Part shown: in pieces, positions 1 to 32,643 of the stretch | How the letters are laid out: each line of letters opens with the position of its first letter | How positions within the stretch are numbered: the stretch's first letter is position 1 | Virus record (IMG/VR): IMGVR_UViG_2740892229_000018 | Location: 1 to 32,643 of that record | Length of the DNA: 32,643 bases | Source of the DNA: a virus | Taxonomy: Duplodnaviria; Heunggongvirae; Uroviricota; Caudoviricetes | Direction: 5' to 3' (one strand) | Program-made: the position numbers and the translations under genes | Notes under the pieces: generated by a model | Database searches by the model: none | Told to the model about the DNA's origin: nothing | Seen by the model: only the letters and a program-made list of their open reading frames with translations

Positions 1-933
1 ATGGACAACGACAAAATTGATCAACACAGCGACGAAATTGAAGTTGAGAGCGAAGAAAAAGAGCGCGGCAAAAAAATAGAAATAGATGAAGACCGACTCC
101 CCTCCCGGGCGATGGCAATTCATGAGCATATCCGCCAGGATGGTGAAAAAGAGCTGGAACGCGACGCAATGGCGCTACTGTGGTCAGCCATTGCGGCGGG
201 TCTGTCGATGGGCGCTTCGTTACTGGCAAAAGGGATATTTCATGTCGAACTGGAAGGTGTGCCGGGCAGCTTCTTGCTGGAGAATCTCGGTTATACCTTT
301 GGTTTTATTATCGTCATTATGGCCCGCCAGCAATTATTTACCGAAAATACCGTGACTGCGGTACTACCCGTCATGCAAAAACCGACAATGAGCAACGTCG
401 GCTTACTTATACGGTTATGGGGCGTCGTGCTGCTGGGTAATATTCTCGGGACAGGTATTGCGGCGTGGGCATTTGAATATATGCCTATCTTCAATGAAGA
501 AACTCGCGATGCATTTGTCAAAATCGGCATGGATGTGATGAAGAACACCCCCAGCGAGATGTTTGCCAACGCGATCATTTCCGGCTGGCTGATCGCCACT
601 ATGGTTTGGATGTTTCCTGCAGCGGGTGCGGCAAAGATTGTGGTGATTATATTGATGACCTGGCTTATTGCCCTGGGTGACACCACCCATATCGTGGTCG
701 GTTCTGTTGAAATCCTCTATCTGGTGTTTAACGGTACGCTGCACTGGAGCGATTTCATCTGGCCCTTCGCACTACCTACTTTAGCGGGGAACATCTGCGG
801 CGGCACCTTTATCTTCGCGTTAATGAGTCATGCACAGATTCGTAACGACATGAGCAATAAGCGTAAAGCAGAAGCACGCCAAAAAGCAGAACGTGCGGAA
901 AACATTAAGAAAAATTATAAAAACCCGGCATAA
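1..933 (+). CDS. yfdC: YfdC, formate/nitrite transporter (FNT) family inner membrane protein
   Basis: 310-aa ORF starting at window position 1; multi-pass hydrophobic protein matching my memory of E. coli YfdC, which sits immediately upstream of argW in K-12. Confidence 0.88.
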   Translation: MDNDKIDQHSDEIEVESEEKERGKKIEIDEDRLPSRAMAIHEHIRQDGEKELERDAMALLWSAIAAGLSMGASLLAKGIFHVELEGVPGSFLLENLGYTFGFIIVIMARQQLFTENTVTAVLPVMQKPTMSNVGLLIRLWGVVLLGNILGTGIAAWAFEYMPIFNEETRDAFVKIGMDVMKNTPSEMFANAIISGWLIATMVWMFPAAGAAKIVVIILMTWLIALGDTTHIVVGSVEILYLVFNGTLHWSDFIWPFALPTLAGNICGGTFIFALMSHAQIRNDMSNKRKAEARQKAERAENIKKNYKNPA

Positions 934-1008
934 ATGGCGAGGGTTTAAGCAATCGAGCGGCAGCGTACTTACCCCGCACTCCATTAGCGGGTATACTCAT
1001 GCCGCATT

Positions 1009-1083
1009 GTCCTCTTAGTTAAATGGATATAACGAGCCCCTCCTAAGGGCTAATTGCAGGTTCGATTCCTGCAGGGGACACCA
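1009..1083 (+). tRNA. argW: tRNA-Arg (anticodon CCU)
   Basis: 75-nt sequence GTCCTCTTAGTT...GCAGGGGACACCA read directly; anticodon loop CUCCUAA, T-arm GGTTCGATTCC, 3' CCA encoded. Confidence 0.92.
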
Positions 1084-1178
1084 TTTATCAGTTCGCTCCC
1101 ATCCGTACCAGTCCGCAAAATCCCCTGAATATCAAACCTTCTGTAGATGCACAGTTCGTAATGGTTCGCGTCAGATCG

Positions 1179-1208
1179 TTGACAGCCGCACTCCATGACG
1201 GGTAAAAA
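1179..1208 (+). promoter_or_regulatory. candidate sigma70 promoter for the integrase gene
   Basis: TTGACA at 1179-1184, 17-18 bp spacer, GTAAAA/TAAAAA at 1202-1208, about 40 bp upstream of the int ATG. Confidence 0.3.
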
Positions 1209-1244
1209 GTGGATAAAATAATTTTACCCACCGGATTTTTACCC

Positions 1245-2426
1245 ATGCTCACCGTTAAGCAGATTGAAGCAGCAAAGCCGAAAGAAAAACCATACCGCTT
1301 ACTCGATGGTAATGGCCTGTACCTTTATGTCCCTGTATCCGGAAAAAAGGTCTGGCAGCTTCGCTACAAGATTGACGGTAAGGAGAAAATCCTGACCGTC
1401 GGAAAATATCCGCTTATGACTTTGCAGGAGGCAAGGGATAAAGCATGGACTGCGAGGAAAGACATCTCGGTTGGCATCGATCCGGTAAAGGCGAAAAAGG
1501 CTTCGTCTAACAACAATTCCTTTAGCGCCATTTACAAGGAATGGTACGAGCACAAGAAGCAAGTCTGGTCAGTAGGCTATGCAAATGAACTTGCAAAAAT
1601 GTTTGATGACGACATTTTACCCATCATCGGCGGCCTTGAAATTCAGGATATTGAGCCGATGCAACTGTTGGAAGTAATCCGCAGATTTGAAGATCGCGGC
1701 GCAATGGAGCGAGCCAACAAAGCACGCAGAAGATGCGGCGAGGTTTTCCGTTACGCTATTGTCACTGGTAGGGCTAAATATAACCCGGCACCTGACCTTG
1801 CTGACGCCATGAAGGGATACCGCAAGAAGAACTTCCCGTTTCTTCCTGCAGACCAGATCCCGGCATTTAACAAAGCACTGGCAACATTTTCAGGAAGTAT
1901 CGTATCGCTCATTGCCACCAAGGTTTTACGCTATACAGCCCTAAGAACGAAAGAGCTTCGTTCCATGCTATGGAAGAACGTCGATTTTGAAAACAGGATT
2001 ATCACCATCGACGCCAGTGTGATGAAAGGACGCAAAATTCATGTGGTTCCTATGTCAGACCAGGTGATTGAACTTCTCACTACGCTAAGCTCAATCACTA
2101 AACCGGTATCAGAGTTTGTTTTTGCCGGGCGCAACGATAAGAAGAAGCCAATCTGCGAGAACGCGGTGCTACTTGTGATCAAACAAATCGGCTATGAGGG
2201 GCTGGAAAGCGGTCACGGATTCAGGCATGAATTCAGCACGATTATGAACGAGCACGAATGGCCTGCCGACGCCATTGAAGTGCAACTGGCACATGCCAAC
2301 GGCGGTTCTGTGCGTGGAATTTACAACCATGCTCAGTATCTCGATAAGCGCAGAGAAATGATGCAGTGGTGGGCGGACTGGATTGATGAAAAGGTGGAGC
2401 AACCAACATTGCTATATCTCAGATAG
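1245..2426 (+). CDS. intS: tyrosine integrase, P4/IntS type
   Basis: ORF beginning MLTVKQIEAAKPKEKPYRLLDGNGLY at ATG 1245 (the track ORF starts at an upstream GTG, 1209); matches my memory of K-12 IntS (CPS-53/KplE1); positioned directly after argW and transcribed away from it. Confidence 0.9.
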   Translation: MLTVKQIEAAKPKEKPYRLLDGNGLYLYVPVSGKKVWQLRYKIDGKEKILTVGKYPLMTLQEARDKAWTARKDISVGIDPVKAKKASSNNNSFSAIYKEWYEHKKQVWSVGYANELAKMFDDDILPIIGGLEIQDIEPMQLLEVIRRFEDRGAMERANKARRRCGEVFRYAIVTGRAKYNPAPDLADAMKGYRKKNFPFLPADQIPAFNKALATFSGSIVSLIATKVLRYTALRTKELRSMLWKNVDFENRIITIDASVMKGRKIHVVPMSDQVIELLTTLSSITKPVSEFVFAGRNDKKKPICENAVLLVIKQIGYEGLESGHGFRHEFSTIMNEHEWPADAIEVQLAHANGGSVRGIYNHAQYLDKRREMMQWWADWIDEKVEQPTLLYLR

Positions 2427-2472
2427 CACAAAGCCTTGCAATCCAGTGCAAAGCTTTGTGTGTCTCAGTTTT
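2427..2472 (+). terminator. hairpin immediately after the int stop codon (possible terminator)
   Basis: 13/14-bp stem cacaaagccttgca / tgcaaagctttgtg (2427-2460) with 6-nt loop; TTTT at 2469-2472 is 8 nt further on, so the U-tract is not ideal. Confidence 0.4.
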
Positions 2473-2577
2473 GTCTTATCAACCCTATTGATGCAATAAG
2501 ACAAAAAAAGGCATTAATGACACAAGTGAATAATTAGAAAATGTGGCCGCAACACTTAAGATGCGGCCTTCAATGCA

Positions 2578-4677
2578 TTAAAGAGGTGTTATGGTAAATG
2601 TTACATTTGTCTGGCTTGCACCAAGTGTTACTTCCAAATTCCCACCACTAACGCTGATAGAGGTTATCGAAATTCCAGAGCCACCATAGACAACCTGATT
2701 AGCGGTGTTTACAGAAAGCGTAGAACCATCATAGCTGAACGTAACCCCGTCAGCATAAGATTGATAGTTATTGACGCGTATTTTAAAAATCTCCCTATAA
2801 ACTGACGCGGCTCCTAAAAAACTAGGGAATGCGCCATTGATTTCTGTCAGTGGGATTTGGAAAGTTTTCCCAGGTCCAGAAAATCCCTTTTTGTGTTGGG
2901 ATACTCTGAATGTCTCATAGGAACCAGTTGACAGTAACTGCCCTCTATATGCTGATTCTTTATGAAATGCTTGTACTGACTCCGCATAATTTACGACACC
3001 TCTACCAACCCTTCCTGTGTCAATTTCTAATGTTGAACCAGTATCCACTAAAGATGCCGGGAAGTTAAATGTGGCACCATTCCAGAAGGTTATTCTGGGA
3101 ACGGTGATGTGGGTATTTACACCTGTAATTGTAAATAAGCGTTGGCGTTGTGTGCGTAGAGACAGGTTCAAAACAGCCGACGCTCCTCCGCTAGCCAGTA
3201 TCACTGCATTTGTAGTATCTATAGTGTCGTAGCAGTTGAAGGTCAGCGCTGCCGAACCAGCTACCATATTTATGTACGCGTTCGCTGACGGTGACGGACT
3301 CTCCGCACCAATATCACCAGCAACGTCACACTCTGAAAAATAATAAGATGAACCACCAGAAACACTACCTGCGTTATCGCATGCCGTTGATTGAAAGTTT
3401 ATGTACTGGCATCTTTCCATATGCCATCCATCTAACTCAGCGCCGGCCACATAGCAGCTGCTTATATGTAGACTTGTTGCTGCTTGGTTAACTGCTGCTG
3501 CTGGCGTCCCGCCTGTAGAGGTAAAGCGTGCTGCGTCATAAAAGACACCGTGAGATGTATTCTCAGAGAATCGGCATAAGGTAAGCCCACCTAACCAACC
3601 GCTTTTAACCCACAGACCATGTTTACAACCTCTGGTTCTCACTTTCTCAATGGAGTAGCCAACAACCTGCGGCATATAAATACCAACAGGTCGGTTGTCA
3701 GATGGCGCTAAATGACAGTCAATATATCCACCACTGAATGTCCAGTATCGGCAGATATCATTTCCGCCGATAAGGAAGACGCAGTTAACATCGCCTTCTA
3801 CGTAAGCTCCTTGCGTGGGAATGTATGCATCAAGTCCAGTAGTGGTAGTTGATGTTTTAACAATTGTAGATTCGCCGAGATTTACCGACCAATAGTCAGT
3901 AGCCTGCAATAAAACAGGTTGGTCTATAAGATAGCCACGACCTTTTTCGTCAGGTGTTTTAATCTTACCAAGAGAATCGAACATGTTCTGGAATGCAGCG
4001 GATGAGGAGGTTGCTCCAGACGGTAAAGAGCCATCATCCTGAACTTCAAAGGACACTGCGCCGAAGTCATCTACAGTTACATTTTCTTTATTTACCCGCT
4101 CCCAGTACCACATGGATGACACCACAGCGATTATGCCGCCATCATCGGATGGAATATTAGACATTCCAACTGTAGAGCGGGCAATAAATTCTCCACCACC
4201 TGTACGACCTCCCGAGTAGTAAGATGCCAGAAGAATTCTCTGACCTCCTACTTCTGGAACAATGGTTCGTAGTTCATCAAAAGAATCTACCTGACCGATT
4301 AACTTAAATCCATCAACGCCAGAAAGACGCTTCTCAAATTGGTCAGGGTCGTACTTCAACACATTAGGGAAATAGAACTGCTGCGCCCCATATGCATCGT
4401 ACACAGCCATAGAATGGCCTTGCCCGGTAACGAATTTGGCAATCTGTCCGTTATATACCGGATAACCAGCAGCGTTAATGATGATTGGTTGAGAAACAGG
4501 AACGTGAGAACCGTCTTCGTTCTCTACATAAACCTGAATCCGGTTTTCAGGATTTACCGGATCCGTGTCAATTTTACCGATATAAATTTCGCCATTGGCA
4601 ACTGCTTTAAAAGAACGCGCCATAGTGAAGAGTTGCGAAGGCATCGATACGATCACATTGGCTGTAATGTCTGTCAT
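2578..4677 (-). CDS. tailspike protein with P22 gp9-like N-terminal head-binding domain and a divergent receptor-binding domain
   Basis: 699 aa; N-terminus [29 protein letters not shown]...[10 protein letters not shown] matches the conserved P22 tailspike head-binding domain from memory; the remaining ~580 aa do not resemble the P22 sequence I recall; GGAG RBS 6 nt upstream. Confidence 0.85.
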
Positions 4678-4735
4678 TTAATTTGCTCCAGATACAAGGA
4701 ATCGCCGCAGCGTAGCTACGGTGAATTTTGGGCAT

Positions 4736-4758
4736 AAAAAAACCCAGCCGAAGCTGGG
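4736..4758 (-). terminator. rho-independent terminator between ant and the tailspike gene
   Basis: Minus-strand hairpin cccagc-ttcg-gctggg followed by TTTTTTT (A-run 4736-4742 on plus). Confidence 0.6.
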
Positions 4759-4777
4759 TCGTTGCGTTGGTTATCTG

Positions 4778-5707
4778 TCAGTAGTTATGTACTGAAGGAG
4801 GCAATTCTTTATTCTTAAGTCTCATCCATGCGGAAAGATTCGTTGGTCCGTCTGGCTCATTAATATCAACATCTCGTGTGTGGTTTATTAAAACGTCTCT
4901 CGCCATTCCGATAACATACGAGAACTCATGACCATAGTCGTAGCATCTGCCGGAATAGTTCGATTGAATTTGTTTTAATGCCGGATACAGTTCGCGGAAT
5001 AATGCCTGTGAGCGGTTGGCATAATCCCATAACCATACAAGGCTGTTTGCTTCTTTTGCAGAAAGCTCGTTGGTTTTCTTCTCTTGTTTGCCGATTAACT
5101 CGCCTTCAAGCGGAACGCGAGCTGCAAGTGACAGAGCTTCGGTAAACTGCTCCTCGCTGATTTCTTTGTATGAACACCCAAAATGGGATTTCAGTGATGA
5201 CCACATGGTGATCATCGCCTTAGCCTGTTTTTCTTTTGGCAGAGACTGACCGCGACTCATGACGAGTTGTTTAATGGCTTCCTGCTGTTCAGTGGTGATT
5301 TTACCCGGCAACGCCTTTTTAGCTTTGCGTGGGTTAACTACATGGCCTTTAGTCCAGTACTCGTATAGCACATCGTCACACTCTTCTTGATACTGGATTA
5401 CATTGTCGCGGATTTCAGGGCGGACTTTGTTAGGGCTGATGGTTTGCAGCCAGCCAGCAAGTTTGCGAAGTGCCAAACAAATAATCTCACGGCACTGTTC
5501 ATCACCAGGAAGCTGCATTGTGATTTTCACAATGGAGGTTTTAAACCGTTGCTTTATTTTCGTAAACTGTGAAGCCCAATCCATACCCATGCCTTCAACG
5601 ATAGGTTTCATTGGGGTGTACGGCTCACCGTTGTGATTGACGACATAAAGCTCTGCGCCGTGGAATGGCACGTTGATAGTAGATACCGCTGTTGCTATAC
5701 TTTTCAT
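4778..5707 (-). CDS. ant: antirepressor Ant (immI region)
   Basis: Sits directly downstream of arc on the same strand, as in P22 immI. ATG at 5707 ([12 protein letters not shown]...) preferred over the track's upstream TTG at 5773. Confidence 0.7.
5672..5700 (+). promoter_or_regulatory. Psar-like promoter antisense to the ant start
   Basis: TTGATA (5672-5677), exact 17-bp spacer, TATACT (5695-5700) on the plus strand; predicted start lies at about the ant start codon. Confidence 0.45.
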
Positions 5708-5775
5708 GTCAATATTTCCTAATCCGATTTGTTGATACCGAAGCCCTGACTGTTCCAGCAGTTGGGGCTTCAACT
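5706..5775 (+). ncRNA. sar: candidate sar-like antisense RNA covering the ant RBS and the arc-ant spacer
   Basis: Transcript from the Psar-like promoter would run about 70 nt to a 7-bp hairpin gaagccc(5740-5746)/gggcttc(5765-5771); matches the size and position of P22 sar RNA; the U-tract is weak. Confidence 0.4.
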
Positions 5776-5937
5776 TTACGCGCCAATGCGCCCTTCCTTC
5801 TTAAAGCTTTCCATTACTCTCTGATAAATCTCAGAGTTAACAGACCGACCATTCTCTTCCGCCACCTTGCGTACCAAATCCAATACTTCTTTAGGCCACC
5901 GCAAATTGAACTGCGGCATCTTGCTCATTCCTTTCAT
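5776..5937 (-). CDS. arc: Arc repressor (ribbon-helix-helix)
   Basis: 53-aa product [53 protein letters not shown], essentially the P22 Arc sequence as I remember it. Confidence 0.93.
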
Positions 5938-5952
5938 ATTCACCTCACAATA

Positions 5953-5971
5953 TAGGTTCACCGTGGACCTA
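5953..5971. promoter_or_regulatory. Mnt operator (O_mnt)
   Basis: Near-perfect dyad TAGGTTCACCGTGGACCTA, placed just downstream of the Pant -10 as in P22. Confidence 0.6.
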
Positions 5972-6000
5972 TTGAGAATATAGTAGAGTGCTTCTATCAT
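5972..6000 (+). promoter_or_regulatory. Pmnt-like promoter
   Basis: TTGAGA (5972-5977), 17-bp spacer, TATCAT (5995-6000), divergent from and overlapping Pant. Confidence 0.45.
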
Positions 6001-6001
6001 G
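5976..6001. promoter_or_regulatory. Arc operator
   Basis: gaatatagtagagtgcttctatcatg is the reverse complement of the P22 arc operator CATGATAGAAGCACTCTACTATATTC as I recall it; lies between the Pant -35 and -10. Confidence 0.7.
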
Positions 6002-6005
6002 TCAA
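5977..6005 (-). promoter_or_regulatory. Pant promoter
   Basis: Minus-strand TTGACA (6000-6005), 17-bp spacer containing the Arc operator, TATATT (5977-5982). Confidence 0.6.
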
Positions 6006-6027
6006 CACACTAACTTGGAGTGATGGC

Positions 6028-6279
6028 ATGGCTAGAGATGATCCGCACTTTAACTTCCGTATGCCTATGGAAGTAAGGGAGAAATTAAAATTCAGGGCGG
6101 AGGCGAATGGGAGATCAATGAACTCCGAGTTGTTACAAATCGTCCAAGATGCTCTATCAAAACCATCGCCTGTGACTGGATATCGTGACGATGCAGAACG
6201 ACTCGCTGATGAGCAGTCAGATCTTGTTAAGAAGATGGTGTTTGATACGCTGAAGGATTTGTACAAAAAAACCACCTGA
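6028..6279 (+). CDS. mnt: Mnt repressor
   Basis: 83-aa product MARDDPHFNFRMPMEVREKLKFRAEANGRSMNSELLQIVQDAL... near-identical to P22 Mnt from memory. Confidence 0.93.
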   Translation: MARDDPHFNFRMPMEVREKLKFRAEANGRSMNSELLQIVQDALSKPSPVTGYRDDAERLADEQSDLVKKMVFDTLKDLYKKTT

Positions 6280-6378
6280 CGGTGAGTTAATTTTTGCATT
6301 TACCTGGGCCATATTGACTACTTATAAAATGAGATCAATATTTAATCGCCCAATAACGGGTGTATGTTGAGGTATATC

Positions 6379-6558
6379 ATGGCGAAAAAACCAGGTGAAA
6401 ACACAGGGAAAAACGGCGGAATATACCAAGAAGTTGGCCCACGCGGCGGTAAGAAAGACAATTTTGCCACCGTCAAGGACAACGAAAGGCTTCCACCAAC
6501 AACAAAGCCAGGTCATGGCTGGGTATTGGATAAGCGAACTCCAGACAGCAAAAAGTAA
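6379..6558 (+). CDS. small conserved protein, possibly YjzC-like; function unknown
   Basis: 59 aa from ATG 6379 (GAGG 8 nt upstream; the track's earlier ATG at 6364 lacks an RBS). Motif KPGE..NGGIYQEVGPRGG...ERLPPTT..GHGWVL resembles the YjzC-like small-protein family as I recall it. Confidence 0.45.
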   Translation: MAKKPGENTGKNGGIYQEVGPRGGKKDNFATVKDNERLPPTTKPGHGWVLDKRTPDSKK

Positions 6559-6563
6559 TAATC

Positions 6564-6588
6564 AAGCCGGGTCACTCCGGCTTTTTGA
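6564..6588. terminator. hairpin with T-run between the convergent cargo genes
   Basis: agccgg(6565-6570)/ccggct(6577-6582) followed by TTTTT on the plus strand; overlaps the last codons of the minus-strand 121-aa gene. Confidence 0.45.
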
Positions 6589-6937
6589 TATGTCGCTCGC
6601 AGAACTCAACAAGCCTGCTCATTAAGTAGCAGTAAGTCTCGTTGGCTCTTCCTGGTTCAACATCAACACCTACCCTTGAGCAGATATCGAATGCCATGTG
6701 AGCGCACTCATGGGCAATAGTAGATAGTTTGCCATTGAACACGCCTATCACATGCAAAACACCATTCTCGCTACTCATTGTATGAGACGCTCCGTTGGCG
6801 TCCGAGTCATGCACGTCAACGCCAAGTTTTTGATGCAGGCGTTGCCATTCTGGAAAGTCTCTACAAAACACAATTGTACCGCTCTCAAAGAGCGGTACGA
6901 GCATCTTTGGTACGTTTCCAATGTTAACTTTTTTCAT
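6572..6937 (-). CDS. hypothetical 121-aa protein with HExxH motif (putative minimal zincin-like metallopeptidase)
   Basis: MKKVNIGN... contains H76-E77-C-A-H80 with E94/E100 downstream; divergently transcribed from the lipoprotein gene; sits where P22 carries sieA. Function inferred from the motif only. Confidence 0.5.
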   Translation of the reverse strand: MKKVNIGNVPKMLVPLFESGTIVFCRDFPEWQRLHQKLGVDVHDSDANGASHTMSSENGVLHVIGVFNGKLSTIAHECAHMAFDICSRVGVDVEPGRANETYCYLMSRLVEFCERHIKKPE

Positions 6938-6971
6938 GGTATCCTGCGCAAAACTAAGGAGAGTTAATTAT

Positions 6972-7457
6972 ATGAAAAAATCACTGTTAATTATCCCGCT
7001 TCTGCTGGCTGGGTGCGCAAAAGTAAGCGACTATCAGGCAAGTTGCGAGCAACGCTATCCAAAGCTTAGCGATATGGCTAATTGCCTTGATGCCAGCTTG
7101 AAGAACGACTCTCGCATGGCATCAGCACCAACACCTAAGCTGTATGTCCTTGCTGCGAAGATGCTCGGGCAAGGTGTCGATGAAGGCAAGATAAGTGACA
7201 CACAGGCAAGACTTGAACTTCAGAATCTTTATGTTCAATTACAAAGCCAAGAACAAGCACAACAAATAGCACAAAGCCAAGCATTCCAGCAGGCTTTATT
7301 GAATTATCAGGCTGTAAACACAATGCAAGCGATCGAGCAAAAAGCGCGCCAGCCTGTTATAACTCAACCTTACCCAACACGCGTTGACACATATACAAAC
7401 TGCAATTCAGGATTTGGAAACACGGTAACATGCAACAGTAGCAGTAATATCAGGTAG
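6972..7457 (+). CDS. putative lipoprotein with Gln-rich coiled-coil segment
   Basis: MKKSLLIIPLLLAGC has a signal peptide and lipobox (LAGC); AAGGAG RBS 8 nt upstream of ATG 6972; central segment QNLYVQLQSQEQAQQIAQSQAFQQALLNYQ. Confidence 0.65.
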   Translation: MKKSLLIIPLLLAGCAKVSDYQASCEQRYPKLSDMANCLDASLKNDSRMASAPTPKLYVLAAKMLGQGVDEGKISDTQARLELQNLYVQLQSQEQAQQIAQSQAFQQALLNYQAVNTMQAIEQKARQPVITQPYPTRVDTYTNCNSGFGNTVTCNSSSNIR

Positions 7458-7471
7458 TTATATCTTATCTT

Positions 7472-9352
7472 TTATTGCTGTTCTGCTGTAATTTGGCTTG
7501 AAAGTATAGGGCGTATCGCATTTGCAGCATTATTTAGCGCTCTTTCATAGGCTGGTGTTCCTGCTTTGGTGTTTGCCAGACGTAAGAGAGCATTCCTTGC
7601 TGCTTTGGACTCATACAAGCGCATCATTGCACCGAAACCAGCCTCAAGCCCCATTGATACGCCAAGAGTCGCAGTTGCGCCAATCGTCCTTATCCTGTTG
7701 GCTTGCGATTGCCCCGTCTGAGTTACTACATTTGCGGTGTCTGACCTTGCTGTTTGCTGTAGAACTTCATGAAGAGCATCAAGCTCTTTCATGTGCTTTC
7801 CTGAAAAAATAGTGTTGTAAATTTCACCGCCTGACTGAGATTTCAGCTTATTAACTTCAGTGATGAACTTGGCTGGAGAGTCACCGGCCTTTTCCGCTAT
7901 TTTGCTGACGTAAGCTGCACGCATAGCATCTTTCCCTTTATCATCCAGTGCGCTCCAGATTCGTTTCACGTCAGATGGTTTTCTGCTTAATACAACAGTA
8001 TTTATAAGTTCAGGACTGGCTTCACTGCTTGCCTTGTTGAGCTTGTTAGCAATGTTTTTATTAAGCACCTTATTATAAACGTTTGCATAATCGGAATTTG
8101 CTTTAAGGTATTTTGCTGCGTCTGACGCACCGAGGTTTTTTGCAACTGCGTTACGAAGGTCTTTTGACATTGCATTCTCTACCATATTGGTAGCTGCTTT
8201 TGCCTGGTTGGGGAAGACCATAGCATCTCCCTGAACATTAGATCTAAATGCTGTTCTGTGCTGACGCAAGAGATCAAACGTAACATCCAAATCAGTTGCA
8301 GGGTTTGCTAATTCTTCACGTAGGTTACGCAAGGATGTAAGCAGGCTTTGATTGGCTGAAGTCCCAAGCCGTTCCTGTCTTGCGATCGCTGTATTCAGAG
8401 CATTCATGGTATTTGTGGTATCAACTGCGGCATTACCCATTTTATTGGTGACGTCATTGATAACAGCGCCAGCGGCATCCTTCCGCCCCCTTAACGTGGT
8501 GGTAAGAGATTTCACCACATCATCAGGGTTGTACTCACCAAAACGGTCAAAATAATTACTTACCAGCTTACTACGCGTTGCATATTGCTCCGCTCGCTTT
8601 GAGCCTGTCCCGAGCAAAGCCCCCTCGGCATCCTGAGTTAGGCCGCGAGTGAAAGCATTTTTCGGCGGGATAACATCAGATGTCATTGGTGTCACGCCCA
8701 TCGATTCTGATGTGGCAATTTTCTTCGCCACTTCTGGCGCAATATCACCTTTTATAGCCGTTATTCCACGCCCTATTCCCTTTGCTGCTGCGGAAAGAAC
8801 ACCCTGAGTGGCAAGGTTAACTCCGGCATTTTTAGCTGCATTTTGTGCGAAATCGCCTTTCTGATTTGCGGCCTCTGCCAGTGATCCAATAGCCATGCTT
8901 CCTGCCGTTCCAACTCCTGGAACTAAATACCCACCAATTGTTTCACCGGCTTGCGCGTAGGGGTCTGTCGGTCGATCGACAGGGCGATAAACATCATCCA
9001 AAACCTTGGGGCCACCAAGCCCCTGACTGATTGCATTAATCAGACTTGCGCCACCCTGCAATACGTCAAATGGTATGTTTACCAGACCACGACCAGCCTG
9101 TTCTGCAATTTGCCCTGCACTTTGACCACCAGTGAGCCAATCGCCAGCTTGTTGCATCAATGATGGTTCTTCTTTCTGCTGCTGAGGTGGAGGGTATGCT
9201 GCATAAAACTGATCTCTTGCTTCAGCCCATTTGTCACCAGCCTTAGGGGCAACAACCTCATCAAAATATTGCGCTTGAGCCTGTGCTTTCTGTTCTTCAG
9301 TTAACGCCTGATACTGTGGAGAAGCGATAACATCTTTCCATGCTTTAGCCAT
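7472..9352 (-). CDS. DNA-ejection (injection) protein, P22 gp16-like
   Basis: 626 aa, last of three consecutive ejection-protein genes between tail needle and immI, as in P22; size close to P22 gp16. Confidence 0.7.
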
Positions 9353-10701
9353 TAATCACCCCATAAAGACGAGAAACCGGACTTATTGCTGTCGCTTCCT
9401 GATTTTCGCTCACTAACATATGTGTCATAACCTGATGAACTATATCCCATTGATTCAGCCTCCCTTGCTGCAACCTTTTGAAATACAGAATATTGCGATC
9501 GGATTTCAGATAACTGTTTTCTGACGACCTCTTCAGGCTGTGTTATATCGAGTTTCGCGATAAGGTTTTCCAGTTTTTGTCCTTCAGCATTGGAGAGGCT
9601 ACCCATACCTCGCATAGTCTGCACGTTCTGGACAAACGCACCCGACTTTAATTCTTCTATCGCATTACGGTTTGCAAGCCCTTCAGCACTTGTGAAGCCA
9701 TCTATATTTCTTCCTTCGAAGCGACCGATACCTTCAAGCTCCTTCTTACCAAGCAAAGAATCTATTTTCTCTATCCCTCGCTCACCAGTAATCAACGCAT
9801 TGTTGTAATTATTGTTGCCATCAAGCCATCTCTTAGCCTGAGACATTCTGGCTGACGTTGCAGCTTTACCGGTTAGCGGATCAATTCCCGTCGCTGCTAT
9901 CTGTGAGTTAAGAGACAAAACATCCATATCCTGAAGTTGTCCTGCTCTTTCAAGGGCCGCCTGTGACTGCTTAAACACATACTTGTCGTGATTCAGTCTT
10001 GCCATTTGAGCCTTATAGGAAAGATCCTGCCCCCTAATAGCCCTCGCATTCGTCATGTCATTATTGCGAATGGTTTCGTTAATTCTTTGCTGCTCCTGCT
10101 GGCGACCAACCATCTTGTCCTGAACAGCAAACGCCTTTTCTGGTCCAAGCGCACCGAGAGACATAGTAGTCAGCATGTGTGATAGCTGCTCTGGATTCTG
10201 GATACCTGTCTGAATCATCCAGTCAGCATTAGCACCAACGCGATTTAACCTGTCCTTGTTATCAGTAATGAATTTACTGTAGGCTTCCGGTCCCTGAGAA
10301 AGAGCGACGTTAGCCCTCATGGCTAAATCGCCCATATCGTTGCGTTGCTGCTCATTAAGACCGGAAAACGCCTGTTGTGCCTGTGCAACAAACGCTGGAT
10401 TTTCCTGGGCAAACTTAAATAGTCCCGATGGATCACCAGAAGCCCATGCATCAGCGTGAACCTTATTGAACGCACTAATAGCTTTCTGTTGCTGTTCCTG
10501 ATTGTAAATATCAGCAACTCCAGCCAGACCACGTAACGCGGTCAGACCAACGTTATTTGCACCTGAGCGAGCCAGTTCATTGTTTTCGCGGATCAGACCA
10601 AGCGTTGCGTTAATGTCGCTTGCCTTTGGCGCATTCTCATTTTGCGTACCGATGCCAGCCAGAAAACCACCAGAATTAATACCCTGTTGCCACGTAGCCA
10701 T
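9352..10701 (-). CDS. DNA-ejection protein, P22 gp20-like
   Basis: 449 aa; assigned by position and size in the P22 ejection-protein block. Confidence 0.65.
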
Positions 10702-10711
10702 TGATTACCCC

Positions 10712-11404
10712 TTAAAACAACGAGCCAAGCAGACCAAGACCGCCGCCGATCGCAGCCCCCCACGGAGTTGATGAACCAATTAATTTCGCAAGTCCGGCCC
10801 CAGCAATAGCACCAGACGCACCTCCGCCAATAGCAGATTGCATTGCTGATGGTCTGTTGGCATTTGCCGCTGCAAGAGCCGCACTTTGCTGCGAAATCTG
10901 ACTCATGTTGTTGGCATATGTCTGCCCTGCGTTTGCCTGACCTTGCAGAGCACCAAGCCCAACGTTTGCCAGATTCTGGTAGTTGTTCATCTGACCAGAC
11001 AGCCACTGCTGACCAAGCGTTGGTGCGATTGTTGCTAACTGATTACTGGTTGCGGTGGAACCCAATCCACCTGTTGCTTCCGCTGCAGCCAGACTCTGAT
11101 AGCGAGCCTGACCTGCAAGGTCTTTATACTGCTGAGAGTTGTAATACTGGTTAAGTGCCTGACCTTGCCCCTCCAGAGACGATAAGTTTTCGAGGCTGCC
11201 GACATACTTATCAGCCAGAGGAGTAAACGGCTTCAGGTTATTCATGATGGTGTTGAACTGCTGATTTTGCAGGTCTGCGGCATACTTCTGGGCTTCTGCT
11301 GCATACTTTGCGCTTTTATCAGAACTGCCACCTTTCCCACCCTTTTCAGGGCAATAAGGTTCCTCGCCGCGCAGTTTTCTGCCCAGCTTAAATGCATATA
11401 ACAT
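10712..11404 (-). CDS. DNA-ejection protein, P22 gp7-like
   Basis: 230 aa, Gly/Ala/Gln-rich with hydrophobic C-terminus; position and size fit P22 gp7. Confidence 0.65.
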   Translation of the reverse strand: MLYAFKLGRKLRGEEPYCPEKGGKGGSSDKSAKYAAEAQKYAADLQNQQFNTIMNNLKPFTPLADKYVGSLENLSSLEGQGQALNQYYNSQQYKDLAGQARYQSLAAAEATGGLGSTATSNQLATIAPTLGQQWLSGQMNNYQNLANVGLGALQGQANAGQTYANNMSQISQQSAALAAANANRPSAMQSAIGGGASGAIAGAGLAKLIGSSTPWGAAIGGGLGLLGSLF

Positions 11405-11406
11405 GG

Positions 11407-11862
11407 CTATCTCCCGTGATTCAGGAAGTCGATTAGTTCTTCGCGTGTGGCGCTGTAAAAAGTCACGTCATCAACGCCTTTGAAGTATTTCTTGATGGTT
11501 CCTACACGCTTAAGGCCAATCATTGCGCAGTACATCTGACCGTGGCGGAATTTGCGTGCAGCGAACGATGTTACGCACTGAACGGTGGTGTTAGTCAGAA
11601 TGTATCTCCAGAACGCCAGCCCGATTTCCTTGCTGAAGCCGCGAATCTCTGGCAGGTACATGGCGTGGCAATCGAATGTCAGCGGCTGAATCTCCTGATA
11701 GTAAACAATGCCGCCAAACTGACCGTGCACGTTAACCTCAAAGTAACGGCATTCAGGCTTGTAGTCGTATCCATCACCGTTGTTGCTTCCGGCAATAATG
11801 TCAGGGTGATTTCCGACTGCTTCGATCAGGTCGATGTTTCGCGTTGGTTTGAACTGAATCAT
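11407..11862 (-). CDS. P22 gp14-like virion protein (by synteny)
   Basis: 151-aa ORF between the tail-needle and gp7-like genes; assignment by position only. Confidence 0.45.
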   Translation of the reverse strand: MIQFKPTRNIDLIEAVGNHPDIIAGSNNGDGYDYKPECRYFEVNVHGQFGGIVYYQEIQPLTFDCHAMYLPEIRGFSKEIGLAFWRYILTNTTVQCVTSFAARKFRHGQMYCAMIGLKRVGTIKKYFKGVDDVTFYSATREELIDFLNHGR

Positions 11863-12710
11863 TACTGCTCCGCGATTATCTTGATGGTTGTGGCAGTAAA
11901 CGCCGCACCATTTGACTGAATGGTTAACGTACTGCCATTTGTGGCAAGAAAGCCGTCTTTATCCACGCTGAAGAACGTAGCTAACAGGATGTTATCGGTT
12001 GTTGTCGCCGCATTACGACTGCTGACCAACGTGTCAGGAACAGAGCCGGAAAAGGTTAGCTGCATTGATCTGTTGGCGGTTCCGCTGGGCCACGTCCCGA
12101 CAATAGACAGCTTGAAGAACAAAGTTTTGTTCTCGTTGAACACAACCATCTTGTTGTTAACGGTGTCGAAGAATGGTGCCAACGAGCCTGATGACGGCGT
12201 GAGCGTTTTCAGCAGGCTAACAAGGTTGGTCGGCGCTGTCGGAATGGTTACTGATACGCCAGAGTAAACAACCTCTGACTTCTTGCGAGTAGTGGCATAC
12301 TCCAGAGCATCAATGCGCGACTCATGGTCTGAAACCTGCGATTCCAGCGACTGAACTCTGGTATCAAGCGACGCAATATCGCTTTCATTCTGAGCTATTC
12401 GTGTTTCATGTTCCTGAAGAGTTGATTCTGCCTGGCTGATTCGCTCCTCATGATTAACAAGCGTTGCTTCCGCAGCAGAAATTCGCTGCTCATGGTCAGC
12501 GAGAATCACATCCTGCTCATCGTTCCTGACTTGTGCGTCATAAGCGCCCTGTCCGGCCTCGTTGGCCTTGTTAGCCACATTACCAACATCAGTACCCTGT
12601 GCGATAACGTAAAGCAGATACGACTGCGAGAAGATATTGCGTGGAAGGACTGATGTGTCTAGCCGCGTAGCTTGGATGATTACCGGCACATTGAGATTCG
12701 AATCCGCCAT
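11862..12710 (-). CDS. tail needle (P22 gp26-like) with C-terminal knob domain
   Basis: 282 aa; heptad coiled-coil repeats ([36 protein letters not shown]) then a ~140-aa C-terminal domain, as in Sf6/HK620-type needles. Confidence 0.8.
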
Positions 12711-14128
12711 TACTCAATCCTTATCTGGCAGCCAGACAGAGTGACTGGTGACTTCGTAATAACGCGCAATTTGAAGCCGACATTTTTCCTGATGCGCCCT
12801 ACTCGCTTCCACAAAACACGCTTGTCGTAAACGAACGGTTCATTCTGCTCAATCATCTGCTCACGCCCGTAATTGATGCCGTCAGTGGTTGCAGAGAGAA
12901 AAAGGCGGTCGGCGTACTGCGCAACGCCAGTTGACGATTCAACCTCAAGGTCGAAAACTCTGGCGTTATCTGCTTTGAAGAGTGGGGTAAACAGCAGATG
13001 TTCCTGTTGCTTGTCGTACTGGCTGCTGATATCGAACTGCAATTTCCCGGTAACAGATTCCAGCTTATCGCCGCACGTTATCTGATTGCCTTCGTAAATG
13101 AAGTCGATAGCGCGGTACACATCGTCATACAGGCCTGTTTTCAGCACACACCATTGCGGACCATTGGCGCTTGAAGATGCGTCGTACACGAGAACATGGC
13201 GCGGAAGATGGATAATCAGCAACTCATGCGCATCAAACCGCAACGATTCCATCACGCCATCAGCCAGTTCATCAGCAGTGTAGGAGCGAAGAATTTTCTC
13301 AATGCTCGCGCTGGCGATTGGTGACACCTGACCGGAGCCGATGATATACACAGACGGCGCACCTGTTGCCGGATTGCTGATGAAAGCATAGGAATCAGCA
13401 AACGGCGTTTTGCAGTAAGTTCCGGCGATGCCTTTTTGCACCATCAGCGATGGCTGCGCGACATACAAAGCAGCACCAACGGTAGTTGCGCCTGTCAGGG
13501 AGAAATATTCAATCGTCGATGAACCAAAGCAGACGATGAAGTCTCGCCATGTTCCGATGCCGATAATACCGTCAGGCTGAGACTCGGCACGATATTGTGC
13601 ACTGTATCGGTCAGGGTGCGATTCGTCTTCAAGGTCAGTGATAAACCATGAATCAGTTCCGTCTTTTGACCACGCATAACGCCCACGTAAGCGCGTAATG
13701 TCGCGAACTGAACCTAACTCGTACTGTGTGAATCCGCTGTCTGTAGGCCAGTTTGAGACGGTTTTAACCGTGCCATCATAGCGATACTCGACCAGTTGAC
13801 CATTAACGCCTACAGCCTGAGATGTCCGACCATGCGCCATTGATACACGACCACTTCCGGCAACATCACCGACTTCGCTTTCGCCCTTATACAGCTTGCC
13901 CCCACACACGCGATATACAGCACTCTGCGCCATGTTGTACTCGACGCCGCGCGATATACCGTTCACATCAGAACGTTTGGCAATGCCCGGGAATGAGCGA
14001 AGATATCCGCTGCTGTTGAGGATTTCTTTGGGTGTAGCCAACATATTCACTGGCAGATAGTCGATATAGTCGGCGTTTCGGAAGTCTTTGCCGACACCTT
14101 TCATAAGCGGAAGTTGCTGAATCGGCAT
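12710..14128 (-). CDS. tail hub / head-completion protein, P22 gp10-like
   Basis: 472 aa, same length as P22 gp10 as I recall, located between the gp4-like and needle genes. Confidence 0.7.
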
Positions 14129-14136
14129 TTATTCAC

Positions 14137-14619
14137 CTATGCGTTTGGTATATCGCCATCAATCAGAGGGAGATCGCCTGGATAATATCGGTCAGATGTA
14201 AACACGTCATATTTATTACCCTGTCCTACAGGAAAATCTCCACGTCGTCGCATTGAAGGAACAATCAGAGTGTCGGTCATCAAGGCATCATATGAGCGTT
14301 GGGCGTTACTGAGAACTTGCGGAGTTGGTTCAAGGCTGTAATCAGATAGCATTCTCAGCAATAACTGATAGCCTACTGCGTGTTTGTATTTTCTTGGAAG
14401 ACCTGACTCATCATCTGGTAATGGCTGCTCATCTCCAGTTGCGAAAGCGTAACCAATGTCGCCGGGGTTAATCATCCACTCGGACATCATATCTTCCAGA
14501 TCATTTACACCATCTTCAATTGATTGCGGCTCAACATCAGTCAGCGATGCATTAGAAGCAATAGCAAACTTACGAAGCGCAAAAAGGACGATCTCACCCT
14601 TTGTCAGTACTGTTGCCAT
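14137..14619 (-). CDS. tail accessory factor, P22 gp4-like
   Basis: 160-aa ORF downstream of the coat gene; position and size fit gp4. Confidence 0.65.
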   Translation of the reverse strand: MATVLTKGEIVLFALRKFAIASNASLTDVEPQSIEDGVNDLEDMMSEWMINPGDIGYAFATGDEQPLPDDESGLPRKYKHAVGYQLLLRMLSDYSLEPTPQVLSNAQRSYDALMTDTLIVPSMRRRGDFPVGQGNKYDVFTSDRYYPGDLPLIDGDIPNA

Positions 14620-14779
14620 TGTCTGCCGCCTTACGACCTCGCTTACTGGTCGGTTTCAATTCATCAACTGAGGCAACAAAGCCCAACTTTTCGAAGAACT
14701 GGAAGTCTTTTTCTGCGATAACGGCCTGTACATGCCCGGATTCGTTATCTGCGGCAAGGAATACACTCATGCGATCCAT
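14594..14779 (-). CDS. hypothetical small protein between coat and gp4-like genes
   Basis: 61-aa ORF whose stop overlaps the gp4-like start; no recognised motif. Confidence 0.35.
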   Translation of the reverse strand: MDRMSVFLAADNESGHVQAVIAEKDFQFFEKLGFVASVDELKPTSKRGRKAADNGNSTDKG

Positions 14780-14780
14780 A

Positions 14781-14807
14781 TTGTTTCCTTAAAACATAAA
14801 AGGGGCG
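14781..14807 (-). terminator. rho-independent terminator/attenuator after the coat gene
   Basis: Minus-strand hairpin ggggc-ttac-gcccc followed by TTTTATGTTTT, directly after the coat stop (14822). Confidence 0.55.
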
Positions 14808-14821
14808 TAAGCCCCTTGTTA

Positions 14822-16099
14822 TTACGGATTACCGAAGAACTGACCGCCCATGTGAGGGTTAAAGCACACATATGCAGGCAGTAAGTCAAAGCGCATTTTT
14901 TGCACGTTGGCATCGCCATCTGCGTATTTATGTACGCGGATGGAGAAACCTTCATATGTTGCAACAGCAGAATCAATACTGTGCAGTTTCGGCAGTGGGA
15001 TAGAGCCAAGTCCACAGAAGAACTTGTTATAGAACAGGTTTGGCTTCATTGTCTGGCTAGCAGTGCCTACTACAGATACGGCATCACCTGCCGCTACCTG
15101 ACGACTTACAGAGTTGTACTGCGGGTTTGTAGTGTCATAAATCGGAACACCAGAAAGCGTAACCGTCACATCGCCACTGCTGTCTGAATTAGCATCAGCA
15201 GTAACCGTTGCAGTGAAGCTAATTGGTGTGGCTCCGTTATACAACGCCTGTTTGGTCTGCTGTTGCAGCCAGTAGGTATTGGTGAATTTGACCTGATCAC
15301 CAGCTTTCAGAAAACCTGTAACGCTGGCTGTCGCTCCGGTCAATGTTACAGTGAACTGGTATGAGTCTTTAACTGCGTTATAGGTAACAGTTGGCTGTGT
15401 TTTGACTGTCAGTGTTCCGCCAAATGCCCCCTGCGTACGAGAGGCAAGCCCATTAGACATCAGTGCGCGAATGCCGCCAAAATTGGTTGGGATCTGTGCG
15501 TTCTCCCATGCAGTACGAACCAATTGATCTGAAGCATGCAAACCAGTCTGCGCATCAGCAAGTCGCTGTGCAGACCATGGATCCATTACAGCATAGTTTT
15601 CACCTTCATTAACGCCGAGGTCTTTCAGGAAAGATGCCGTCTGCGCAACATCAGACCATTTGGTGATTGGCGTATTGGGGCTACCAAGTGACAACGCACC
15701 GTTATTCATCATGAAGTGAGCAAGCTCTGTTTCAAGGTCGGTAACGATTCGCTGGCGAACCGGCGCGAGAATTTCTTCCAGCTGGTTAAGCTTGATCGCT
15801 TCCTCCAGTTGCTGATATTCAACAGCAACAGTGATGTAGTTACCTACACGCCCCGTAGCTTTACCTGAGATCAGGTTGTTTTTATTTTGCCCTGAAATAT
15901 CACCAGTGGGAGTACGGAGTGATGAGAATTGATGCGGACGTTTAAAGCTAACGCTATCGCCAGTGCTGGAGTTGATTTCACCTGCCAGCAACTGACGGTC
16001 TACGGTTTTCGCCAGAACTAAATCTGACATAAAACCCGGAAGGAATTTTTTCAGAACGATTTGACTGACGTTACTGTCGAGATTGTTATTGTTAGGCAT
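14822..16099 (-). CDS. major capsid (coat) protein, Sf6-type
   Basis: 425 aa between scaffold and gp4-like genes; sequence unlike the P22 coat I recall, size consistent with the Sf6 coat group. Confidence 0.85.
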   Translation of the reverse strand: MPNNNNLDSNVSQIVLKKFLPGFMSDLVLAKTVDRQLLAGEINSSTGDSVSFKRPHQFSSLRTPTGDISGQNKNNLISGKATGRVGNYITVAVEYQQLEEAIKLNQLEEILAPVRQRIVTDLETELAHFMMNNGALSLGSPNTPITKWSDVAQTASFLKDLGVNEGENYAVMDPWSAQRLADAQTGLHASDQLVRTAWENAQIPTNFGGIRALMSNGLASRTQGAFGGTLTVKTQPTVTYNAVKDSYQFTVTLTGATASVTGFLKAGDQVKFTNTYWLQQQTKQALYNGATPISFTATVTADANSDSSGDVTVTLSGVPIYDTTNPQYNSVSRQVAAGDAVSVVGTASQTMKPNLFYNKFFCGLGSIPLPKLHSIDSAVATYEGFSIRVHKYADGDANVQKMRFDLLPAYVCFNPHMGGQFFGNP

Positions 16100-16110
16100 C
16101 TATCTTTTCC

Positions 16111-16995
16111 TTATTCGATTTTTGCGCCGGGGCATAATTTGTTGAATTCGTCTTGTTTCGCATCAGCACCGCCACCACGTACTTCCGGCTCTGGCTTGAT
16201 GGCTTTCTTTGGTTTTGGAGCAAGGCTTACCTGTTTGCTAATCTGCCCCAAGAGGAATGCTGCGCGAATTGGATCTGTCTCAGCGGCTACACGCTGGCGT
16301 AATTGCTGGCTCTTACCTAAGCCATAGGCGAGTAGTTCAGAGCCTTCGTCTGCACAGTGAATGATGATTTCCTGCTGAATTGGTGGTAGCTCACTAAGAA
16401 CAATGGCTTCCATTTCCTGATAATCTTTCACAGGAAGTTTGGCTGCCCGTTGTTTATGCGCTTCTACCCTTTGCTGGAAACGCTGTTGGTATTCCTGTTG
16501 CTGACGTAGTTTTTGTTGCTGCTGCTGTTCGACACGGCCTTTTTTCTCATGCCAATCAGTCAATGCCTGTTCAAACGCCTGTTCGTCATAATCACACGAC
16601 TCAAGAGTCGGTTTTGGTGGAATAGCGTCTGGTTGTGGTTGCTGATGTTCCGCTGGCTTGGCTAATGCTTCCTCAAGCTGGCGGCGCAACTCACGGTTTT
16701 CTTTCTGTGTTTCTTTGAAGCCTTTGCGAAGATCTTTCACCCATTGCGGTGCAGGTTGCCCGTCAATGTGATCATCATCGTCAGCGTTAAGCTGAATTTC
16801 TTCATCACCAATACGCAAGGCGTAATCTTCTGGTGTCTCTTCGGTTTTTTCAGGCTCAGTTTCCACCTCTTTACCGTTGTCATCCTGGCTTTCATTCTCA
16901 GGCTGTGACTCTGTTTGGATGATGGTTTCTTCTGCATTTTCCTGTGTTTCAGACAGGTCAATAACCTGACCGTCGATGATCAGTTCGTTTTCCAT
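16111..16995 (-). CDS. scaffolding protein
   Basis: 294 aa, highly acidic and Gln/Glu-rich with a helical C-terminus, between portal and coat. Confidence 0.7.
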   Translation of the reverse strand: MENELIIDGQVIDLSETQENAEETIIQTESQPENESQDDNGKEVETEPEKTEETPEDYALRIGDEEIQLNADDDDHIDGQPAPQWVKDLRKGFKETQKENRELRRQLEEALAKPAEHQQPQPDAIPPKPTLESCDYDEQAFEQALTDWHEKKGRVEQQQQQKLRQQQEYQQRFQQRVEAHKQRAAKLPVKDYQEMEAIVLSELPPIQQEIIIHCADEGSELLAYGLGKSQQLRQRVAAETDPIRAAFLLGQISKQVSLAPKPKKAIKPEPEVRGGGADAKQDEFNKLCPGAKIE

Positions 16996-17008
16996 TGATT
17001 ACTCCTGG

Positions 17009-19135
17009 TTAACTCGGCATTAAGTCTGCCGGTGACTGTGGTGGTGACTGGAATTGCTGTTGTTGTGACTCGGCGACATCTTTCAGAAGGCGTATTGCCT
17101 CCATCACTGCTTTGTCATCGATGTTTCTGGCTTGAGCCAGTTTATAGACAGTGTTTGCCTGACTCTCCATCGCATCCTGCTGGGCAGTAAATGCTTTGAT
17201 TTGAGTTTGAGCAGTTTCGTTAGTTGCTTTTTGCGCTTCTGCCTGCGCTGCTACCATTTGCGCCTGAGCGAGAACCATTTCAGGATTTGGCTGGCTTTGT
17301 GCTGCTATTTGCGCCTGTTGAACAATCTGCTGCTCTTTCTCATTGCGTGGTTTTGCAATACCAGATATCAGCAGTTGGTTTCGGTTGTACTCTTTGAAGT
17401 CATCAAGGCCTTCGCCATCGATATTGTCCAGAATAATACCCTGAATTGCCGGGCGCATTGGGTCTGTTGGAAGCATAGAGCTAAGGACATTTGTCAGTAC
17501 AGAAACCGTTGCATCACGTCGTGCTGTGTAGCTTGGTCCAACATCAACCGTCACATCGTATCGACCGACAGAAAGGTCATTTAACGCAACAACAGCCCCT
17601 GTTTGCCTGTCAACAACCTGTGCGCTCAGGACAGCGATATCATCACTTCCATCTTCGTTAACGATGCGCACTTCACGTTCTGAACCGTACACTTCACGCG
17701 CCATTGACAGCCATACTTCACCAGCGCGTTTAAGACTTTTCGCCATATTGTCCAGATAGATAAACGAAGCCATATCTGCTCTGTTCATCAAGTTGTTAAC
17801 CGTTTCCTGAGCAATATTACTTGGCATCTGCTGCATGGCCTGACTGCCGCCTGTAACCTCCTGAATATCAGCACTGGTTTGCTGTAGTAATGCAGCCAAT
17901 GCCTGATTCATAACCGCAGGCTGTGTATATCCTGCCGGGGTAGCTCCAGCGATAATGTTGCCAGATTTATCTCTCACTTCGCGCAACGGCAAGAACGCTG
18001 GGCGTTTCTTGTTGCGAGCCTCCCAGTGCTTCTCAAGTCCACGAATTTGCTCCATGCCAACTATAGGGATCTGACCGGGGTCTTGTGCTGCAGTATCAGC
18101 CAGCATTGAAACCTGAAGGTTGTACAAACGCTGTGGATCCATTGCTTTTGCAATGTGCCCTTCGACACGCTCAATGTCATCAATGAACCAGCGTTTTCCA
18201 TAAACCGGGATGAGGGGGATATGCTCACCAGGAATACGTCGAGGTTTCTCAAGGAAACCATCACCATCCACTACTGATACATACACACGACGGCGCTTCA
18301 CTGAGCGCCTTGCAACTTCCTGAAATCCAGCTATTGCCAGTTCATCTTCAATATCTTCGACCTGATCACTGTCGTATGTTGCAATCTCTCCAGTGATTGG
18401 ATGTCGATAACTGATAACATCAACAGACTCTTTACGAACTTCGTAATACTTCGCTATGTAAATAACATCTGCATCAAACCAGTCATATTCCCAACTGGTC
18501 ATAGACGTTACGTCCAGAGAAGCAGGAGGTTTCTTTCCGTATTCAGCCTCATATTTTTCAGGTGACAACGAATACATGCAGAACGCCCACAACGCGTCAG
18601 ATTTGTCGTATTTCTTAGCGTCAGGGTCAAACCACACAGAGCGCGACGGGTCGTATATCGGTTCAATAGCAATACGCTGACGATCGTCCATGGGGTCGTA
18701 TTCATTGACCAGCATCGACGTCAAACGGAAGCAACCGAAACCACCAGTAGCAGCGTCGTCAAATGCATTATCGCAAGCCTCACCGCCATCAGTTTCTTCG
18801 TAGTCAGCACGGAACAGACCATTTAATTTATTGGCTAACTCTTCGCTTGCCTCTCTGTCACCAGGACGAAACTTAACGGTGATTCTGTTATTGCGGTATT
18901 CTGCAATGATGCGGTTAAGTTCAGTTGCTACCTTATTGATTTCAAACTTAGGATACTTCTCGAACTGCTCATCAAGCTTAGTTCCAGCCGCCGTTGCTCC
19001 TTCCCATTGACCTCCGGGGACACGAGCAAACCTCGTAGCTTCAATGCACTTTTCGCGCACTTCCTGCTGTGGAGAATAGGCGCGGTCAAACCTGAGCATG
19101 ATCCGCTCATGTTTTTTCTCTAATGTCTCTGCCAT
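17009..19135 (-). CDS. portal protein
   Basis: ATG at 19135 (MAETLEKK...) lies 2 nt after the TerL stop; ~708 aa; the track's upstream start would overlap TerL by 70 nt. Confidence 0.85.
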   Translation of the reverse strand: MAETLEKKHERIMLRFDRAYSPQQEVREKCIEATRFARVPGGQWEGATAAGTKLDEQFEKYPKFEINKVATELNRIIAEYRNNRITVKFRPGDREASEELANKLNGLFRADYEETDGGEACDNAFDDAATGGFGCFRLTSMLVNEYDPMDDRQRIAIEPIYDPSRSVWFDPDAKKYDKSDALWAFCMYSLSPEKYEAEYGKKPPASLDVTSMTSWEYDWFDADVIYIAKYYEVRKESVDVISYRHPITGEIATYDSDQVEDIEDELAIAGFQEVARRSVKRRRVYVSVVDGDGFLEKPRRIPGEHIPLIPVYGKRWFIDDIERVEGHIAKAMDPQRLYNLQVSMLADTAAQDPGQIPIVGMEQIRGLEKHWEARNKKRPAFLPLREVRDKSGNIIAGATPAGYTQPAVMNQALAALLQQTSADIQEVTGGSQAMQQMPSNIAQETVNNLMNRADMASFIYLDNMAKSLKRAGEVWLSMAREVYGSEREVRIVNEDGSDDIAVLSAQVVDRQTGAVVALNDLSVGRYDVTVDVGPSYTARRDATVSVLTNVLSSMLPTDPMRPAIQGIILDNIDGEGLDDFKEYNRNQLLISGIAKPRNEKEQQIVQQAQIAAQSQPNPEMVLAQAQMVAAQAEAQKATNETAQTQIKAFTAQQDAMESQANTVYKLAQARNIDDKAVMEAIRLLKDVAESQQQQFQSPPQSPADLMPS

Positions 19136-19137
19136 GT

Positions 19138-20550
19138 TTACCAACCGGAGGATGAGGGAACGTATATTTCTGTTTGTTCGCGGGCCAATGCCGGGCAATG
19201 CATACACATCATCAACGCATCAGCCAGGTTAGGAGATGGAATACCGAGCTTCTGCTTCATTTCGACCTTAGTCATTAGCTCAAGCTTCCCGTTGTTATTG
19301 AATTTGCGCTGAATCTGCGTCAGTTCTGCAAACAGCTTCTCCAGCATCTTCTCGCCTATCACTTCTTTGTCGAAACTCAGCATGTCGTCGGGGTCTGCAT
19401 ACTCACCGTGGACAACCGCCCGATATGTCAGATACAGCCTGTCAGCCAGCGCGTAATAGAATTGCGCTCGCTTATTGCGGAATACATCGCCAATAGTGCG
19501 AACGTTGTCACCCTGTACGACTTCATCAGCCCATGCTCCGGCCTGATACGGCGCATCTTCATCGAATGGCGATTCGCTACCCTTGAACATCGTGGCGGTG
19601 ATTTTCTTGCCGGAGAACGCTTCCGTTGTCTGTCTGCGTAGCCCGGCACCAACACCATCACCATCCCACAGGTAGTGGTCAGCGCCGTCTTCAATCGCCA
19701 GCGAAGTAGCCCAGTCAGCACCATCGTTGATGTCCATCAGCAGACCTTCGGCAATGCGCTTAACTACCGAACCGTGGCGCGATGCGTAACCTTTAGCATC
19801 TGGCCCTGTATCTGACGGGTCATGCGCAGAGACAACAGCGCCTTTCGCTTTCCATCCGAGTTTCTTGTGCGCATCGGTTGCGGCTTCAAGCCATTCACGT
19901 TTGATGATTGCCATATCACTTGCGCTTACTGGCTCACCAAGCCAGATGTGACGATACAATGTCGGATTTCTGCGTTTGCACTCTTCCATCTCCAGACGGA
20001 GAACTTCAGGAAAGTGCGGGTTGTCGGTGTAGTTCACCGTCAGCAGGCAAATATCATCGGGAGGATTTACAACGAATCGCTGATAGGTATCGTCGAGGAT
20101 GTTTTTCGGGTTGAAGCTCACCCATATTTCGGAAAATGGCTTGCGGATGGTTGGTATCAGGATATCCCATGATTCCTTCGTTACCGCTTCCGCTTCCTCC
20201 ACCCAGCAGATATCAATGCCTTCGAGCGATTTAATCTTCGTCGGGTTGTTTTTGATGCCGTAGAACATGAACTCAGCATTCGTTCCGAGATGACGAATCA
20301 TTGAACGCTGAATTTCAAACTCAGCCGAATACCCTTCCCGCTCTATGGTGTCTTCAAGCAACCGGATTACCGAATCGCTGATACTGTTTTGCAGCTCACG
20401 AGCGCAAAGTATGCGCACAGGCTGCCGACGCGCCGCTTCAACAAGCAGCCTCGCAATTGCCCATGACTTACCGCTACCTCGACCGCCTTTGGCAACTTTG
20501 TAGCGATGCGCCTCAATGAACGGTTCAAAGATAGGATTAATCGAGGTCAT
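19138..20550 (-). CDS. terminase large subunit
   Basis: 470 aa with Walker A VAKGGRGSGKSWA near the N-terminus; start overlaps the TerS stop (ATGA). Confidence 0.9.
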   Translation of the reverse strand: MTSINPIFEPFIEAHRYKVAKGGRGSGKSWAIARLLVEAARRQPVRILCARELQNSISDSVIRLLEDTIEREGYSAEFEIQRSMIRHLGTNAEFMFYGIKNNPTKIKSLEGIDICWVEEAEAVTKESWDILIPTIRKPFSEIWVSFNPKNILDDTYQRFVVNPPDDICLLTVNYTDNPHFPEVLRLEMEECKRRNPTLYRHIWLGEPVSASDMAIIKREWLEAATDAHKKLGWKAKGAVVSAHDPSDTGPDAKGYASRHGSVVKRIAEGLLMDINDGADWATSLAIEDGADHYLWDGDGVGAGLRRQTTEAFSGKKITATMFKGSESPFDEDAPYQAGAWADEVVQGDNVRTIGDVFRNKRAQFYYALADRLYLTYRAVVHGEYADPDDMLSFDKEVIGEKMLEKLFAELTQIQRKFNNNGKLELMTKVEMKQKLGIPSPNLADALMMCMHCPALAREQTEIYVPSSSGW

Positions 20551-20987
20551 TTTCCGAATAGAGTGCTCATCGGTGATGTTTCAATCTGAATTGCGCCGCC
20601 GTCTTTGCCTGTTAGCTCGTGATCAACCTTGTCGCGCCATTTATCCTTCTGTCGGTTCTTAAGCCAGAAGATGGCGGCGGTTGTATCAGGCGGGTGATAC
20701 TTCTCAAGCGGAGTTTCGACAATTCTGTTTTCAATAACACGAATATCGATGTCTGGAGCCACAAAGCCCATAGCGCGTTGATAAAGACGGTCACTAACTT
20801 CTGCATCAGCGACGGCCTTACCCTTTTTTATGGACTCCGAAAACTTAGGATAATCAAGCTTCCACTTGTTAATAGTTGACTCACTGACTTCAAAGAAATC
20901 AGCAAGTTCTGCATCGGTGTAGCCCAGCAAGCACAGTTTGCGTGCCTGTTCGGCATACGCCTCTTGATACTTTGTTGGGCGCGCCAT
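20547..20987 (-). CDS. terminase small subunit
   Basis: 146 aa directly upstream of TerL; C-terminus LTGKDGGAIQIETSPMSTLFGK matches my memory of the Sf6 small terminase tail. Confidence 0.78.
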   Translation of the reverse strand: MARPTKYQEAYAEQARKLCLLGYTDAELADFFEVSESTINKWKLDYPKFSESIKKGKAVADAEVSDRLYQRAMGFVAPDIDIRVIENRIVETPLEKYHPPDTTAAIFWLKNRQKDKWRDKVDHELTGKDGGAIQIETSPMSTLFGK

Positions 20988-20989
20988 GT

Positions 20990-21244
20990 TTATGCTCCGG
21001 TAGTGAACAGGTCTAACGCTTCCTTCGATTTACGCACCGCTTCGATTGTGCGGGTCGTGATATCTGAATTAGCGCCGCCTGACTGGAAGTGAATTTTGAA
21101 TAGCTCAAGCTTCAGTTCGTCAGTGCCAATGAATTGAAATGCTTCTTCTGCGGCTGCGTTCTGGTTCATGACCAGTTTGTAAATCTCTAACTGGAATTTC
21201 TGTTCTTCAGTCATGGGAATAATCTCTGCCATTGTTGGCTCCAT
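20990..21244 (-). CDS. hypothetical protein
   Basis: 84-aa ORF upstream of TerS; no recognised motif. Confidence 0.4.
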   Translation of the reverse strand: MEPTMAEIIPMTEEQKFQLEIYKLVMNQNAAAEEAFQFIGTDELKLELFKIHFQSGGANSDITTRTIEAVRKSKEALDLFTTGA

Positions 21245-21335
21245 TTATCCGTTAAAAGGGATATCAGTTAAGTTATCCCGTGTAGGGTATAAGCCATTAT
21301 CAAAGCCACTCTGTAGGGAATGGCTTTTGTAATAA

Positions 21336-21716
21336 CTACTGTTCGCTTAGCTTCTGCTTCAGCAAGTAACCTTCGAGCATCCAGATTTTGTTTACAGCAT
21401 TCTGCCGGGCAATCTTCCGACCAATTTCTGCATCAAAATTTTCCGGACTTGCACAGGCACTCTCTCCGGTGACGGTGAAGCCATTCTTCAGCACCAGTAC
21501 GCAGAAAGTGAGCAACTTCAATGGTGATAAATCACGATCGCCTTCTTCTGGTTTTTCCCTGCCACAATATTCGTTGCTGGAAATGGCACCATTTCGTCCA
21601 TCATAAGCAGTAAAGTAATGCTCGCTTTTAATCACGTCTTCGATGTGCTGCGGGGTGATTCGCGGTGCCGTTTTGCCTTTCTCAACGATTTCTTTTTCGA
21701 TTTGCTGGTCGTTCAT
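21336..21716 (-). CDS. Gp49-like protein (phage N4 gp49 / Sf6 gene 66 family)
   Basis: 126-aa ORF MNDQQIEKEIVEKGKTAP...; family assignment from memory of conserved prophage proteins. Confidence 0.55.
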   Translation of the reverse strand: MNDQQIEKEIVEKGKTAPRITPQHIEDVIKSEHYFTAYDGRNGAISSNEYCGREKPEEGDRDLSPLKLLTFCVLVLKNGFTVTGESACASPENFDAEIGRKIARQNAVNKIWMLEGYLLKQKLSEQ

Positions 21717-21999
21717 AATTATGACCCTGTGGAGTGGTTGCTTGATTAGGATGTCTTTCCATCAGTCCGCCACCACAAAGAATCTTTTTTGCCATAAGGC
21801 AGGAGGTTCATCTTTCAGTGGCTGCCAGTGTTATTTCCCCACTTACTGGCTTGGGTTGTTTCGCGGTACTGCCGTAACTGGTAGTGCACAGATTTAGTTA
21901 AATCTGTTCTCGCCTGAACTATCTTTTACATACCCGGATTGTGGGGATGTAAATCACGGTTTCATTATCAAGCCCACCCGTAGATGGGCTTTGGAATGG

Positions 22000-22518
22000 T
22001 CACTTTGGCAGTCCGGGGATCGATATTTGCGCCTGCTGCTCAAGCCTTTTGATTCTTGCTATGAGTTGCGGTTTTTTGATCCTGCCCCAGCGGTTCAGCA
22101 AGCGTCCTGACATACTGGCAACATCCTTTTCCTTCATGAACTCCAGCATTAACTCGTTGTGCTCTCTTTGGTATGAGTGAGCCATCTCCATCAGCCTGTC
22201 ACGCATCCAATTAAATGCTTTGATAAACGCCTCTTTGATGGCGGCAGCTTTTTTGCCGGTAAACGACATGATGATGTACATCGCACCGTCTTTGGAAATT
22301 TCATATTCAACATACTGATTACCCTTGTGTTCATAGGTAACCCGCGAAAAGTTGCTGGTTAGAAATTCATCCGAACATTCTAGCTTTTCGATTTTCTGAA
22401 TGATGTGGTGATGCTGCTTGTCGAAGTAAGCTGCTACCTTGCGGGAGGTTGTGATCACGCGATCACCAGAAACAACCACCATGTCCCGGAAATCGAGATT
22501 AGCCAATTGATGATTCAT
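22000..22518 (-). CDS. phage regulatory protein, Rha family
   Basis: N-terminal segment MNHQLANLDFRDMVVVSGDRVITTSRKVAAYFDKQHHHIIQKIEKL typical of Rha proteins; ATG 22518 preferred over the track's GTG at 22554. Confidence 0.65.
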   Translation of the reverse strand: MNHQLANLDFRDMVVVSGDRVITTSRKVAAYFDKQHHHIIQKIEKLECSDEFLTSNFSRVTYEHKGNQYVEYEISKDGAMYIIMSFTGKKAAAIKEAFIKAFNWMRDRLMEMAHSYQREHNELMLEFMKEKDVASMSGRLLNRWGRIKKPQLIARIKRLEQQAQISIPGLPK

Positions 22519-22661
22519 AGCGTCTTTACCTTTTAGAAAGTGAGCCTGTCTCACAGAAAAGCCGCCCGAGAGAGGTCGCCACCTATAACGGCATTTCTCA
22601 GGCTCGCTTACTGAAAGGCTCTCGTTAATATGCGCGTGAGATGCGCTGTGAAATTCAGATA

Positions 22662-22689
22662 TAAAAAGCCCCGCGAATGCGAGGCTAAA
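22662..22689 (-). terminator. hairpin with T-run downstream of the lysis cassette
   Basis: Minus-strand agcctcgc-attc-gcggggct (one mismatch) followed by TTTTTAT. Confidence 0.4.
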
Positions 22690-22859
22690 TCCTGGTGTTT
22701 GTGATGACTGGCTCTTATCTCAACGCAGCCCCTTACCGCGCGCCAGATGCTCAATATCAAGCATCAGCAATGAGATGTTTAATCTGGATTCACTCCAGAA
22801 GTGATCACCACCCTGTCTACAGAGCCAGATGTGAAGGATGATGAGTAAAATTATCGCTA

Positions 22860-23327
22860 TCATCGAAGGCATTGCGTCCTGATGTATTCCTGAAGCGTTC
22901 TCAGTGCTGTTTGGTCGCGGATAATTCCGTCCCGGATACCGAGAACGTTTCGTCCAGCAACTGGAGAGAGTTCGACGGTGGCATCATTGCCCATGCCGGA
23001 GGAGCTGGAGGTTTCGGCTGAGGATGGCACAGGGCATTTTCCTTTGACGAGCACCCGACCACCATTATCAAGCTTGCGCCGAAGAGCATCATTTTCAGCT
23101 TTCGCATCAGCTAACTCCTTCGTGTATTTAGCATCGAGTGCATCAGCATCACGCTGGCGCTGTTGCATGTCAGTAATGGTGGCGTTCGCCTTCTCCAGTT
23201 CACTGGCCTTGTTATCGCGCTGTTCTTTGTAGGCGATGGCGTTATCATGGTAATGGTTAACAGCCCATGACAGGCAGACGATGATGCAAATAACCAGAGC
23301 GGAGATAATCGCGGTTACTCTGCTCAT
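22860..23327 (-). CDS. i-spanin Rz
   Basis: N-terminal TM segment [18 protein letters not shown] then coiled coil; start overlaps the endolysin stop (ATGA). Confidence 0.8.
22901..23107 (-). CDS. o-spanin Rz1 (lipoprotein embedded in Rz in another frame)
   Basis: [21 protein letters not shown] has a lipobox, followed by Pro-rich [16 protein letters not shown]; fully inside Rz, as for lambda Rz1. Confidence 0.7.
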
Positions 23328-23827
23328 TGCTGCCCCCACAAACAGACTTCACGCTCAATCTCACGACGAGTCATCAGACCTTTCCATTGCTTACCGCCAG
23401 CGTATGTCCAGCGACGTAGCTGATCACATGCGCCTTTGATATCGCCCTGGTTGATTTTGTGCAGAAGCGTCGATGTTCTGAAATTGCCAGCGCCCACGTT
23501 GTAGACGAACGAGTAAAGAGCGCCGCGCGTTGTTTCCGGTATATCGACTTTGATGTACGGGTTAATTTGTCTGGCGACCGTGGCAAGGTCTTTATTCAGG
23601 AGGGCTTTGCATTCTGCTTCGGTATACGTTTTACCGGGAATGATGTCTTTTCCGGTGTGCCCGTAACATACAGTCCATACACCAACTATGTCTTTGTAAG
23701 GATTATGTCTCACACCTTCCAGACCATCGTTACCACTCGGTCCAGTGATTAACACAGATGCTATAGCAATAGCCCCGCCACTTATCGCCGCTATTACGCT
23801 ATTTCGTAGTGCCGGTGACATTGCCAT
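23324..23827 (-). CDS. SAR endolysin (phage lysozyme, P21 R-type)
   Basis: N-terminal Gly/Ala-rich signal-anchor-release segment [20 protein letters not shown] then lysozyme domain; close to P21 R as I recall it. Confidence 0.88.
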
Positions 23828-24002
23828 TCAATCTGTCCTCGCGCTCTTTGCGCTTGTAGTACCAGTTGATGCCAAATGTGCCGACAGTACAAAGAATACC
23901 AATAATGACAGCCCAGTCATTCAGGGAGAGAATGCCACCCATCGCAGTCAGTCCTCCGAAACTGTAACTGAACCATTCTCTGATTTTGTCCATACGGTAC
24001 AT
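23799..24002 (-). CDS. holin, probable pinholin with dual-start motif
   Basis: 67 aa; MYRMDK gives Met1/Met4 dual starts; two TM segments, the first Gly-rich; overlaps the SAR endolysin gene by 29 nt. Confidence 0.7.
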
Positions 24003-24121
24003 GCTCTACCCCTTCATTGAGGGGATTTGCTCTATTTAATTAGGAATAAGGTCGATTACTGATAGAACAAATCAAGGCCACTGTGTTTAGTAATCAGATT
24101 TGTTCGTGACCGATATGCACG

Positions 24122-24159
24122 GGCAAAACGGCAGGAGGTTGTTAGCGCAACCTCTTGCC
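24122..24159 (-). terminator. lambda tR'-like terminator downstream of pR'
   Basis: Minus-strand hairpin ggcaagaggtt...aacctcctgcc followed by GTTTTGCC; resembles lambda tR' as I recall it. Confidence 0.5.
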
Positions 24160-24295
24160 ACCCGCTTTCACGAAGCCAGTCATTGAGCTGGTTTTCTTTT
24201 ATGCAAAGCACACCGCACCGTAGCCACAGCGGATAAGGTGATTATTTTGGTCTGTCTGGTATTTGGTTTGATGCGCTTTCAGAAAGGTCGTGCTT

Positions 24296-24330
24296 AAAAC
24301 GCAAAAAGCCCCGAGCTATTAACTCAGGGC
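24296..24330 (-). terminator. rho-independent terminator about 57 nt downstream of the pR' start
   Basis: Minus-strand hairpin gccctgag-ttaatag-ctcggggc followed by TTTTTGCGTTTT. Confidence 0.55.
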
Positions 24331-24366
24331 TTTATTTAACGAGTGCATTTATCCATCGTTGAGTCA

Positions 24367-24395
24367 AATTTACCCAACTTTATTCAAAAAGTCAA
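24367..24395 (-). promoter_or_regulatory. late promoter pR' (lambda-type)
   Basis: Minus-strand TTGACT (24390-24395), 17-bp spacer, TAAATT (24367-24372), just downstream of Q; early transcribed sequence GGGTAAATTTGACTCAACGATGG matches lambda as remembered. Confidence 0.65.
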
Positions 24396-24437
24396 TATTA
24401 TGCCGTTAATATGTTGCCATCCGTGGCAATCATGCTG

Positions 24438-25061
24438 CTAACGTGTGACCGCATTCAAAATGTTGTCTGCGATTGACTCTTCTTTGTGGCATTGCACCAC
24501 CAGAGCGTCATACAGCGGCTTAACAGTGCGTGACCAGGTGGGTTGGGTAAGATTTGGGATTAGCATCGTCACAGCGCGATATGCGGCGCTTGCTGGCATC
24601 CTTGAATAGCCGACACCTTTGCATCTTCCGCATTCTTTCTCAACAACTCTCCCCCACTGCTCTGTTTTTGCTATATCAACCGCACGGCCTGTACCGTGAC
24701 AATCTCTGCATCTTGCGCCCGGCGTCGCGGCACTACGGCAATAATCCGCATAAGCGAATGTTGCGAGCACTTGCAGTACCTTTGCCTTAGTATTTCCTTC
24801 GAGCTTTGCCACACCCCGGTATTTCCCCGATACCTTGTGTGCAAATTGCATCAGATAGTTGATAGCCTTTTGTTTGTCGTTCTGGCTGAGTTCGTGCTTA
24901 CCGCAGAATGCAGCCATACCGAATCCGGCTTGTGATTGCGCCATCCCCATAGCAGCCATCACATCAGTACCGGAAAGAGAGTCAGAAGCCGTAGCCCGTG
25001 GTGAGTCGCTCATCATCGGGCTTTTTGGCGAATGAAATTTAGCTACGCTTTCGAGTCTCAT
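24438..25061 (-). CDS. Q: late-gene antiterminator Q
   Basis: 207 aa MRLESVAKFHSPKSPMMSDSPRATASD...ADNILNAVTR, essentially lambda Q from memory. Confidence 0.9.
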   Translation of the reverse strand: MRLESVAKFHSPKSPMMSDSPRATASDSLSGTDVMAAMGMAQSQAGFGMAAFCGKHELSQNDKQKAINYLMQFAHKVSGKYRGVAKLEGNTKAKVLQVLATFAYADYCRSAATPGARCRDCHGTGRAVDIAKTEQWGRVVEKECGRCKGVGYSRMPASAAYRAVTMLIPNLTQPTWSRTVKPLYDALVVQCHKEESIADNILNAVTR

Positions 25062-25246
25062 CGTCTTCCTCTCTTGCCCTGTTTGACCATCAGGACGCCG
25101 TTAACTATTACGTGACGTTCGCCTTTGCTGTCTCGGTTGTACTTGAGCACCGTTCCTCTTGCGCAGGAAAGCATCCTCGCCACTTCGGTCTGATTGCCTC
25201 GTGTCTGTATAAGAAGCTCTGGTATCGTTTGAATTGTGGCGTTCAT
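25058..25246 (-). CDS. ninH: NinH-like protein
   Basis: 62 aa with GNQTEVARML...RGTV..Y motif similar to lambda NinH; ATGA overlap with the Q start. Confidence 0.7.
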   Translation of the reverse strand: MNATIQTIPELLIQTRGNQTEVARMLSCARGTVLKYNRDSKGERHVIVNGVLMVKQGKRGRR

Positions 25247-25605
25247 ACGTTCTCCAGTTCGGTGATTTTTATTCCAAGCCGTCCGCCTGGTACTTTCACG
25301 CCACGAATTACGCGAATGTCATCGAATTGCTCGTCGTCTTCCGCAAATCCGGCGTGGATAAGGGAGTCGAGTAAACCTTTCAGGATGTTGTCGAGGTCGC
25401 GGCGGCGGGAGTCTGGAACGTCTGCGATGACTTTGATGCGGAGTCGTGATTTGGTGAAAATGTCTAACTTGAGTTGGCGGATGATTTGCTGAACGTCTTT
25501 TCGGTATTTCTGGCCTTTATCGCTTATGTAATATTGGCTTCCCCGTCTTCGCCAGTAGGTATTCACCGACGGCGGGTATGGAAGCACAAACTGATATTCG
25601 TTCAT
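25243..25605 (-). CDS. rusA: Holliday junction resolvase RusA
   Basis: 120 aa with LPYPPSVNTYW and RRRDLDN motifs characteristic of RusA. Confidence 0.88.
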   Translation of the reverse strand: MNEYQFVLPYPPSVNTYWRRRGSQYYISDKGQKYRKDVQQIIRQLKLDIFTKSRLRIKVIADVPDSRRRDLDNILKGLLDSLIHAGFAEDDEQFDDIRVIRGVKVPGGRLGIKITELENV

Positions 25606-25892
25606 GGCTTAATCTTCCCCTCCTTCAGCAGTATCGCCTGCGTCCTGATCACGCCTTCGAGGTGGTAAAGTCTGGCGTCTTTGTTGTCGAGATTATGGGT
25701 GCGTCGGTCGATTTCATCGTGACACGCGCTACAAGCCCATGCGCCGATCAGGTCGTCAGGCTTCATTCCAGTTCCGCAAATTCCAGCCATCCGGTAATGT
25801 GCCAGAACTGTAGTTTCAGGATTGCCATTGCATACGCCGTAAATACGTACCTGGCATTCTCTGCCGCGCGCTTCTTTGCGTAGGTTAGCCAT
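25602..25892 (-). CDS. DUF1364 / YbcO-like putative nuclease
   Basis: 96 aa with Cys-rich motif ECQVRIYGVCNGNPETTVLAHYR; adjacent to rusA as ybcO is in DLP12. Confidence 0.7.
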   Translation of the reverse strand: MANLRKEARGRECQVRIYGVCNGNPETTVLAHYRMAGICGTGMKPDDLIGAWACSACHDEIDRRTHNLDNKDARLYHLEGVIRTQAILLKEGKIKP

Positions 25893-26614
25893 TAAGCAGC
25901 CTCCCCTGTTACTTTCAGCATTCCGTTATCGAGCAGCTTTCTGGTCAGCCACTGTTGACCACGCCCGGTGATTTTTGTGGTGAACGATATCTGTATTCCG
26001 TGATTTGTATTGACCGCTGTTTCTTTCACTGTGAAATAGCCGCGCTCCATATATTCCTGCATTGGCACATTGCGCCGGGAACCTGAAGCAATAAGGATTT
26101 TGTGATCGCGCATCCACGCAAACAGTTTGTTTGGACCAATACCGACAACCTTTGCAAAGTTTCCAATCAAAATTCCGCTGGCCTCGCCAACGCGTTCGGC
26201 AAACTCAACTTTAGGTGCGGCAATTGCGAGCTGGTTTTCTAGTTGCATTTTCTGCTCAGCAAGATCAGCAGCAAGGCGCAACGCTTCTGGTAGCGTTTTG
26301 GGGATATTAACCGCAGCTTCTTCAAGCTCTCGCCAGCGGTCAACAAGGCGAGCGGTGAATTCCGGCGACAACTGGGCTACAACGACAATACTGTCTCGCT
26401 TTCCTTGTTCGCCTTCGAATGCATACACACAAAAACTTTGATTTAAGCCTAACCCATTGATTCTTCCACAATCCTCAATTTGAGGAAGCCGGATAACACC
26501 ATTCTTAGCCAGCGTTTCGATGGTACGTTTCACATTGTCATGACGCTTACCCACCAACTCAGCGATTTCAATGCTTGTCATTTTGATGGCATTGCCATTT
26601 ATTAACTCATTCAT
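25892..26614 (-). CDS. antirepressor-like protein, KilAC domain
   Basis: 240 aa occupying the position of ninG in lambda; N-terminal regulatory domain and C-terminal KilAC-like domain, assigned from memory. Start uncertain (26614 or 26581). Confidence 0.6.
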   Translation of the reverse strand: MNELINGNAIKMTSIEIAELVGKRHDNVKRTIETLAKNGVIRLPQIEDCGRINGLGLNQSFCVYAFEGEQGKRDSIVVVAQLSPEFTARLVDRWRELEEAAVNIPKTLPEALRLAADLAEQKMQLENQLAIAAPKVEFAERVGEASGILIGNFAKVVGIGPNKLFAWMRDHKILIASGSRRNVPMQEYMERGYFTVKETAVNTNHGIQISFTTKITGRGQQWLTRKLLDNGMLKVTGEAA

Positions 26615-26783
26615 CGTCTTCTTCCTCGTACATTGAGCTATTCGGATCGCTCATCAGTTCTGCGCAGCAGTGCTCACACACGTGAACTTCCAGCACATGC
26701 AGCTTTTGACCGCAGTTAGCGCACGTTAAAGCTCGCTCGACGCTTTCTTTCTGGTATTGAAGAGATTGGGATGGACTAAGCAT
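26607..26783 (-). CDS. ninF: NinF
   Basis: 58 aa from internal Met: [43 protein letters not shown]..., lambda NinF from memory; Cys4 zinc-ribbon motif. Confidence 0.8.
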   Translation of the reverse strand: MLSPSQSLQYQKESVERALTCANCGQKLHVLEVHVCEHCCAELMSDPNSSMYEEEDDE

Positions 26784-27183
26784 GGCTTTCACCATTAAAA
26801 AGTCGCTTGTAAGCATCAATGTCTCGTTTTGCTTCACCAAGCTTTCGTCTTAATTCCATGTTTTCTGATTCAAGCTTTTCCATGTCTTGCTGGTATCGAT
26901 CGCGGTGTTCTTTCCATGCTTTTCGATACGCCTTCATGTATGTCGTATTGGCCTTTCTCTTTGCCTGACGAACTGCGTGGTGGTTATTCACAAACCAGTC
27001 AGGGTCGTTAAATGCTGCTCTGGCGCATGTATACCAATAATTTGTTGCCTCCCTGTTTAGCCAATAAATACTGATAAATGGCAACTGTATCGACACCATT
27101 TTTCGTTGAGACTCTTTCTCGCCAAACATGTGCCCTTTTTTGATGCTAAGGCCAAATCCAGGTTGAATTAAAAGCATTGTCAT
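26776..27183 (-). CDS. NinX-like hypothetical protein
   Basis: ORF between ninE and ninF where P22 has ninX; start chosen at 27183 because it forms an ATGA overlap with the ninE stop. Confidence 0.5.
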
Positions 27184-27356
27184 TTCCTCGCACGATGTCT
27201 TAGCCACCGGATATCCCACAGGTGAGCCGTGTAGTTGAAGGTTTTTACGTCAGATTCTTTTGGGATTGGCTTGCGTTTATTTCTGGAGCGTTTCGTTGGA
27301 AGGTATTTGCAGTTTTCGCAGATGATGTCGGTGAAACTTCGTCGCTGTCGCCTCAT
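27180..27356 (-). CDS. ninE: NinE
   Basis: 58 aa [58 protein letters not shown], lambda NinE from memory. Confidence 0.85.
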
Positions 27357-27602
27357 GCCGCCCTGTCTCCCCATCTTGCTTTCCACTCCAGAGCCAGTCG
27401 CGCTTCGTCTGACCACTTAACGCCACGTTCTGTACCGAATGCCTGTATAAGCTCTAATATCTCCGCAAATTCGCTTACACGCATCCTGCTGGTTGACTGG
27501 CCTATTACCACAAAGCCATTCCCGGCAAGGTTAGGAACAACGTCCTGCTGCTTTAATGCTGCGGTAAACACACACTTCCAGCTTTCTGCATCCAGCCAGC
27601 GA
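27353..27602 (-). pseudogene. ninB: 3' part of a lambda-type ninB, cut by the scaffold gap
   Basis: Encodes RWLDAESWKCVFTAALKQQDVV...[11 protein letters not shown], the lambda NinB C-terminus; the 5' end is missing at the N-run. Confidence 0.7.
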
Positions 27603-27612
27603 NNNNNNNNNN
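27603..27612. other. assembly/scaffold gap (10 N)
   Basis: Ten consecutive n characters in the sequence. Confidence 1.
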
Positions 27613-27651
27613 ACAGATTATGTCGGTGATACTTCGTCGCTGTCGTCTCAT
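27613..27651 (-). pseudogene. 5' fragment of a second ninE copy, cut by the gap
   Basis: Minus strand reads AGGAGGTACGA ATG AGA CGA CAG CGA CGA AGT ATC ACC GAC ATA ATC TGT (MRRQRRSITDIIC), a diverged copy of the ninE start at 27356; ATGA overlap with the upstream ninB stop. Confidence 0.6.
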
Positions 27652-28058
27652 TCGTACCTCCTGTCGGTAAATCTGACACCCTGACCAATAGCCCAAGCTG
27701 TTGTGTACTCGATAAGACTTGCCATACGCTTCACACTCATCTGCGCGCTGCTTTCGCGAATGTTGACGTATTCGCCTTCAAGCCCAGGCAAAACATCAGC
27801 TTCCTGTTTTGTTGCCACTGCATGACCGCTGATCAACAAAACCTTCCATTGTTCCGGTTTTAACCATTTTCCGCACCATTGAACCTGACGTGCGATATCC
27901 GCCAGCATCGCGTGAAATTTTGCGTTCTGGTCAAGGTTGCGCTTGTAGTCAGTAATGCGGATGGTGACTGGCTTGTCTTTATCGAGTGGTGTTGCGAGGA
28001 TGGCATTTATTGCAGCTTGCTGTTGTTGCTTAGTTCGGAGGAAGATTGTTTGCTTCAC
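27648..28058 (-). CDS. ninB: NinB (recombination mediator), P22-like variant
   Basis: Complete 136-aa ORF homologous to NinB but clearly diverged from the lambda-type fragment on the other side of the gap. Confidence 0.8.
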   Translation of the reverse strand: MKQTIFLRTKQQQQAAINAILATPLDKDKPVTIRITDYKRNLDQNAKFHAMLADIARQVQWCGKWLKPEQWKVLLISGHAVATKQEADVLPGLEGEYVNIRESSAQMSVKRMASLIEYTTAWAIGQGVRFTDRRYE

Positions 28059-28069
28059 TGAATACTCCT

Positions 28070-28261
28070 TTATTTTTTATGCCTGTAACCCCATTCTTCC
28101 AGCAACCTTGCGGCGTACCACCCAAGAAACAAAGGAAAGAACATTACAATGAGATATTCCCCGCCACGGTCAATGTTCGAAATTGACCAGATTACGATGT
28201 AACCAGTGCAGGACAGGAATATTACAAACCCCAAAAAGCTACTTCGTCGACTCATGCTCAC
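28070..28261 (-). CDS. hypothetical small membrane protein
   Basis: 63 aa with two predicted TM helices (FLGFVIFLSCTGYIVIWSI; LIVMFFPLFLGWYAA). Confidence 0.4.
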   Translation of the reverse strand: MSMSRRSSFLGFVIFLSCTGYIVIWSISNIDRGGEYLIVMFFPLFLGWYAARLLEEWGYRHKK

Positions 28262-28572
28262 TCCTTCACTTTTATTCCAGCGGCGCGGATGTTTTCCTCA
28301 TAAGCATCCATTGCATCACCGAAGCCATTGGAATAATCAACAGTAAACCCTTTGGCTAATGCTTCTCTGCTGTCGATAAACTTTGGCGCGATTATTTCAA
28401 TAGCTGCTCGCGATGCCTGCCATAAAGCCCACCACTCATTTAAGGAGTGACGAATATCCATGCTTGAAAATGCAAAGTACCTATCACCATTTCGTGCCTC
28501 GGTTATCATCTCGAATGGTAATCTCAATTTTTTGGCAACGTATTCCTCAAACTGCTTTCTTGATTCGTCCAT
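28258..28572 (-). CDS. hypothetical protein
   Basis: 104-aa ORF, start/stop-coupled with neighbours; no recognised motif. Confidence 0.45.
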   Translation of the reverse strand: MDESRKQFEEYVAKKLRLPFEMITEARNGDRYFAFSSMDIRHSLNEWWALWQASRAAIEIIAPKFIDSREALAKGFTVDYSNGFGDAMDAYEENIRAAGIKVKE

Positions 28573-28589
28573 CGATACTTACCCTCAAT

Positions 28590-28796
28590 TCAACTAACAA
28601 AACGCCACGCCATTTTTGCTACGACAACAGGCATAACACCGATAATCACCCAGACAAATGCAGCGCCAAACAACGTATACCATGGGTCTTTACCGTCATT
28701 CACAAGACGAATGTAGCTATGCAGAACAATAAAAAACGTCAGAAGAATCCATCCAACGCCAACGCATTTGAATGCGACGAGCATAAACTCAGCCAC
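28590..28796 (-). CDS. hypothetical small membrane protein
   Basis: 68 aa with two hydrophobic helices. Confidence 0.4.
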   Translation of the reverse strand: MAEFMLVAFKCVGVGWILLTFFIVLHSYIRLVNDGKDPWYTLFGAAFVWVIIGVMPVVVAKMAWRFVS

Positions 28797-28810
28797 GATT
28801 TACTCTCCCC

Positions 28811-28843
28811 CAAATAAAAAGGCCTGCGATTACCAGCAGGCCT
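28811..28843 (-). terminator. rho-independent terminator after the helicase gene (tR2-like position)
   Basis: Minus-strand 8-bp stem aggcctgc/gcaggcct with 8-nt loop followed by TTTTTATTT. Confidence 0.55.
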
Positions 28844-28868
28844 GTTATTAGCTCAGTGATGTAGATGG

Positions 28869-30245
28869 TCATACGTCAGCCCCTTGTGCATATCGCCTGC
28901 CACGCGCAGCAGGTGCATTTGATGCTGTGCAAATCTGTCTGGCTTCATCCTGGTCACATGCAACAAAGTGTCCGTTGCAGAACCGCTGGTAAACCGTACC
29001 AAGTGAGCCAAAACGGTTTTTCGTCACGATGATTTCAGCAAATGGCGCGGCGCTACTGTTCTCGTCATATACCGCTTCCCGATAGAGCATGATGATTGAG
29101 TCTGCGTCCTGTTCAATGCTTCCTGAATCACGCAAATCTGCGTTTGTCGGGCGTTTGTTTGGTCGCTTCTCAACATCGCGCGAAAGCTGACTCAGGGAGA
29201 TAACAGGCGTTTTTAGGTCTTTCGCCATCGCCTTCAGGCTTCCGGAGATGTGAGCAATTGCAAGGTCGTTGCGGTCTGCTTTCGGCTTCTCAATCAGGCC
29301 AAGATAATCCGCCATGATGAGTGACAGGTTTGGATTTTCCTGTTTGTGCCGTTCTGCGATTGAGCGTATTTCTTCGACCGATAACCGCGAGGCATCGACT
29401 ACCCATACATCCAAATCTGCAAGCTGACTCATGCCGTTAGCAACACGTGCCCAGCCCTCGTCATCCATCGATGCAGGATTTCGCAGCACGCTAACCGACA
29501 TCCTCCCGGCGTTGGCAATACTTCGCTCTGCAATCTGCAATGCGCTCATTTCCATTGAGAAAATCAATACTCCGCGCCGGACGTCAGAACCAGGAATAAC
29601 GCGGCTTGCAACGCCTTCGGCAATCTTCAGCGCCAGTTCGGTTTTCCCCATACCAGGACGAGCAGCGATTATCACCAGGTCTTCCGCGTTCATCCCTCCG
29701 GTGATGGCATCAAGTTCTTCGATTCCGGTCTTCAGGGTATCGGACTCTTCTCCGTTCCTCAGACGCCTGTCAAGCGTGTCAGTGTAGTCAGTAATGATTT
29801 CCCCTAACCGTACAGGTTTTACCTCGTCACGGGGCTTTCTGATGGCTGAAAGACGCTTTACAAGTTCATCCATCGCCTGACTCGATGCGTCGATGGTTCC
29901 GCTCTGAATTGGTTCACGCATTTCATCCATGATTTCCAGCACCAGACGGCGGTGATAGTTATCCGCGACCATTCCGGCATATCCCTTCAGGTTTGCGGCA
30001 CTCGGGCAGTTTTTGCTGGTCATCAGGATTGACGTGAAATGCTCCTCTCCGCACGCCTCGGCAACCATCAGCGCGTCGATTAGGTTTCTGTTTCTCGCCT
30101 GCTTGCGGATAACCTCGAAGGCTTTCCGGTAGAGCGGAATTGAAAACGCTTCCGGCTCAAGCGTTGCCAGAACGTCGCTGGCGGTTGGCGTTAATCCACC
30201 AATCAGCAGACCGCCGATAACGCTCGCTTCGATATCCTGTCTCAT
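28869..30245 (-). CDS. replicative DNA helicase, DnaB family (P22 gene 12-like)
   Basis: 458 aa with Walker A ARPGMGKT and DnaB-like N-terminal domain; downstream of the initiator gene. Confidence 0.9.
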
Positions 30246-31063
30246 GCAATCCCCCTGTCTGCAAACTTCCCTTCACGAACTCCCGTTAACGAATCTTCTC
30301 TCAGCAGGTAATCAAAATCGGCCGTCCAGCCCGTGTCGTTGTCTCCGAAGTAAAACGGCTTGGCCTGATGCACAAACGCCCTGACATACGCCCTGAAACC
30401 GTCCACGTTTGGCGTTTTCAGTTGCGGGATGATTTTCTTCAGGCGGCGTTTGCGTTTCTCGTTGACCGCAACAGCGTGTGGAAGTCTGTCACCGACTTCG
30501 GTGTTGTAGGCGTTCAGGAAGGATTCGTAGTCGATTCGTTCTGCCTTGCGACGTTCAGGTTTAACCTGCCCATCGCCGCCCCCGTTAGGGGGTAAGGGGG
30601 TATTTGTATTTATTGTCTTTTGTATATTGTCTTTTGTGTTTAGCTGACTTGGCTTATACCCATTAGCCGACTTGGCTAATGTTTTATTAGCTGTTTTAGC
30701 TAATGTTAAGCTGTCCTGGCTAATCCACTGAGAAACCACCTTGTTCACTCCGATTTTCACGCCATCAGCAATGAGGAATTTACGCTCAATAAGCTGGCGC
30801 TTGGCAGCGCAAACATGAGTGTGATGAATACCTGTCATGGCTGCTATCTGCGTGTTTGTGAGTCGATCCATCGGCTTATTGAATCCGTATGTCTTGCGCA
30901 TGATAGCGAGCATCACCTTCAACTGCCGGACGGTTAAATCAGCCATCAGCAGACTGTCGGTAATCTCGTTAGCAACGCGCATGAAACCATCTTCGGTATC
31001 TGCCACGCGATGCTCCACGACCTCCAGTTGAGGCCTGTAATCAGCTAACTTAACGACGCCCAT
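30242..31063 (-). CDS. replication initiation protein (lambda O / P22 gene 18-like)
   Basis: 273 aa; origin iterons lie inside the central coding region as in lambda O; start overlaps the upstream small ORF. Confidence 0.8.
30600..30725. repeat. replication origin: four ~18-bp iterons plus AT-rich segment
   Basis: Direct repeats ttagctgacttggcttat (30640), ttagccgacttggctaat (30663), ttagctgttttagctaat (30687), ttaagctgtcctggctaat (30706); adjacent AT-rich stretch with two copies of ttgtcttttgt (30601-30639). Confidence 0.65.
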
Positions 31064-31211
31064 GTTTCACTCCTGCTTTGGCTAGTCTGTAAACACCAAC
31101 AAGGCGCTCTGCGAACGCCCTGTTATTTGCTGCGGCTACCACTAATCCCTCAGGTGAATCAGGGTGTCGAATCTCTTCTTTTTCCTGGTATTTCTTACGA
31201 CGTTTTGTCAT
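31050..31211 (-). CDS. hypothetical 53-aa basic protein between cII and the initiator gene
   Basis: [53 protein letters not shown] from ATG 31211 with AGGAG RBS 7 nt upstream; the RBS/start context looks like the lambda O start as remembered; below the ORF-track length cutoff. Confidence 0.35.
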   Translation of the reverse strand: MTKRRKKYQEKEEIRHPDSPEGLVVAAANNRAFAERLVGVYRLAKAGVKHGRR

Positions 31212-31243
31212 AATTACTCCTGTGGATTGATCCAGTAATGACC

Positions 31244-31537
31244 TCAGAATTCCATCTGGATTTGTTCAGAACGCTCGGTTGCCGCCGGGCGTTTTTTATT
31301 GGTGAGAATCGAAGCAACTTGTCGTGCCAATCGAGCCATGTCGTCGTCAACGACGCCCCATTCAAGAACAGCAAGCAGCATTGAGAACTTTGGAATCCAG
31401 TCCCTCTTCCACCTGCTGATCTGCGACTTATCAACTCCCACAGCTTCCGCTGTCTTCTCAGTTCCAAGCATTGCGATTTTGTTAAGCAACGCACTCTCGA
31501 TTCGTAGAGCCTCGTTGCGTTTGTTTGCACGAACCAT
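31244..31537 (-). CDS. cII: transcriptional activator CII
   Basis: 97 aa MVRANKRNEALRIESALLNKIAMLGTEKTAEAVGVDKSQISRWKRDWIPKF..., essentially lambda CII from memory. Confidence 0.93.
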   Translation of the reverse strand: MVRANKRNEALRIESALLNKIAMLGTEKTAEAVGVDKSQISRWKRDWIPKFSMLLAVLEWGVVDDDMARLARQVASILTNKKRPAATERSEQIQMEF

Positions 31538-31547
31538 ATGTAAGTAT
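31515..31547 (+). promoter_or_regulatory. pRE-like promoter with CII-binding site
   Basis: TTGC-N6-TTGC (31515-31528) with AAGTAT-like -10 about 31541-31546, antisense to the cII start and directed toward cI. Confidence 0.6.
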
Positions 31548-31613
31548 TTCCTTAGATAACAATTGATTGAATGTATGCAAATAAATGCATACACCATAGG
31601 TGTGGTTTAATTT

Positions 31614-31649
31614 GATGCCCTTTTTCAGGGAGGTGATGTGTAAGAGCGG
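31614..31649 (-). promoter_or_regulatory. nutR-like site (boxA + boxB)
   Basis: Minus-strand CGCTCTTA (boxA) then CCCTGAAAAAGGG (boxB hairpin), starting 9 nt after the cro stop. Confidence 0.65.
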
Positions 31650-31656
31650 GAATGTC

Positions 31657-31872
31657 TTAAGCGGCTTTGTGTTCCGGCGGGAACACGTCATCAAGACTGA
31701 CTTTTGCGCCTAACTTGTTTAGGCACTCAACAAGAGCACGGCATGTTTTAAGGTCTGGGAAGCGACGACCAGATTCCCAATGTCCGATAGCTCCCTGTGT
31801 GCATCCAACTGCCTTAGCAAGTGTTGTTTGAGAGATACTCAGTGACTCTCGATATTTTCGTAGGTTGCTCAT
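31657..31872 (-). CDS. cro: Cro-like HTH repressor (non-lambda immunity)
   Basis: 71 aa MSNLRKYRESLSISQTTLAKAVGCTQGAIGHWESGRR... with XRE-type HTH; GGAGG RBS; divergent from cI and upstream of nutR and cII. Confidence 0.75.
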   Translation of the reverse strand: MSNLRKYRESLSISQTTLAKAVGCTQGAIGHWESGRRFPDLKTCRALVECLNKLGAKVSLDDVFPPEHKAA

Positions 31873-31898
31873 ATGCCCTCCATAGTAACCATGAAACA

Positions 31899-31927
31899 AT
31901 AATACGATATGTACTTTTAGAATGCAA
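31899..31927 (-). promoter_or_regulatory. PR-like promoter for cro
   Basis: Minus-strand TTGCAT (31922-31927), 17-bp spacer, TATTAT (31899-31904), about 25 nt upstream of the cro ATG. Confidence 0.5.
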
Positions 31928-31983
31928 GCAAAAAATACATCTTGTGCATGGATGGTTTTAGTACAGAGCGTAATAATAAGGGT

Positions 31984-32643
31984 ATGAAAATGAAATGGTA
32001 TGAACTGGCTAGATCCAGAATGAAAGAGCTCGGCATAACTCAAGAGAAGTTAGCTGAAGAGCTTGGTATGACGCAGGGTGGAATTGGTCACTGGTTGCGC
32101 GGATCTCGTCATCCATCTCTTGACGAGATTGGTGTGGTGTTTAAATACCTTGGTATTGATAACGTCTCATTCAACCACGACGGTACATTTTCACCTGTTG
32201 GCGAATACTCATCTGCCCCCGTTAAAAAACAATATGAGTACCCTGTTTTTTCTCATGTTCAGGCAGGGATGTTCTCGCCTGAGCTTAGAACCTTTACCAA
32301 AGGTGATGCGGAGAGATGGGTCAGCACAACCAAAAAAGCCAGTGATTGTGCGTTTTGGCTTGAAGTTGAAGGTAATTCCATGACCGCGCCAACAGGCTCC
32401 AAGCCAAGCTTTCCTGACGGAATGTTAATTCTCGTTGACCCCGAGCAGGCTGTTGAGCCAGGTGATTTCTGCATAGCCAGACTTGGTGGTGACGAGTTTA
32501 CCTTCAAGAAACTGATCAGGGATAGCGGTCAGGTGTTCCTACAGCCACTAAACCCGCAATATCCAATGATTCCATGCAATGATAGCTGTTCCGTAGTAGG
32601 GAAAGTTATCGCCAGCCAGTGGCCTGAAGAGACATTTAGTTAA
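31984..32643 (+). CDS. cI: CI-type prophage repressor (HTH plus S24 LexA-like autopeptidase domain)
   Basis: N-terminal [23 protein letters not shown]; C-terminal domain with GNSM and ending [16 protein letters not shown] like lambda CI as I recall; start at 31984 or 31990; stop codon is the last triplet of the window. Confidence 0.85.

Follow-up and report, generated by a model that had tools for sequence, protein, structure and literature searches.

Short intervals between integrase and tailspike genes recur among prophages of the KplE1/HK620/Sf6 kind, and the one examined here raises the question of whether its slot for a serotype-conversion gene was always empty or has been emptied. We analysed a window of 32,643 nucleotides (the whole stretch of the Caudoviricetes record IMGVR_UViG_2740892229_000018 from IMG/VR) and read the region, with high confidence, as the attL end of a prophage of P22-like (Lederbergvirus) type that carries the KplE1/HK620/Sf6 recombination module and has lost the gene from its int–tailspike slot. 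The recombination layout, with int and a torI-type xis at opposite prophage ends, is already known from KplE1, HK620, Sf6, CUS-3 and Kapi1, and published work covers how the module is organised and regulated (PMC2951348, PMC3509656, 10.1101/2021.04.09.439263). The sole new detail concerns the int–tailspike gap, which is a deletion scar. Genes, att core, identity of attL, relic gene and deletion junction can all be read directly from the DNA, and are described in turn below.

The attL end at argW

The window opens in host DNA, with yfdC (1..933, plus strand; Pfam Form_Nir_trans) lying 5′ of argW, where K-12 and other Escherichia coli genomes also have an annotated yfdC. The argW gene itself, a tRNA-Arg(CCT) at 1009..1083 on the plus strand and the sole tRNA found by ARAGORN, is identical to K-12 argW by alignment, and its final 15 nt are supplied by the prophage, the match to free phage HK620 starting at 1069. 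The attL core, CTGCAGGGGACACCAT (1069..1084, plus strand), is a sequence annotated as attP core in HK620 and Sf6 and as attL core in CUS-3; it overlaps the 3′ end of argW, leaves the tRNA intact and is single-copy in the whole window, across which neither a second copy of the argW 3′ end nor an attR was found. Alignment against K-12 CPS-53, Sf6 and HK620, as proposed in a preliminary description of this DNA, showed the attL arm with the intS promoter region (1085..1244, plus strand) to be nearly identical to the K-12 KplE1 attL and to the int side of the HK620/Sf6 attP, in agreement with the argW integration claimed there. The KplE1 counterpart of this arm carries PintS, IntS arm-type sites and TorI sites (PMC2951348), and, given its near-identity to the K-12 attL, 1085..1244 may carry such sites too. 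A generic promoter and terminator scan of 950-2700 returned no more sites than were found in shuffled sequence.

The integrase gene (1245..2426, plus strand) encodes an IntS-type tyrosine integrase of 393 aa with the Pfam domains Arm-DNA-bind_3, Phage_int_M and Phage_integrase. It starts with ATG at 1245, 161 bp past argW, adjoins attL and is oriented outward from the tRNA. Its product is identical to K-12 IntS at 382 of 385 positions (99%) and consists of those 385 aa plus an 8-aa C-terminal extension, the customary stop codon being CAA here. Both the assignment to the IntS type and transcription away from argW had been stated in the preliminary description, and both are borne out. The gene runs into a conserved int terminator hairpin (2421..2465, plus strand; predicted folding energy −21.3 kcal/mol, z = −4.6) that is kept in EC6622, HZ41, HCP5S3_I4 and the assemblies L024 and L025; the HK620 record annotates the homologous site as the place where the prophage excision transcript terminates.

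Beyond the tailspike gene lie P22-type virion assembly and ejection genes (gp4, gp10, gp26, gp14, gp7, gp20 and gp16) and an immI region. Among the gene calls on the source contig the virion-assembly set is complete from gp4 to the tailspike, with ORF sizes as expected and the Pfam families P22_Tail-4, Phage_stabilise, Phage_tail_NK, P22_gp7, Inj_translocase, Phage_P22_gp16, Arc/Mnt and P22_AR. The antirepressor gene ant (4778..5707, minus strand; P22_AR_N and P22_AR_C) adjoins the tailspike gene within the immI/ant moron and is among the gene calls on the source contig, and Pfam places a lambda-like immunity and replication region (cI, cro, cII, O-like and DnaB-like genes) at 28869-32643. The ant moron also contains uncharacterised genes, including a 161-aa lipoprotein ORF at 6972-7457. 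A direct repeat (2420-2446 and 7263-7289) was considered as a boundary sequence and rejected as chance, because its second copy lies inside the lipoprotein ORF and has no hairpin partner.

A deletion scar between integrase and tailspike

As first described, integrase and tailspike genes converge with 151 bp between their stop codons (2427-2577). This gap comprises, in order, the conserved int terminator, an Acyl_transf_3 acetyltransferase gene reduced to its 19 terminal codons and stop, and a terminator hairpin. The relic (2478..2537, plus strand), which reads INPIDAIRQKKALMTQVNN followed by a stop codon, was recognised by similarity to an intact 345-aa Acyl_transf_3 gene in the slot of an E. 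coli HCP5S3_I4 prophage, with whose final 60 nt, at the same position, it shares ~92% nucleotide identity; tblastn gave a 20-residue match to an acyltransferase C-terminus at 2475-2534 (E = 1e-4). Homologues outside phages, in Enterobacter, Erwinia and Vibrio, share the C-terminal motif I(N/K)PID..RQ. The membrane acyltransferase domain has ~330 aa at full length, and 2478-2537 is a gene fragment rather than a member of the family.

Alignment with HCP5S3_I4 falls into two blocks, one from 900 to 2487 that runs as far as the int terminator, and one from 2478 to 2832 that begins with the final 60 nt of the acyltransferase gene; between them, 1.1 kb of HCP5S3_I4 sequence is missing from the window. 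The junction TTATCAACC (2476..2484, plus strand) corresponds to the 9-bp repeat TCATCAACC that bounds the missing 1.1 kb in HCP5S3_I4, the microhomology being read in this relative (tailspike 73% identical in DNA), the only one to represent the undeleted state here, and not in the true parent. The alignment indicates that ~1.1 kb was lost between the 9-bp repeats, taking with it the promoter and 94% of the acetyltransferase coding sequence. An identical junction was found in two independent assemblies, L024 and L025, whose gap sequences are 98% and 92% identical to this one, respectively. The GC-rich hairpin right after the tailspike stop (2545..2568; predicted folding energy close to −15 kcal/mol for both strands, z near −2.8) is identical in sequence in HCP5S3_I4, L024 and L025, and is probably the terminator of the tailspike gene and formerly of the acetyltransferase gene too.

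The preliminary description had reported no O-antigen modification cassette between integrase and tailspike. For intact genes this stands: tblastn of the whole window with GtrA, GtrB, GtrS, Sf6 Oac, the HK620 O-antigen modification protein and a GT2 glycosyltransferase returned only the acyltransferase relic, and no intact gtrABC, oac-type or other glycan-modifying gene lies between int and tailspike. It had, however, passed over the 3′ relic of the deleted gene. Because the promoter and nearly all of the coding sequence are gone, the prophage probably no longer acetylates host polysaccharide through this slot, with a probable loss of serotype conversion. The conversion genes cited for related elements are where they were said to be, with yfdG/H/I (gtr) directly behind intS in K-12 CPS-53 and oac between int and tailspike in Sf6. 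Elsewhere the slot holds the HK620 gene, neuO in CUS-3 or, in L026, a GT2 gene; HK620 was rejected as a comparator free of a slot gene, its record listing a 408-aa O-antigen modification gene there. Among 64 comparable IMG/VR loci the slot is occupied in 36 and empty in 24, and an empty slot is therefore common, not unusual. Slots that likewise appear to have decayed hold a frameshifted GT2 gene (L031), gtrA fragments at two IMG/VR loci and the fragment in Kapi1.

The gene that faces this scar (2578..4677, minus strand) encodes a tailspike of 699 aa that joins a P22-type head-binding domain (Pfam Head_binding at aa 1-113, nt 4339-4677, E = 4e-64) to a rare receptor-binding domain. PDB matches to the P22, Sf6 and HK620 tailspikes cover the N-terminal ~115-135 residues, and weaker ones (6tgf and three depolymerases) extend to about residue 232, while the receptor-binding part is 36-37% identical to the tailspikes of phages HK2 and pSb-1. 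The nearest tailspike proteins share 98%, 75% and 63% identity. Across 5,426 complete E. coli genomes megablast found no high-identity copy of the receptor-binding domain, and a distant-mode search of complete E. coli genomes with the tailspike matched a single genome. In a different phage type (L030), a receptor-binding domain of 68% identity adjoins an acetyltransferase of 65% identity. The rarity of this domain, and the matching acetyltransferase that accompanies it in other phages, could be of use in identifying the glycan it binds.

Tentatively, and with more doubt than conviction, we suggest that the receptor-binding domain and the adjacent acetyltransferase form a two-gene unit for recognising and masking a glycan, one that moves between unrelated phage types and repeatedly loses its masking half. 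Candidate instances are the P22-like podoviruses represented here and by HCP5S3_I4, and the L030 phage with its different tailspike anchor; the recognising half appears to be kept and the masking half lost, by deletion here, in L024 and in L025, and through the decay seen in L031, the two IMG/VR loci with gtrA fragments and Kapi1. Repeated loss of this kind would indicate that selection often acts against serotype conversion in lysogens of E. coli. The relic is the trace of a phage lineage that would once have modified a surface polysaccharide by acetylation until a clean microhomology deletion removed this capacity; it adds to the evidence for fast turnover among the slot's conversion genes.

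The far end of the prophage and competing readings

The source contig ends ~526 bp beyond the window, soon after cI, leaving ~7 kb of prophage outside view; its far end is consequently unreadable, and we can only infer an intact xis and attR there. A tblastn search of the whole window with TorI found no TorI-type excisionase. In all six relatives that share cI or O/P genes, the terminal 66-aa gene is identical to TorI (66/66) and is followed ~73 bp later by the att core, and the far ends of several of them adjoin dsdC or csc genes; HK620 and Sf6 likewise carry a TorI-type xis gene. By analogy with these relatives the source prophage should end torI-attR, as the preliminary description had predicted and matching the published organisation of the module, in which int and xis occupy opposite prophage ends (PMC2951348; Kapi1 preprint 10.1101/2021.04.09.439263).

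The prophage might instead be defective or truncated at this end, with no functional xis or attR and an int-first layout that would mark a CPS-53-like remnant. That the contig stops ~526 bp after cI, that K-12 CPS-53 proves such remnants to persist and that the IntS has an unusual 8-aa extension all agree with this, but the genes from int to cI are sized like their P22-like counterparts and include the full P22-type virion-assembly set, gp4 through tailspike, a draft assembly with several prophages commonly breaks within lambdoid early regions, and torI and attR are present in each of the six relatives; we consider a defective prophage unlikely. Slightly less likely again is the persistence of serotype conversion through a gene elsewhere that homology does not recognise, as proposed for Kapi1. 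With the same int–tailspike abutment, that phage still alters the LPS profile and O-antigen of its host without a recognised gene, and none of three candidate genes changed the LPS profile on overexpression (10.1101/2021.04.09.439263). The uncharacterised genes of the ant moron, the lipoprotein among them, and the ~7 kb of unseen prophage would offer room for such a gene, whereas a search of the window for gtr, oac, GT2 and the HK620 gene gave no homologue.

The remaining alternatives concern the gap itself. If the slot had always been empty, the HCP5S3_I4 acyltransferase gene would be an insertion that took its terminal codons from pre-existing phage sequence. Empty slots are indeed frequent (24/64 loci), and the gap sequence appears stable and old because it is common to three prophages with tailspikes that share only 75-98% identity. 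Yet the INPID..RQK.. tail is the conserved C-terminus of chromosomal homologues in Enterobacter mori, Erwinia rhapontici, Vibrio and Photobacterium, and it also ends the acetyltransferase of the different phage type L030, matches that a borrowed tail would not make; we regard this history as very improbable. An assembly artefact at the int–tailspike junction, a possibility that the preliminary description had itself raised, has a negligible chance: although the source is a draft assembly, the junction lies ~28 kb from the nearer end of a 150,558-bp contig, recurs with sequence differences in L024 and L025, and has the same architecture in two isolated phages, Kapi1 and HZ41, as well as in complete genomes, EC6622 among them. 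We therefore take the junction as genuine.

Deletion of a former conversion gene at the attL end of a P22-like prophage is thus our preferred reading, and the module would then work as follows. While the phage genome is circular, its attP core, which matches the argW 3′ end exactly, would lie between intS and the torI-type excisionase gene; IntS would join attP with argW, the phage copy of the core rebuilding the tRNA, to give a prophage that starts attL-intS and should finish torI-attR. The intS gene would be transcribed outward from argW by its own promoter within attL. In KplE1 this promoter is repressed by IntS and TorI, so that excision is controlled by TorI from the opposite end, and promoter regulation here presumably follows KplE1. 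The int transcript would halt at the conserved hairpin, and that of the tailspike gene, the final gene of the late operon arriving from the opposite side, at the GC-rich hairpin. Between the hairpins lies the slot in which this phage group keeps genes that modify the surface polysaccharide recognised by its own tailspike; here it formerly held the Acyl_transf_3 O-acetyltransferase gene, of which 19 codons and the shared terminator are left. The outcome is a secure annotation of an IntS/TorI-module P22-like prophage at argW with a decayed lysogenic-conversion slot, of little import beyond labelling.

Comparison with described elements

KplE1 (CPS-53) of K-12 shares the argW attB, the 16-bp core, an IntS identical at 382/385 positions, a near-identical attL arm, the outward orientation of intS and, presumably, TorI at the opposite end. 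The 10-kb KplE1 remnant, in which yfdG/H/I come straight after intS, lacks cI and virion genes, whereas the present element has a complete-looking set of P22-type morphogenesis, lysis, replication and immunity genes but lacks an intact conversion gene. Shigella phage Sf6, likewise a P22-like podovirus, shares the attP core, has an int of ~96% DNA identity and the same order of int, O-acetyltransferase gene and convergent tailspike gene, and carries an xis identical to TorI (66/66) across attP; its oac, however, is intact and merely a distant Acyl_transf_3 relative of the relic gene, and its tailspike has another receptor-binding domain. Coliphage HK620 has a recombination module with the same attP core and int terminator, an hkaC identical to TorI and a tailspike head-binding domain of 87% identity, but carries a 408-aa O-antigen-polymerase-like gene in the slot and retains mnt and ant only as remnants, whereas the present prophage has arc, mnt and ant.

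Coliphage CUS-3 shares the attL core and int, and its slot gene neuO likewise encodes a polysaccharide O-acetyltransferase matched to the tailspike target, although NeuO is a hexapeptide-repeat enzyme acting on K1 capsule and the tailspike is an endosialidase. The argW prophage of E. coli HCP5S3_I4 (NZ_CM149869.1) is the nearest complete-genome relative for the receptor-binding region (~73% DNA identity) and the gap, and shows the undeleted state with its intact 345-aa Acyl_transf_3 gene; it differs in an IS2 within the 3′ end of its tailspike gene, and has diverged, and is therefore a cousin and not the parent. Coliphage Kapi1 (vB_EcoP_Kapi1) also integrates at argW, and its int abuts the tailspike gene across a 171-bp gap with only a 34-aa ORF, which its authors link to an acyltransferase (10.1101/2021.04.09.439263). 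Although its gap sequence past the int terminator and its receptor-binding domain are unrelated, and an HNH gene adjoins its tailspike gene, Kapi1 is the nearest described parallel to an empty slot that keeps a relic.

Remnant of an acetyltransferase gene between int and the tailspike gene

The left end of the prophage runs from yfdC (1-933; Form_Nir_trans), whose ATG opens the window, through argW, a tRNA-Arg(CCT) gene (1009-1083, + strand; ARAGORN) and the only tRNA gene in the window, to a tyrosine integrase ORF of 393 aa (ATG 1245 to 2426, + strand) with Arm-DNA-bind_3, Phage_int_M and Phage_integrase domains. On the opposite strand lies a tailspike ORF of 699 aa (2578-4677), of which residues 1-113 form the P22 tailspike head-binding domain, followed by the antirepressor gene ant. 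The preliminary description had int read away from argW and converging on the tailspike gene with 151 bp between the stop codons (2427-2577), and its coordinates were correct. It had also found no O-antigen modification gene in this gap, which holds for an intact gene but not for the 3' remnant of an Acyl_transf_3 O-acetyltransferase gene that we locate at 2478-2537.

This relic (+ strand) reads INPIDAIRQKKALMTQVNN followed by a stop codon. In E. coli HCP5S3_I4 (NZ_CM149869.1) an intact 345-aa Acyl_transf_3 gene, its product in the same family as Oac of Sf6, separates intS from a related tailspike gene. Window 900-2487 aligns with HCP5S3_I4 to just beyond the int terminator, window 2478-2832 aligns from the final 60 nt of the acyltransferase gene (five mismatches in 60 nt) into the tailspike 3' end, and the 1.1 kb of HCP5S3_I4 between both aligned parts has no counterpart in the window. 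The missing segment carries TCATCAACC on both flanks in HCP5S3_I4, and one copy, TTATCAACC, occupies the window join (2476-2484), which is the trace expected where short direct repeats have recombined and the DNA between them is deleted. The motif I(N/K)PID..RQ closes the homologues of the HCP5S3_I4 enzyme that are encoded on the chromosomes of Enterobacter mori, Erwinia rhapontici, Vibrio and Photobacterium, as well as one from a different type of phage, and the tail preserved in the relic is therefore that of the enzyme family and not of the phage backbone. In HCP5S3_I4 itself, an IS2 copy interrupts the related tailspike gene near its 3' end (locus L017, 4545-5890); this prophage has kept the acetyltransferase gene and has a disrupted tailspike gene, the opposite of the window.

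The int terminator hairpin at 2421-2465 (predicted folding: -21.3 kcal/mol, z = -4.6) is kept 3' of intS in EC6622, HZ41, HCP5S3_I4 and the comparison loci L024 and L025, and HK620 has its homologous site annotated as terminating the prophage excision transcript. A GC-rich hairpin directly past the tailspike stop codon (2545-2568; about -15 kcal/mol on either strand), identical in sequence in HCP5S3_I4, L024 and L025, was probably once a terminator shared by the two convergent genes.

A junction identical to that of the window is present in both L024 and L025. The latter is an argW prophage with a tailspike 75% identical to the window's and an int-tailspike gap of 172 bp; the former (7100-7905) has a 98% identical tailspike and the same gap sequence, with an A-run within the relic longer by one base, as expected of sequence that no longer codes. 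In L024, intS is reduced to about its last 65 bp and the flank is dacD, not argW, indicating that the tailspike module has moved, scar included, to a prophage that integrates by another system. The deletion is common to these prophages and older than the source strain. The possibility that the int-tailspike junction is an assembly artefact is ruled out, because it recurs independently in these loci and sits well inside a 150-kb contig.

Slot contents and serotype conversion in relatives

The space between int and the convergent tailspike gene (the slot) holds oac in Sf6, a 408-aa O-antigen-polymerase-like gene in HK620, neuO in CUS-3, yfdG/H/I (gtr) in K-12 CPS-53 and only a 34-aa ORF in Kapi1, bearing out the earlier statement that related elements, CPS-53 and Sf6 among them, carry conversion genes near the attachment site. 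Among the best 80 IMG/VR loci by IntS similarity, 64 had a convergent head-binding tailspike gene within 7 kb; the slot was empty in 24 of these (<250 bp, no ORF >26 codons), 380-480 bp long in four (two with gtrA fragments) and occupied in 36, proportions that are rough since the sample may include near-duplicates. Occupied slots contained an Acyl_transf_3 gene (about 15 of 36), gtrA and gtrB with a third transferase gene (nine) or a hexapeptide (NeuO-like) acetyltransferase gene (about eight), with single loci carrying a GDSL gene, a GT2-like gene, an HK620-type gene or a broken tailspike gene. Of the 25 complete E. coli genomes that match best, many, EC6622 for example, likewise have no gene annotated in this interval. 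Taken together, these listings make the empty slot a common state and cargo decay recurrent. Another decayed conversion gene occupies the slot of locus L031 (7100-8514), where the GT2 glycosyltransferase gene found intact in the slot of L026 is frameshifted; the L031 tailspike is 63% identical to the window's.

With its acetyltransferase gene gone from the slot, the prophage probably does not acetylate the host polysaccharide. A conversion gene of unrecognised type elsewhere in the prophage, as has been proposed for Kapi1, is improbable. The ant moron includes a 161-aa ORF (6972-7457, + strand) with a lipoprotein signal, MKKSLLIIPLLLAGC, at the position of sieA in P22; it belongs to no Pfam family, its sole match is PHROG 6067 (unknown function), and its candidate role is in exclusion or at the lysogen surface. 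Two small neighbours (6572-6937, - strand; 6379-6558, + strand) match the function-unknown PHROGs 1365 and 3202 and are homologues of HK620 hkcC/hkcD-type genes.

The receptor-binding domain of the tailspike is rare. The P22, Sf6 and HK620 tailspikes in the PDB match the protein over its first 115-135 residues only, and the receptor-binding part (residues 114-699; window 2578-4338) was absent at megablast level from 5,426 complete E. coli genomes. Its best matches among phage records, in phages HK2 and Shigella boydii phage pSb-1, reach 36-37% identity, and the closest relatives of the tailspike in a large protein collection are 98%, 75%, 75% and 63% identical. Locus L030 (355-3650), on a contig whose tail genes differ from those of the window, encodes a receptor-binding domain 68% identical to the window's on a different N-terminal anchor, Tail_spike_N, and this tailspike gene converges on an adjoining Acyl_transf_3 gene 65% identical to the HCP5S3_I4 enzyme. 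The pairing suggests that receptor-binding domain and acetyltransferase gene may travel together between phage types and act on the same glycan.

Integrase, attachment site and the far end of the prophage

The integrase is identical to K-12 IntS at 382 of 385 positions, and its length of 393 aa instead of the usual 385 reflects a C-terminal addition, QPTLLYLR (2403-2426), because the codon that ends the gene in relatives (TAA or TGA) is CAA in the window. Between argW and the start codon of int (1085-1244), the window is almost identical to attL of the K-12 cryptic prophage KplE1 and to the attP arm on the int side in HK620, Sf6 and Kapi1. Homology to free-phage HK620 begins at 1069, the start of a 16-bp att core, CTGCAGGGGACACCAT (1069-1084), that is the same as the cores annotated for attP in HK620 and Sf6 and for attL in CUS-3. 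The core occurs once in the whole window, and a repeat search found no second copy of the argW end within it.

The window closes at 32643 with the stop codon of a cI-type repressor gene (HTH_3 and Peptidase_S24). Calculated from an exact match of the tailspike sequence, it corresponds to 117,390-150,032 of contig CCPP01000028.1 (GCA_000752895.1; 150,558 bp), which stops ~526 bp further on, probably at a repeat that the genome also has in another lambdoid prophage. No TorI-like sequence was found inside the window by tblastn. The prophage's cI and O-like replication protein matched long contigs of other strains. The early-left region of six such relatives (L002, L003, L018, L019, L020 and L023) ends in a 66-aa gene identical at 66/66 residues to K-12 TorI (PDB 1Z4H), as are HK620 hkaC and Sf6 gene 18, and the att core follows ~73 bp later in all six, with host genes beyond it (dsdC in L019 and L020, csc sucrose genes in L002). 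Both established knowledge and every relative thus predict, as the preliminary description did, that the source strain would carry xis and attR at the far end.

In KplE1, HK620, Sf6, CUS-3 and Kapi1, attP separates int from the excisionase gene, which places int and xis at opposite prophage ends; attL overlaps the promoter of intS, which both IntS and TorI repress, and int transcription is uncoupled from that of xis (PMC2951348; PMC3509656; bioRxiv 10.1101/2021.04.09.439263). The window region probably works as this published IntS/TorI module: integration would occur at the argW 3' end, restoring the tRNA, int would regulate its own expression from the promoter within attL, and TorI, made from the far prophage end, would control excision, with the tailspike gene closing the late operon from the opposite side of the gap. 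Nothing in the region departs from known biology, to which the relic and its clean junction add a small new detail.

Follow-up and report, generated by a model that had tools for sequence, protein, structure and literature searches.

Tailspikes of the P22 type dock onto the gp4/gp10 tail hub of the virion through an N-terminal domain of the PF09008 type. Those of Sf6 (gp14), P22 (gp9), HK620 (gp9) and CUS-3 are encoded by a gene that follows ant and closes the late operon, and share a plan of anchor, beta-helix and C-terminal domain; the gene described here has the same position and the same plan. Tailspike bodies are serogroup-specific glycan binders and depolymerases and as such find use in typing, diagnostics, engineered pyocins and the design of phage host range. 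[quoted passage not shown]

The gene analyzed here encodes the tailspike of a P22-like, Lederbergvirus-type prophage that occupies argW in E. coli, and it lies in a stretch of viral DNA of 32,643 nucleotides (hereafter the window; Table 1). By exact-sequence look-up its product is RefSeq WP_052080874.1, 'phage tailspike protein [Escherichia coli]' (assembly GCA_000752895.1). It is an ordinary, textbook case of how phage receptor-binding proteins exchange modules, in a protein already annotated as a tailspike. The host flank is that of E. coli, with yfdC, argW and intS as annotated in the matching genomes. The location follows the P22-type pattern, in that the spike gene stands at the end of the virion module, downstream of mnt, arc and ant, and its partners gp4 and gp10 are encoded within the window. 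Precomputed Pfam matches on an identical locus (L003) assign P22_AR_N/C, Arc and Repressor_Mnt to ant, arc and mnt and also identify gp16, and beyond this immI-type region lies a virion module with gp16, gp20, gp7, needle, gp10, gp4, coat, portal and terminase genes. Among these virion genes, Pfam returned P22_Tail-4, Phage_stabilise, P22_gp7 and Inj_translocase as well as matches for needle, coat and portal; the genes tested are intact and the models are covered nearly full-length. A GGAG motif sits 10 nt 5' of the tailspike ATG. The gene is intact and maintained, since the 90% cluster that contains it has 41 members, exclusively from E. coli.

Table 1. Features of the tailspike locus, in window coordinates
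Feature	Position	Strand	Remarks
Prophage attachment end	1009..2426	+	argW tRNA-Arg(CCT) 1009-1083 (ARAGORN); intS 1245-2426
Variable cassette	2400..4134	-	helix, C-terminal domain and intergenic stretch, as far as the final sense codon of intS
GGCCGCA..TGCGGCC hairpin	2545..2568	.	between convergent tailspike and intS genes; read straight from the sequence
Tailspike gene	2578..4677	-	single uninterrupted ORF, 699 aa, ATG start (ORF list)
C-terminal beta-sandwich domain 'type 1', aa 541-699	2581..3057	-	ends ..NVTFTITPL; replaced by 'type 2' in some relatives
Right-handed parallel beta-helix (predicted), aa ~226-540	3058..4002	-	
Polar ladder R384-Y409-D434-E459-D484	3226..3528	-	25-residue period; candidate substrate groove/catalytic row (inferred)
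Internal crossover, codon ~432	3379..3384 (approximate)	-	natural chimera P0003/L007
Neck module, aa ~118-232	3982..4326	-	small beta domain plus helix capping the beta-helix; precomputed Pfam PF27114 Phage_tail_beta
Upstream recombination junction, codon 181/182	4134..4135	-	..SDDGG/IIAVV..; versus the 2013C-4991 tailspike
Head-binding (virion anchor) domain, aa 1-113	4339..4677	-	Pfam PF09008 and identity to Sf6/P22
Terminator-like hairpin	4741..4760	-	between ant and tailspike gene; scan match GACCCAGC-TTCG-GCTGGGTT then TTTTT
immI-type region	4778..6279		ant 4778-5707 (-), arc 5776-5937 (-), mnt 6028-6279 (+)

The anchor is readily assigned. Pfam Head_binding (PF09008) matches residues 1-113 along its full length (E = 4.2e-64; 214 bits, the cut-off being 24), which bears out the preliminary description, where about the first 115 residues had been recognized as a capsid-adaptor domain of the P22 gp9 type. 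When the PDB sequences were searched, the best match was Sf6 gp14 (PDB ID: 7sg7) over residues 1-116 (E = 3.7e-64); P22 gp9 (PDB ID: 8tvr/2xc1) aligned over residues 1-117 (E = 2e-49 to 4e-48), and the full-length chains of both proteins gave nothing significant past residue ~117. Ungapped identity across the first 113 residues is 90.3% to Sf6 gp14 and 73.5% to P22 gp9, and HK620 and CUS-3 are 87-91% identical over residues 1-~125. Judged by these alignments, the anchor belongs to the subtype of Sf6, CUS-3 and HK620 and not to that of P22 proper.

The rest of the protein, corresponding to window 2578-4350 (residues ~110-699), is a different matter. The claim that its remaining ~580 residues are unlike P22 held in each search: by tblastn against 50,697 phage records, the ~585 body residues gave no match to P22, Sf6, HK620 or CUS-3, with the alignments to HK620, CUS-3, Sf101, IME10 and others confined to residues 1-~130, and a profile search of PDB sequences returned no chain that matched past residue ~262 and no body match to P22, Sf6, HK620 or CUS-3. 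Nor did any full-length near-identity to a characterized spike come to light, as none of the 50,697 phage records covers at least 80% of the protein. Among 5,426 complete E. coli genomes, none covers at least 80% of the gene and none carries a copy of the body detectable by megablast; blastn gave only three matches to the body, all distant and partial. A Pfam search of the tailspike found nothing besides PF09008 and no glycoside hydrolase, lyase or beta-helix family. PF12708 (Pectate_lyase_3) and PF13229 (Beta_helix), both of which do occur in other head-binding spikes, gave no match at E<=0.1, and the PHROG matches were confined to anchor and neck. The body family has 15 representatives among 1.84 billion proteins, and IMG/VR viral contigs yielded only one relative of the body, 67% identical, whose siphovirus-like contig also carries gtr genes. 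The nearest relatives from isolated phages are the receptor-binding proteins of HK2 (WYA83916.1) and pSb-1, with 36-37% identity over residues 112-661; these are virulent N4-like phages (Schitoviridae) with a gp66-type anchor, and are too divergent for a transfer of specificity. The family is small and rare, none of its members has been characterized, sequence searches link it to no solved structure, and it may add a specificity to the set of glycan binders in such use.

The notion of an altogether different body past residue ~115 needs one correction, because residues ~118-230 are widely shared. PF27114 is a precomputed match for the protein itself (WP_052080874.1) and for most of its relatives, and the neck matches by sequence WceF (PDB ID: 6tgf; E = 3e-23 with the single sequence, 1e-25 with the profile), Depo32 (PDB ID: 7lzj/7vz3; E = 2e-18) and CBA120 TSP2 (PDB ID: 5w6p/6w4q; E = 3e-14 to 3e-15), with CBA120 TSP4 a further relative. 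In line with PF27114, the profile search of PDB sequences aligned residues 113-262 of the tailspike with WceF, Depo32 and CBA120 TSP2. WceF is a bacterial biofilm-glycan enzyme from Pantoea stewartii and Depo32 is the K2 capsule depolymerase of a Klebsiella phage; both have the neck in common with the tailspike, whereas their helix cores are unrelated to it by sequence. The neck between anchor and helix is a module of its own.

An AlphaFold2 model of the monomer, built from 31 relatives, gave a right-handed helix, in keeping with the parallel beta-helix that had been expected from the sequence, with a pLDDT of ~90 over residues 130-540. The anchor came out poorly, likely because the alignment mixes unrelated anchors. 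The structural neighbors of the model were Acinetobacter phage AS12 gp42 (score 34.5), Belisarius gp86 (32.4), CBA120 TSP2 (31.5), AlgE4 (29.4), Depo32 (29.1) and WceF (27.9); the HK620 tailspike ranked 49th (22.8), and the P22 and Sf6 spikes were not among the top 60. A search of a viral structure library returned tailspikes and EPS depolymerases only, at 10-35% identity. AS12 gp42 (PDB ID: 6eu4) and CBA120 TSP2 are 15-18% identical to the tailspike, the relationship of the helix core is undetectable by sequence, and their anchors and host glycans differ. On the predicted model, the likeness to the pectate-lyase-superfamily beta-helix is structural only.

In beta-helix glycosidases, such as the P22, Sf6 and HK620 spikes and the GH28 enzymes, three carboxylates on consecutive rungs are typical. 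Residues 361-450 are the best-conserved part of the body. Among 27 relatives, down to ~32% identity, D252, R369, H376, D381, R384, Y409, Y425, D434, Y445, E459 and Y483 are conserved in all 27; the position of E372 is acidic in 27 of 27, and D484 is conserved in 93%. The residues R384, Y409, D434, E459 and D484 are spaced by exactly 25 residues, which is one helix rung, and in the AlphaFold2 model D434, E459 and D484 lie at or just past the end of a long strand on consecutive rungs. No other part of the body is as strong a candidate for the substrate groove as this row, which likely forms it, and within it D434, E459 and D484 are candidate catalytic carboxylates on the grounds of conservation and periodicity.

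The closest complete genome is that of E. coli 2013C-4991 (O80:H2, ST301; PMC8537712). Its argW site is likewise occupied by a P22-like prophage, with a 699-aa spike (WP_249926767.1, cluster P0006) that has the same length, locus and body family as the spike in the window and is 63% identical to it overall. Over gene nt 1-543 (residues 1-181) there are no mismatches between the two; the first falls in codon 182, at nt 544 of the gene (window 4134), and beyond it nucleotide identity is 42-78%. Some 5 kb upstream is near-identical as well, with 99.3% identity over window 4031-9172 and 100% over 4161-5900 (in 60-nt bins). On the far side, similarity returns at window 1-2399 (99.1%), with its edge at the stop codon of the relative's intS. 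In the window, IntS has an 8-residue C-terminal extension (..EKVE/QPTLLYLR, then stop; window 2400-2426, + strand); the similarity of intS to 2013C-4991 and to the locus L007 stops exactly at their stop codon, so the stop was replaced by the cassette junction. The C-terminal domain in the cassette of 2013C-4991 is of type 2, and a GT2 glycosyltransferase gene separates spike from intS there, whereas the window lacks GT2: its ~150 bp between tailspike and intS (2427-2577) contain no O-antigen-modifying gene, only a hairpin, which the terminator scan missed (10-nt loop).

The anchor is carried by 1,085 of the 5,426 complete E. coli genomes, in most of which DNA similarity ends at gene nt ~335-350. 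Because most other E. coli spikes lose similarity there, two junctions can be distinguished: the boundary at residue ~115 is the common one at the level of the population, and codon 181 is a second, within the subgroup that shares the neck. The receptor-binding part is a recombination cassette, exchanged on one side inside a conserved portion of the neck, at codon 181/182, and on the other where intS ends. We also considered a cassette set in an otherwise identical prophage, and rejected it, since near-identity is found only at 4031-9172, in the host/intS flank and in parts of the early region. The head and packaging genes differ: comparison of window 9173-24000 with L004 gave no megablast match at the coat, portal and terminase of the 2013C-4991 prophage, and window 10687-14134 (gp7 to gp10) is 92% identical to that prophage. 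By these comparisons the two prophages are mosaic relatives, of a kind typical of lambdoid mosaicism.

The body itself is mosaic and has been shuffled further, at an internal point near codon 432. Sliding identity along the alignment of relatives divides it into blocks, such that the front of the helix (residues ~181-432) and its rear with the C-terminal domain (residues ~433-699) assort independently among relatives. The front of the window type is joined to rear type 1 in the window, P0001 and P0005, and to rear type 2 in P0003, P0004 and P0016; the front of the 2013C-4991 type is joined to rear type 2 in P0006 and P0011, and to rear type 1 in P0007. All four of the four front/rear combinations are thus found in nature. 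At the DNA level, the natural chimera P0003 (L007 8001-10109) is 98% window-like up to gene nt ~1297; from nt 1298 it matches 2013C-4991 at 100%, across the GT2 gene and as far as intS. The crossover took place where the body is most conserved and the parents are 75-78% identical at the nucleotide level. These recombinants qualify the earlier view of the body as the determinant of specificity: the interpretation is supported, but the body is not one indivisible unit. Natural intra-helix chimeras of this kind offer a cheap route to map the part of the helix that determines specificity.

Bodies of this family (about 36-84% identical) are also found in different types of phage, joined to N-terminal anchors of no fewer than four kinds: the P22-type head-binding domain PF09008; PF18668 (Tail_spike_N), in a siphovirus-like argW prophage (L005) and an IMG/VR contig (L009); a 'MTVSTVVDHNDYVGNG' type, in a second type of prophage with a T7_gp14 Pfam match (L006); and the long gp66-like anchor of the N4-like Gamaleyavirus phages HK2 and pSb-1 (36-37% identity). 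We entertain the tentative and rather unlikely idea that shuffling within the beta-helix, beyond swaps of whole domains, generates new glycan specificities. If it does, the body family would be a natural series of chimeras showing which half of the helix sets specificity, possibly including specificities for E. coli O-serogroups without a known phage enzyme.

Taken by analogy with other tailspikes, the protein is probably a trimeric, receptor-destroying tailspike with endoglycosidase activity and specificity for O-antigen. A homotrimer would form, and its beta-helix would bind a repeating host surface polysaccharide, most likely O-antigen, which the spike would cleave as an endoglycosidase, allowing the virion to move down to the outer membrane. 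We favor O-antigen over other receptors because the spikes of relatives adjoin O-antigen-modifying genes, the window's own cassette having no such gene. A GT2 gene directly follows the spike gene in L002 and L007, gtrA/gtrB/gtrC lie directly 3' of it in L005 and L009, and an Acyl_transf_3 acetylase does so in L006. A single E. coli genome (GCA_051412095.1) holds two prophages whose spikes have unrelated anchors and bodies that are 81% identical, one siphovirus-like, at argW, with gtrABC (L005 8001-10160), and the other with the T7_gp14 match and the acetylase (L006 8001-10370); this fits what is expected if the body matches the surface glycan of the host. A full-text literature search for the serogroup returned neither the source assembly nor its contig (GCA_000752895, CCPP01), the supplements of PMC10408124 that link receptor-binding proteins to serogroups contain neither the window tailspike nor pSb-1, and a literature search found no paper on phage HK2 and no specificity data for pSb-1 or HK2.

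An enzyme directed at capsule or exopolysaccharide (a group 1/4 K-antigen or colanic acid) instead of O-antigen is an unlikely reading, and the one with most in its favor among the alternatives. P22-like coliphages can bear a capsule-specific spike, as CUS-3 does; the neck also occurs in Depo32 and WceF, which act on capsule and EPS, several of the top structural neighbors are capsule depolymerases from Acinetobacter and Klebsiella phages, and the best PHROG match is PHROG 8280, 'tail spike protein with colonic acid degradation activity' (E = 5e-112), although this label spans anchor and neck only. It is improbable that the body binds a glycan and is no hydrolase, whether as a lyase, an esterase/deacetylase or a purely adhesive spike, given that the three carboxylates on consecutive rungs (D434 and E459 at 100%, D484 at 93%) are typical of beta-helix glycosidases and that Pfam and PHROG searches detected no SGNH/esterase domain. 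Decay is common among the P22-like elements linked to argW in E. coli, CPS-53 of K-12 being an example, and the window stops short of the far end of the prophage, but a relic gene in a defective prophage, with a spike that no longer functions, is scarcely credible in view of the full-length ORF with its ribosome-binding site, the intact state of all virion genes tested, the occurrence of the protein as 41 sequence variants at >=90% identity over dozens of E. coli contigs, and the conservation of helix-core amino acids among relatives that share no more than ~55-70% identity in their DNA. The O-antigen-specific endoglycosidase is accordingly the reading we retain, as a probable one.

Some further observations concern the surrounding genes. 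Plus-strand ORFs of 66-132 aa within the tailspike interval were taken as chance ORFs in a coding region. The tail needle gene (window 11865-12710, - strand) has an Sf6-type knob (PF16532, E = 6e-116), unlike the needle tip of P22. Between the immI region and gp16 lie two ORFs, at window 6921-7457 (+) and 6572-6937 (-), one of which encodes a putative lipoprotein of 178 aa (signal peptide ending ..LLAGC) and the other a protein of 121 aa; the former may be the product of a moron or of a gene for superinfection exclusion.

Follow-up and report, generated by a model that had tools for sequence, protein, structure and literature searches.

Positions 4741-6583 of the window—the whole stretch of 32,643 nucleotides that was analyzed, IMG/VR record IMGVR_UViG_2740892229_000018—very probably (we put it at about 90%) carry an intact immI module of the P22 type, also called the "ant moron," in a P22-like (Lederbergvirus) prophage of E. 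coli, with a mechanism that we infer from P22. Our P22 reference was the annotated record BK000583, where immI lies at 14.2 to 16.0 kb. The window shares 96.6% nucleotide identity with P22 from the 3′ hairpin of sar through arc, the control region, and mnt to beyond orf59a, and all four ORFs of the module—ant, arc, mnt, and the orf59a homologue—are full length and free of frameshifts, with the same coordinates in the annotation of an identical stretch of E. coli 2013C-4991. The promoters, operators, and terminators are likewise all intact at the sequence level, save for one substitution in the predicted Mnt operator. Terminators stand on both flanks of the module, the gene order and orientation are those of P22, and so is its location, with the ejection-protein genes on one side and the tailspike gene on the other, and the ant and mnt terminators and orf59a are common to both. 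These comparisons demonstrate the sequence identity of the module and the integrity of its genes. A sequence-only reading of this DNA had proposed a complete immI switch (mnt, arc, and ant with their operators); every one of these elements was found, at most 1 to 2 nt from where that reading had placed it, as follows.

4741-4760, minus strand: rho-independent ant terminator (stem-loop and T-run), from the terminator scan; the P22 ant terminator (1528-1551 of the P22 locus, L001) lies in the homologous block
4778-5707, minus strand: ant, antirepressor of 309 aa; Pfam P22_AR_N 150.7 bits, P22_AR_C 103.8 bits
5673-5701, plus strand: Psar, with −35 TTGATA (5673-5678), a 17-nt spacer, and −10 TATACT (5696-5701); 10/12 match
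5708-5777, plus strand: predicted sar antisense RNA, ∼70 nt, with ends set by homology to the P22 misc_RNA
5717-5720, minus strand: ant Shine-Dalgarno sequence AGGA, read from the sequence, 9 nt upstream of the ATG at 5705-5707; putative sar target
5776-5937, minus strand: arc, ribbon-helix-helix repressor of 53 aa; 52/53 residues identical to P22 Arc (R16K), Pfam Arc 105.8 bits
5952-5972, no strand: predicted Mnt operator, whose core 17-mer (5954-5970) matches P22 at 16/17 positions
5972-6000, plus strand: Pmnt, with −35 TTGAGA (5972-5977) and −10 TATCAT (5995-6000)
5977-6005, minus strand: Pant, driving arc and ant, with −35 TTGACA (6000-6005) and −10 TATATT (5977-5982); 11/12 match to consensus
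5980-6000, no strand: predicted Arc operator of 21 bp, 21/21 match to P22 O_arc; overlaps Pant and Pmnt
6028-6279, plus strand: mnt, maintenance repressor of 83 aa; 81/83 residues identical to P22 Mnt, Pfam Arc and Repressor_Mnt
6379-6558, plus strand: orf59a homologue, function unknown (phrog_3202); the P22 counterpart is cotranscribed with mnt
6564-6583, plus strand: terminator of the mnt unit, from the terminator scan; the P22 mnt terminator (L001 3329-3351) lies in the homologous block

The two repressors are close to their P22 counterparts, with Mnt residues 1 to 53, DNA-binding domain included, being identical to P22. The antirepressor, assigned to PHROG 245 ("anti-repressor Ant"), shows 57% overall identity to P22 Ant and keeps both Pfam antirepressor domains; its C-terminal third is P22-like (>90% identity over the last ∼110 residues), whereas its N-terminal two-thirds are only ∼40% identical, the N-terminal and central part representing a different allele, similar to that of CUS-3 and E. 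coli H6. The ant gene sits downstream of arc in one operon and is followed by its terminator and then by the tailspike gene, and mnt is transcribed divergently from arc-ant. Two longer ORFs, a 74-aa extended "arc" (5776-6000) and a 331-aa extended "ant" (4778-5773), were dropped; for both genes, we chose the P22-homologous start instead (5937 and 5707, respectively).

The control region and the proposed switch

The sequence-only reading had held that the Arc and Mnt operators and the overlapping Pant and Pmnt promoters can be read at the level of single bases and had suggested aligning 5938-6027 with P22 immI. Both points held up: in this arc-to-mnt control region 87 of 90 positions are identical to P22, the three mismatches being at 5953, 5958, and 6006; the hexamers of Pant and Pmnt are identical to those of the annotated P22 promoters; O_arc is matched at every position, with 0 exact matches expected by chance (100 shuffles); and O_mnt carries one substitution relative to P22 (5958), a 16/17 match of which none is expected by chance. 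The right Mnt half-site, GTGGACC, is intact, and the left one reads GTGAACC because of the T at 5958. We discarded the enrichment of promoter-scan matches as evidence: although Pant, Pmnt, and Psar are the top three of the six matches in the 2.1-kb stretch, 3.4 ± 2.2 matches are expected. Since this count is not above chance, the case for the promoters is built on their homology to the annotated elements of P22.

The roles of Mnt, Arc, sar, and Ant in immI have been summarized before (PMC11016777, PMC2629481), and if the module in the window works in the same way, Mnt made from Pmnt would, in the lysogen, bind the operator at the start of Pant and silence arc-ant, and the antirepressor would therefore be unable to inactivate the resident cI-type repressor. 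During infection, Pant would fire, and Arc would build up until it occupies the 21-bp operator over both divergent promoters, turning off ant, and mnt too. As convergent transcription from Pant stops, Psar would yield the ∼70-nt sar RNA, which matches the arc-ant spacer and the ant Shine-Dalgarno sequence with full complementarity and would block residual ant translation. Ant would bind the primary repressor, as in P22; that it targets the cI of this prophage is our assumption, because the N-terminal two-thirds of Ant have diverged so far from P22 Ant and the cI is not P22 c2. Expression of the module, occupancy of its operators, and the action of Ant on the resident cI are all carried over from P22 in this scheme. 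The classical view of immI is that of a second immunity layer (PMC11016777, PMC2629481), and by homology the module would serve as such a layer here, as had also been proposed from the sequence.

The sar RNA and its promoter

The plus-strand promoter TTGATA-N17-TATACT is present as the sequence-only reading had described it and, in addition, has a TG extended −10 (TG at 5693-5694; TGcTATACT at 5693-5701). It lies within the first ant codons, convergent with Pant, and the annotated Psar of P22 occupies the homologous site, where the −35 hexamer is GTGTTA instead of TTGATA. From this promoter, an antisense RNA of ∼70 nt had been predicted to run across the ant ribosome binding site to a hairpin end at 5706-5775, much like P22 sar. 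Our analysis supports this prediction with the ends shifted to 5708-5777: at 5709-5775 (plus strand) we find a full-length match (model positions 1 to 68) to the Rfam family RF00262 (sar) with 68.3 bits and an E value of 2.5e-12, 25 bits above the gathering score of 43.

The predicted RNA starts at the base after the ant ATG (5705-5707) and ends 2 nt into the arc stop codon (5776-5778), thus covering the ant Shine-Dalgarno sequence and the arc-ant spacer in the same register as in the P22 annotation. Its 5′ hairpin (5708-5736) bears the anti-Shine-Dalgarno motif UCCU (5717-5720), and its 3′ terminator hairpin spans 5740-5771 and differs from that of P22 in the loop only. The fold, at −29.8 kcal/mol (z score of −7.2), has the same two-hairpin architecture as P22 sar (−29.5 kcal/mol). 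As a cis-antisense RNA, sar is bound to be complementary to the ant leader that it overlaps; the hairpin is maintained by compensatory changes. We gathered sar loci from 12 further phages, of which 10 scored above the Rfam threshold and 2 below it (L014 with 38.6 bits and L013 with 32.1 bits). In an alignment of 12 sequences, comprising the window and 11 phage loci, 88.9% of cells are paired, compared to 33 to 50% in slid registers, and double-sided changes occur in 7 of 21 pairs, compared to 3.4 ± 1.1 in shuffles, so that compensatory changes preserve both helices. Moreover, all 12 sequences have the extended −10 block TTGCTA unchanged, even though it is located inside otherwise variable ant codons. 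The Rfam score and the conservation of pairing therefore establish what had been called a candidate sar as a genuine member of the RF00262 family.

The sar hairpin has no canonical U-run and was not listed by the terminator scan; termination of sar rests on the homologous, annotated sar terminator of P22. In P22, sar is an experimentally characterized transcript that represses ant translation (Liao/Wu 1987, as related in PMC2629481), and sar reads have been found by RNA sequencing in P22 infection (PMC13397905).

Mosaic structure, private alleles, and alternative readings

The P22-like block starts inside sar. The 3′ hairpin and everything rightward of it are of the P22 type. On the other side of the junction, the sar 5′ hairpin, the Psar −35 element, and the N-terminal and central portions of ant (5112-5691) are of a different allele than in P22 and gave no BLAST match to the P22 locus. 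On this non-P22 side, phage PhiR12_1 has the very same sar 5′ hairpin, and Kapi1 has one that differs at 1 nt; TL-2011b and E. coli H6 match the window throughout the Psar −35 region, and H6 also has the same −35 hexamer, a near-identical sar, and a near-identical ant allele. CUS-3 has a similar ant allele as well (88.9% over ant), with a sar match of 84.6 bits and the same TTGATA hexamer, 3 of 23 aligned upstream positions being different; yet CUS-3 has two mnt-like genes and no arc gene (PMC2629481), whereas the window has arc. The recombination junction within the sar gene leaves the sar structure unbroken and brings in a near-consensus Psar −35 together with a CUS-3/Kapi1-like 5′ end of ant.

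Two changes in the control region are private to this allele. Position 5958 is T in the window and C in P22, epsilon34, E. coli O111:H− 11128, and E. coli H6; the T reduces the complementarity of the Mnt operator palindrome from 100% to 90%. None of the 52 IMG/VR contigs has this T, and a single one of the 128 E. coli genomes with the operator region, namely, 2013C-4991, carries it. The second change (T>C) is at 6006, just upstream of the Pant −35 element and near the Pmnt start; H6 and O111 carry the consensus T there, as they carry the consensus C at 5958. The consensus of the Mnt half-site has been given as GTGGACC (PMC2726951) and its motif as GTGSACC (PMC3176789), and position 3 has been described as >70-fold specific. 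Since one half-site departs from GTGGACC at 5958, Mnt may repress less strongly here than it does in P22. A comparison of P22virB-3 (OQ031658) with wild-type P22 immI for operator-constitutive mutations found the 2,265 bp to be identical.

These alleles raise the question of whether the module is retuned or leaky, with the C>T change at 5958, perhaps together with the C at 6006, lowering the affinity for Mnt, and with Arc and sar compensating for a Pant that is partly derepressed in the lysogen. Such a reading draws on the broken palindrome, on the location of the change at position 4 of the GTGGACC half-site (PMC2726951), on the rarity of the T, and on the near-consensus Psar −35, which would be stronger than that of P22. 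However, the form GTGSACC (PMC3176789) suggests that position 4 falls outside the most specific ones of the motif; the second half-site is unaltered, and so is the DNA-binding domain of Mnt; the same T is found in the apparently stable prophage of 2013C-4991; and two private changes per ∼280 nt are not statistically remarkable. We therefore regard a leaky module as unlikely, and we are slightly more skeptical still about the broader proposal that 5958 C>T, 6006 T>C, and the imported Psar −35 jointly make this a naturally retuned immI with weakened Mnt repression. If that were true, Arc and sar would set the threshold for the antirepressor, and spontaneous induction or anti-immunity behavior would hence differ from that of P22.

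Less probable still is a silent relic, that is, a cryptic prophage whose immI is unused and whose conservation reflects recent acquisition instead of function. The ant moron is indeed the late operon's most fluid part, with degraded forms in HK620 and Scho1 (PMC2629481), and the window forms a patchwork when compared to its closest genomes; against this stand the four full-length ORFs of the module without frameshifts, its intact promoters, operators, and terminators, and the genes around it for the virion, lysis, replication, and immC, whose ORFs seem full length and have the expected size. As for sar, it could be argued that the plus-strand promoter and the hairpin arose by coincidence in the ant/arc coding and spacer sequence and give no RNA product, in line with the lack of enrichment of σ70-like matches in the 2.1-kb stretch and with the missing U-run. 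We hold this to be extremely improbable given the covariance-model score well above the gathering threshold, the extended −10 block that is invariant across diverged homologues despite the variable ant codons, the compensatory changes that keep both helices, and the characterized P22 transcript (Liao et al. 1987, as related in PMC2629481; PMC13397905). An intact immI of the P22 type is thus the reading that we retain.

Distribution and genomic setting

The immI module is a textbook P22 system that is already annotated in P22 and epsilon34 and is common in E. coli prophages and phages: the operator region is carried by 128 of 5,426 complete E. coli genomes, and the exact O_mnt-O_arc 47-mer is present in 52 IMG/VR contigs. 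Biologically, the window adds nothing to the P22 paradigm and is another case of ant moron shuffling among P22-like phages; in the epsilon34 paper, this most fluid part of the late operon was sorted into ten types in sixteen genomes (PMC2629481). The Arc proteins of E. coli 2013C-4991, H6, and O111:H− 11128 share one accession (WP_000677939.1). The RefSeq record of the 2013C-4991 stretch, which is 100% identical to the window over 4700-6600, lists ant and two "Arc family" proteins, with no sar RNA and no operators, and no sar annotation was present in the RefSeq stretches shown for 2013C-4991, O111 11128, or H6 either. The bipartite-immunity wiring of such common E. coli prophages is therefore easily overlooked, and the main relevance of the present case lies in the annotation of bipartite immunity in E. 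coli prophages. Around the module, the following features place the prophage in its genome.

1-933, strand not given: yfdC, host gene
1009-1080, strand not given: tRNA-Arg(CCU), 63.4 bits
2578-4677, minus strand: tailspike gene, P22 head-binding domain 214 bits
31244-32643, no strand: immC region, with cII at 31244-31537 (minus), cro at 31657-31872 (minus), and cI at 31990-32643 (plus)

Positions 1 to 2426 hold host DNA and the prophage end, integrase included, with the prophage integrated beside the Arg-tRNA gene, downstream of yfdC. The sequence-only reading had placed the switch in an Sf6-like morphogenetic background and next to cI/cro, and both statements are correct. The head genes at 14100-21000 (terminase, portal, scaffold, coat, and gp4) are 98.4% identical to Sf6 over 94% of the segment, in a match that spans about 6.5 kb, and 98.5% identical to HK620; the coat protein matches Pfam P22_CoatProtein with 474.6 bits. 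The immC region, in the same window as immI, encodes a cI with Pfam HTH_3 and Peptidase_S24 domains and a cro with HTH_3, and its cI/cro/cII are 98.9% identical to those of phage vB_EcoP-683R2, where they are annotated as such. The window thus differs from P22 in its E. coli host, its Sf6-type head genes, and an immC that is not P22 c2/cro; in addition, it has an unrelated lipoprotein-like ORF in place of P22 sieA.

The exact mosaic of the window was not found in complete E. coli assemblies, where each module is present and the best coverage reaches 67% of 2000-16000. Even 2013C-4991, despite its identical immI, departs from the window in its head genes and in carrying a glycosyltransferase between int and the tailspike gene. 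Among phages, Sf6 and HK620 have no functional immI in their ant morons, the ant of HK620 being degraded (PMC2629481), whereas the window has the full P22-type set. The combination of an Sf6-type head with ant, arc, and sar is nevertheless already known from N7 and vB_EcoP-611R6: these two phages and vB_EcoP-683R2 share the Sf6/HK620-type head module at 98.2 to 98.4%, and N7 and 611R6 carry ant and arc, with sar matches of 94.0 and 87.7 bits, respectively. In the group formed by N7, 611R6, 683R2, and Kapi1, however, the position of mnt is taken by other Arc-family proteins and the operator regions are different, and 611R6, like Emek, has an additional ORF between arc and ant.

A junction within sar and private changes in the immI control region

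Our comparison of immI sequences places a recombination junction within sar itself (window 5673-5740). The Psar −35 element and the 5' hairpin of sar are of the type found in CUS-3/TL-2011b and Kapi1/PhiR12_1, and compensatory changes preserve this hairpin; from the sar 3' hairpin on, all sequence rightwards included, the region is P22-type. The immI control region also carries two substitutions (window 5958 and 6006) that this prophage shares with E. coli 2013C-4991 alone. The T at 5958 breaks the left Mnt half-site (GTGAACC versus the consensus GTGGACC); this allele was found in none of 52 IMG/VR contigs and was missing from 127 of the 128 E. coli genomes with the region. The C at 6006 adjoins the Pant −35 element, at the start of Pmnt.

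Annotation and reported length of sar

For the identical or near-identical immI regions in RefSeq (L002, NZ_CP027355.1 20079-21859, from 2013C-4991; L067; and L068), the annotated products are Ant plus a pair of "Arc family DNA-binding proteins", without a sar RNA, promoters, or operators. In P22, small-RNA data from 2026 report the sar locus as a 104-nt species, whose 5' end precedes the annotated start by 5 nt and which reaches ∼30 nt beyond the sar hairpin, into arc antisense (PMC13397905, Table 2). Compared to the annotated RNA of 68 to 70 nt, these data suggest read-through or imprecise ends.

The prophage end and the tailspike

The left part of the window holds the following features:

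1-2577: prophage end, with yfdC, tRNA-Arg(CCU) (1009-1080), and the integrase gene, followed directly by the tailspike gene
2578-4677, minus strand: tailspike, 699 aa, with a P22 head-binding domain (residues 1-113)

In the related prophage of 2013C-4991, int and the tailspike gene are separated by a family-2 glycosyltransferase, which the window lacks. From 4031 onwards, where the gene encodes the N-terminal head-binding part, the two tailspikes are 99.3% identical, but window 2400-4030 has no match in 2013C-4991, and thus the receptor-binding part, for which Pfam gave no match, differs.

Open reading frames to the right of immI

At window 6572-6937, on the minus strand, we observed a 121-aa ORF matching phrog_1365 (unknown function). 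The DNA that contains it is ∼96% identical to P22, in whose record BK000583 no gene is annotated at the homologous place (∼3336-3701 of L001, the annotated P22 immI locus). Where P22 carries sieA, the window instead has a 161-aa lipoprotein-like ORF (6972-7457, plus strand). It begins MKKSLLIIPLLLAGC, a lipoprotein-like signal with a lipobox, and matches no Pfam family but does match phrog_6067 (unknown function); it could be an exclusion or conversion function expressed by the prophage.

Follow-up and report, generated by a model that had tools for sequence, protein, structure and literature searches.

A lipoprotein cassette behind the conserved PsieA region of a P22-like E. coli prophage is a candidate superinfection-exclusion gene, separate from the neighbouring 59a-hkcC pair

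The 1192-bp interval between mnt and a gp16-like gene in a P22-like E. coli prophage carries three small genes, and the question it raises is whether these act as one module, as an earlier note on this DNA had proposed, and which of them might protect a lysogen against superinfecting phages. The prophage is integrated at tRNA-Arg, and the window (the whole stretch of DNA analysed) is 32,643 nucleotides long. The interval, 6280-7471, is bounded by the stop of mnt (6279) and that of the gp16-like gene (7472). The features to which we refer are as follows.

6028-6279, plus strand: mnt, the maintenance repressor and left boundary (Pfam Arc, E = 5e-30; Repressor_Mnt, E = 1e-17; aligns with the annotated P22 mnt)
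6314-6342, plus strand: sigma-70-like promoter upstream of 59a, TTGACT-17 nt-AATATT, from a consensus scan and putatively active
6379-6558, plus strand: 59a (P22 orf59a, HK620 HkcD), encoding a 59-aa YjzC-like protein, with 98% nucleotide identity to P22 orf59a
6564-6583, terminator-like on both strands: hairpin common to the converging 59a and hkcC (P22 t_mnt, HK620 tORF59A)
6572-6937, minus strand (that of the late operon): hkcC, encoding a 121-aa putative minimal zincin-like protein (SprT-like fold), the DNA being 97.7% identical to HK620, where hkcC is annotated
6883-6961, plus strand: conserved PsieA region ending in the AAGGAG ribosome-binding site (6956-6961), with 77 of 79 bases identical to P22
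6972-7457, plus strand: gene for a 161-aa lipoprotein in the sieA slot (phrog_6067, E = 3e-109, unknown function)
7436-7487, no strand assigned: AU-rich imperfect inverted repeat over the stop codons of the lipoprotein gene and gene 16, not a canonical terminator
7472-9352, minus strand: gene for a gene 16-like ejection protein, the right boundary (626-aa ORF, aligns to P22 gp16)

Most of the anatomy described earlier is borne out. There are indeed three open reading frames, of 59 (+), 121 (-) and 161 (+) residues. The 121-aa protein contains an HExxH motif (HECAH, residues 76-80), the 161-aa product opens with a classical lipoprotein signal, the spacer between the divergent genes is exactly 34 bp (6938-6971), and the 59-aa and 121-aa frames converge on a GC-rich hairpin. 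The immunity switch said to adjoin the interval does so, and this immI region is complete, with Mnt, Arc, Ant and sar RNA (Rfam RF00262, E = 4e-13). On the other side, the gene 16 counterpart is called a 'DNA transfer protein' by PGAP in a genome with a 99.9% identical copy of 6280-7471.

The claim that three unrelated genes stand in place of sieA has to be corrected, as only the lipoprotein gene does; P22 has intact orf59a and hkcC frames. Positions 6286-6965 of the window are 97.9% identical to P22, and 6280-6965 are 97.7-98.0% identical to HK620 and several Salmonella P22-like phages. In the annotations of P22 and HK620, orf59a, the terminators, PsieA, sieA and hkcB/hkcC occupy corresponding places, with 59a/orf59a and hkcC adjoining sieA in P22 and hkcB in HK620. 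The divergence junction is directly 3' of AAGGAG, and no foreign-DNA signature was seen in the GC content. The interval corresponds to that part of the known 'ant moron' which lies nearest to gene 16, and it holds two independent units. One of these, the convergent 59a-hkcC pair, would be an essentially unchanged inheritance from the P22/HK620 lineage. The other would be a single-gene swap cassette, placed directly behind the conserved PsieA promoter and ribosome-binding site, which is sieA in P22 and the 161-aa lipoprotein gene here.

A single joint defence or immunity module made of all three genes is extremely unlikely on this evidence. The genes are adjacent, two of them diverge across the 34-bp spacer and two converge on one hairpin, and all three are kept together in 19 E. 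coli genomes, as a joint module would have it. However, they assort independently across phages. Some part of the interval is matched in 298 of 5426 complete E. coli genomes and the hkcC/PsieA stretch in 133, the 19 being those that match the whole. The lipoprotein occurs without 59a/hkcC in P22-like phages of eight genera (Yersinia, Morganella, Serratia, Tatumella, Providencia, Pectobacterium, Klebsiella and Proteus), and the 59a-hkcC pair is carried by P22, HK620 and siphovirus-like prophages that lack the lipoprotein, and accompanies 11 other slot cassettes. The 34-bp spacer, moreover, is simply the PsieA/RBS region common to P22.

Within the first unit, 59a matches phrog_3202 (E = 7e-31) and has homologues of 59-61 aa, 64-93% identical, in six other phage contexts. 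Upstream of homologues in prophages of Rosenbergiella, Xenorhabdus, Proteus and Klebsiella, both hexamers of its promoter (-35 and -10) and the distance between them are kept, although the intervening bases differ. Its earlier description as YjzC-like survives in a weakened form: the match to Pfam YjzC (PF14168, E = 0.0013) covers nearly the full profile (positions 8-54 of 55) and scores 19.4 bits, below the gathering threshold of 25. Similar sub-threshold matches come from two of three distant homologues. The protein is plausibly a distant YjzC relative, not a certified member. For 59a (6379-6558) there was no PADLOC-DB v2 match at E <= 0.01. An out-of-frame ORF at this gene is mis-called in other records, and that of Salmonella phage 22 names one a 'tubulin/FtsZ family GTPase domain protein'.

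The hairpin that 59a shares with hkcC is annotated as a terminator in both P22 and HK620, and as bidirectional in the latter; the stop codon of hkcC sits in its loop. The surrounding 51 nt (6550-6600) fold at -14.5 kcal/mol (z = -3.0), and only one of 200 shuffles folds as well.

The hkcC product matches phrog_1365 (E = 2e-39), and its homologues number 552 cluster representatives at E <= 1e-3. Among 80 members, 22-73% identical to the window protein, the only invariant positions are H76, E77, H80 and E100. The HExxH motif with a downstream third ligand is the zincin/gluzincin pattern, and suggests a putative metal site. The AF2 model has a pLDDT of 83.5, and Foldseek against BFVD matched it to SprT-like phage proteins (E = 1e-4, TM 0.72) and to one 'Metalloprotease' (E = 4e-3); proteins named IrrE reached E = 0.08-0.13 at best. 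What it has in common with the SprT-like or minimal zincins is the HExxH on a helix, a conserved Glu 20 residues downstream and, as predicted, a small alpha/beta fold. No homology to the repressor-cleaving proteases ImmA/IrrE (Peptidase_M78, PF06114) was found, as neither the protein nor the 80 family members gave this Pfam match. The protein itself has no Pfam SprT-like match, and one of the 80 family members does (E = 1e-4). Its profiles gave nothing or weak matches only against the PDB (myroilysin, E = 0.011), one further search returned no zincin, and PADLOC-DB v2 held no match at E <= 0.1. Searches of NCBIfam and PADLOC gave no match for 59a, hkcC or the lipoprotein. We weighed and rejected an attenuator of the late transcript at a perfect 10-bp hairpin within hkcC (6876-6898); P22 has an imperfect version and distant homologues lack it, so that it is probably a by-product of the PLFESG codons.

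The convergent pair recurs in unrelated prophages, where it repeatedly adjoins antirepressor genes, and the hkcC fold family also occurs in phages of many kinds, some of them outside the P22/HK620 lineage. The idea of an immunity-control element, which the earlier note had raised for the interval as a whole, fits 59a and hkcC better in view of these antirepressor neighbours. Against it are this wide spread of the fold family and the orientation of hkcC, which is on the late-operon strand and would be carried in sense by the late transcript (gene 16 through to the tailspike). In P22 both genes have borne the label 'unknown function' for over 20 years. A starting hypothesis for them is now at hand, in that they form a conserved convergent pair, of a small YjzC-like protein and a putative minimal zincin, that accompanies antirepressor modules.

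We turn to the second unit. The PsieA annotated in P22 corresponds to 6907-6937, which overlaps the first codons of hkcC, and a simple promoter scan flagged no canonical sigma-70 site there. In P22, a chromosomal insert of sieA with 85 bp upstream of its start, including the putative PsieA, sufficed to exclude P22; SieA blocks injection, and the escape mutations are in gp16 and gp20 (PMC10883804). The same study found sieA in 22 of 66 P22-like phages and reported its upregulation on prophage induction (PMC10883804). In 80 related IMG/VR contigs, the slot behind PsieA is occupied by 12 unrelated single-gene families: the lipoprotein in 17 contigs, SieA in 13, a 129-aa secreted protein in 12, HkcB in eight, and others. 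Nearly all of the contigs (76/80) have a single slot ORF and then the end of gene 16 within 120 bp, and all of the slot products except one (79/80) have a signal peptide or a transmembrane segment.

The lipoprotein has a signal peptide with the lipobox LLAG directly before Cys15, and Ala at +2 (MKKSLLIIPLLLAG followed by CAK), which conforms to the pattern [LVI][ASTVI][GAS]C with no Asp at +2. Among 31 aligned homologues the lipobox Cys is invariant and the +2 residue is Ala, or Val in two members, and in none Asp. The lipobox together with this Ala predicts anchoring in the outer membrane, on its periplasmic side. After the signal peptide come a helical domain spanning roughly residues 17-98, in which Cys25 and Cys38 are conserved, then a linker rich in Gln, and finally a Cys-x(n)-Cys loop at the C-terminus; across the family, five cysteines (that of the lipobox and four others) show little or no variation. 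In the AF2 model, residues 21-90 have a pLDDT of 76-84, and over most of the last 60 residues the value falls below 50. There are 90 homologues across the Enterobacterales, none with a Pfam domain. The profile found nothing significant in the PDB, no specific fold match was found, and PADLOC-DB v2 gave no match at E <= 0.1. Homologues with a demonstrated unrelated function, which would count against the earlier defence proposal, were looked for and none was found.

In all 15 places examined outside E. coli chromosomes, which span ten other genera, the lipoprotein gene belongs to a P22-like phage and adjoins gene 16 in convergent orientation. Its start is 17-18 bp past the mnt stop in Proteus phage Brookers and two Serratia prophages, and this short gap suggests that it is there in an operon with mnt, a repressor expressed in lysogens. 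The gp16 encoded beside it varies widely in architecture (626-906 aa, SLT domain present or absent), which argues against a gp16-specific interaction; by eye, no link was evident in 12 contexts between its C-terminal variants and the gp16 architecture.

Of the moron features, the gene has a promoter region like the putative P22 PsieA, and no canonical terminator after it in the window. Its stop is 14 bp from that of gene 16, the inverted repeat over the two stops is the only element in the centroid structure when 7430-7640 is folded, and no terminator-like site is present on the plus strand between 6583 and 7700. With so little space between the stops, the PsieA transcript could run past the lipoprotein stop and become antisense to the 3' end of gene 16, the active agent then being an RNA that excludes phages whose gene 16 matches. 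There is precedent in STnc6030 of prophage BTP1, which comes from the same interval and for which the escape mutations are antisense to the 3' end of the gene 16 homologue (PMC7067206). We nevertheless regard an RNA agent as very unlikely. The protein is 50-97% identical across ten or more genera, with its cysteines and lipobox invariant, which indicates constraint on the encoded protein. Nor is read-through conserved, since in Brookers and one Morganella prophage the gene is followed by a GC-rich hairpin and a run of T. The family is also combined with unrelated gene 16 sequences. Given the conserved protein and the terminators in other phages, antisense read-through is down-weighted as the main function.

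The superinfection-exclusion role suggested by the earlier note thus holds up as a candidate for the lipoprotein alone, in view of its position, the PsieA region, the mnt operon elsewhere and the predicted envelope location, and not for the three-gene module. Our leading reading, to which we give a little short of an even chance, is that the lipoprotein is expressed in the lysogen and acts in the envelope to keep related phages from delivering their DNA. The lysogen expression, localisation and exclusion activity that we infer would be connected in the following way. The protein would be made in the lysogen from PsieA, or from Pmnt in other phages, and would then be lipidated and sorted to the outer membrane. 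There it would hinder the trans-envelope DNA conduit formed by the ejection proteins of a superinfecting P22-like phage, or a host envelope component that the conduit needs. If it does exclude phages, it would offer a second handle, outer-membrane or periplasmic, on the assembly of the gp7/gp20/gp16 conduit, complementing SieA.

A function for the host rather than against phages is rather unlikely in our judgement, and deserves to be weighed. The lipoprotein would then be a lysogenic-conversion factor with a phage-unrelated benefit such as serum resistance, adhesion, envelope stress tolerance or protection from peptidoglycan toxins. Many of the E. coli genomes that carry it are from human hosts, and in a Tatumella prophage the mnt operon has a Rap1a-family gene immediately before it. 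Members of this family are T6SS immunity proteins, and this neighbour implies that the mnt operon carries envelope-protection cargo, not necessarily anti-phage. An outer-membrane-type lipoprotein at a moron position also recalls lambda Bor, which confers serum resistance (cited in PMC7067206). Set against these points, the family is confined to P22-like phages, at the SieA position, in all contexts examined, and is interchangeable with SieA behind the same promoter.

It is improbable, too, that the lipoprotein serves the lytic cycle of its own phage, either by stopping progeny from injecting into infected or lysing cells or by modulating envelope breakdown. The upregulation of sieA during induction (PMC10883804) implies that PsieA cargo is also present late in infection, and there is a weak PHROG match to an Rz-like spanin (E = 0.07). 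That match covers only the signal peptide (residues 5-36), however, the gene is antisense to the late operon, and elsewhere it shares an operon with mnt, whose repressor acts in lysogens.

Returning to exclusion by the lipoprotein, we tentatively put forward a wider joint reading, as possible but on the doubtful side. The slot behind PsieA would be a hypervariable 'envelope-defence slot', with 12 or more unrelated cassettes (SieA, HkcB, the lipoprotein, the 129-aa secreted protein and tiny membrane proteins), each of which would block the podovirus ejection conduit at a different envelope layer; separately, 59a-hkcC would be a mobile accessory of antirepressor modules, made up of a protease and a small partner protein. 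If this were true, the lipoprotein would be the first outer-membrane-anchored inhibitor of a P22-type ejectosome. As the slot cassettes are nearly all envelope proteins, a known variable region becomes a cheaply testable panel of candidate injection blockers. It is worth adding that sieA is absent from two thirds of the sequenced P22-like phages, and that the lipoprotein is the commonest alternative in our sample (17/80).

The region from gene 16 to gene 9 has been described as the hypervariable 'ant moron', with 10 types in 16 genomes (PMC2629481). In the text of that paper, the lipoprotein cassette is not among the genes named, and neither the near-universal envelope nature of the slot cassettes nor the pairing of 59a with hkcC outside P22-like phages is stated. 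From the same interval between gene 16 and the tailspike, STnc6030 of BTP1 is a lysogen-expressed exclusion element, as the lipoprotein gene may be, and like that gene it is antisense to the late operon; it has no ORF of more than 60 aa and acts by base-pairing (PMC7067206), whereas the lipoprotein is a conserved 161-aa coding gene.

The closest parallels by type of protein are Cor (phi80/N15/HK022) and Llp (T5), which are outer-membrane lipoproteins that exclude FhuA-dependent phages. They resemble the lipoprotein in being small and phage- or prophage-encoded, and they protect the cell from the periplasmic face of the outer membrane. However, they act on the siphovirus receptor FhuA, whereas P22-like podoviruses use O-antigen and eject their own conduit proteins. 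The lipoprotein has no sequence similarity to SieA, Cor or Llp; its match to Cor (phrog_1119, E = 0.092) spans residues 1-29, which are signal peptide only and do not indicate homology.

By position the nearest relative is SieA. Both are single small envelope proteins found only in P22-like prophages, encoded in a slot convergent with gene 16 in the ant moron and behind the PsieA region and its RBS, and the lipoprotein gene has the location that characterises the SieA family, between the gene 16 and gene 9 homologues of a P22-like prophage. As a protein it falls outside SieA types A-C on reading of its sequence, and is separate from SieA in blastp clustering. SieA crosses the inner membrane several times and carries the motif FxRYPxEAxxFNK, whereas the lipoprotein lacks this motif, has no transmembrane helix after the signal peptide, and is predicted to be in the outer membrane or periplasm, where it would be the counterpart of SieA at the inner membrane.

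The prophage is P22-like (Lederbergvirus), and in the window tRNA-Arg(CCT) at 1009-1083 adjoins it. The chromosome of E. coli strain 2013C-4991 carries a copy of 6280-7471 that is 99.9% identical, flanked by yfdC, tRNA-Arg and intS; the prophage of that strain also has a family-2 glycosyltransferase gene between its integrase and tailspike. An earlier note described the ORFs, spacer and hairpin of this interval correctly, as judged by gene calls and folding. The 51-nt stretch surrounding the hairpin at 6564-6583 folds at -14.5 kcal/mol (z = -3.0), and the hairpin is terminator-like on either strand.

Features of the window from the tailspike gene to gene 20
2578-4677, - strand: tailspike
4778-5773, - strand: ant
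5709-5775, + strand: sar RNA (Rfam E = 4e-13)
end at 5776, - strand: arc
6028-6279, + strand: mnt
6379-6558, + strand: 59-aa ORF (59a)
6564-6583, both strands: GC-rich hairpin
6572-6937, - strand: 121-aa ORF (hkcC), with HECAH at residues 76-80
6938-6971: 34-bp spacer
6972-7457, + strand: 161-aa ORF (lipoprotein), N-terminal start MKKSLLIIPLLLAGCAK
7472-9352, - strand: gene 16
9352-10701, - strand: gene 20

The same note held that three genes together replace the sieA of P22. When 6280-7471 was used as a megablast query against phage genomes, 56 records were returned, all with a query coverage of at most 58%. Query bases 1-686 (window 6280-6965) are 97.7-98.0% identical to HK620, SE1, ST160 and others, and bases 7-686 (window 6286-6965) are 97.9% identical to P22 itself. 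The matching stretch is annotated as orf59a, t_mnt, PsieA and then sieA in P22-pbi, and as HkcD, the bidirectional terminator tORF59A, hkcC and then hkcB in HK620; the hkcC ORF is intact in P22. It follows from this identity and annotation that 59a and hkcC are normal P22 genes, and that the claim holds for the third gene, the lipoprotein, which is the only one to replace sieA. The interval is already in the literature as a variable region, the stretch from gene 16 to gene 9 being the hypervariable "ant moron" (Villafane et al. 2008, PMC2629481), as are genes 59a and hkcC. A single three-gene module is barely credible: no such unit exists, the lipoprotein being found elsewhere without 59a and hkcC, and the pair being a separate unit.

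The window, P22 and HK620 are near-identical up to an AAGGAG ribosome-binding site (6956-6961) and diverge directly after it. Positions 6883-6961, identical to P22 at 77 of 79 bases, contain the annotated PsieA (window 6907-6937), which lies within the 5' end of hkcC. A chromosomal insert of sieA plus 85 bp upstream of its start codon, including the putative PsieA, excluded P22 (Leavitt et al., PMC10883804). The ORF following the shared ribosome-binding site was read in 80 IMG/VR contigs with hkcC, giving 12 families with no blastp similarity between them.

Cassettes in the sieA slot of the 80 contigs
17 contigs: lipoprotein
13 contigs: SieA
12 contigs: 129-aa secreted protein
8 contigs: HkcB-type (membrane anchor and coiled coil)
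8 contigs: 75-aa multi-pass membrane protein
22 contigs in total: seven smaller groups

A signal peptide or transmembrane segment (maximum Kyte-Doolittle hydropathy over 15 residues of at least 1.77) is present in 79 of these 80 ORFs, and in 76 contigs the slot has a single ORF, with a long ORF on the opposite strand, gene 16, ending no more than 120 bp beyond it. Six E. coli chromosomes sampled by hand gave a matching picture. At this slot, then, one gene is swapped for another, and the occupant is nearly always an envelope protein; the survey suggests a larger panel of candidate exclusion proteins.

The two genes outside the slot have a distribution of their own. 59a matches phrog_3202 (E = 7e-31); its match to Pfam YjzC is below threshold (E = 0.0013). 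Distant hkcC homologs (43-63% identical) each have a convergent 59a homolog of 59-61 aa as their neighbour, at a distance of 13-30 bp in those measured; they occur in a metagenome contig, in siphovirus-like prophages of Klebsiella oxytoca and Rosenbergiella (within a siphovirus-type tail gene cluster), in Xenorhabdus (just upstream of a 964-aa ORF), in Proteus and in a Pasteurellaceae genome.

Convergent hkcC/59a pairs on unrelated phage backbones (locus and its own coordinates)
L020: 5001-5563
L022: 5001-5556
L103: 5001-5580
L104: 4947-5527
L105: 4908-5563
L017: 544-1131

No 59a homolog was detectable near the hkcC homologs of 38-42% identity in Kluyvera, Citrobacter, Mixta and Atlantibacter (those read in detail lie between lysis-type and terminase-type genes), or near those of 48% and 55% in Moraxella and Arsenophonus. 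Antirepressor-type genes are repeated neighbours of the pair: Mnt/Arc/Ant in the window, KilA-N/P63C in Xenorhabdus, Arc-like and Bro-N in Proteus, pRha in one Klebsiella contig and, in Pasteurellaceae, a weak sub-threshold RHH match (E = 0.009). Given this recurrence and these neighbours, 59a and hkcC form a conserved, mobile pair that is associated with antirepressor modules and lies outside the sieA-slot cargo; the observations on its recurrence, convergence and antirepressor neighbours are new here. Upstream of 59a is a promoter-like TTGACT-17 nt-AATATT (6314-6342, +), of which the hexamers and spacing are kept in four distant contexts while the spacer sequence diverges, and which is followed by a conserved motif, GCCCAATAnCGG. 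This conservation suggests that 59a may be expressed independently, not merely by read-through from Pmnt. An out-of-frame ORF across 59a (6395-6625, +; products 44-86 aa) is often called by gene callers, and the "tubulin/FtsZ family GTPase domain protein" of Salmonella phage 22 is an annotation artefact, out of frame with 59a.

hkcC belongs to phrog_1365. An exhaustive profile search gave 552 cluster representatives (E <= 1e-3), mostly 110-140 aa long. In an alignment of 80 of these, which share 22-73% identity with the window protein, no residues are invariant except H76, E77, H80 and E100, that is, HExxH with a Glu 20 residues past the second His, which is the thermolysin-type spacing and "NE" context. 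AlphaFold2 predicts a β-sheet with two long helices (pLDDT 83.5; two of five models confident). Against viral models, Foldseek matched 22 small phage proteins from many hosts and phage types at E < 1e-3, and the named matches were SprT-like (E = 1e-4, TM 0.72) and "Metalloprotease" (E = 4e-3). We hypothesise that the pair might consist of a protease and a small protein that partners or regulates it. hkcC is on the strand of the late transcript, which extends from gene 16 across the ant moron as far as the tailspike (PMC2629481). In the hkcC 5' coding region, just upstream of PsieA, is a hairpin with a perfect 10-bp stem (6876-6898, - strand; GTACCGCTCTTTGAGAGCGGTAC), probably a codon by-product since P22 shows a single mismatch in it and distant homologs lack it. 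In two contexts, distant hkcC homologs have a 212-aa gene a short way downstream (L017 1330-1968 and L106 5376-6014), and the L017 product carries PF18894 (PhageMetallopep).

The lipoprotein matches phrog_6067, of unknown function (E = 3e-109); searches of Pfam, NCBIfam and PADLOC gave nothing that was significant or close to it. A large protein search found 90 relatives (47-97% identity), whose sources name the genera Escherichia, Citrobacter, Serratia, Cronobacter, Klebsiella, Pectobacterium, Yersinia, Morganella, Providencia, Tatumella and Symbiopectobacterium; no relative has a domain or meaningful name. An accession search found no paper on the family, and the SieA paper (PMC10883804) mentions lipoproteins in its references only; the cassette represents an uncharacterised family. 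The lipobox Cys15, together with Cys25, Cys38 and Cys154, is invariant, and the C-terminal loop has one more Cys, whose position the C-terminal variants share. Cys15 is followed by Ala, or by Val in two members, and never by Asp. With the family alignment, AlphaFold2 predicts a helical domain at about residues 17-98 (pLDDT 76-84 over residues 21-90), the Gln-rich and C-terminal part being unconfident.

Outside E. coli chromosomes the gene was examined in 15 places, including phages Gally and Brookers and prophages or contigs of Yersinia, Morganella (2), Serratia (2), Tatumella, Providencia, Pectobacterium and Klebsiella aerogenes. In all 15 it is the convergent neighbour of a gene 16 homolog in a P22-like phage, and in all 15 59a and hkcC are absent, from which we conclude that it is an autonomous cassette. 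In Brookers and the two Serratia prophages it starts 17-18 bp past the mnt stop codon, which implies an operon with the maintenance repressor; a remnant of this junction is kept in a Morganella prophage. In Gally, a different 139-aa lipoprotein gene (MKRIIGVVAGAILLSGC..., L003 2947-3366, late strand) replaces the 59a-hkcC pair, so that mnt and gene 16 have two adjacent lipoprotein genes between them. The Tatumella prophage has a Rap1a family gene (PF18602; L114 3604-3942) between mnt and the lipoprotein; this family comprises T6SS immunity proteins. The gene 16 homologs next to the lipoprotein at L015, L016, L114 and L117 have an N-terminal SLT (lytic transglycosylase) domain; conceivably, then, the lipoprotein could act against an ejection protein that degrades peptidoglycan.

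Expression in the lysogen is indicated both by where the gene lies and by its two alternative promoters, PsieA or Pmnt. A lysogenic-conversion role unrelated to phage is unlikely, and a part in the lytic cycle of the phage itself quite improbable. sieA is present in only 22 of 66 P22-like phages, and SieA escape mutations lie in the ejection proteins gp16 and gp20 (PMC10883804). The exclusion element that prophage BTP1 encodes in the matching interval is another one, the antisense RNA STnc6030, with escape mutations in the gene 16 3'-end region (PMC7067206). An AU-rich imperfect inverted repeat (7436-7487) spans the stop codons at which the lipoprotein gene and gene 16 converge in the window; no canonical terminator separates them, so a transcript from PsieA may run antisense into the gene 16 3' end. 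However, in Brookers and Morganella the gene has terminators on its 3' side, and the lipoprotein is strongly conserved as a protein, so that we consider an antisense-RNA role very improbable. The use of SieA's promoter, the many envelope proteins in the slot and the restriction to P22-like phages suggest instead, with a probability that we put at not quite even, that the lipoprotein would be anchored in the outer membrane facing the periplasm, and would interfere with the ejection-protein conduit or with its host envelope partner. The gp16 partners of the family are very different (626-906 aa, some with the SLT domain), which makes a conserved component a more likely target than a particular gp16. 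The lipoprotein is thus a good and cheaply testable candidate exclusion protein, a function that we infer from position only, and it would belong with the lysogen-expressed envelope cassettes of the P22 ant moron.

Follow-up and report, generated by a model that had tools for sequence, protein, structure and literature searches.

What does a P22-like prophage carry in the position where P22 itself has sieA, and is the protein made there also directed against incoming phages? SieA was found in only a third of the sequenced P22-like phages (Leavitt et al., PMC10883804). We have analyzed a stretch of 32,643 nucleotides (IMG/VR record IMGVR_UViG_2740892229_000018, positions 1 to 32,643), which we call the window, in which a small lipoprotein gene occupies this place. 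The window corresponds to a P22-like (Lederbergvirus-type) E. coli prophage integrated beside tRNA-Arg(CCT). From the left end it runs through a host gene of the formate/nitrite-transporter family, the tRNA, an integrase and a tailspike with the P22 head-binding domain. Then come ant, arc, mnt, the lipoprotein gene and the ejection-protein genes 16, 20 and 7, followed by head genes, a complete lysis cassette, Q, replication genes, cII and a c2-type repressor. Together with immI, the tRNA, integrase, P22-type tailspike, ejection, head and lysis genes and repressor bear out the prophage context that the initial annotation had proposed. The features surrounding the lipoprotein gene are the following:

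6972..7457, + strand: lipoprotein gene (161-aa precursor, 147-aa mature protein), from the ORF list and translation; phrog_6067, function unknown
7472..9352, - strand: gene 16, ejection / DNA-transfer protein (phrog_770); protein 76% identical to P22 gp16
6572..6937, - strand: divergent ORF of 121 aa with a HECAH motif, phrog_1365 (function unknown), overlapping the promoter region
6564..6583, + strand: terminator-like hairpin found by terminator scan at the position of the P22 mnt terminator (L002 5213-5235), inside a colinear block 96.6% identical to P22

The lipoprotein gene and gene 16 are convergent, with 14 bp between their stop codons. The same initial annotation had described the former as lying directly upstream of the DNA-ejection genes, a description that fails since the two are on opposite strands. 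On the other side, the hairpin at 6564-6583 divides the mnt-orf59a transcript from the transcription unit of the lipoprotein. The P22 record BK000583 contains a 99%-identical, unannotated copy of the 121-aa ORF. We considered a functional pairing of this ORF with the lipoprotein and rejected it, because the ORF is absent from the Gally-type loci and from most of the other loci carrying the lipoprotein.

The gene at 6972-7457 is real and conserved. Its product begins MKKSLLIIPLLLAGC followed by AKVSD (translation of the + strand), and a Shine-Dalgarno sequence AAGGAG is found at 6956-6961, with the ATG 10 nt further on. In identical prophages RefSeq gives the gene the same start, under the label 'hypothetical protein'. 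The only PHROG match was phrog_6067 (E = 3e-109). Homologues formed 90 clusters (50-97% identity, 153-162 aa) found only in Enterobacterales, from E. coli, Citrobacter, Serratia, Klebsiella, Cronobacter, Yersinia, Pectobacterium, Morganella, Providencia and Tatumella. Among sequenced phages it is found in five, namely Gally, vB_EcoP-720R6, Salmonella VSe13, Salmonella 'MS2 LVA' and Proteus Brookers, and it was present in 186 of 5426 complete E. coli genomes (3.4%), clinical lineages included. When the window allele was compared with that of Gally, 21 synonymous and 4 non-synonymous differences were found (dN/dS 0.044), and the median dN/dS across 13 alleles was 0.09. Values of 0.04-0.09 point to strong purifying selection on the gene. 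With a GC content of 0.449 it is close to the window (0.476) and to gene 16 (0.469), so a compositional anomaly was rejected, and the terminator scan gave no terminator-like site past its stop codon. Among the hallmarks of a moron, the gene has a promoter of its own, and a close homologue is expressed from its repressed prophage (see below); a terminator of its own and a deviating composition were not seen.

The relationship to P22 was read from an alignment. According to the annotation of the P22 record, the order in that phage is 16 (+), sieA (-), PsieA, mnt terminator, orf59a (-), mnt (-), arc, ant and 9. Positions 5692-6961 of the window were 96.6% identical to P22, starting inside ant and continuing through arc, mnt, orf59a, the 121-aa ORF, PsieA and the Shine-Dalgarno sequence CTAAGGAG. 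At 6961 the homology stops, about 10 nt ahead of the lipoprotein ATG and 7 nt ahead of the sieA start, and similarity to P22 resumes only within gene 16. A blastn comparison with the E. coli prophages L096 and L097, which carry other cassettes, set the boundaries of the exchanged block: 6300-6961 and 7515-7700 matched at 91-99%, with an unrelated middle. The elements concerned are:

6883..6967, + strand: promoter and 5' leader common to P22 sieA, 78/85 nt identical, from the P22 record annotation and alignment
6907-6937: PsieA as annotated in P22, 31/31 identical
6937-6945: extended -10 element TGGTATCCT, within the lipoprotein promoter
6962..7514, no strand assigned: exchangeable cassette with the ORF, the spacer of 14 bp and ~14 codons from the end of gene 16, from the homology breakpoints against P22, L096 and L097

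Since the P22 homology ends some 10 nt before the ATG, on this alignment the lipoprotein ORF is an exact cassette replacement of the sieA ORF, sharing its promoter and Shine-Dalgarno sequence. Actually, 85 bp of upstream sequence plus the sieA ORF in single copy sufficed for full exclusion (Leavitt et al. 2024, PMC10883804), and 78 of these 85 nt match the window, the mismatches being mostly at the junction. A simple sigma-70 scan did not call the promoter site of the lipoprotein. Of 17 distinct upstream contexts, 10 have a TGnTAnnnT element 24-27 nt ahead of the ATG, where 0.94 would be expected (0 of 2000 shuffles), and the stretch of about 40 nt that holds this extended -10 and the Shine-Dalgarno sequence is conserved and at a fixed distance to the start.

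We then asked how widely this position is kept. IMG/VR gave 80 loci whose alleles were at least 96% identical, and in 76 of them the lipoprotein gene lay between gene 16 and tailspike/mnt, convergent with gene 16. The slot position was held in prophages or phages of E. coli, Salmonella, Citrobacter, Providencia, Tatumella, Morganella, Yersinia, Klebsiella and Proteus. A search with the alignment of close homologues gave 5 loci, and the loci read individually were those of Gally, Citrobacter, Providencia, two Tatumella species, a metagenome-assembled genome, Morganella, Yersinia ruckeri and Klebsiella aerogenes, all of which showed this arrangement. Across the genera with the conserved slot, gp16 identity went down to 30-39%, and the other neighbor varied, being mnt, a Bro-N protein, the tailspike itself or another lipoprotein. 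Beside the gene, the 80 IMG/VR loci showed no fewer than three types of gp16 and no fewer than four upstream contexts. Co-adaptation with a gp16 type was rejected, as near-identical lipoprotein alleles stood beside at least three of them.

SieA and the lipoprotein were never found together, neither in 112 loci with the lipoprotein nor in 14 loci with SieA, in a screen that used type A and type B SieA as queries and in which every SieA found was type-A-like. In order to see what else follows the promoter, we searched IMG/VR for an exact 28-nt piece of it and scored the first ORF past the Shine-Dalgarno sequence. This segment precedes at least 12 unrelated cassettes, 11 of them with a signal peptide or transmembrane (TM) segments:

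lipoprotein, 18 loci
129-aa signal-peptide protein, 13 loci
SieA, 12 loci
109-aa protein with N-terminal anchor and helical region, first family, 10 loci
109-aa protein with N-terminal anchor and helical region, second family, 10 loci
75-aa two-TM protein, 9 loci
62-aa two-TM protein, 5 loci
149-aa single-pass protein, 4 loci
106-aa single-pass protein, 3 loci
99-aa signal-peptide protein, 2 loci
68-aa signal-peptide protein, 2 loci
140-aa apparently soluble protein, 2 loci

SieA is the only one of these with a known function. The same promoter standing before so many unrelated cassettes would be the signature of an exchangeable anti-entry hotspot, and the lipoprotein in the sieA slot is probably another device against rival phages.

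Expression could be followed through a homologue, LF82_138 / GALLYPH_13 of the E. coli LF82 prophage Gally, with 97.5% amino acid identity, for which RNA-seq has been published (PMC9928086, tables S1 and S4). In stationary phase in LB its log2(fpkm+5) values were 6.29 and 5.96; they were 7.9-8.2 in cell-culture medium, 10.3 after 1 h in macrophages and 8.5-8.7 after 6 h (PMC9928086). Gene 16 of Gally, next door, stayed at 3.6-4.2 in all conditions (PMC9928086). By these values the LF82_138 transcript was about 5-80 times that of the neighboring gene 16 and the late genes. It is therefore transcribed from the repressed prophage, which means that a near-identical homologue of the lipoprotein is expressed in lysogens. 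In LB the level was 4.5-fold over the prophage median; the cut-off for morons used by the LF82 authors was 5-fold and they did not score LF82_138 as one (PMC9928086). As the upstream flank of Gally differs, this evidence transfers to the window because the gene and proximal leader are homologous, and does not extend to the promoter as a whole.

The protein itself has the features of an exported lipoprotein, and its segments can be summarized as follows:

6972..7016, + strand: signal peptide with the lipobox L12-A13-G14-C15 (nt 7005-7016), from the translation; pattern conserved among relatives
7017..7265, + strand: N-terminal helical domain, residues 16-98, with invariant Q22, C25, C38 and A79
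7203..7352, + strand: Gln-rich predicted helix or spacer, residues 78-127, 16 Q in 50 residues, found only in the clade of P22-like prophages
7383..7454, + strand: C-terminal predicted beta-hairpin, residues 138-161, with C144-x9-C154 and a T-x-C...G...C motif (AlphaFold, low confidence)

The lipobox call (LLAGC) made earlier for this gene holds. We applied a PROSITE-type rule (positive n-region, uncharged h-region, [LVI][ASTVI][GAS]C and Cys at position 15-35), and found K2 and K3, an uncharged h-region LLIIPL (residues 5-10) and the canonical L-L-A-G-C with predicted cleavage before the conserved Cys15. The lipobox was kept in 82 of 90 close homologues and in 124 of 151 distant ones. The residue at +2 is Ala in the window and A, T, S, V, G, M or Q in the 206 family members bearing a lipobox, none of which has Asp there. 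By the established +2 rule of the Lol pathway, lipoproteins without Asp at +2 are sorted to the outer membrane, and Lol-dependent sorting to this membrane is accordingly what the rule predicts here. Lipidation and outer-membrane localization are both predictions from the sequence. A hydropathy scan found the signal peptide to be the sole hydrophobic segment, with no 19-residue window of TM strength.

In the mature protein, a C25-C38 disulfide is likely in the N-terminal domain. At the other end C144, G149 and C154 are each at least 90% conserved in the alignment of relatives, and 79 of 90 close members have the C-terminal CxnC motif, as do 95 of the 151 distant ones. The conserved Cys pairs (C25/C38 invariant, C144/C154 at least 90%) fit the disulfides of an exported protein, and we predict them as such. 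The Gln enrichment of residues 78-127, also pointed out by the initial annotation, is clear (16 Q, binomial P ~2e-10 against a 4.4% background). The coiled coil attached to it had to be abandoned, since even the best heptad register has a/d positions for only 5 of the 15 core hydrophobics, and the hydrophobic moment at 3.5 residues (0.43) was no higher than in shuffles (0.39 +/- 0.20, p = 0.38). AlphaFold gives a long helix across the stretch, with low pLDDT past about residue 100.

No match was found in Pfam, NCBIfam or PADLOC for the lipoprotein or for 10 distant relatives, PDB sequence searches with two profiles gave only chance or signal-peptide matches, and our literature search found no paper on the family. 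A profile search over 1.84 billion representatives retrieved 240 relatives, mostly lipoproteins of 125-140 aa. Distant members share the N-terminal domain (Q22, C25, C38, A79) and the T-x-C...G...C hairpin; the middle, including the counterpart of the Gln-rich segment, is shorter or different and variable in length and composition. Correspondingly, the median spacing from Cys38 to Cys144 was 105 residues in the close clade versus 82 in distant members. A word-indexed search with the profile of distant members gave 13 mostly short metagenomic contigs, and two loci had readable neighborhoods. One was surrounded by uvrC, pgsA and bio genes and lacked phage genes in its vicinity; the other was a small island that also encodes an integrase and an AAA_25 protein. 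As the surroundings of the former are purely chromosomal, the fold may not have been anti-phage in its ancestral role. The lipoprotein family is uncharacterized, while prophage-encoded envelope proteins acting in exclusion are, as a kind, well known.

From the slot, the promoter, the exchangeability and the expression of the homologue, we infer that this lipoprotein, probably expressed in lysogens and predicted to be in the outer membrane, may act as a superinfection-exclusion factor at the entry stage, a reading to which we give an even chance. The argument is that the slot holds unrelated and exchangeable proteins, almost all of them of the envelope and one a proven injection blocker. What decides in its favor is positional and regulatory: the exact replacement of sieA, the slot kept across genera, the lack of co-occurrence with SieA and the transcription of the homologue. 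An exclusion role had already been suggested by the initial annotation, and by slot, promoter, absence of co-occurrence and transcription in lysogens it is now the best-supported hypothesis. The arguments given then were weak or wrong, among them the parallel with Cor and Llp, with which the homology does not go beyond the signal peptide.

The mechanism that we propose would start with a small lipoprotein made by the prophage during lysogeny, transcribed from the sieA promoter and leader in the slot at the end of the ejection-protein operon. The mature protein would have a compact, disulfide-stapled helical domain beside the anchor, then a Gln-rich helical spacer and finally a small C-terminal hairpin, again disulfide-stapled. 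It would be a functional analogue of SieA, not a homologue, acting from the outer-membrane or periplasmic side. There it might upset the gp7/gp20/gp16 conduit while an incoming P22-like phage is assembling it across the envelope; alternatively, it might mask an outer-membrane protein required for ejection, as Cor and Llp do with FhuA. Most likely, the protein would interfere with either the incoming ejection conduit or a co-receptor in the outer membrane, and would do so at this membrane or immediately inside it; here we see the chances as evenly balanced. A wider version is possible but doubtful, namely that the sieA position is a general anti-entry hotspot, in which a single conserved promoter and leader would serve any of at least a dozen unrelated small envelope proteins. 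The lipoprotein, lipid-anchored and facing the periplasm, would be its outer-membrane arm, blocking conduit assembly by gp7, gp20 and gp16 from that side. We know of no exclusion protein that blocks the ejection conduit of a podovirus from the outer-membrane side.

Several observations speak against exclusion. The lipoprotein resembles none of SieA, Cor, Llp, Ltp and the PADLOC models in sequence or fold; the induction of LF82_138 in macrophages and in cell-culture medium could mean a role in host interaction; a single allele is found with several gp16 types, with no sign of co-adaptation to the ejection proteins; and there are the distant relatives outside phages, the promoter missed by the sigma-70 scan and the LB level under the moron cut-off.

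Lysogenic conversion also provides envelope factors, of which Bor and Lom are examples, whose benefit to the host has nothing to do with phages and may lie in envelope robustness, in resistance to serum or the immune system or in adhesion. That the lipoprotein is one of them is rather unlikely in our judgement, although it would suit the increase of the Gally homologue with respect to LB stationary phase (about 4-fold in cell-culture medium and about 16-fold after 1 h in macrophages), the chromosomal, non-phage member of the wider family and the lack of similarity to any known exclusion or defense protein. However, deletion of the whole of Gally left the survival of LF82 in macrophages unchanged (PMC9928086), and all five genes at that end of Gally, tailspike and mnt included, rise together, so that the induction is regional and not specific. 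Besides, a gene tied to the sieA slot and promoter and alternating there with small envelope proteins is more typical of an arms-race locus.

The timing of expression bears on another possibility, a 'lytic conversion' factor of the Llp type that at induction would neutralize the receptor or ejection trigger on the dying cell, its debris and vesicles, thus sparing the progeny virions. For sieA, under the same promoter, an increase in the course of prophage induction has been reported (PMC10883804), a place in the outer membrane would suit the protection from debris and vesicles, and one report (PMC7541932) describes the inactivation of P22 by outer-membrane vesicles. Yet the homologue is clearly transcribed in uninduced lysogens with the late genes at background, and the similarity to Llp is limited to the signal peptide; we consider this role improbable, and it would in any case be a variant of exclusion more than a true alternative. 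Least credible of all, with a very slight chance, is a part in lysis or virion morphogenesis, for instance as a spanin-like outer-membrane lipoprotein. The predicted outer-membrane lipoprotein does adjoin late genes, and one distant relative had a marginal match (E = 0.007) to an Rz-like spanin PHROG, in the signal-peptide region only. Against this, the prophage already has holin, lysozyme, Rz and an embedded Rz1 lipoprotein (22901-23107), the gene is on the strand opposite to the late operon and it can be replaced by unrelated cassettes. It is also dispensable, as P22 and most P22-like phages lack it. With a complete lysis cassette including Rz1 elsewhere in the window, we rejected the spanin or lysis role.

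[quoted passage not shown] The more useful lead may lie in the dozen alternative envelope cassettes that the sieA promoter drives.

Among the closest known systems is SieA of P22 (phrog_7745), found in the same slot between genes 16 and 9 and convergent with gene 16, with the same PsieA promoter and Shine-Dalgarno sequence as in the window. Both are envelope proteins expressed by the prophage, of similar size (164 aa against 161 aa) and with overlapping host genera. The equivalence is positional and regulatory, not one of homology. Membership in the SieA family is defined by homology to types A, B or C, including the FxRYPxEAxxFNK motif; we searched with A and B, and tblastn with P22 SieA and the HS1 type B SieA gave no match, neither in the window nor in any of the loci with the lipoprotein. 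SieA, with three hydropathy segments, is polytopic and resides in the inner membrane, whereas the lipoprotein has only the signal peptide and a predicted outer-membrane anchor, and the function of SieA has been demonstrated, while that of the lipoprotein we infer. Escape mutations from SieA map to gp16 and gp20 (PMC10883804), so the product of the neighboring gene 16 is part of the apparatus that SieA targets.

Cor (phages phi80, N15, HK022 and T1; phrog_1119) and Llp (phage T5; PDB 8a60 chain B), the models of the initial annotation, are likewise expressed to block the entry of incoming phages. They inactivate the outer-membrane receptor FhuA from the periplasmic side. The matches of the lipoprotein to phrog_1119 and 8a60_B were confined to the signal peptide, which does not amount to homology. 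Ltp of the Streptococcus thermophilus phage TP-J34 is a prophage lipoprotein that blocks DNA injection by binding an incoming DNA-delivery component (PMC3952083), a target of the kind proposed here. It belongs to a Gram-positive host, is surface-exposed and has another fold, and it gave no sequence match to the lipoprotein in the PDB-wide search.

At the level of the locus, the comparison is with the P2/P4 defense hotspots, found in temperate phages and satellites, which have a fixed position, conserved flanks and many unrelated, exchangeable accessory cassettes. The sieA slot is likewise fixed, with conserved flanks and exchangeable unrelated cassettes, a comparison that also draws on PMC13586616. 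The difference lies in the content, as the P2/P4 hotspots carry cytoplasmic multi-gene defense systems, whereas the sieA slot holds single small envelope proteins under one promoter.

The sieA slot (window 6883-7514) is a cassette hotspot. There, one promoter and Shine-Dalgarno sequence are followed by small ORFs from 12 or more unrelated families, as seen in the window, in the IMG/VR loci L098-L177 and in L096 and L097, two E. coli prophages that carry other cassettes. Signal peptides or TM segments are present in 11 of the 12 families, and SieA is the only one with a known function. In these two prophages the regions are the following:

L096 969-1418, other-cassette region of the sieA slot
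L097 ~970-1158, other-cassette region of the sieA slot; its 62-aa two-TM ORF has no RefSeq annotation

The cassette also carries along the final ~14 codons of gene 16 (window 7472-7514, minus strand). The C-terminal tail of gp16 is NAIRPLFATEATQQ in the prophages with other cassettes, and a different tail is found in the window.

Two further small ORFs diverge from the lipoprotein gene, one in the window and the other in Gally-type prophages, and the window also has an embedded lipoprotein ORF:

6572-6937, minus strand, 121-aa ORF, phrog_1365 (function unknown), divergent from the lipoprotein gene
L001 (phage Gally) 5447-5866, minus strand, second lipoprotein GALLYPH_14 / LF82_139, divergent neighbour
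22901-23107, minus strand, Rz1-type lipoprotein ORF embedded within Rz (22860-23339)

The 121-aa ORF contains a HECAH (HExxH-like) motif and has a 99%-identical counterpart in P22 (L002 4862-5224, plus strand), for which BK000583 holds no annotation. A terminator-like hairpin (6876-6898, minus strand) lies ~40 nt inside it, which makes it uncertain whether this ORF is a gene. The Rz1-type ORF brings the number of lipoproteins encoded by the prophage to two or more.

GALLYPH_14 / LF82_139 (protein sequence MKRIIGVVAGAILLSGC...) matches phrog_6823 and, weakly, a PEGA domain (E = 0.004). In LF82 lysogens its transcription is higher than that of LF82_138, the homologue of the lipoprotein studied here, with log2 fpkm values of 9.8-11 outside LB. 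The LF82 study, in which the moron cut-off was 5-fold, concluded that Gally has no morons (PMC9928086). LF82_138 reached 4.5-fold over the prophage background in LB, just under that cut-off, and in macrophages LF82_138 and four neighbours were up 6- to 40-fold (PMC9928086 tables S1/S4, LF82_138-LF82_765).

Distant relatives of the lipoprotein (L009 6208-6633; L010 4734-5126) share ~35-40% identity with it and do not have the Gln-rich spacer. One has only chromosomal genes around it (uvrC, pgsA, UDG, EarP and bio genes). Another lies inside a 6-kb island that also holds an AAA_25 protein and an integrase and resembles a satellite or small integrative element.

The prophage end is located at window 1-2426:

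1-933, formate/nitrite-transporter-family gene
1009-1083, tRNA-Arg(CCT)
1209-2426, integrase, directly adjoining the tailspike gene

Either this phage has its attP upstream of int, or the integrase is that of another element. In the P22 prophage int and gene 9 are found at opposite ends, whereas in the window the integrase and the tailspike gene stand side by side.

Follow-up and report, generated by a model that had tools for sequence, protein, structure and literature searches.

The ninB-ninE junction occurs twice, once on each side of a scaffold gap, in the lambdoid prophage DNA analysed here (32,643 nt in full, referred to as the window). This duplicated junction is very probably a product of assembly and scaffolding, in which two prophage branches were written in series, and not a biological duplication. 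We base this reading on the scaffold join that separates the two copies, on the finding that one of the joined contigs ends at its last allele-specific base, on the recurrence of this break point in other assemblies, and on the absence of the tandem layout elsewhere.

The gap is a run of 10 N at positions 27603-27612 (without strand), which is the sole non-ACGT run of the window. The same run is found in the public record, at L033:5558-5567. This record, CCPP01000028.1 of the draft assembly GCA_000752895.1, is 150,558 bp long and carries the N run at record positions 144,992-145,001; the window begins at approximately position 117,390 of the record, which runs 526 nt past the window end. It follows from the positions of the N run and of the record end that the gap joins a contig of 144,991 bp to a terminal contig of 5,557 bp. 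The end of the large (left) contig occupies 1-27602 of the window (minus strand; defined by ORF calls, the gene index and a tRNA gene), while the small (right) contig occupies 27613-32643 (minus strand; 5,031 of its 5,557 nt, defined by gene calls and Pfam matches). All of the genes around the gap are located on the minus strand.

The left contig contains yfdC, the tRNA-Arg(CCT) gene argW (1009-1083), an integrase gene (1209-2426, plus strand), a gene for a tailspike of 699 aa (2578-4677, minus strand), P22-like late genes, lysis genes, Q (24438-25061) and NinH, followed by RusA, YbcO, ANT, NinF, a 133-aa ORF, ninE and the tip of a ninB gene (ninB146). The latter, referred to below as the B tip, comprises the 3' 250 nt (27353-27602, minus strand) of a lambda/P22-type ninB, i.e. 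residues 65-146, and forms the end of the large contig. The 82 encoded residues are identical at 80 positions to residues 65-146 of lambda NinB (PDB 1PC6, E = 1.7e-50). The public record lists an 82-aa partial NinB with a PF05772 match for this fragment too, and in the public gene index this exact protein is present only on CCPP01000028.1. Residues 1-64 are missing from the left NinB, and it is at this point that the contig starts. The truncation is an assembly effect and does not demonstrate pseudogene status. The fragment is followed by a complete ninE of 58 aa (27180-27356, minus strand; ORF with a PF05322 match) carrying the 5' end designated allele B; its exact protein occurs in 6,045 blocks of the gene index. 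The left side was thus correctly described in the initial annotation as the 3' part of a lambda-like ninB followed by a complete ninE.

Several other features of the left contig deserve mention in their own right. The usual NinX slot (approximately 26776-27178, minus strand) is occupied by the 133-aa ORF, which has no Pfam match on record and overlaps a 69-aa NinF variant; this pair is also present in L013, L015, L020, L031 and L039. The exact sequence of the 699-aa tailspike (a head-binding domain plus a beta-helix) is found in the public gene index on one contig only, that of the source record, and the protein may be a rare receptor-binding variant. At the other end of the prophage (933-4677), tRNA-Arg(CCT) is followed by the plus-strand integrase gene, which converges on the tailspike gene, so the att site (argW) is located 5' of int. 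This differs from P22, in which attP is 3' of int. The same adjacency, with argW 5' of int, occurs in CPS-53 of K-12 and is presumably normal for elements integrating at argW. A second mis-join, at the integrase/tailspike boundary, was considered and rejected, since an att site 5' of int is normal for an argW integration module.

The right contig encodes cI (plus strand), cro, cII, O (30242-31063), a DnaB-type helicase (28869-30245), three small ORFs, a complete ninB (ninB136) and the first 13 codons of ninE. The NinB of 136 aa (27648-28058, minus strand; ORF with a PF05772 match) is of the HK620/H-19B type, which is also present in HK629/630 and in Stx phages, and it aligns with residues 3-130 of lambda NinB 1PC6 (E = 6e-22). 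NinB136, NinE and the helicase each occur in thousands of gene-index blocks. The 13 ninE codons (27651-27613, minus strand, 39 nt), MRRQRRSITDIIC, represent allele A, and an identical 39-mer is present in L002, L003 and L005. It had been noted from the letters alone that both flanks of the gap carry a ninB stop codon overlapping a ninE start codon, and this is indeed the case: the TGA of ninB136 overlaps the ATG of ninE (ATGA) at 27648-27651, and the TGA of the left ninB likewise overlaps that of the complete ninE at 27353-27356. The description of the right side as a complete P22-like ninB followed by 13 ninE codons is accurate as regards completeness and codon number. The P22-like label does not apply, since this protein is 39% identical to P22 NinB (145 aa), whereas P22 NinB and the left fragment share 94% identity.

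The other end of the right contig, located 526 nt past the window, reaches 31 nt into a lambda-type N gene and breaks off there (translating as ..DAQTRRRERR). The contig is thus cut inside N as well as inside ninE, and can therefore be regarded as a unique module bounded on both sides by conserved genes. Its nearest relatives, L002 and L005, are 98.9% identical to it over 27613-31668 (approximately 4 kb) and contain no ambiguous bases. The N gene at the record end (L033:1-45, minus strand, past window position 32643) has ATT in place of the ATG start codon that is present in L002, L005, L007 and L008. This triplet lies 31 nt from the contig end, and it could be either a true start-codon mutation or an end-of-contig error. 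An estimate of the k-mer size from the 31 nt between this private ATT and the record end was also considered; as it implies an even k, it is not interpretable and was dropped.

The proteins encoded by the two ninB genes are different (34% identity over the homologous part), and the 5' ends of ninE in the two contigs differ at 4 of 39 nt, which bears out the earlier view that this is not one locus read twice. The last of the four differences is located at 27613, which is the final base of the right contig; among the common polymorphisms, a TGT/TGC site in ninE codon 13 is the one closest to the conserved part of the gene. How this sequence continues can be seen directly in L002 and L005, in which the allele A 39-mer leads into 138 nt that match ninE of the left contig at every position. 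Since the right contig stops at its last allele-specific base and its relatives continue identically, it stops precisely where its continuation is already present in the large contig. A contig end at the boundary between allele-specific and shared sequence is what is expected of an assembly graph in which two paths coming from upstream merge into one common segment. The minimal repeat shared by both branches is a conserved ninE linker at 27175-27317 (minus strand), which includes the 138 nt of ninE that are identical in L002 and L005.

The same position is a break point in other genomes. A partial NinE beginning at codon 14 is encoded by 18 contigs in other draft E. coli assemblies. Among the matches listed (10 of the 18), all 10 have this partial NinE at a contig end, starting GAAAACTGC, with the first base equivalent to 27317, i.e. 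the base immediately following the last base of the right contig. Five of these 10 contigs share exactly 143 nt with the window (27175-27317), after which the genes of the NinX slot diverge. Moreover, two draft assemblies each contain two contigs that start at the same ninE base: GCA_029337895.1 (L034/L035) and GCA_017278235.1 (L038/L040). The two contigs of the latter, which begin at the equivalent of 27317, are common for only 184 nt before they diverge. As at least ten contigs elsewhere start at this base, it is a position at which contigs break repeatedly. The 138 nt of ninE show 0-2 mismatches at 16 of 20 loci; given this near-invariance and the divergence of the neighbouring genes, ninE acts as a short linker between variable modules.

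We also considered whether the two branches form a closed bubble, i.e. whether the ninB146 tip rejoins ninB136 upstream. This was rejected because the homologous site shares only approximately 9 nt (CGTCAGGTT). Upstream of 27602 there is no identity of k-mer length between the ninB146 branch and the contig carrying ninB136. The large contig starts at 27602, midway through a conserved stretch of ninB146, and the 5' half of that gene would end ...GAATGGCATGG. The start at this position might reflect a further fork involving a third element that bears ninB146, or an extension during gap filling that stopped for want of reads.

The following sequence of events most probably accounts for the observed structure. 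The sample would hold at least two lambdoid sequences that differ upstream of ninE, one with ninB136 and allele A, the other with the lambda-type ninB146 and allele B. From ninE codon 14 onwards they would become identical, and this would create a fork in the assembly graph. The large contig would have continued past the fork along 285 nt of the ninB146 branch, while the ninB136 branch would have been left as a contig of 5.56 kb, ending at the fork on one side and at a second likely repeat, inside N, on the other. A scaffolding step would then have appended the small contig to the large one, most likely by means of read pairs in or beyond the shared ninE, or alternatively through reference-guided ordering. 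Because the two pieces overlap in homologous position and not in sequence, the scaffolder would have written a minimal gap of 10 N and placed the alternative branches in series. The position of the fork, the identical continuation in close relatives, the repeated break point in other assemblies and the lack of the tandem layout elsewhere are direct observations. A second prophage in the strain is inferred, as are the number of copies of the shared segment and the grounds on which the scaffold link was made; the second lambdoid sequence is postulated because the small contig is cut in both N and ninE, and because the ninB146 branch enters the same ninE.

The two branches could in principle also derive from a mixed template, i.e. 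a heterogeneous culture or a low-level second strain, in which they would occupy the same locus in different cells. A polymorphic population would likewise yield a fork with both branches on one downstream sequence, and the small length of the B branch (285 nt) would fit a minor variant. However, the right contig is also broken at N, which is explained more simply by two resident prophages sharing modules; several such prophages are very common in E. coli, and the window, with its single gap, shows no other sign of a mixture. We therefore regard a mixed template as very unlikely, and retain the reading in which both branches come from prophages of one strain.

The query 27180-28058 was compared with 5,426 complete E. 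coli genomes and 50,697 phage records, using a criterion of at least 80% coverage. At this threshold, both ninB types in tandem were found in 0 of the 5,426 genomes and in 0 of the 50,697 phage records. The highest coverage obtained was 71%, and it corresponded to a simple ninB136-ninE junction. The query matched 3,806 places in 2,233 complete genomes (up to 7 per genome), and both ninB types were found within joining distance of each other in none of these 2,233 genomes and in none of the 425 phage records with a match. The individual junctions are nevertheless found in nature, since ninB136-ninE is present in L002, L005, many other prophages, HK620, HK629 and H-19B. A direct ninB146-ninE junction occurs in L024 and L030, where 27184-27602 is matched in one piece (97.6-98.1%), and the order ninB146-Dam-ninE is seen at many other loci.

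Absence from these collections does not exclude an event specific to this strain, such as a real tandem duplication or a recombination scar with the order ninB136 - ninE - ninB146 - ninE (partial or full) on one molecule, resulting from illegitimate or offset recombination. In the record both pieces are indeed adjacent and in the same orientation, and a fork at this base would be expected as well if ninE were present twice in one tandem cassette. Against this, both ninB types were found together in no genome or phage record with a match, and the contig ends at a generic recurrent break point. Moreover, in a tandem the 5' half of ninB146 should be unique and contiguous with the tip, yet the large contig begins in the middle of the gene at 27602. 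Such a scar is consequently extremely improbable. It is just as improbable that the strain carries a hybrid nin region (ninB136 - ninE' - 'ninB146 - ninE), generated by offset recombination between two resident prophages and caught at an intermediate stage of mosaic formation at the ninE linker.

Another possibility is that the order of the contigs is correct and the gap greatly underestimated. Two related prophages would then lie in tandem or near each other; the right contig would truly be located to the right of the left contig, at a distance of tens of kb, and the nin-late copy between them would have been collapsed onto the left contig. Such a layout agrees with the orientation in the scaffold, and P22-like late and nin modules can be highly identical between prophages of one genome, as in CP042246.1, whose two prophages (L021 and L022) have the same gene string from helicase to NinH. 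Such an arrangement would require a perfect repeat of considerable length, but the left contig extends over 27 kb into unique chromosome without interruption, and nothing in the data points to polylysogeny at argW. The probability of a collapsed tandem is therefore very small, and alternative branches written in series remain the preferred explanation.

The initial annotation had offered two options, a genuine duplication (partial and in tandem) or the joining of contigs from different prophages, and leaned to the latter. Our results strongly favour an origin in assembly or scaffolding; to assign the two halves to different prophages is more than they support. The chances that the right contig is part of the argW prophage are in fact roughly even. 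The two contigs could be true neighbours, and the 285-nt ninB146 tip (27318-27602) the sole foreign piece, because the sequence that naturally follows the right contig matches the left contig without differences from 27317 downwards, and because single prophages exist that contain both module sets at 98-99% identity. One example is L005, which matches 20995-26783 at 98.4% and 27613-31668 at 98.9%, and thus holds both sets in one prophage. L031 matches 24000-27364 at 98.4% and 28590-31623 at 97.6%, and LF82 is a further case in which the modules of the right contig are combined with the nin-late modules of the left. Given the mosaicism of these elements, such prophages (L005, L031 and LF82) provide a weak lean towards linkage. 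On the other side, the left contig is continuous with the ninB146 branch, which speaks for that branch as the true neighbour, and the 143-nt linker is sufficient to produce spurious read-pair links in a mapping-based scaffolder. The neighbour of the nin-late region of the argW prophage could thus be the A branch, the B branch, or both if the repeat is long.

These considerations have practical consequences. Prophage calling on CCPP01000028.1 would show one "intact" P22-like argW prophage with an odd extra ninB fragment. It would also assign the immunity/replication module of the 5.56-kb contig to this prophage, an assignment that is not secured. Where E. coli strains with several lambdoid prophages are assembled from short reads, a fork recurs at the base that follows ninE codon 13, and scaffold joins at this fork should not be trusted for linking the early and late halves of a prophage. 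Contigs of CCPP01 starting GAAAACTGCAAATACC, or containing a second N gene, would, if present, reveal the second prophage.

In its local organization the locus resembles the mosaic nin regions of lambda, P22, HK620 and H-19B, in which ninB is followed by ninE with an ATGA overlap, and a near-invariant ninE is flanked by variable sequences. Natural mosaics, however, contain one ninB per nin region, while both types occur here, an arrangement seen in none of the complete genomes and phage records searched.

In short-read assemblies of E. coli genomes, contig breaks and forks arise at modules common to several lambdoid prophages. The case described here is similar, in that the right contig ends exactly where the alleles become identical, and a small contig with the immunity and replication genes is delimited by N and ninE. 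It differs from the usual breaks at prophage repeats in that the dangling branch was scaffolded onto a contig already bearing the other branch, which created a false tandem duplication. Draft assemblies also contain false duplications that originate from linearised alternative branches (haplotype bubbles). The present structure is not closed, and its alternatives are paralogous prophages instead of diploid alleles; like such duplications, it consists of two versions of one locus placed in series, with a gap between them.

Follow-up and report, generated by a model that had tools for sequence, protein, structure and literature searches.

A lambdoid mosaic immunity region with a VT2-Sakai-type repressor cassette and a lambda/434-type nutR-cII segment in a P22-like Escherichia coli prophage

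The right end of the window (the whole stretch of 32,643 nucleotides that was analysed) very probably carries immC, the lysis/lysogeny switch, of a P22-like E. coli prophage (Lederbergvirus, of the Sf6/HK620 type) that is integrated at argW; the switch is put together from two known modules. On alignment, the first module (31657-32643) is an immunity cassette of the VT2-Sakai (Sp5) type over its full length, and the second (31204-31668) is a lambda/434-type segment with nutR, tR1, pRE, cII and oop. The switch is an ordinary lambdoid mosaic, of which the cassette, the chimeric repressor and the putative operators were already known; the sub-lineage is distinguished only by the module that adjoins cro on the right (lambda/434-type here versus HK022-type in VT2-Sakai). 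Exchange of modules at the boundaries of genes and domains is textbook lambdoid-phage biology. The window ends with the stop codon of cI, and OL, pL, nutL and N are known from a 99.9%-identical sister genome alone.

The repressors and the two recombination joints

The cro-OR-cI part (31657-32643) matches VT2-Sakai (Sp5; AP000422) over its full length with 92.6% nucleotide identity. The cI gene (31990-32643, + strand) encodes a protein with an HTH_3 domain at residues 9-56 and a Peptidase_S24 domain at residues 85-207 (Pfam) that is identical to the CI of VT2-Sakai at 209 of the 217 residues (96%), over the full length. Its N-terminal DNA-binding domain (residues 1-81; 31990-32232, + strand; HTH_3 with E=8.3e-11, above the gathering score) is of the VT2-Sakai type, with 78 of 81 residues identical and none of the differences (D45, E46 and V59) in the helix TQGGIGHW, and is unrelated in sequence to that of lambda. 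The linker and the C-terminal S24 domain for self-cleavage and oligomerisation (32233-32643, + strand; Peptidase_S24 with E=8.7e-29) are of the lambda type. From codon Y82 on, the protein equals lambda CI save for three positions (C120, D198 and the last residue), so that the two C-terminal domains are nearly identical, and 32233-32637 shows 94% nucleotide identity to lambda cI. The junction between the domains (32232|32233) falls at codon Y82, the equivalent of Y101 in lambda. A predicted cleavage site (A92-G93) and predicted catalytic residues (S130 and K173) align with A111-G112, S149 and K192 of lambda; the combination of a helix-turn-helix with an S24 domain that has an Ala-Gly site and a Ser/Lys dyad is what would be expected of a self-cleaving repressor of the LexA/CI type. 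Alternative starts of cI lie at 31984 and 31948, the latter being the PGAP call. When 31948-31983 is read as coding, every difference from VT2-Sakai is non-synonymous, which argues against the start at 31948.

The cro gene (31657-31872, - strand) encodes a lytic repressor of 71 amino acids with an HTH_3/XRE fold (Pfam HTH_3, E=1.4e-11). It is again of the VT2-Sakai type, identical at 69 of 71 residues (97%) over the full length and with both substitutions outside the HTH, while a gapped global alignment with lambda Cro yields 20 identities only. CI and Cro have paralogous HTH domains (35% identity across 62 amino acids, E=5e-13), and their recognition helices, TQGGIGHW in CI and TQGAIGHW in Cro, are both identical in VT2-Sakai. 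The original prediction, made from the DNA letters, had described a non-lambda Cro of the XRE type, a CI that combines a lambda-like S24 C-terminus with a different N-terminus, a resemblance between the two helices (GGIGHW versus GAIGHW) and recombination points within cI and downstream of cro; all of this was borne out, the points being the inter-domain linker of cI and the end of cro.

The right-hand joint, located in a five-way alignment, is a sequence of 12 nt, AAAGCCGCTTAA, that comprises the last codons and the stop of cro (K-A-A-stop; 31657-31668, - strand). Similarity to phage 434 spans 31204-31668 and similarity to VT2-Sakai starts at 31657, and AAAGCCGCTTAA is common to the 3' ends of the Sakai-type and the 434/Sf6-type cro genes. 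The two modules join at this sequence, which on alignment is a typical lambdoid boundary. To the right of the cro stop, VT2-Sakai has a nutR of its own and an HK022-like cII in place of the lambda/434 module of the window; the product of that cII shares 33 identities with the CII of the window in a gapped alignment. The host phages differ as well: VT2-Sakai is an Stx-converting Traversvirus and the window a P22-like Lederbergvirus.

Comparison with the two classical switches places the region outside both of their immunity groups. With lambda it shares the divergent cI/cro layout with three operators, and the cleavage site and Ser/Lys dyad of CI, but neither the N-terminal domain of CI nor Cro is related in sequence to its lambda counterpart (the folds of the two Cro proteins differ as well), the operators differ and no rexAB follows cI in the sister genome. 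With 434 and Sf6 (natural phages of 434 immunity) and the laboratory hybrid lambda imm434 it shares the nutR-cII module and the K-A-A-stop boundary, the similarity to 434 extending 12 nt into the 3' end of cro; like their 434 counterparts, CI and Cro have paralogous XRE domains whose recognition helices are almost the same. However, the C-terminal domain of the 434 repressor is not lambda-like, and the similarity of CI and Cro to their 434 counterparts is weak and at the family level (PDB matches to the 434 repressor with E of about 0.1-0.3).

Operators and promoters between cro and cI

In the 117-bp control region between the divergent cI and cro genes we found three putative operators of 15 bp with the consensus ARTAC-N5-GTAYT (strand not applicable). 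OR1 (31901-31915, AATACGATATGTACT) has no mismatch to the consensus and is placed between -35 and -10 of pR, OR2 (31934-31948, AATACATCTTGTGCA) has two mismatches and is centred at about -43 from the inferred start of pRM, and OR3 (31960-31974, AGTACAGAGCGTAAT) has one mismatch and overlaps the -10 of pRM. In the 32.6-kb window the consensus has only two matches with at most one mismatch, and both (OR1 and OR3) are in the gap between cro and cI. When two mismatches are allowed there is no window-wide enrichment (32 matches versus 30.8 expected), so that only the clustering, the matches with at most one mismatch, the copy at OL and the conservation are informative. The copy at OL comes from the 99.9%-identical sister genome, where it lies between cI and N. 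It consists of three further sites of the same consensus, spaced by 33/25 bp versus 33/26 bp at OR, that overlap TTGACT-17-TACTAT, the likely pL. The lambda operator consensus TATCACCGCCAGTGGTA had no match in the window at up to three mismatches, and the 434 operator pattern ACAA-N6-TTGT was absent from the window.

The layout and the half-sites of the three OR operators are those of VT2-Sakai: the half-sites of OR1 are the same, OR2 differs only in the central N5 and OR3 is identical. None of the 30 half-site positions in OR differs, versus 17 of 82 positions elsewhere in OR (Fisher p=0.0055), and one of 30 differs in OL (sister genome), so that 59 of the 60 half-site positions in OR and OL are identical to VT2-Sakai. 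The DNA between and around the operators has diverged, with only 78% identity over 31896-31945. The original prediction had called the operators weakly defined. That does not hold once the OL of the sister genome is taken along, which makes the set well defined; the half-site strings that it quoted do correspond to OR1 and OR3, and OR2 had been missed. The records of VT2-Sakai and of the Stx1 phage annotate OR and OL with three putative operators apiece, as well as a putative pR and pRM, and note cI as 'similar to bacteriophage lambda CI'.

A putative pR (31899-31927, - strand) reads TTGCAT-17 nt-TATTAT and is followed by a GGAGGG Shine-Dalgarno sequence and the ATG of cro; its transcript would start near 31892, and its position matches the 'putative major rightward promoter' of the AP000422 and AP005153 annotations. 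The putative pRM (31948-31976, + strand) would consist of a weak -35 (ATGGAT) and a -10 (TAATAA) separated by 17 nt, at the position of the 'putative maintenance promoter for cI' in AP000422. Its transcript would start at about 31983-31984, at the first ATG, and would be leaderless as in lambda. Both pR and pRM remained below the threshold of a simple sigma-70 promoter scan, so that the assignment of pR is one that we infer. The only match of that scan, TTGAGA-17-GATATT on the + strand inside cro (1.5 expected by chance), was treated as noise.

An EMSA with lambda CI on the annotated VT2-Sakai sites gave micromolar binding only (PMC10742460), but as lambda CI is not the cognate protein this says nothing on cognate recognition. 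In the literature that was searched, for which full coverage is not claimed, we found no biochemical work in which these operators were combined with their own CI or Cro.

The nutR-cII segment and the proposed circuit

The second module is 97.4% identical to phage 434 over 31204-31668 and 97.3% identical to lambda over 31204-31650 (nucleotides). It encodes a lambda-type CII, the activator of pRE (31244-31537, - strand; Pfam Phage_CII, E=1.7e-48), in which 96 of 97 residues equal those of lambda CII. The CII-binding repeats of pRE, TTGC-N6-TTGC (TTGCGTTTGTTTGC; 31515-31528, + strand), match exactly and flank the -35. The bare pattern occurs six times in the window versus 2.5 expected, and it is the 100% identity to lambda over 31489-31621 that makes the site meaningful. 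By position carried over from lambda, pRE would start near 31554 and run rightward on the + strand, antisense across cro and then into cI. A CII protein is found together with TTGC-N6-TTGC around the -35 of a promoter antisense to cro, as in a CII/pRE establishment circuit. The region had originally been taken to start at 31538; cII and the TTGC site fall just to the left of that position.

Between cro and tR1 lies a lambda-type nutR, within a tR1/rut region (31560-31650, - strand) identified from alignments to lambda, 434 and Sf6. Its boxA (CGCTCTTA; 31641-31648, - strand) is identical to that of lambda and is followed by a boxB hairpin (TCCCTGAAAAAGGGC; 31617-31631, - strand) that matches 14 of the 15 positions of the reference, GCCCUGAAAAAGGGC. 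The lambda-like cII, pRE and nutR of the original prediction are all present. The single boxB difference, a change of its first base from G to U (in the RNA) at the foot of the stem, leaves a stem of 4 bp instead of 5 and an intact GAAAA loop. The change is private to the window, the boxB of E. coli 2013C-4991 having the G: the nutR variant had no exact alignment-level match in 5426 E. coli genomes, the best being one mismatch in 70 nt, and an exact search of IMG/VR gave no match. The nutL of the sister genome is lambda-type (boxB GCCCTGAAGAAGGGC), and the N of the 99.9%-identical sister locus (L005), beyond the end of the window, carries the arginine-rich motif of lambda N.

An oop antisense RNA homologue overlaps the 3' end of cII (+ strand), as indicated by similarity to lambda (96-98% over 31242-31341) and by a terminator-like hairpin followed by a T-run (31268-31295, + strand); its ends, 31222-31298, we take to be those of lambda oop. 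Rfam at the gathering threshold, run on the whole window, had no match in the immunity region and found a sar RNA and a tRNA elsewhere only, so that alignment to lambda is the basis for calling oop and nutR.

By homology with lambda and 434, the parts would work together as follows. In the proposed order of operator filling, CI dimers would occupy OR1, OR2 and the OL sites, the latter outside the window, and would thereby block pR and pL. At OR2, near -43, CI probably activates the weak pRM, and OR3, over the -10 of pRM, may provide negative autoregulation. The spacing of OR1 and OR2, 33 bp between centres versus 24 bp in lambda, means that a pairwise cooperativity of the lambda style is only assumed. 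RecA-stimulated cleavage of CI at A92-G93 would lead to prophage induction. Cro, whose XRE domain is a paralogue with an almost identical recognition helix, would bind the same sites and shut off pRM, and a lambda-type N loaded at boxA/boxB would allow pR transcripts to read through tR1. CII would activate pRE, giving an RNA antisense to cro as well as cI mRNA and so establishing lysogeny, and oop RNA would antagonise cII.

Occurrence and immunity specificity

The immunity core was found in 776 of 5426 complete E. coli genomes (14%), and the E. coli records fall into two bands of identity (212 at 95% or more and 566 at 90-95%). We found the exact combination of a Sakai-type cI/cro with a lambda/434-type nutR-cII in 62 complete genomes of E. 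coli and in five deposited phages (vB_EcoP-720R6, vB_EcoP-683R2, phi458, Louie and Dewey). These five phages and a prophage of E. coli 2013C-4991 that carries the combination are 97.6-99.9% identical in nucleotides to 31200-32643. CI is 100% identical to the annotated cI product of vB_EcoP-720R6, which differs by one residue each in Cro and CII. CI, Cro and CII are each 100% identical to those of E. coli 2013C-4991, although there the cassette sits in a prophage with late genes of the contractile-tail (baseplate) type. Louie and Dewey are temperate and viable, with turbid plaques and self-immune lysogens (PMC11990801), and phi458 is temperate and viable and was induced spontaneously (PMC9701743). 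A rearranged prophage, suggested by int adjoining the tailspike gene, was rejected: the genomes of Sf6, N7 and HF4s match from position 1069, inside the 3' end of the tRNA, so that the order attP-int-tailspike is normal in such phages.

The original prediction had gone further and proposed that recombination within cI and downstream of cro created a distinct immunity specificity. Such an origin in the present lineage is extremely improbable. Mosaic boundaries are indeed there, at 32232|32233 and 31650-31668, and in the C-terminal domain of CI 18 of 19 informative sites over 32265-32496 equal lambda and 6 of 7 over 32539-32616 equal VT2-Sakai, which probably reflects some exchange of alleles. 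But exchanges in that domain leave the operator specificity unaltered, the parts that determine DNA binding (recognition helices and half-sites) are as in VT2-Sakai, and the domain junction of cI is identical in VT2-Sakai, the Stx1 and Stx2 phages of E. coli O157:H7 Morioka V526, Nil2, 2851, 1717, YYZ-2008 and hundreds of E. coli genomes, all of which carry the VT2-Sakai type. On alignment, the junction is old and common to all Sakai-type repressors; its occurrence in VT2-Sakai cI means that the chimera did not arise in the present lineage. The nucleotide and protein alignments with VT2-Sakai largely refute the proposal, for the whole cassette, junction included, is of the VT2-Sakai/Sp5 type. 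It had been linked to CI and Cro not being identical over their full length to a single characterised phage immunity region. One known region does match both, at 96% and 97% for VT2-Sakai, and CI of vB_EcoP-720R6 at 100%; the match to a characterised region may be said to hold in spirit, with the reservation that the VT2-Sakai switch is known from annotation and in silico use.

A milder form of divergence, in which affinities have shifted within the Sakai type so far that the prophage and VT2-Sakai no longer repress each other, we consider unlikely, though less so. The cassettes differ by about 6% in nucleotides, OR1, OR2, OL1 and OL2 all differ in the uncontacted N5, and the changes in these central bases and in the DNA between the operators (the 78% stretch) could shift affinities; the two identity bands in E. 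coli point the same way. In phage 434, central operator bases tune the affinity of the repressor. Against this stand the half-site identity and the identical recognition helices of CI and Cro, and the location of the three N-terminal-domain substitutions and both Cro substitutions, all outside the HTH. Quite improbable, too, is a decaying remnant in a cryptic prophage with a regulatory logic that no longer works. It would account for the private boxB change, which destabilises the predicted hairpin to the extent that this is no longer the minimum-energy structure in a fold prediction, and the left arm lies beyond the end of the window at the cI stop codon. Yet all ORFs from int through cI are intact, HK620, Sf6 and 611R6 match the late region at 96-97% identity, a deposited phage has the identical CI, viable phages carry the same cassette, and the boxB, with its 4-bp stem and intact GAAAA loop, may well still bind N.

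The reading that we prefer, a full-length VT2-Sakai-type cassette in a P22-like prophage, predicts membership of the VT2-Sakai immunity group, in view of the same CI and Cro recognition helices and the same half-sites in the same arrangement. As a discovery this is minor: the cassette and its putative operators are already in the VT2-Sakai and Morioka records, and identical proteins are in RefSeq and in isolated phages. It is nevertheless a clean natural example of how the 12-nt boundary at the 3' end of cro and a shared repressor C-terminal domain serve as homology patches that move an immunity core, and the comparison of two diverged copies of the cassette supports the assignment of ARTAC-N5-GTAYT to the putative operators. 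We lean slightly towards the view that this toxin-free P22-like prophage shares the repressor specificity of the Stx2a phage Sp5/VT2-Sakai, which would make its carrier strain immune to Sakai-type Stx phages and, in a co-lysogen, would add its CI to the pool that silences the Stx prophage. Such predicted homoimmunity of common non-Stx prophages with Sakai-type Stx phages bears on the spread of the latter; if it is true, commensal prophages of this immunity, present in 14% of complete E. coli genomes, could shape both conversion by Stx phages and the release of toxin.

Two modules and their joints

The lambdoid immunity/establishment region occupies the final 1.4 kb of the window, in an orientation reversed relative to the lambda map. 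It comprises cII (31244-31537, minus strand, Pfam Phage_CII) with the TTGC-N6-TTGC site of pRE (31515-31528), cro (31657-31872, minus strand, encoding a 71-aa product with Pfam HTH_3), a 117-bp control region between cro and cI, and cI on the plus strand (Pfam HTH_3 and Peptidase_S24), whose stop codon forms the end of the window. All features listed in the original prediction were found, although cII and the TTGC-N6-TTGC site sit just left of the start it assigned to the region.

A BLAST comparison of the region with fetched reference loci separated two modules. The stretch containing oop, cII, pRE, tR1 and nutR is of the lambda/434 type (31204-31650, 97.3% identity to lambda 38247-38693; 31204-31668, 97.4% identity to phage 434); its CII equals lambda CII at 96 of 97 residues, and it ends on the left (31204) at the start codon of the neighbouring gene, whose place is taken by O in lambda. 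The remainder (31657-32643; cro, control region and entire cI) is 92.6% identical to the cassette of the Stx2 phage VT2-Sakai (AP000422) and an equally good match to the Stx1 phage of O157:H7 Morioka V526. CI and Cro share 209/217 and 69/71 residues, respectively, with their VT2-Sakai counterparts. The three substitutions in the N-terminal domain of CI (positions 45, 46 and 59) and the two in Cro (12 and 49) lie outside the recognition helices (TQGGIGHW in CI, TQGAIGHW in Cro).

A five-way alignment located the right-hand joint at the 3' end of cro. The last three cro codons plus stop, AAAGCCGCTTAA (K-A-A-stop), are common to the window, VT2-Sakai, 434 and Sf6; directly past the stop the window tracks 434, Sf6 and lambda (GACATTCCCGCTCTTACACAT...), whereas VT2-Sakai continues with a nut site of its own and an HK022-like cII. 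This puts the exchange point in a 12-nt patch that two otherwise unrelated cro families have in common. Boundary sequences of this kind have long been described in lambdoid phages, and 'bsq' elements of this type are annotated in the Sf6 record.

The original prediction had proposed a distinct immunity specificity, created by recombination inside cI as well as downstream of cro. The observation is confirmed and this interpretation supported in part: the mosaic of two modules is borne out, but the origin of the chimeric CI has to be placed elsewhere. The lambda-like part of cI does begin within the gene, at 32233 (codon Y82, the counterpart of lambda Y101), in the inter-domain linker ten residues ahead of the A-G self-cleavage site; 32232 is the last position before the shared C-terminal domain at which the window and VT2-Sakai agree against lambda, and the following 32 nt are identical in all three. 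The same junction is present in the cI of VT2-Sakai, annotated by its depositors as 'similar to bacteriophage lambda CI', and the chimeric repressor is therefore a trait of a known family and not an event in this lineage. Within the C-terminal domain, 18 of 19 informative sites in 32265-32496 are shared with lambda and 6 of 7 in 32539-32616 with VT2-Sakai, which suggests a later allele exchange inside this shared domain that would have left DNA specificity untouched.

Putative operators and promoters

Three putative 17-bp operators are annotated at each of OR and OL, the operator arrays at pR and pL, in the VT2-Sakai and Stx1-phage records. Carried over to the window, their cores are OR1 (31901-31915, AATACGATATGTACT), OR2 (31934-31948, AATACATCTTGTGCA) and OR3 (31960-31974, AGTACAGAGCGTAAT), all matching the palindrome ARTAC-N5-GTAYT. 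The two half-site strings quoted in the original prediction correspond to OR1 and OR3; OR2 was overlooked. With up to two mismatches the motif has 32 matches in the whole window (30.8 expected), and with up to one mismatch only two in 32.6 kb, both inside the 117-bp cro-cI gap; these counts test the motif only weakly, since the sites themselves were used to derive it. The window has no match to the lambda operator consensus or to the 434 operator pattern.

Stronger and independent support for the putative operators comes from the sister locus in E. coli 2013C-4991 (99.9% identity), which extends beyond the window end, and from half-site conservation. Between cI and N the sister locus has three further sites (AATACAAAGCGTTAT, AGAACATTTTGTATT and AGTACAAATCGTACT), spaced 33 + 25 bp (33 + 26 bp at OR) and overlapping a good promoter (TTGACT-17-TACTAT). 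Between the window and VT2-Sakai, 0/30 half-site positions of OR differ, against 17/82 other positions (Fisher p=0.0055); the pattern at OL is the same (1/30 half-site differences), and the differences within OR1, OR2, OL1 and OL2 are all confined to the central N5. OR (31901-31974) and OL (9524-9596 of L005, in the sister locus) have the same spacing order along the same DNA strand; the arrays are therefore direct and not mirror-image copies, which places the wide gap between sites 1 and 2 at OR and between sites 2 and 3 at OL. In the sole binding study found for Sakai-type operators, the protein assayed was lambda CI and not the cognate repressor (PMC10742460).

A putative pR (TTGCAT-17-TATTAT, 31927-31899, minus strand), with OR1 between its hexamers, lies ahead of a GGAGGG Shine-Dalgarno sequence and the cro ATG. 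The putative pRM (plus strand) combines a weak -35 (31948-31953) with TAATAA (31971-31976); transcription would begin at about 31983-31984, where ATGAAAATGAAATGG has its first ATG, and the cI message would be leaderless like that from lambda pRM. The geometry is that of lambda, with the centre of OR2 near -43 from this start and an overlap between OR3 and the -10. Both promoters fell below the threshold of a simple promoter scan, and their positions agree with the 'putative' promoters in Sakai-type records. The longer cI start called by PGAP (31948) is unlikely, since the four substitutions relative to VT2-Sakai in the 36 nt before 31984 would all be non-synonymous if coding.

Proposed working of the switch

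By homology with lambda and 434 we infer that CI dimers on the operators would shut pR and pL, with CI at OR2 probably activating pRM and OR3 providing negative autoregulation. Cro, whose recognition helix is almost the same as that of CI, is paralogous to the CI N-terminal domain (35% identity, E=5e-13) and would turn pRM off by binding the same sites. PDB 28tn chain A (a solved 'lambda repressor-like protein' of 82 aa) matches Cro residues 1-69 (E=2.4e-16) and is a possible template for structures of Sakai-type Cro proteins. After infection, pR transcripts would get past tR1 with N acting at nutR; CII would then fire pRE, yielding cro antisense RNA and cI mRNA, with oop RNA opposing cII. Dimerisation would come from the lambda-type C-terminal domain, as presumably would cooperativity and looping, and the same domain would undergo RecA-dependent cleavage at A92-G93 through S130 and K173. 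The one feature of the architecture that prevents a straightforward transfer of the lambda mechanism is the OR1-OR2 spacing (33 bp, against 24 bp in lambda).

The boxA of nutR is the same as that of lambda and boxB has the lambda GAAAA loop. The first base of boxB (minus strand; plus-strand position 31631) carries a private change, G to U in the RNA; it is G in 2013C-4991, phage vB_EcoP-720R6, 434 and lambda. Among 5426 complete E. coli genomes this region is matched at best with 1 mismatch in 70 nt, and IMG/VR does not contain the exact 32-mer with the variant. The change cuts the stem from 5 to 4 bp, and the boxB hairpin loses its place as the minimum-energy structure in fold prediction. The change may have no effect, may mildly impair N antitermination or may be a sequencing error. 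The sister genome has a lambda-type N gene and a lambda-type nutL.

Prophage context and distribution of the immunity type

The window is an argW-integrated P22-like prophage. A host yfdC-like gene (formate/nitrite-transporter family, 1-933) and tRNA-Arg(CCT) (1009-1083) precede a P4-type integrase gene (1209-2426) convergent with the tailspike gene (2578-4677, minus strand); the phage genomes Sf6, N7 and HF4s match from 1069, within the tRNA 3' end, marking the att core. Residues 1-113 of the tailspike are the conserved P22-type head-binding domain. HK620 matches begin at 4340 and do not cover the receptor-binding part, so that the O-antigen specificity probably differs from that of HK620; the best match is phage vB_EcoP-611R6. 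A P22-type immI region (4778-6299) follows, with the antirepressor gene ant (4778-5773, minus strand, P22_AR_N/C domains), sar antisense RNA (5709-5775, plus strand, Rfam RF00262, 68 bits) and, upstream, small ORFs that are probably arc and mnt; together these would form a second, repressor-inactivating control layer on the Sakai-type CI. The nin region holds a second antirepressor-like gene (25892-26614, minus strand), with Rha N-terminal and KilAC/ANT C-terminal domains, so that the prophage may have two different antirepressors. The virion genes (96-97% identity to HK620, Sf6 and 611R6) are followed by lysis genes, Q, the nin region, O-like and DnaB-like replication genes and the immunity region.

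Strain 2013C-4991 (NZ_CP027355.1 421030-453672) shares the early region of the window (98-99.9% identity, replication genes through cI), with CI, Cro and CII each 100% identical, but the late genes are unrelated (among them baseplate and tail-assembly proteins, with an embedded Arc/Ant cluster). With the same early region joined to different late genes, the comparison shows that the immunity cassette travels as a module and that P22-like and other lambdoid prophages exchange whole arms.

The immunity core (31657-32230) is present in 776 of the 5426 complete E. coli genomes (UTI89 and O157:H7 strains among them), and its exact combination with the lambda/434 cII module in 62 genomes and five deposited phages (vB_EcoP-720R6, whose annotated cI is 100% identical to the CI of the window, vB_EcoP-683R2, phi458, Louie and Dewey). 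The plaques of Louie and Dewey are turbid and their lysogens self-immune (PMC11990801), and phi458 is a plaque-forming prophage that is induced spontaneously (PMC9701743). Both the immunity type, which is widespread, and the kind of mosaic that carries it are already known; the common toxin-free prophages of this type may be functionally homoimmune with Sakai-type Stx phages.
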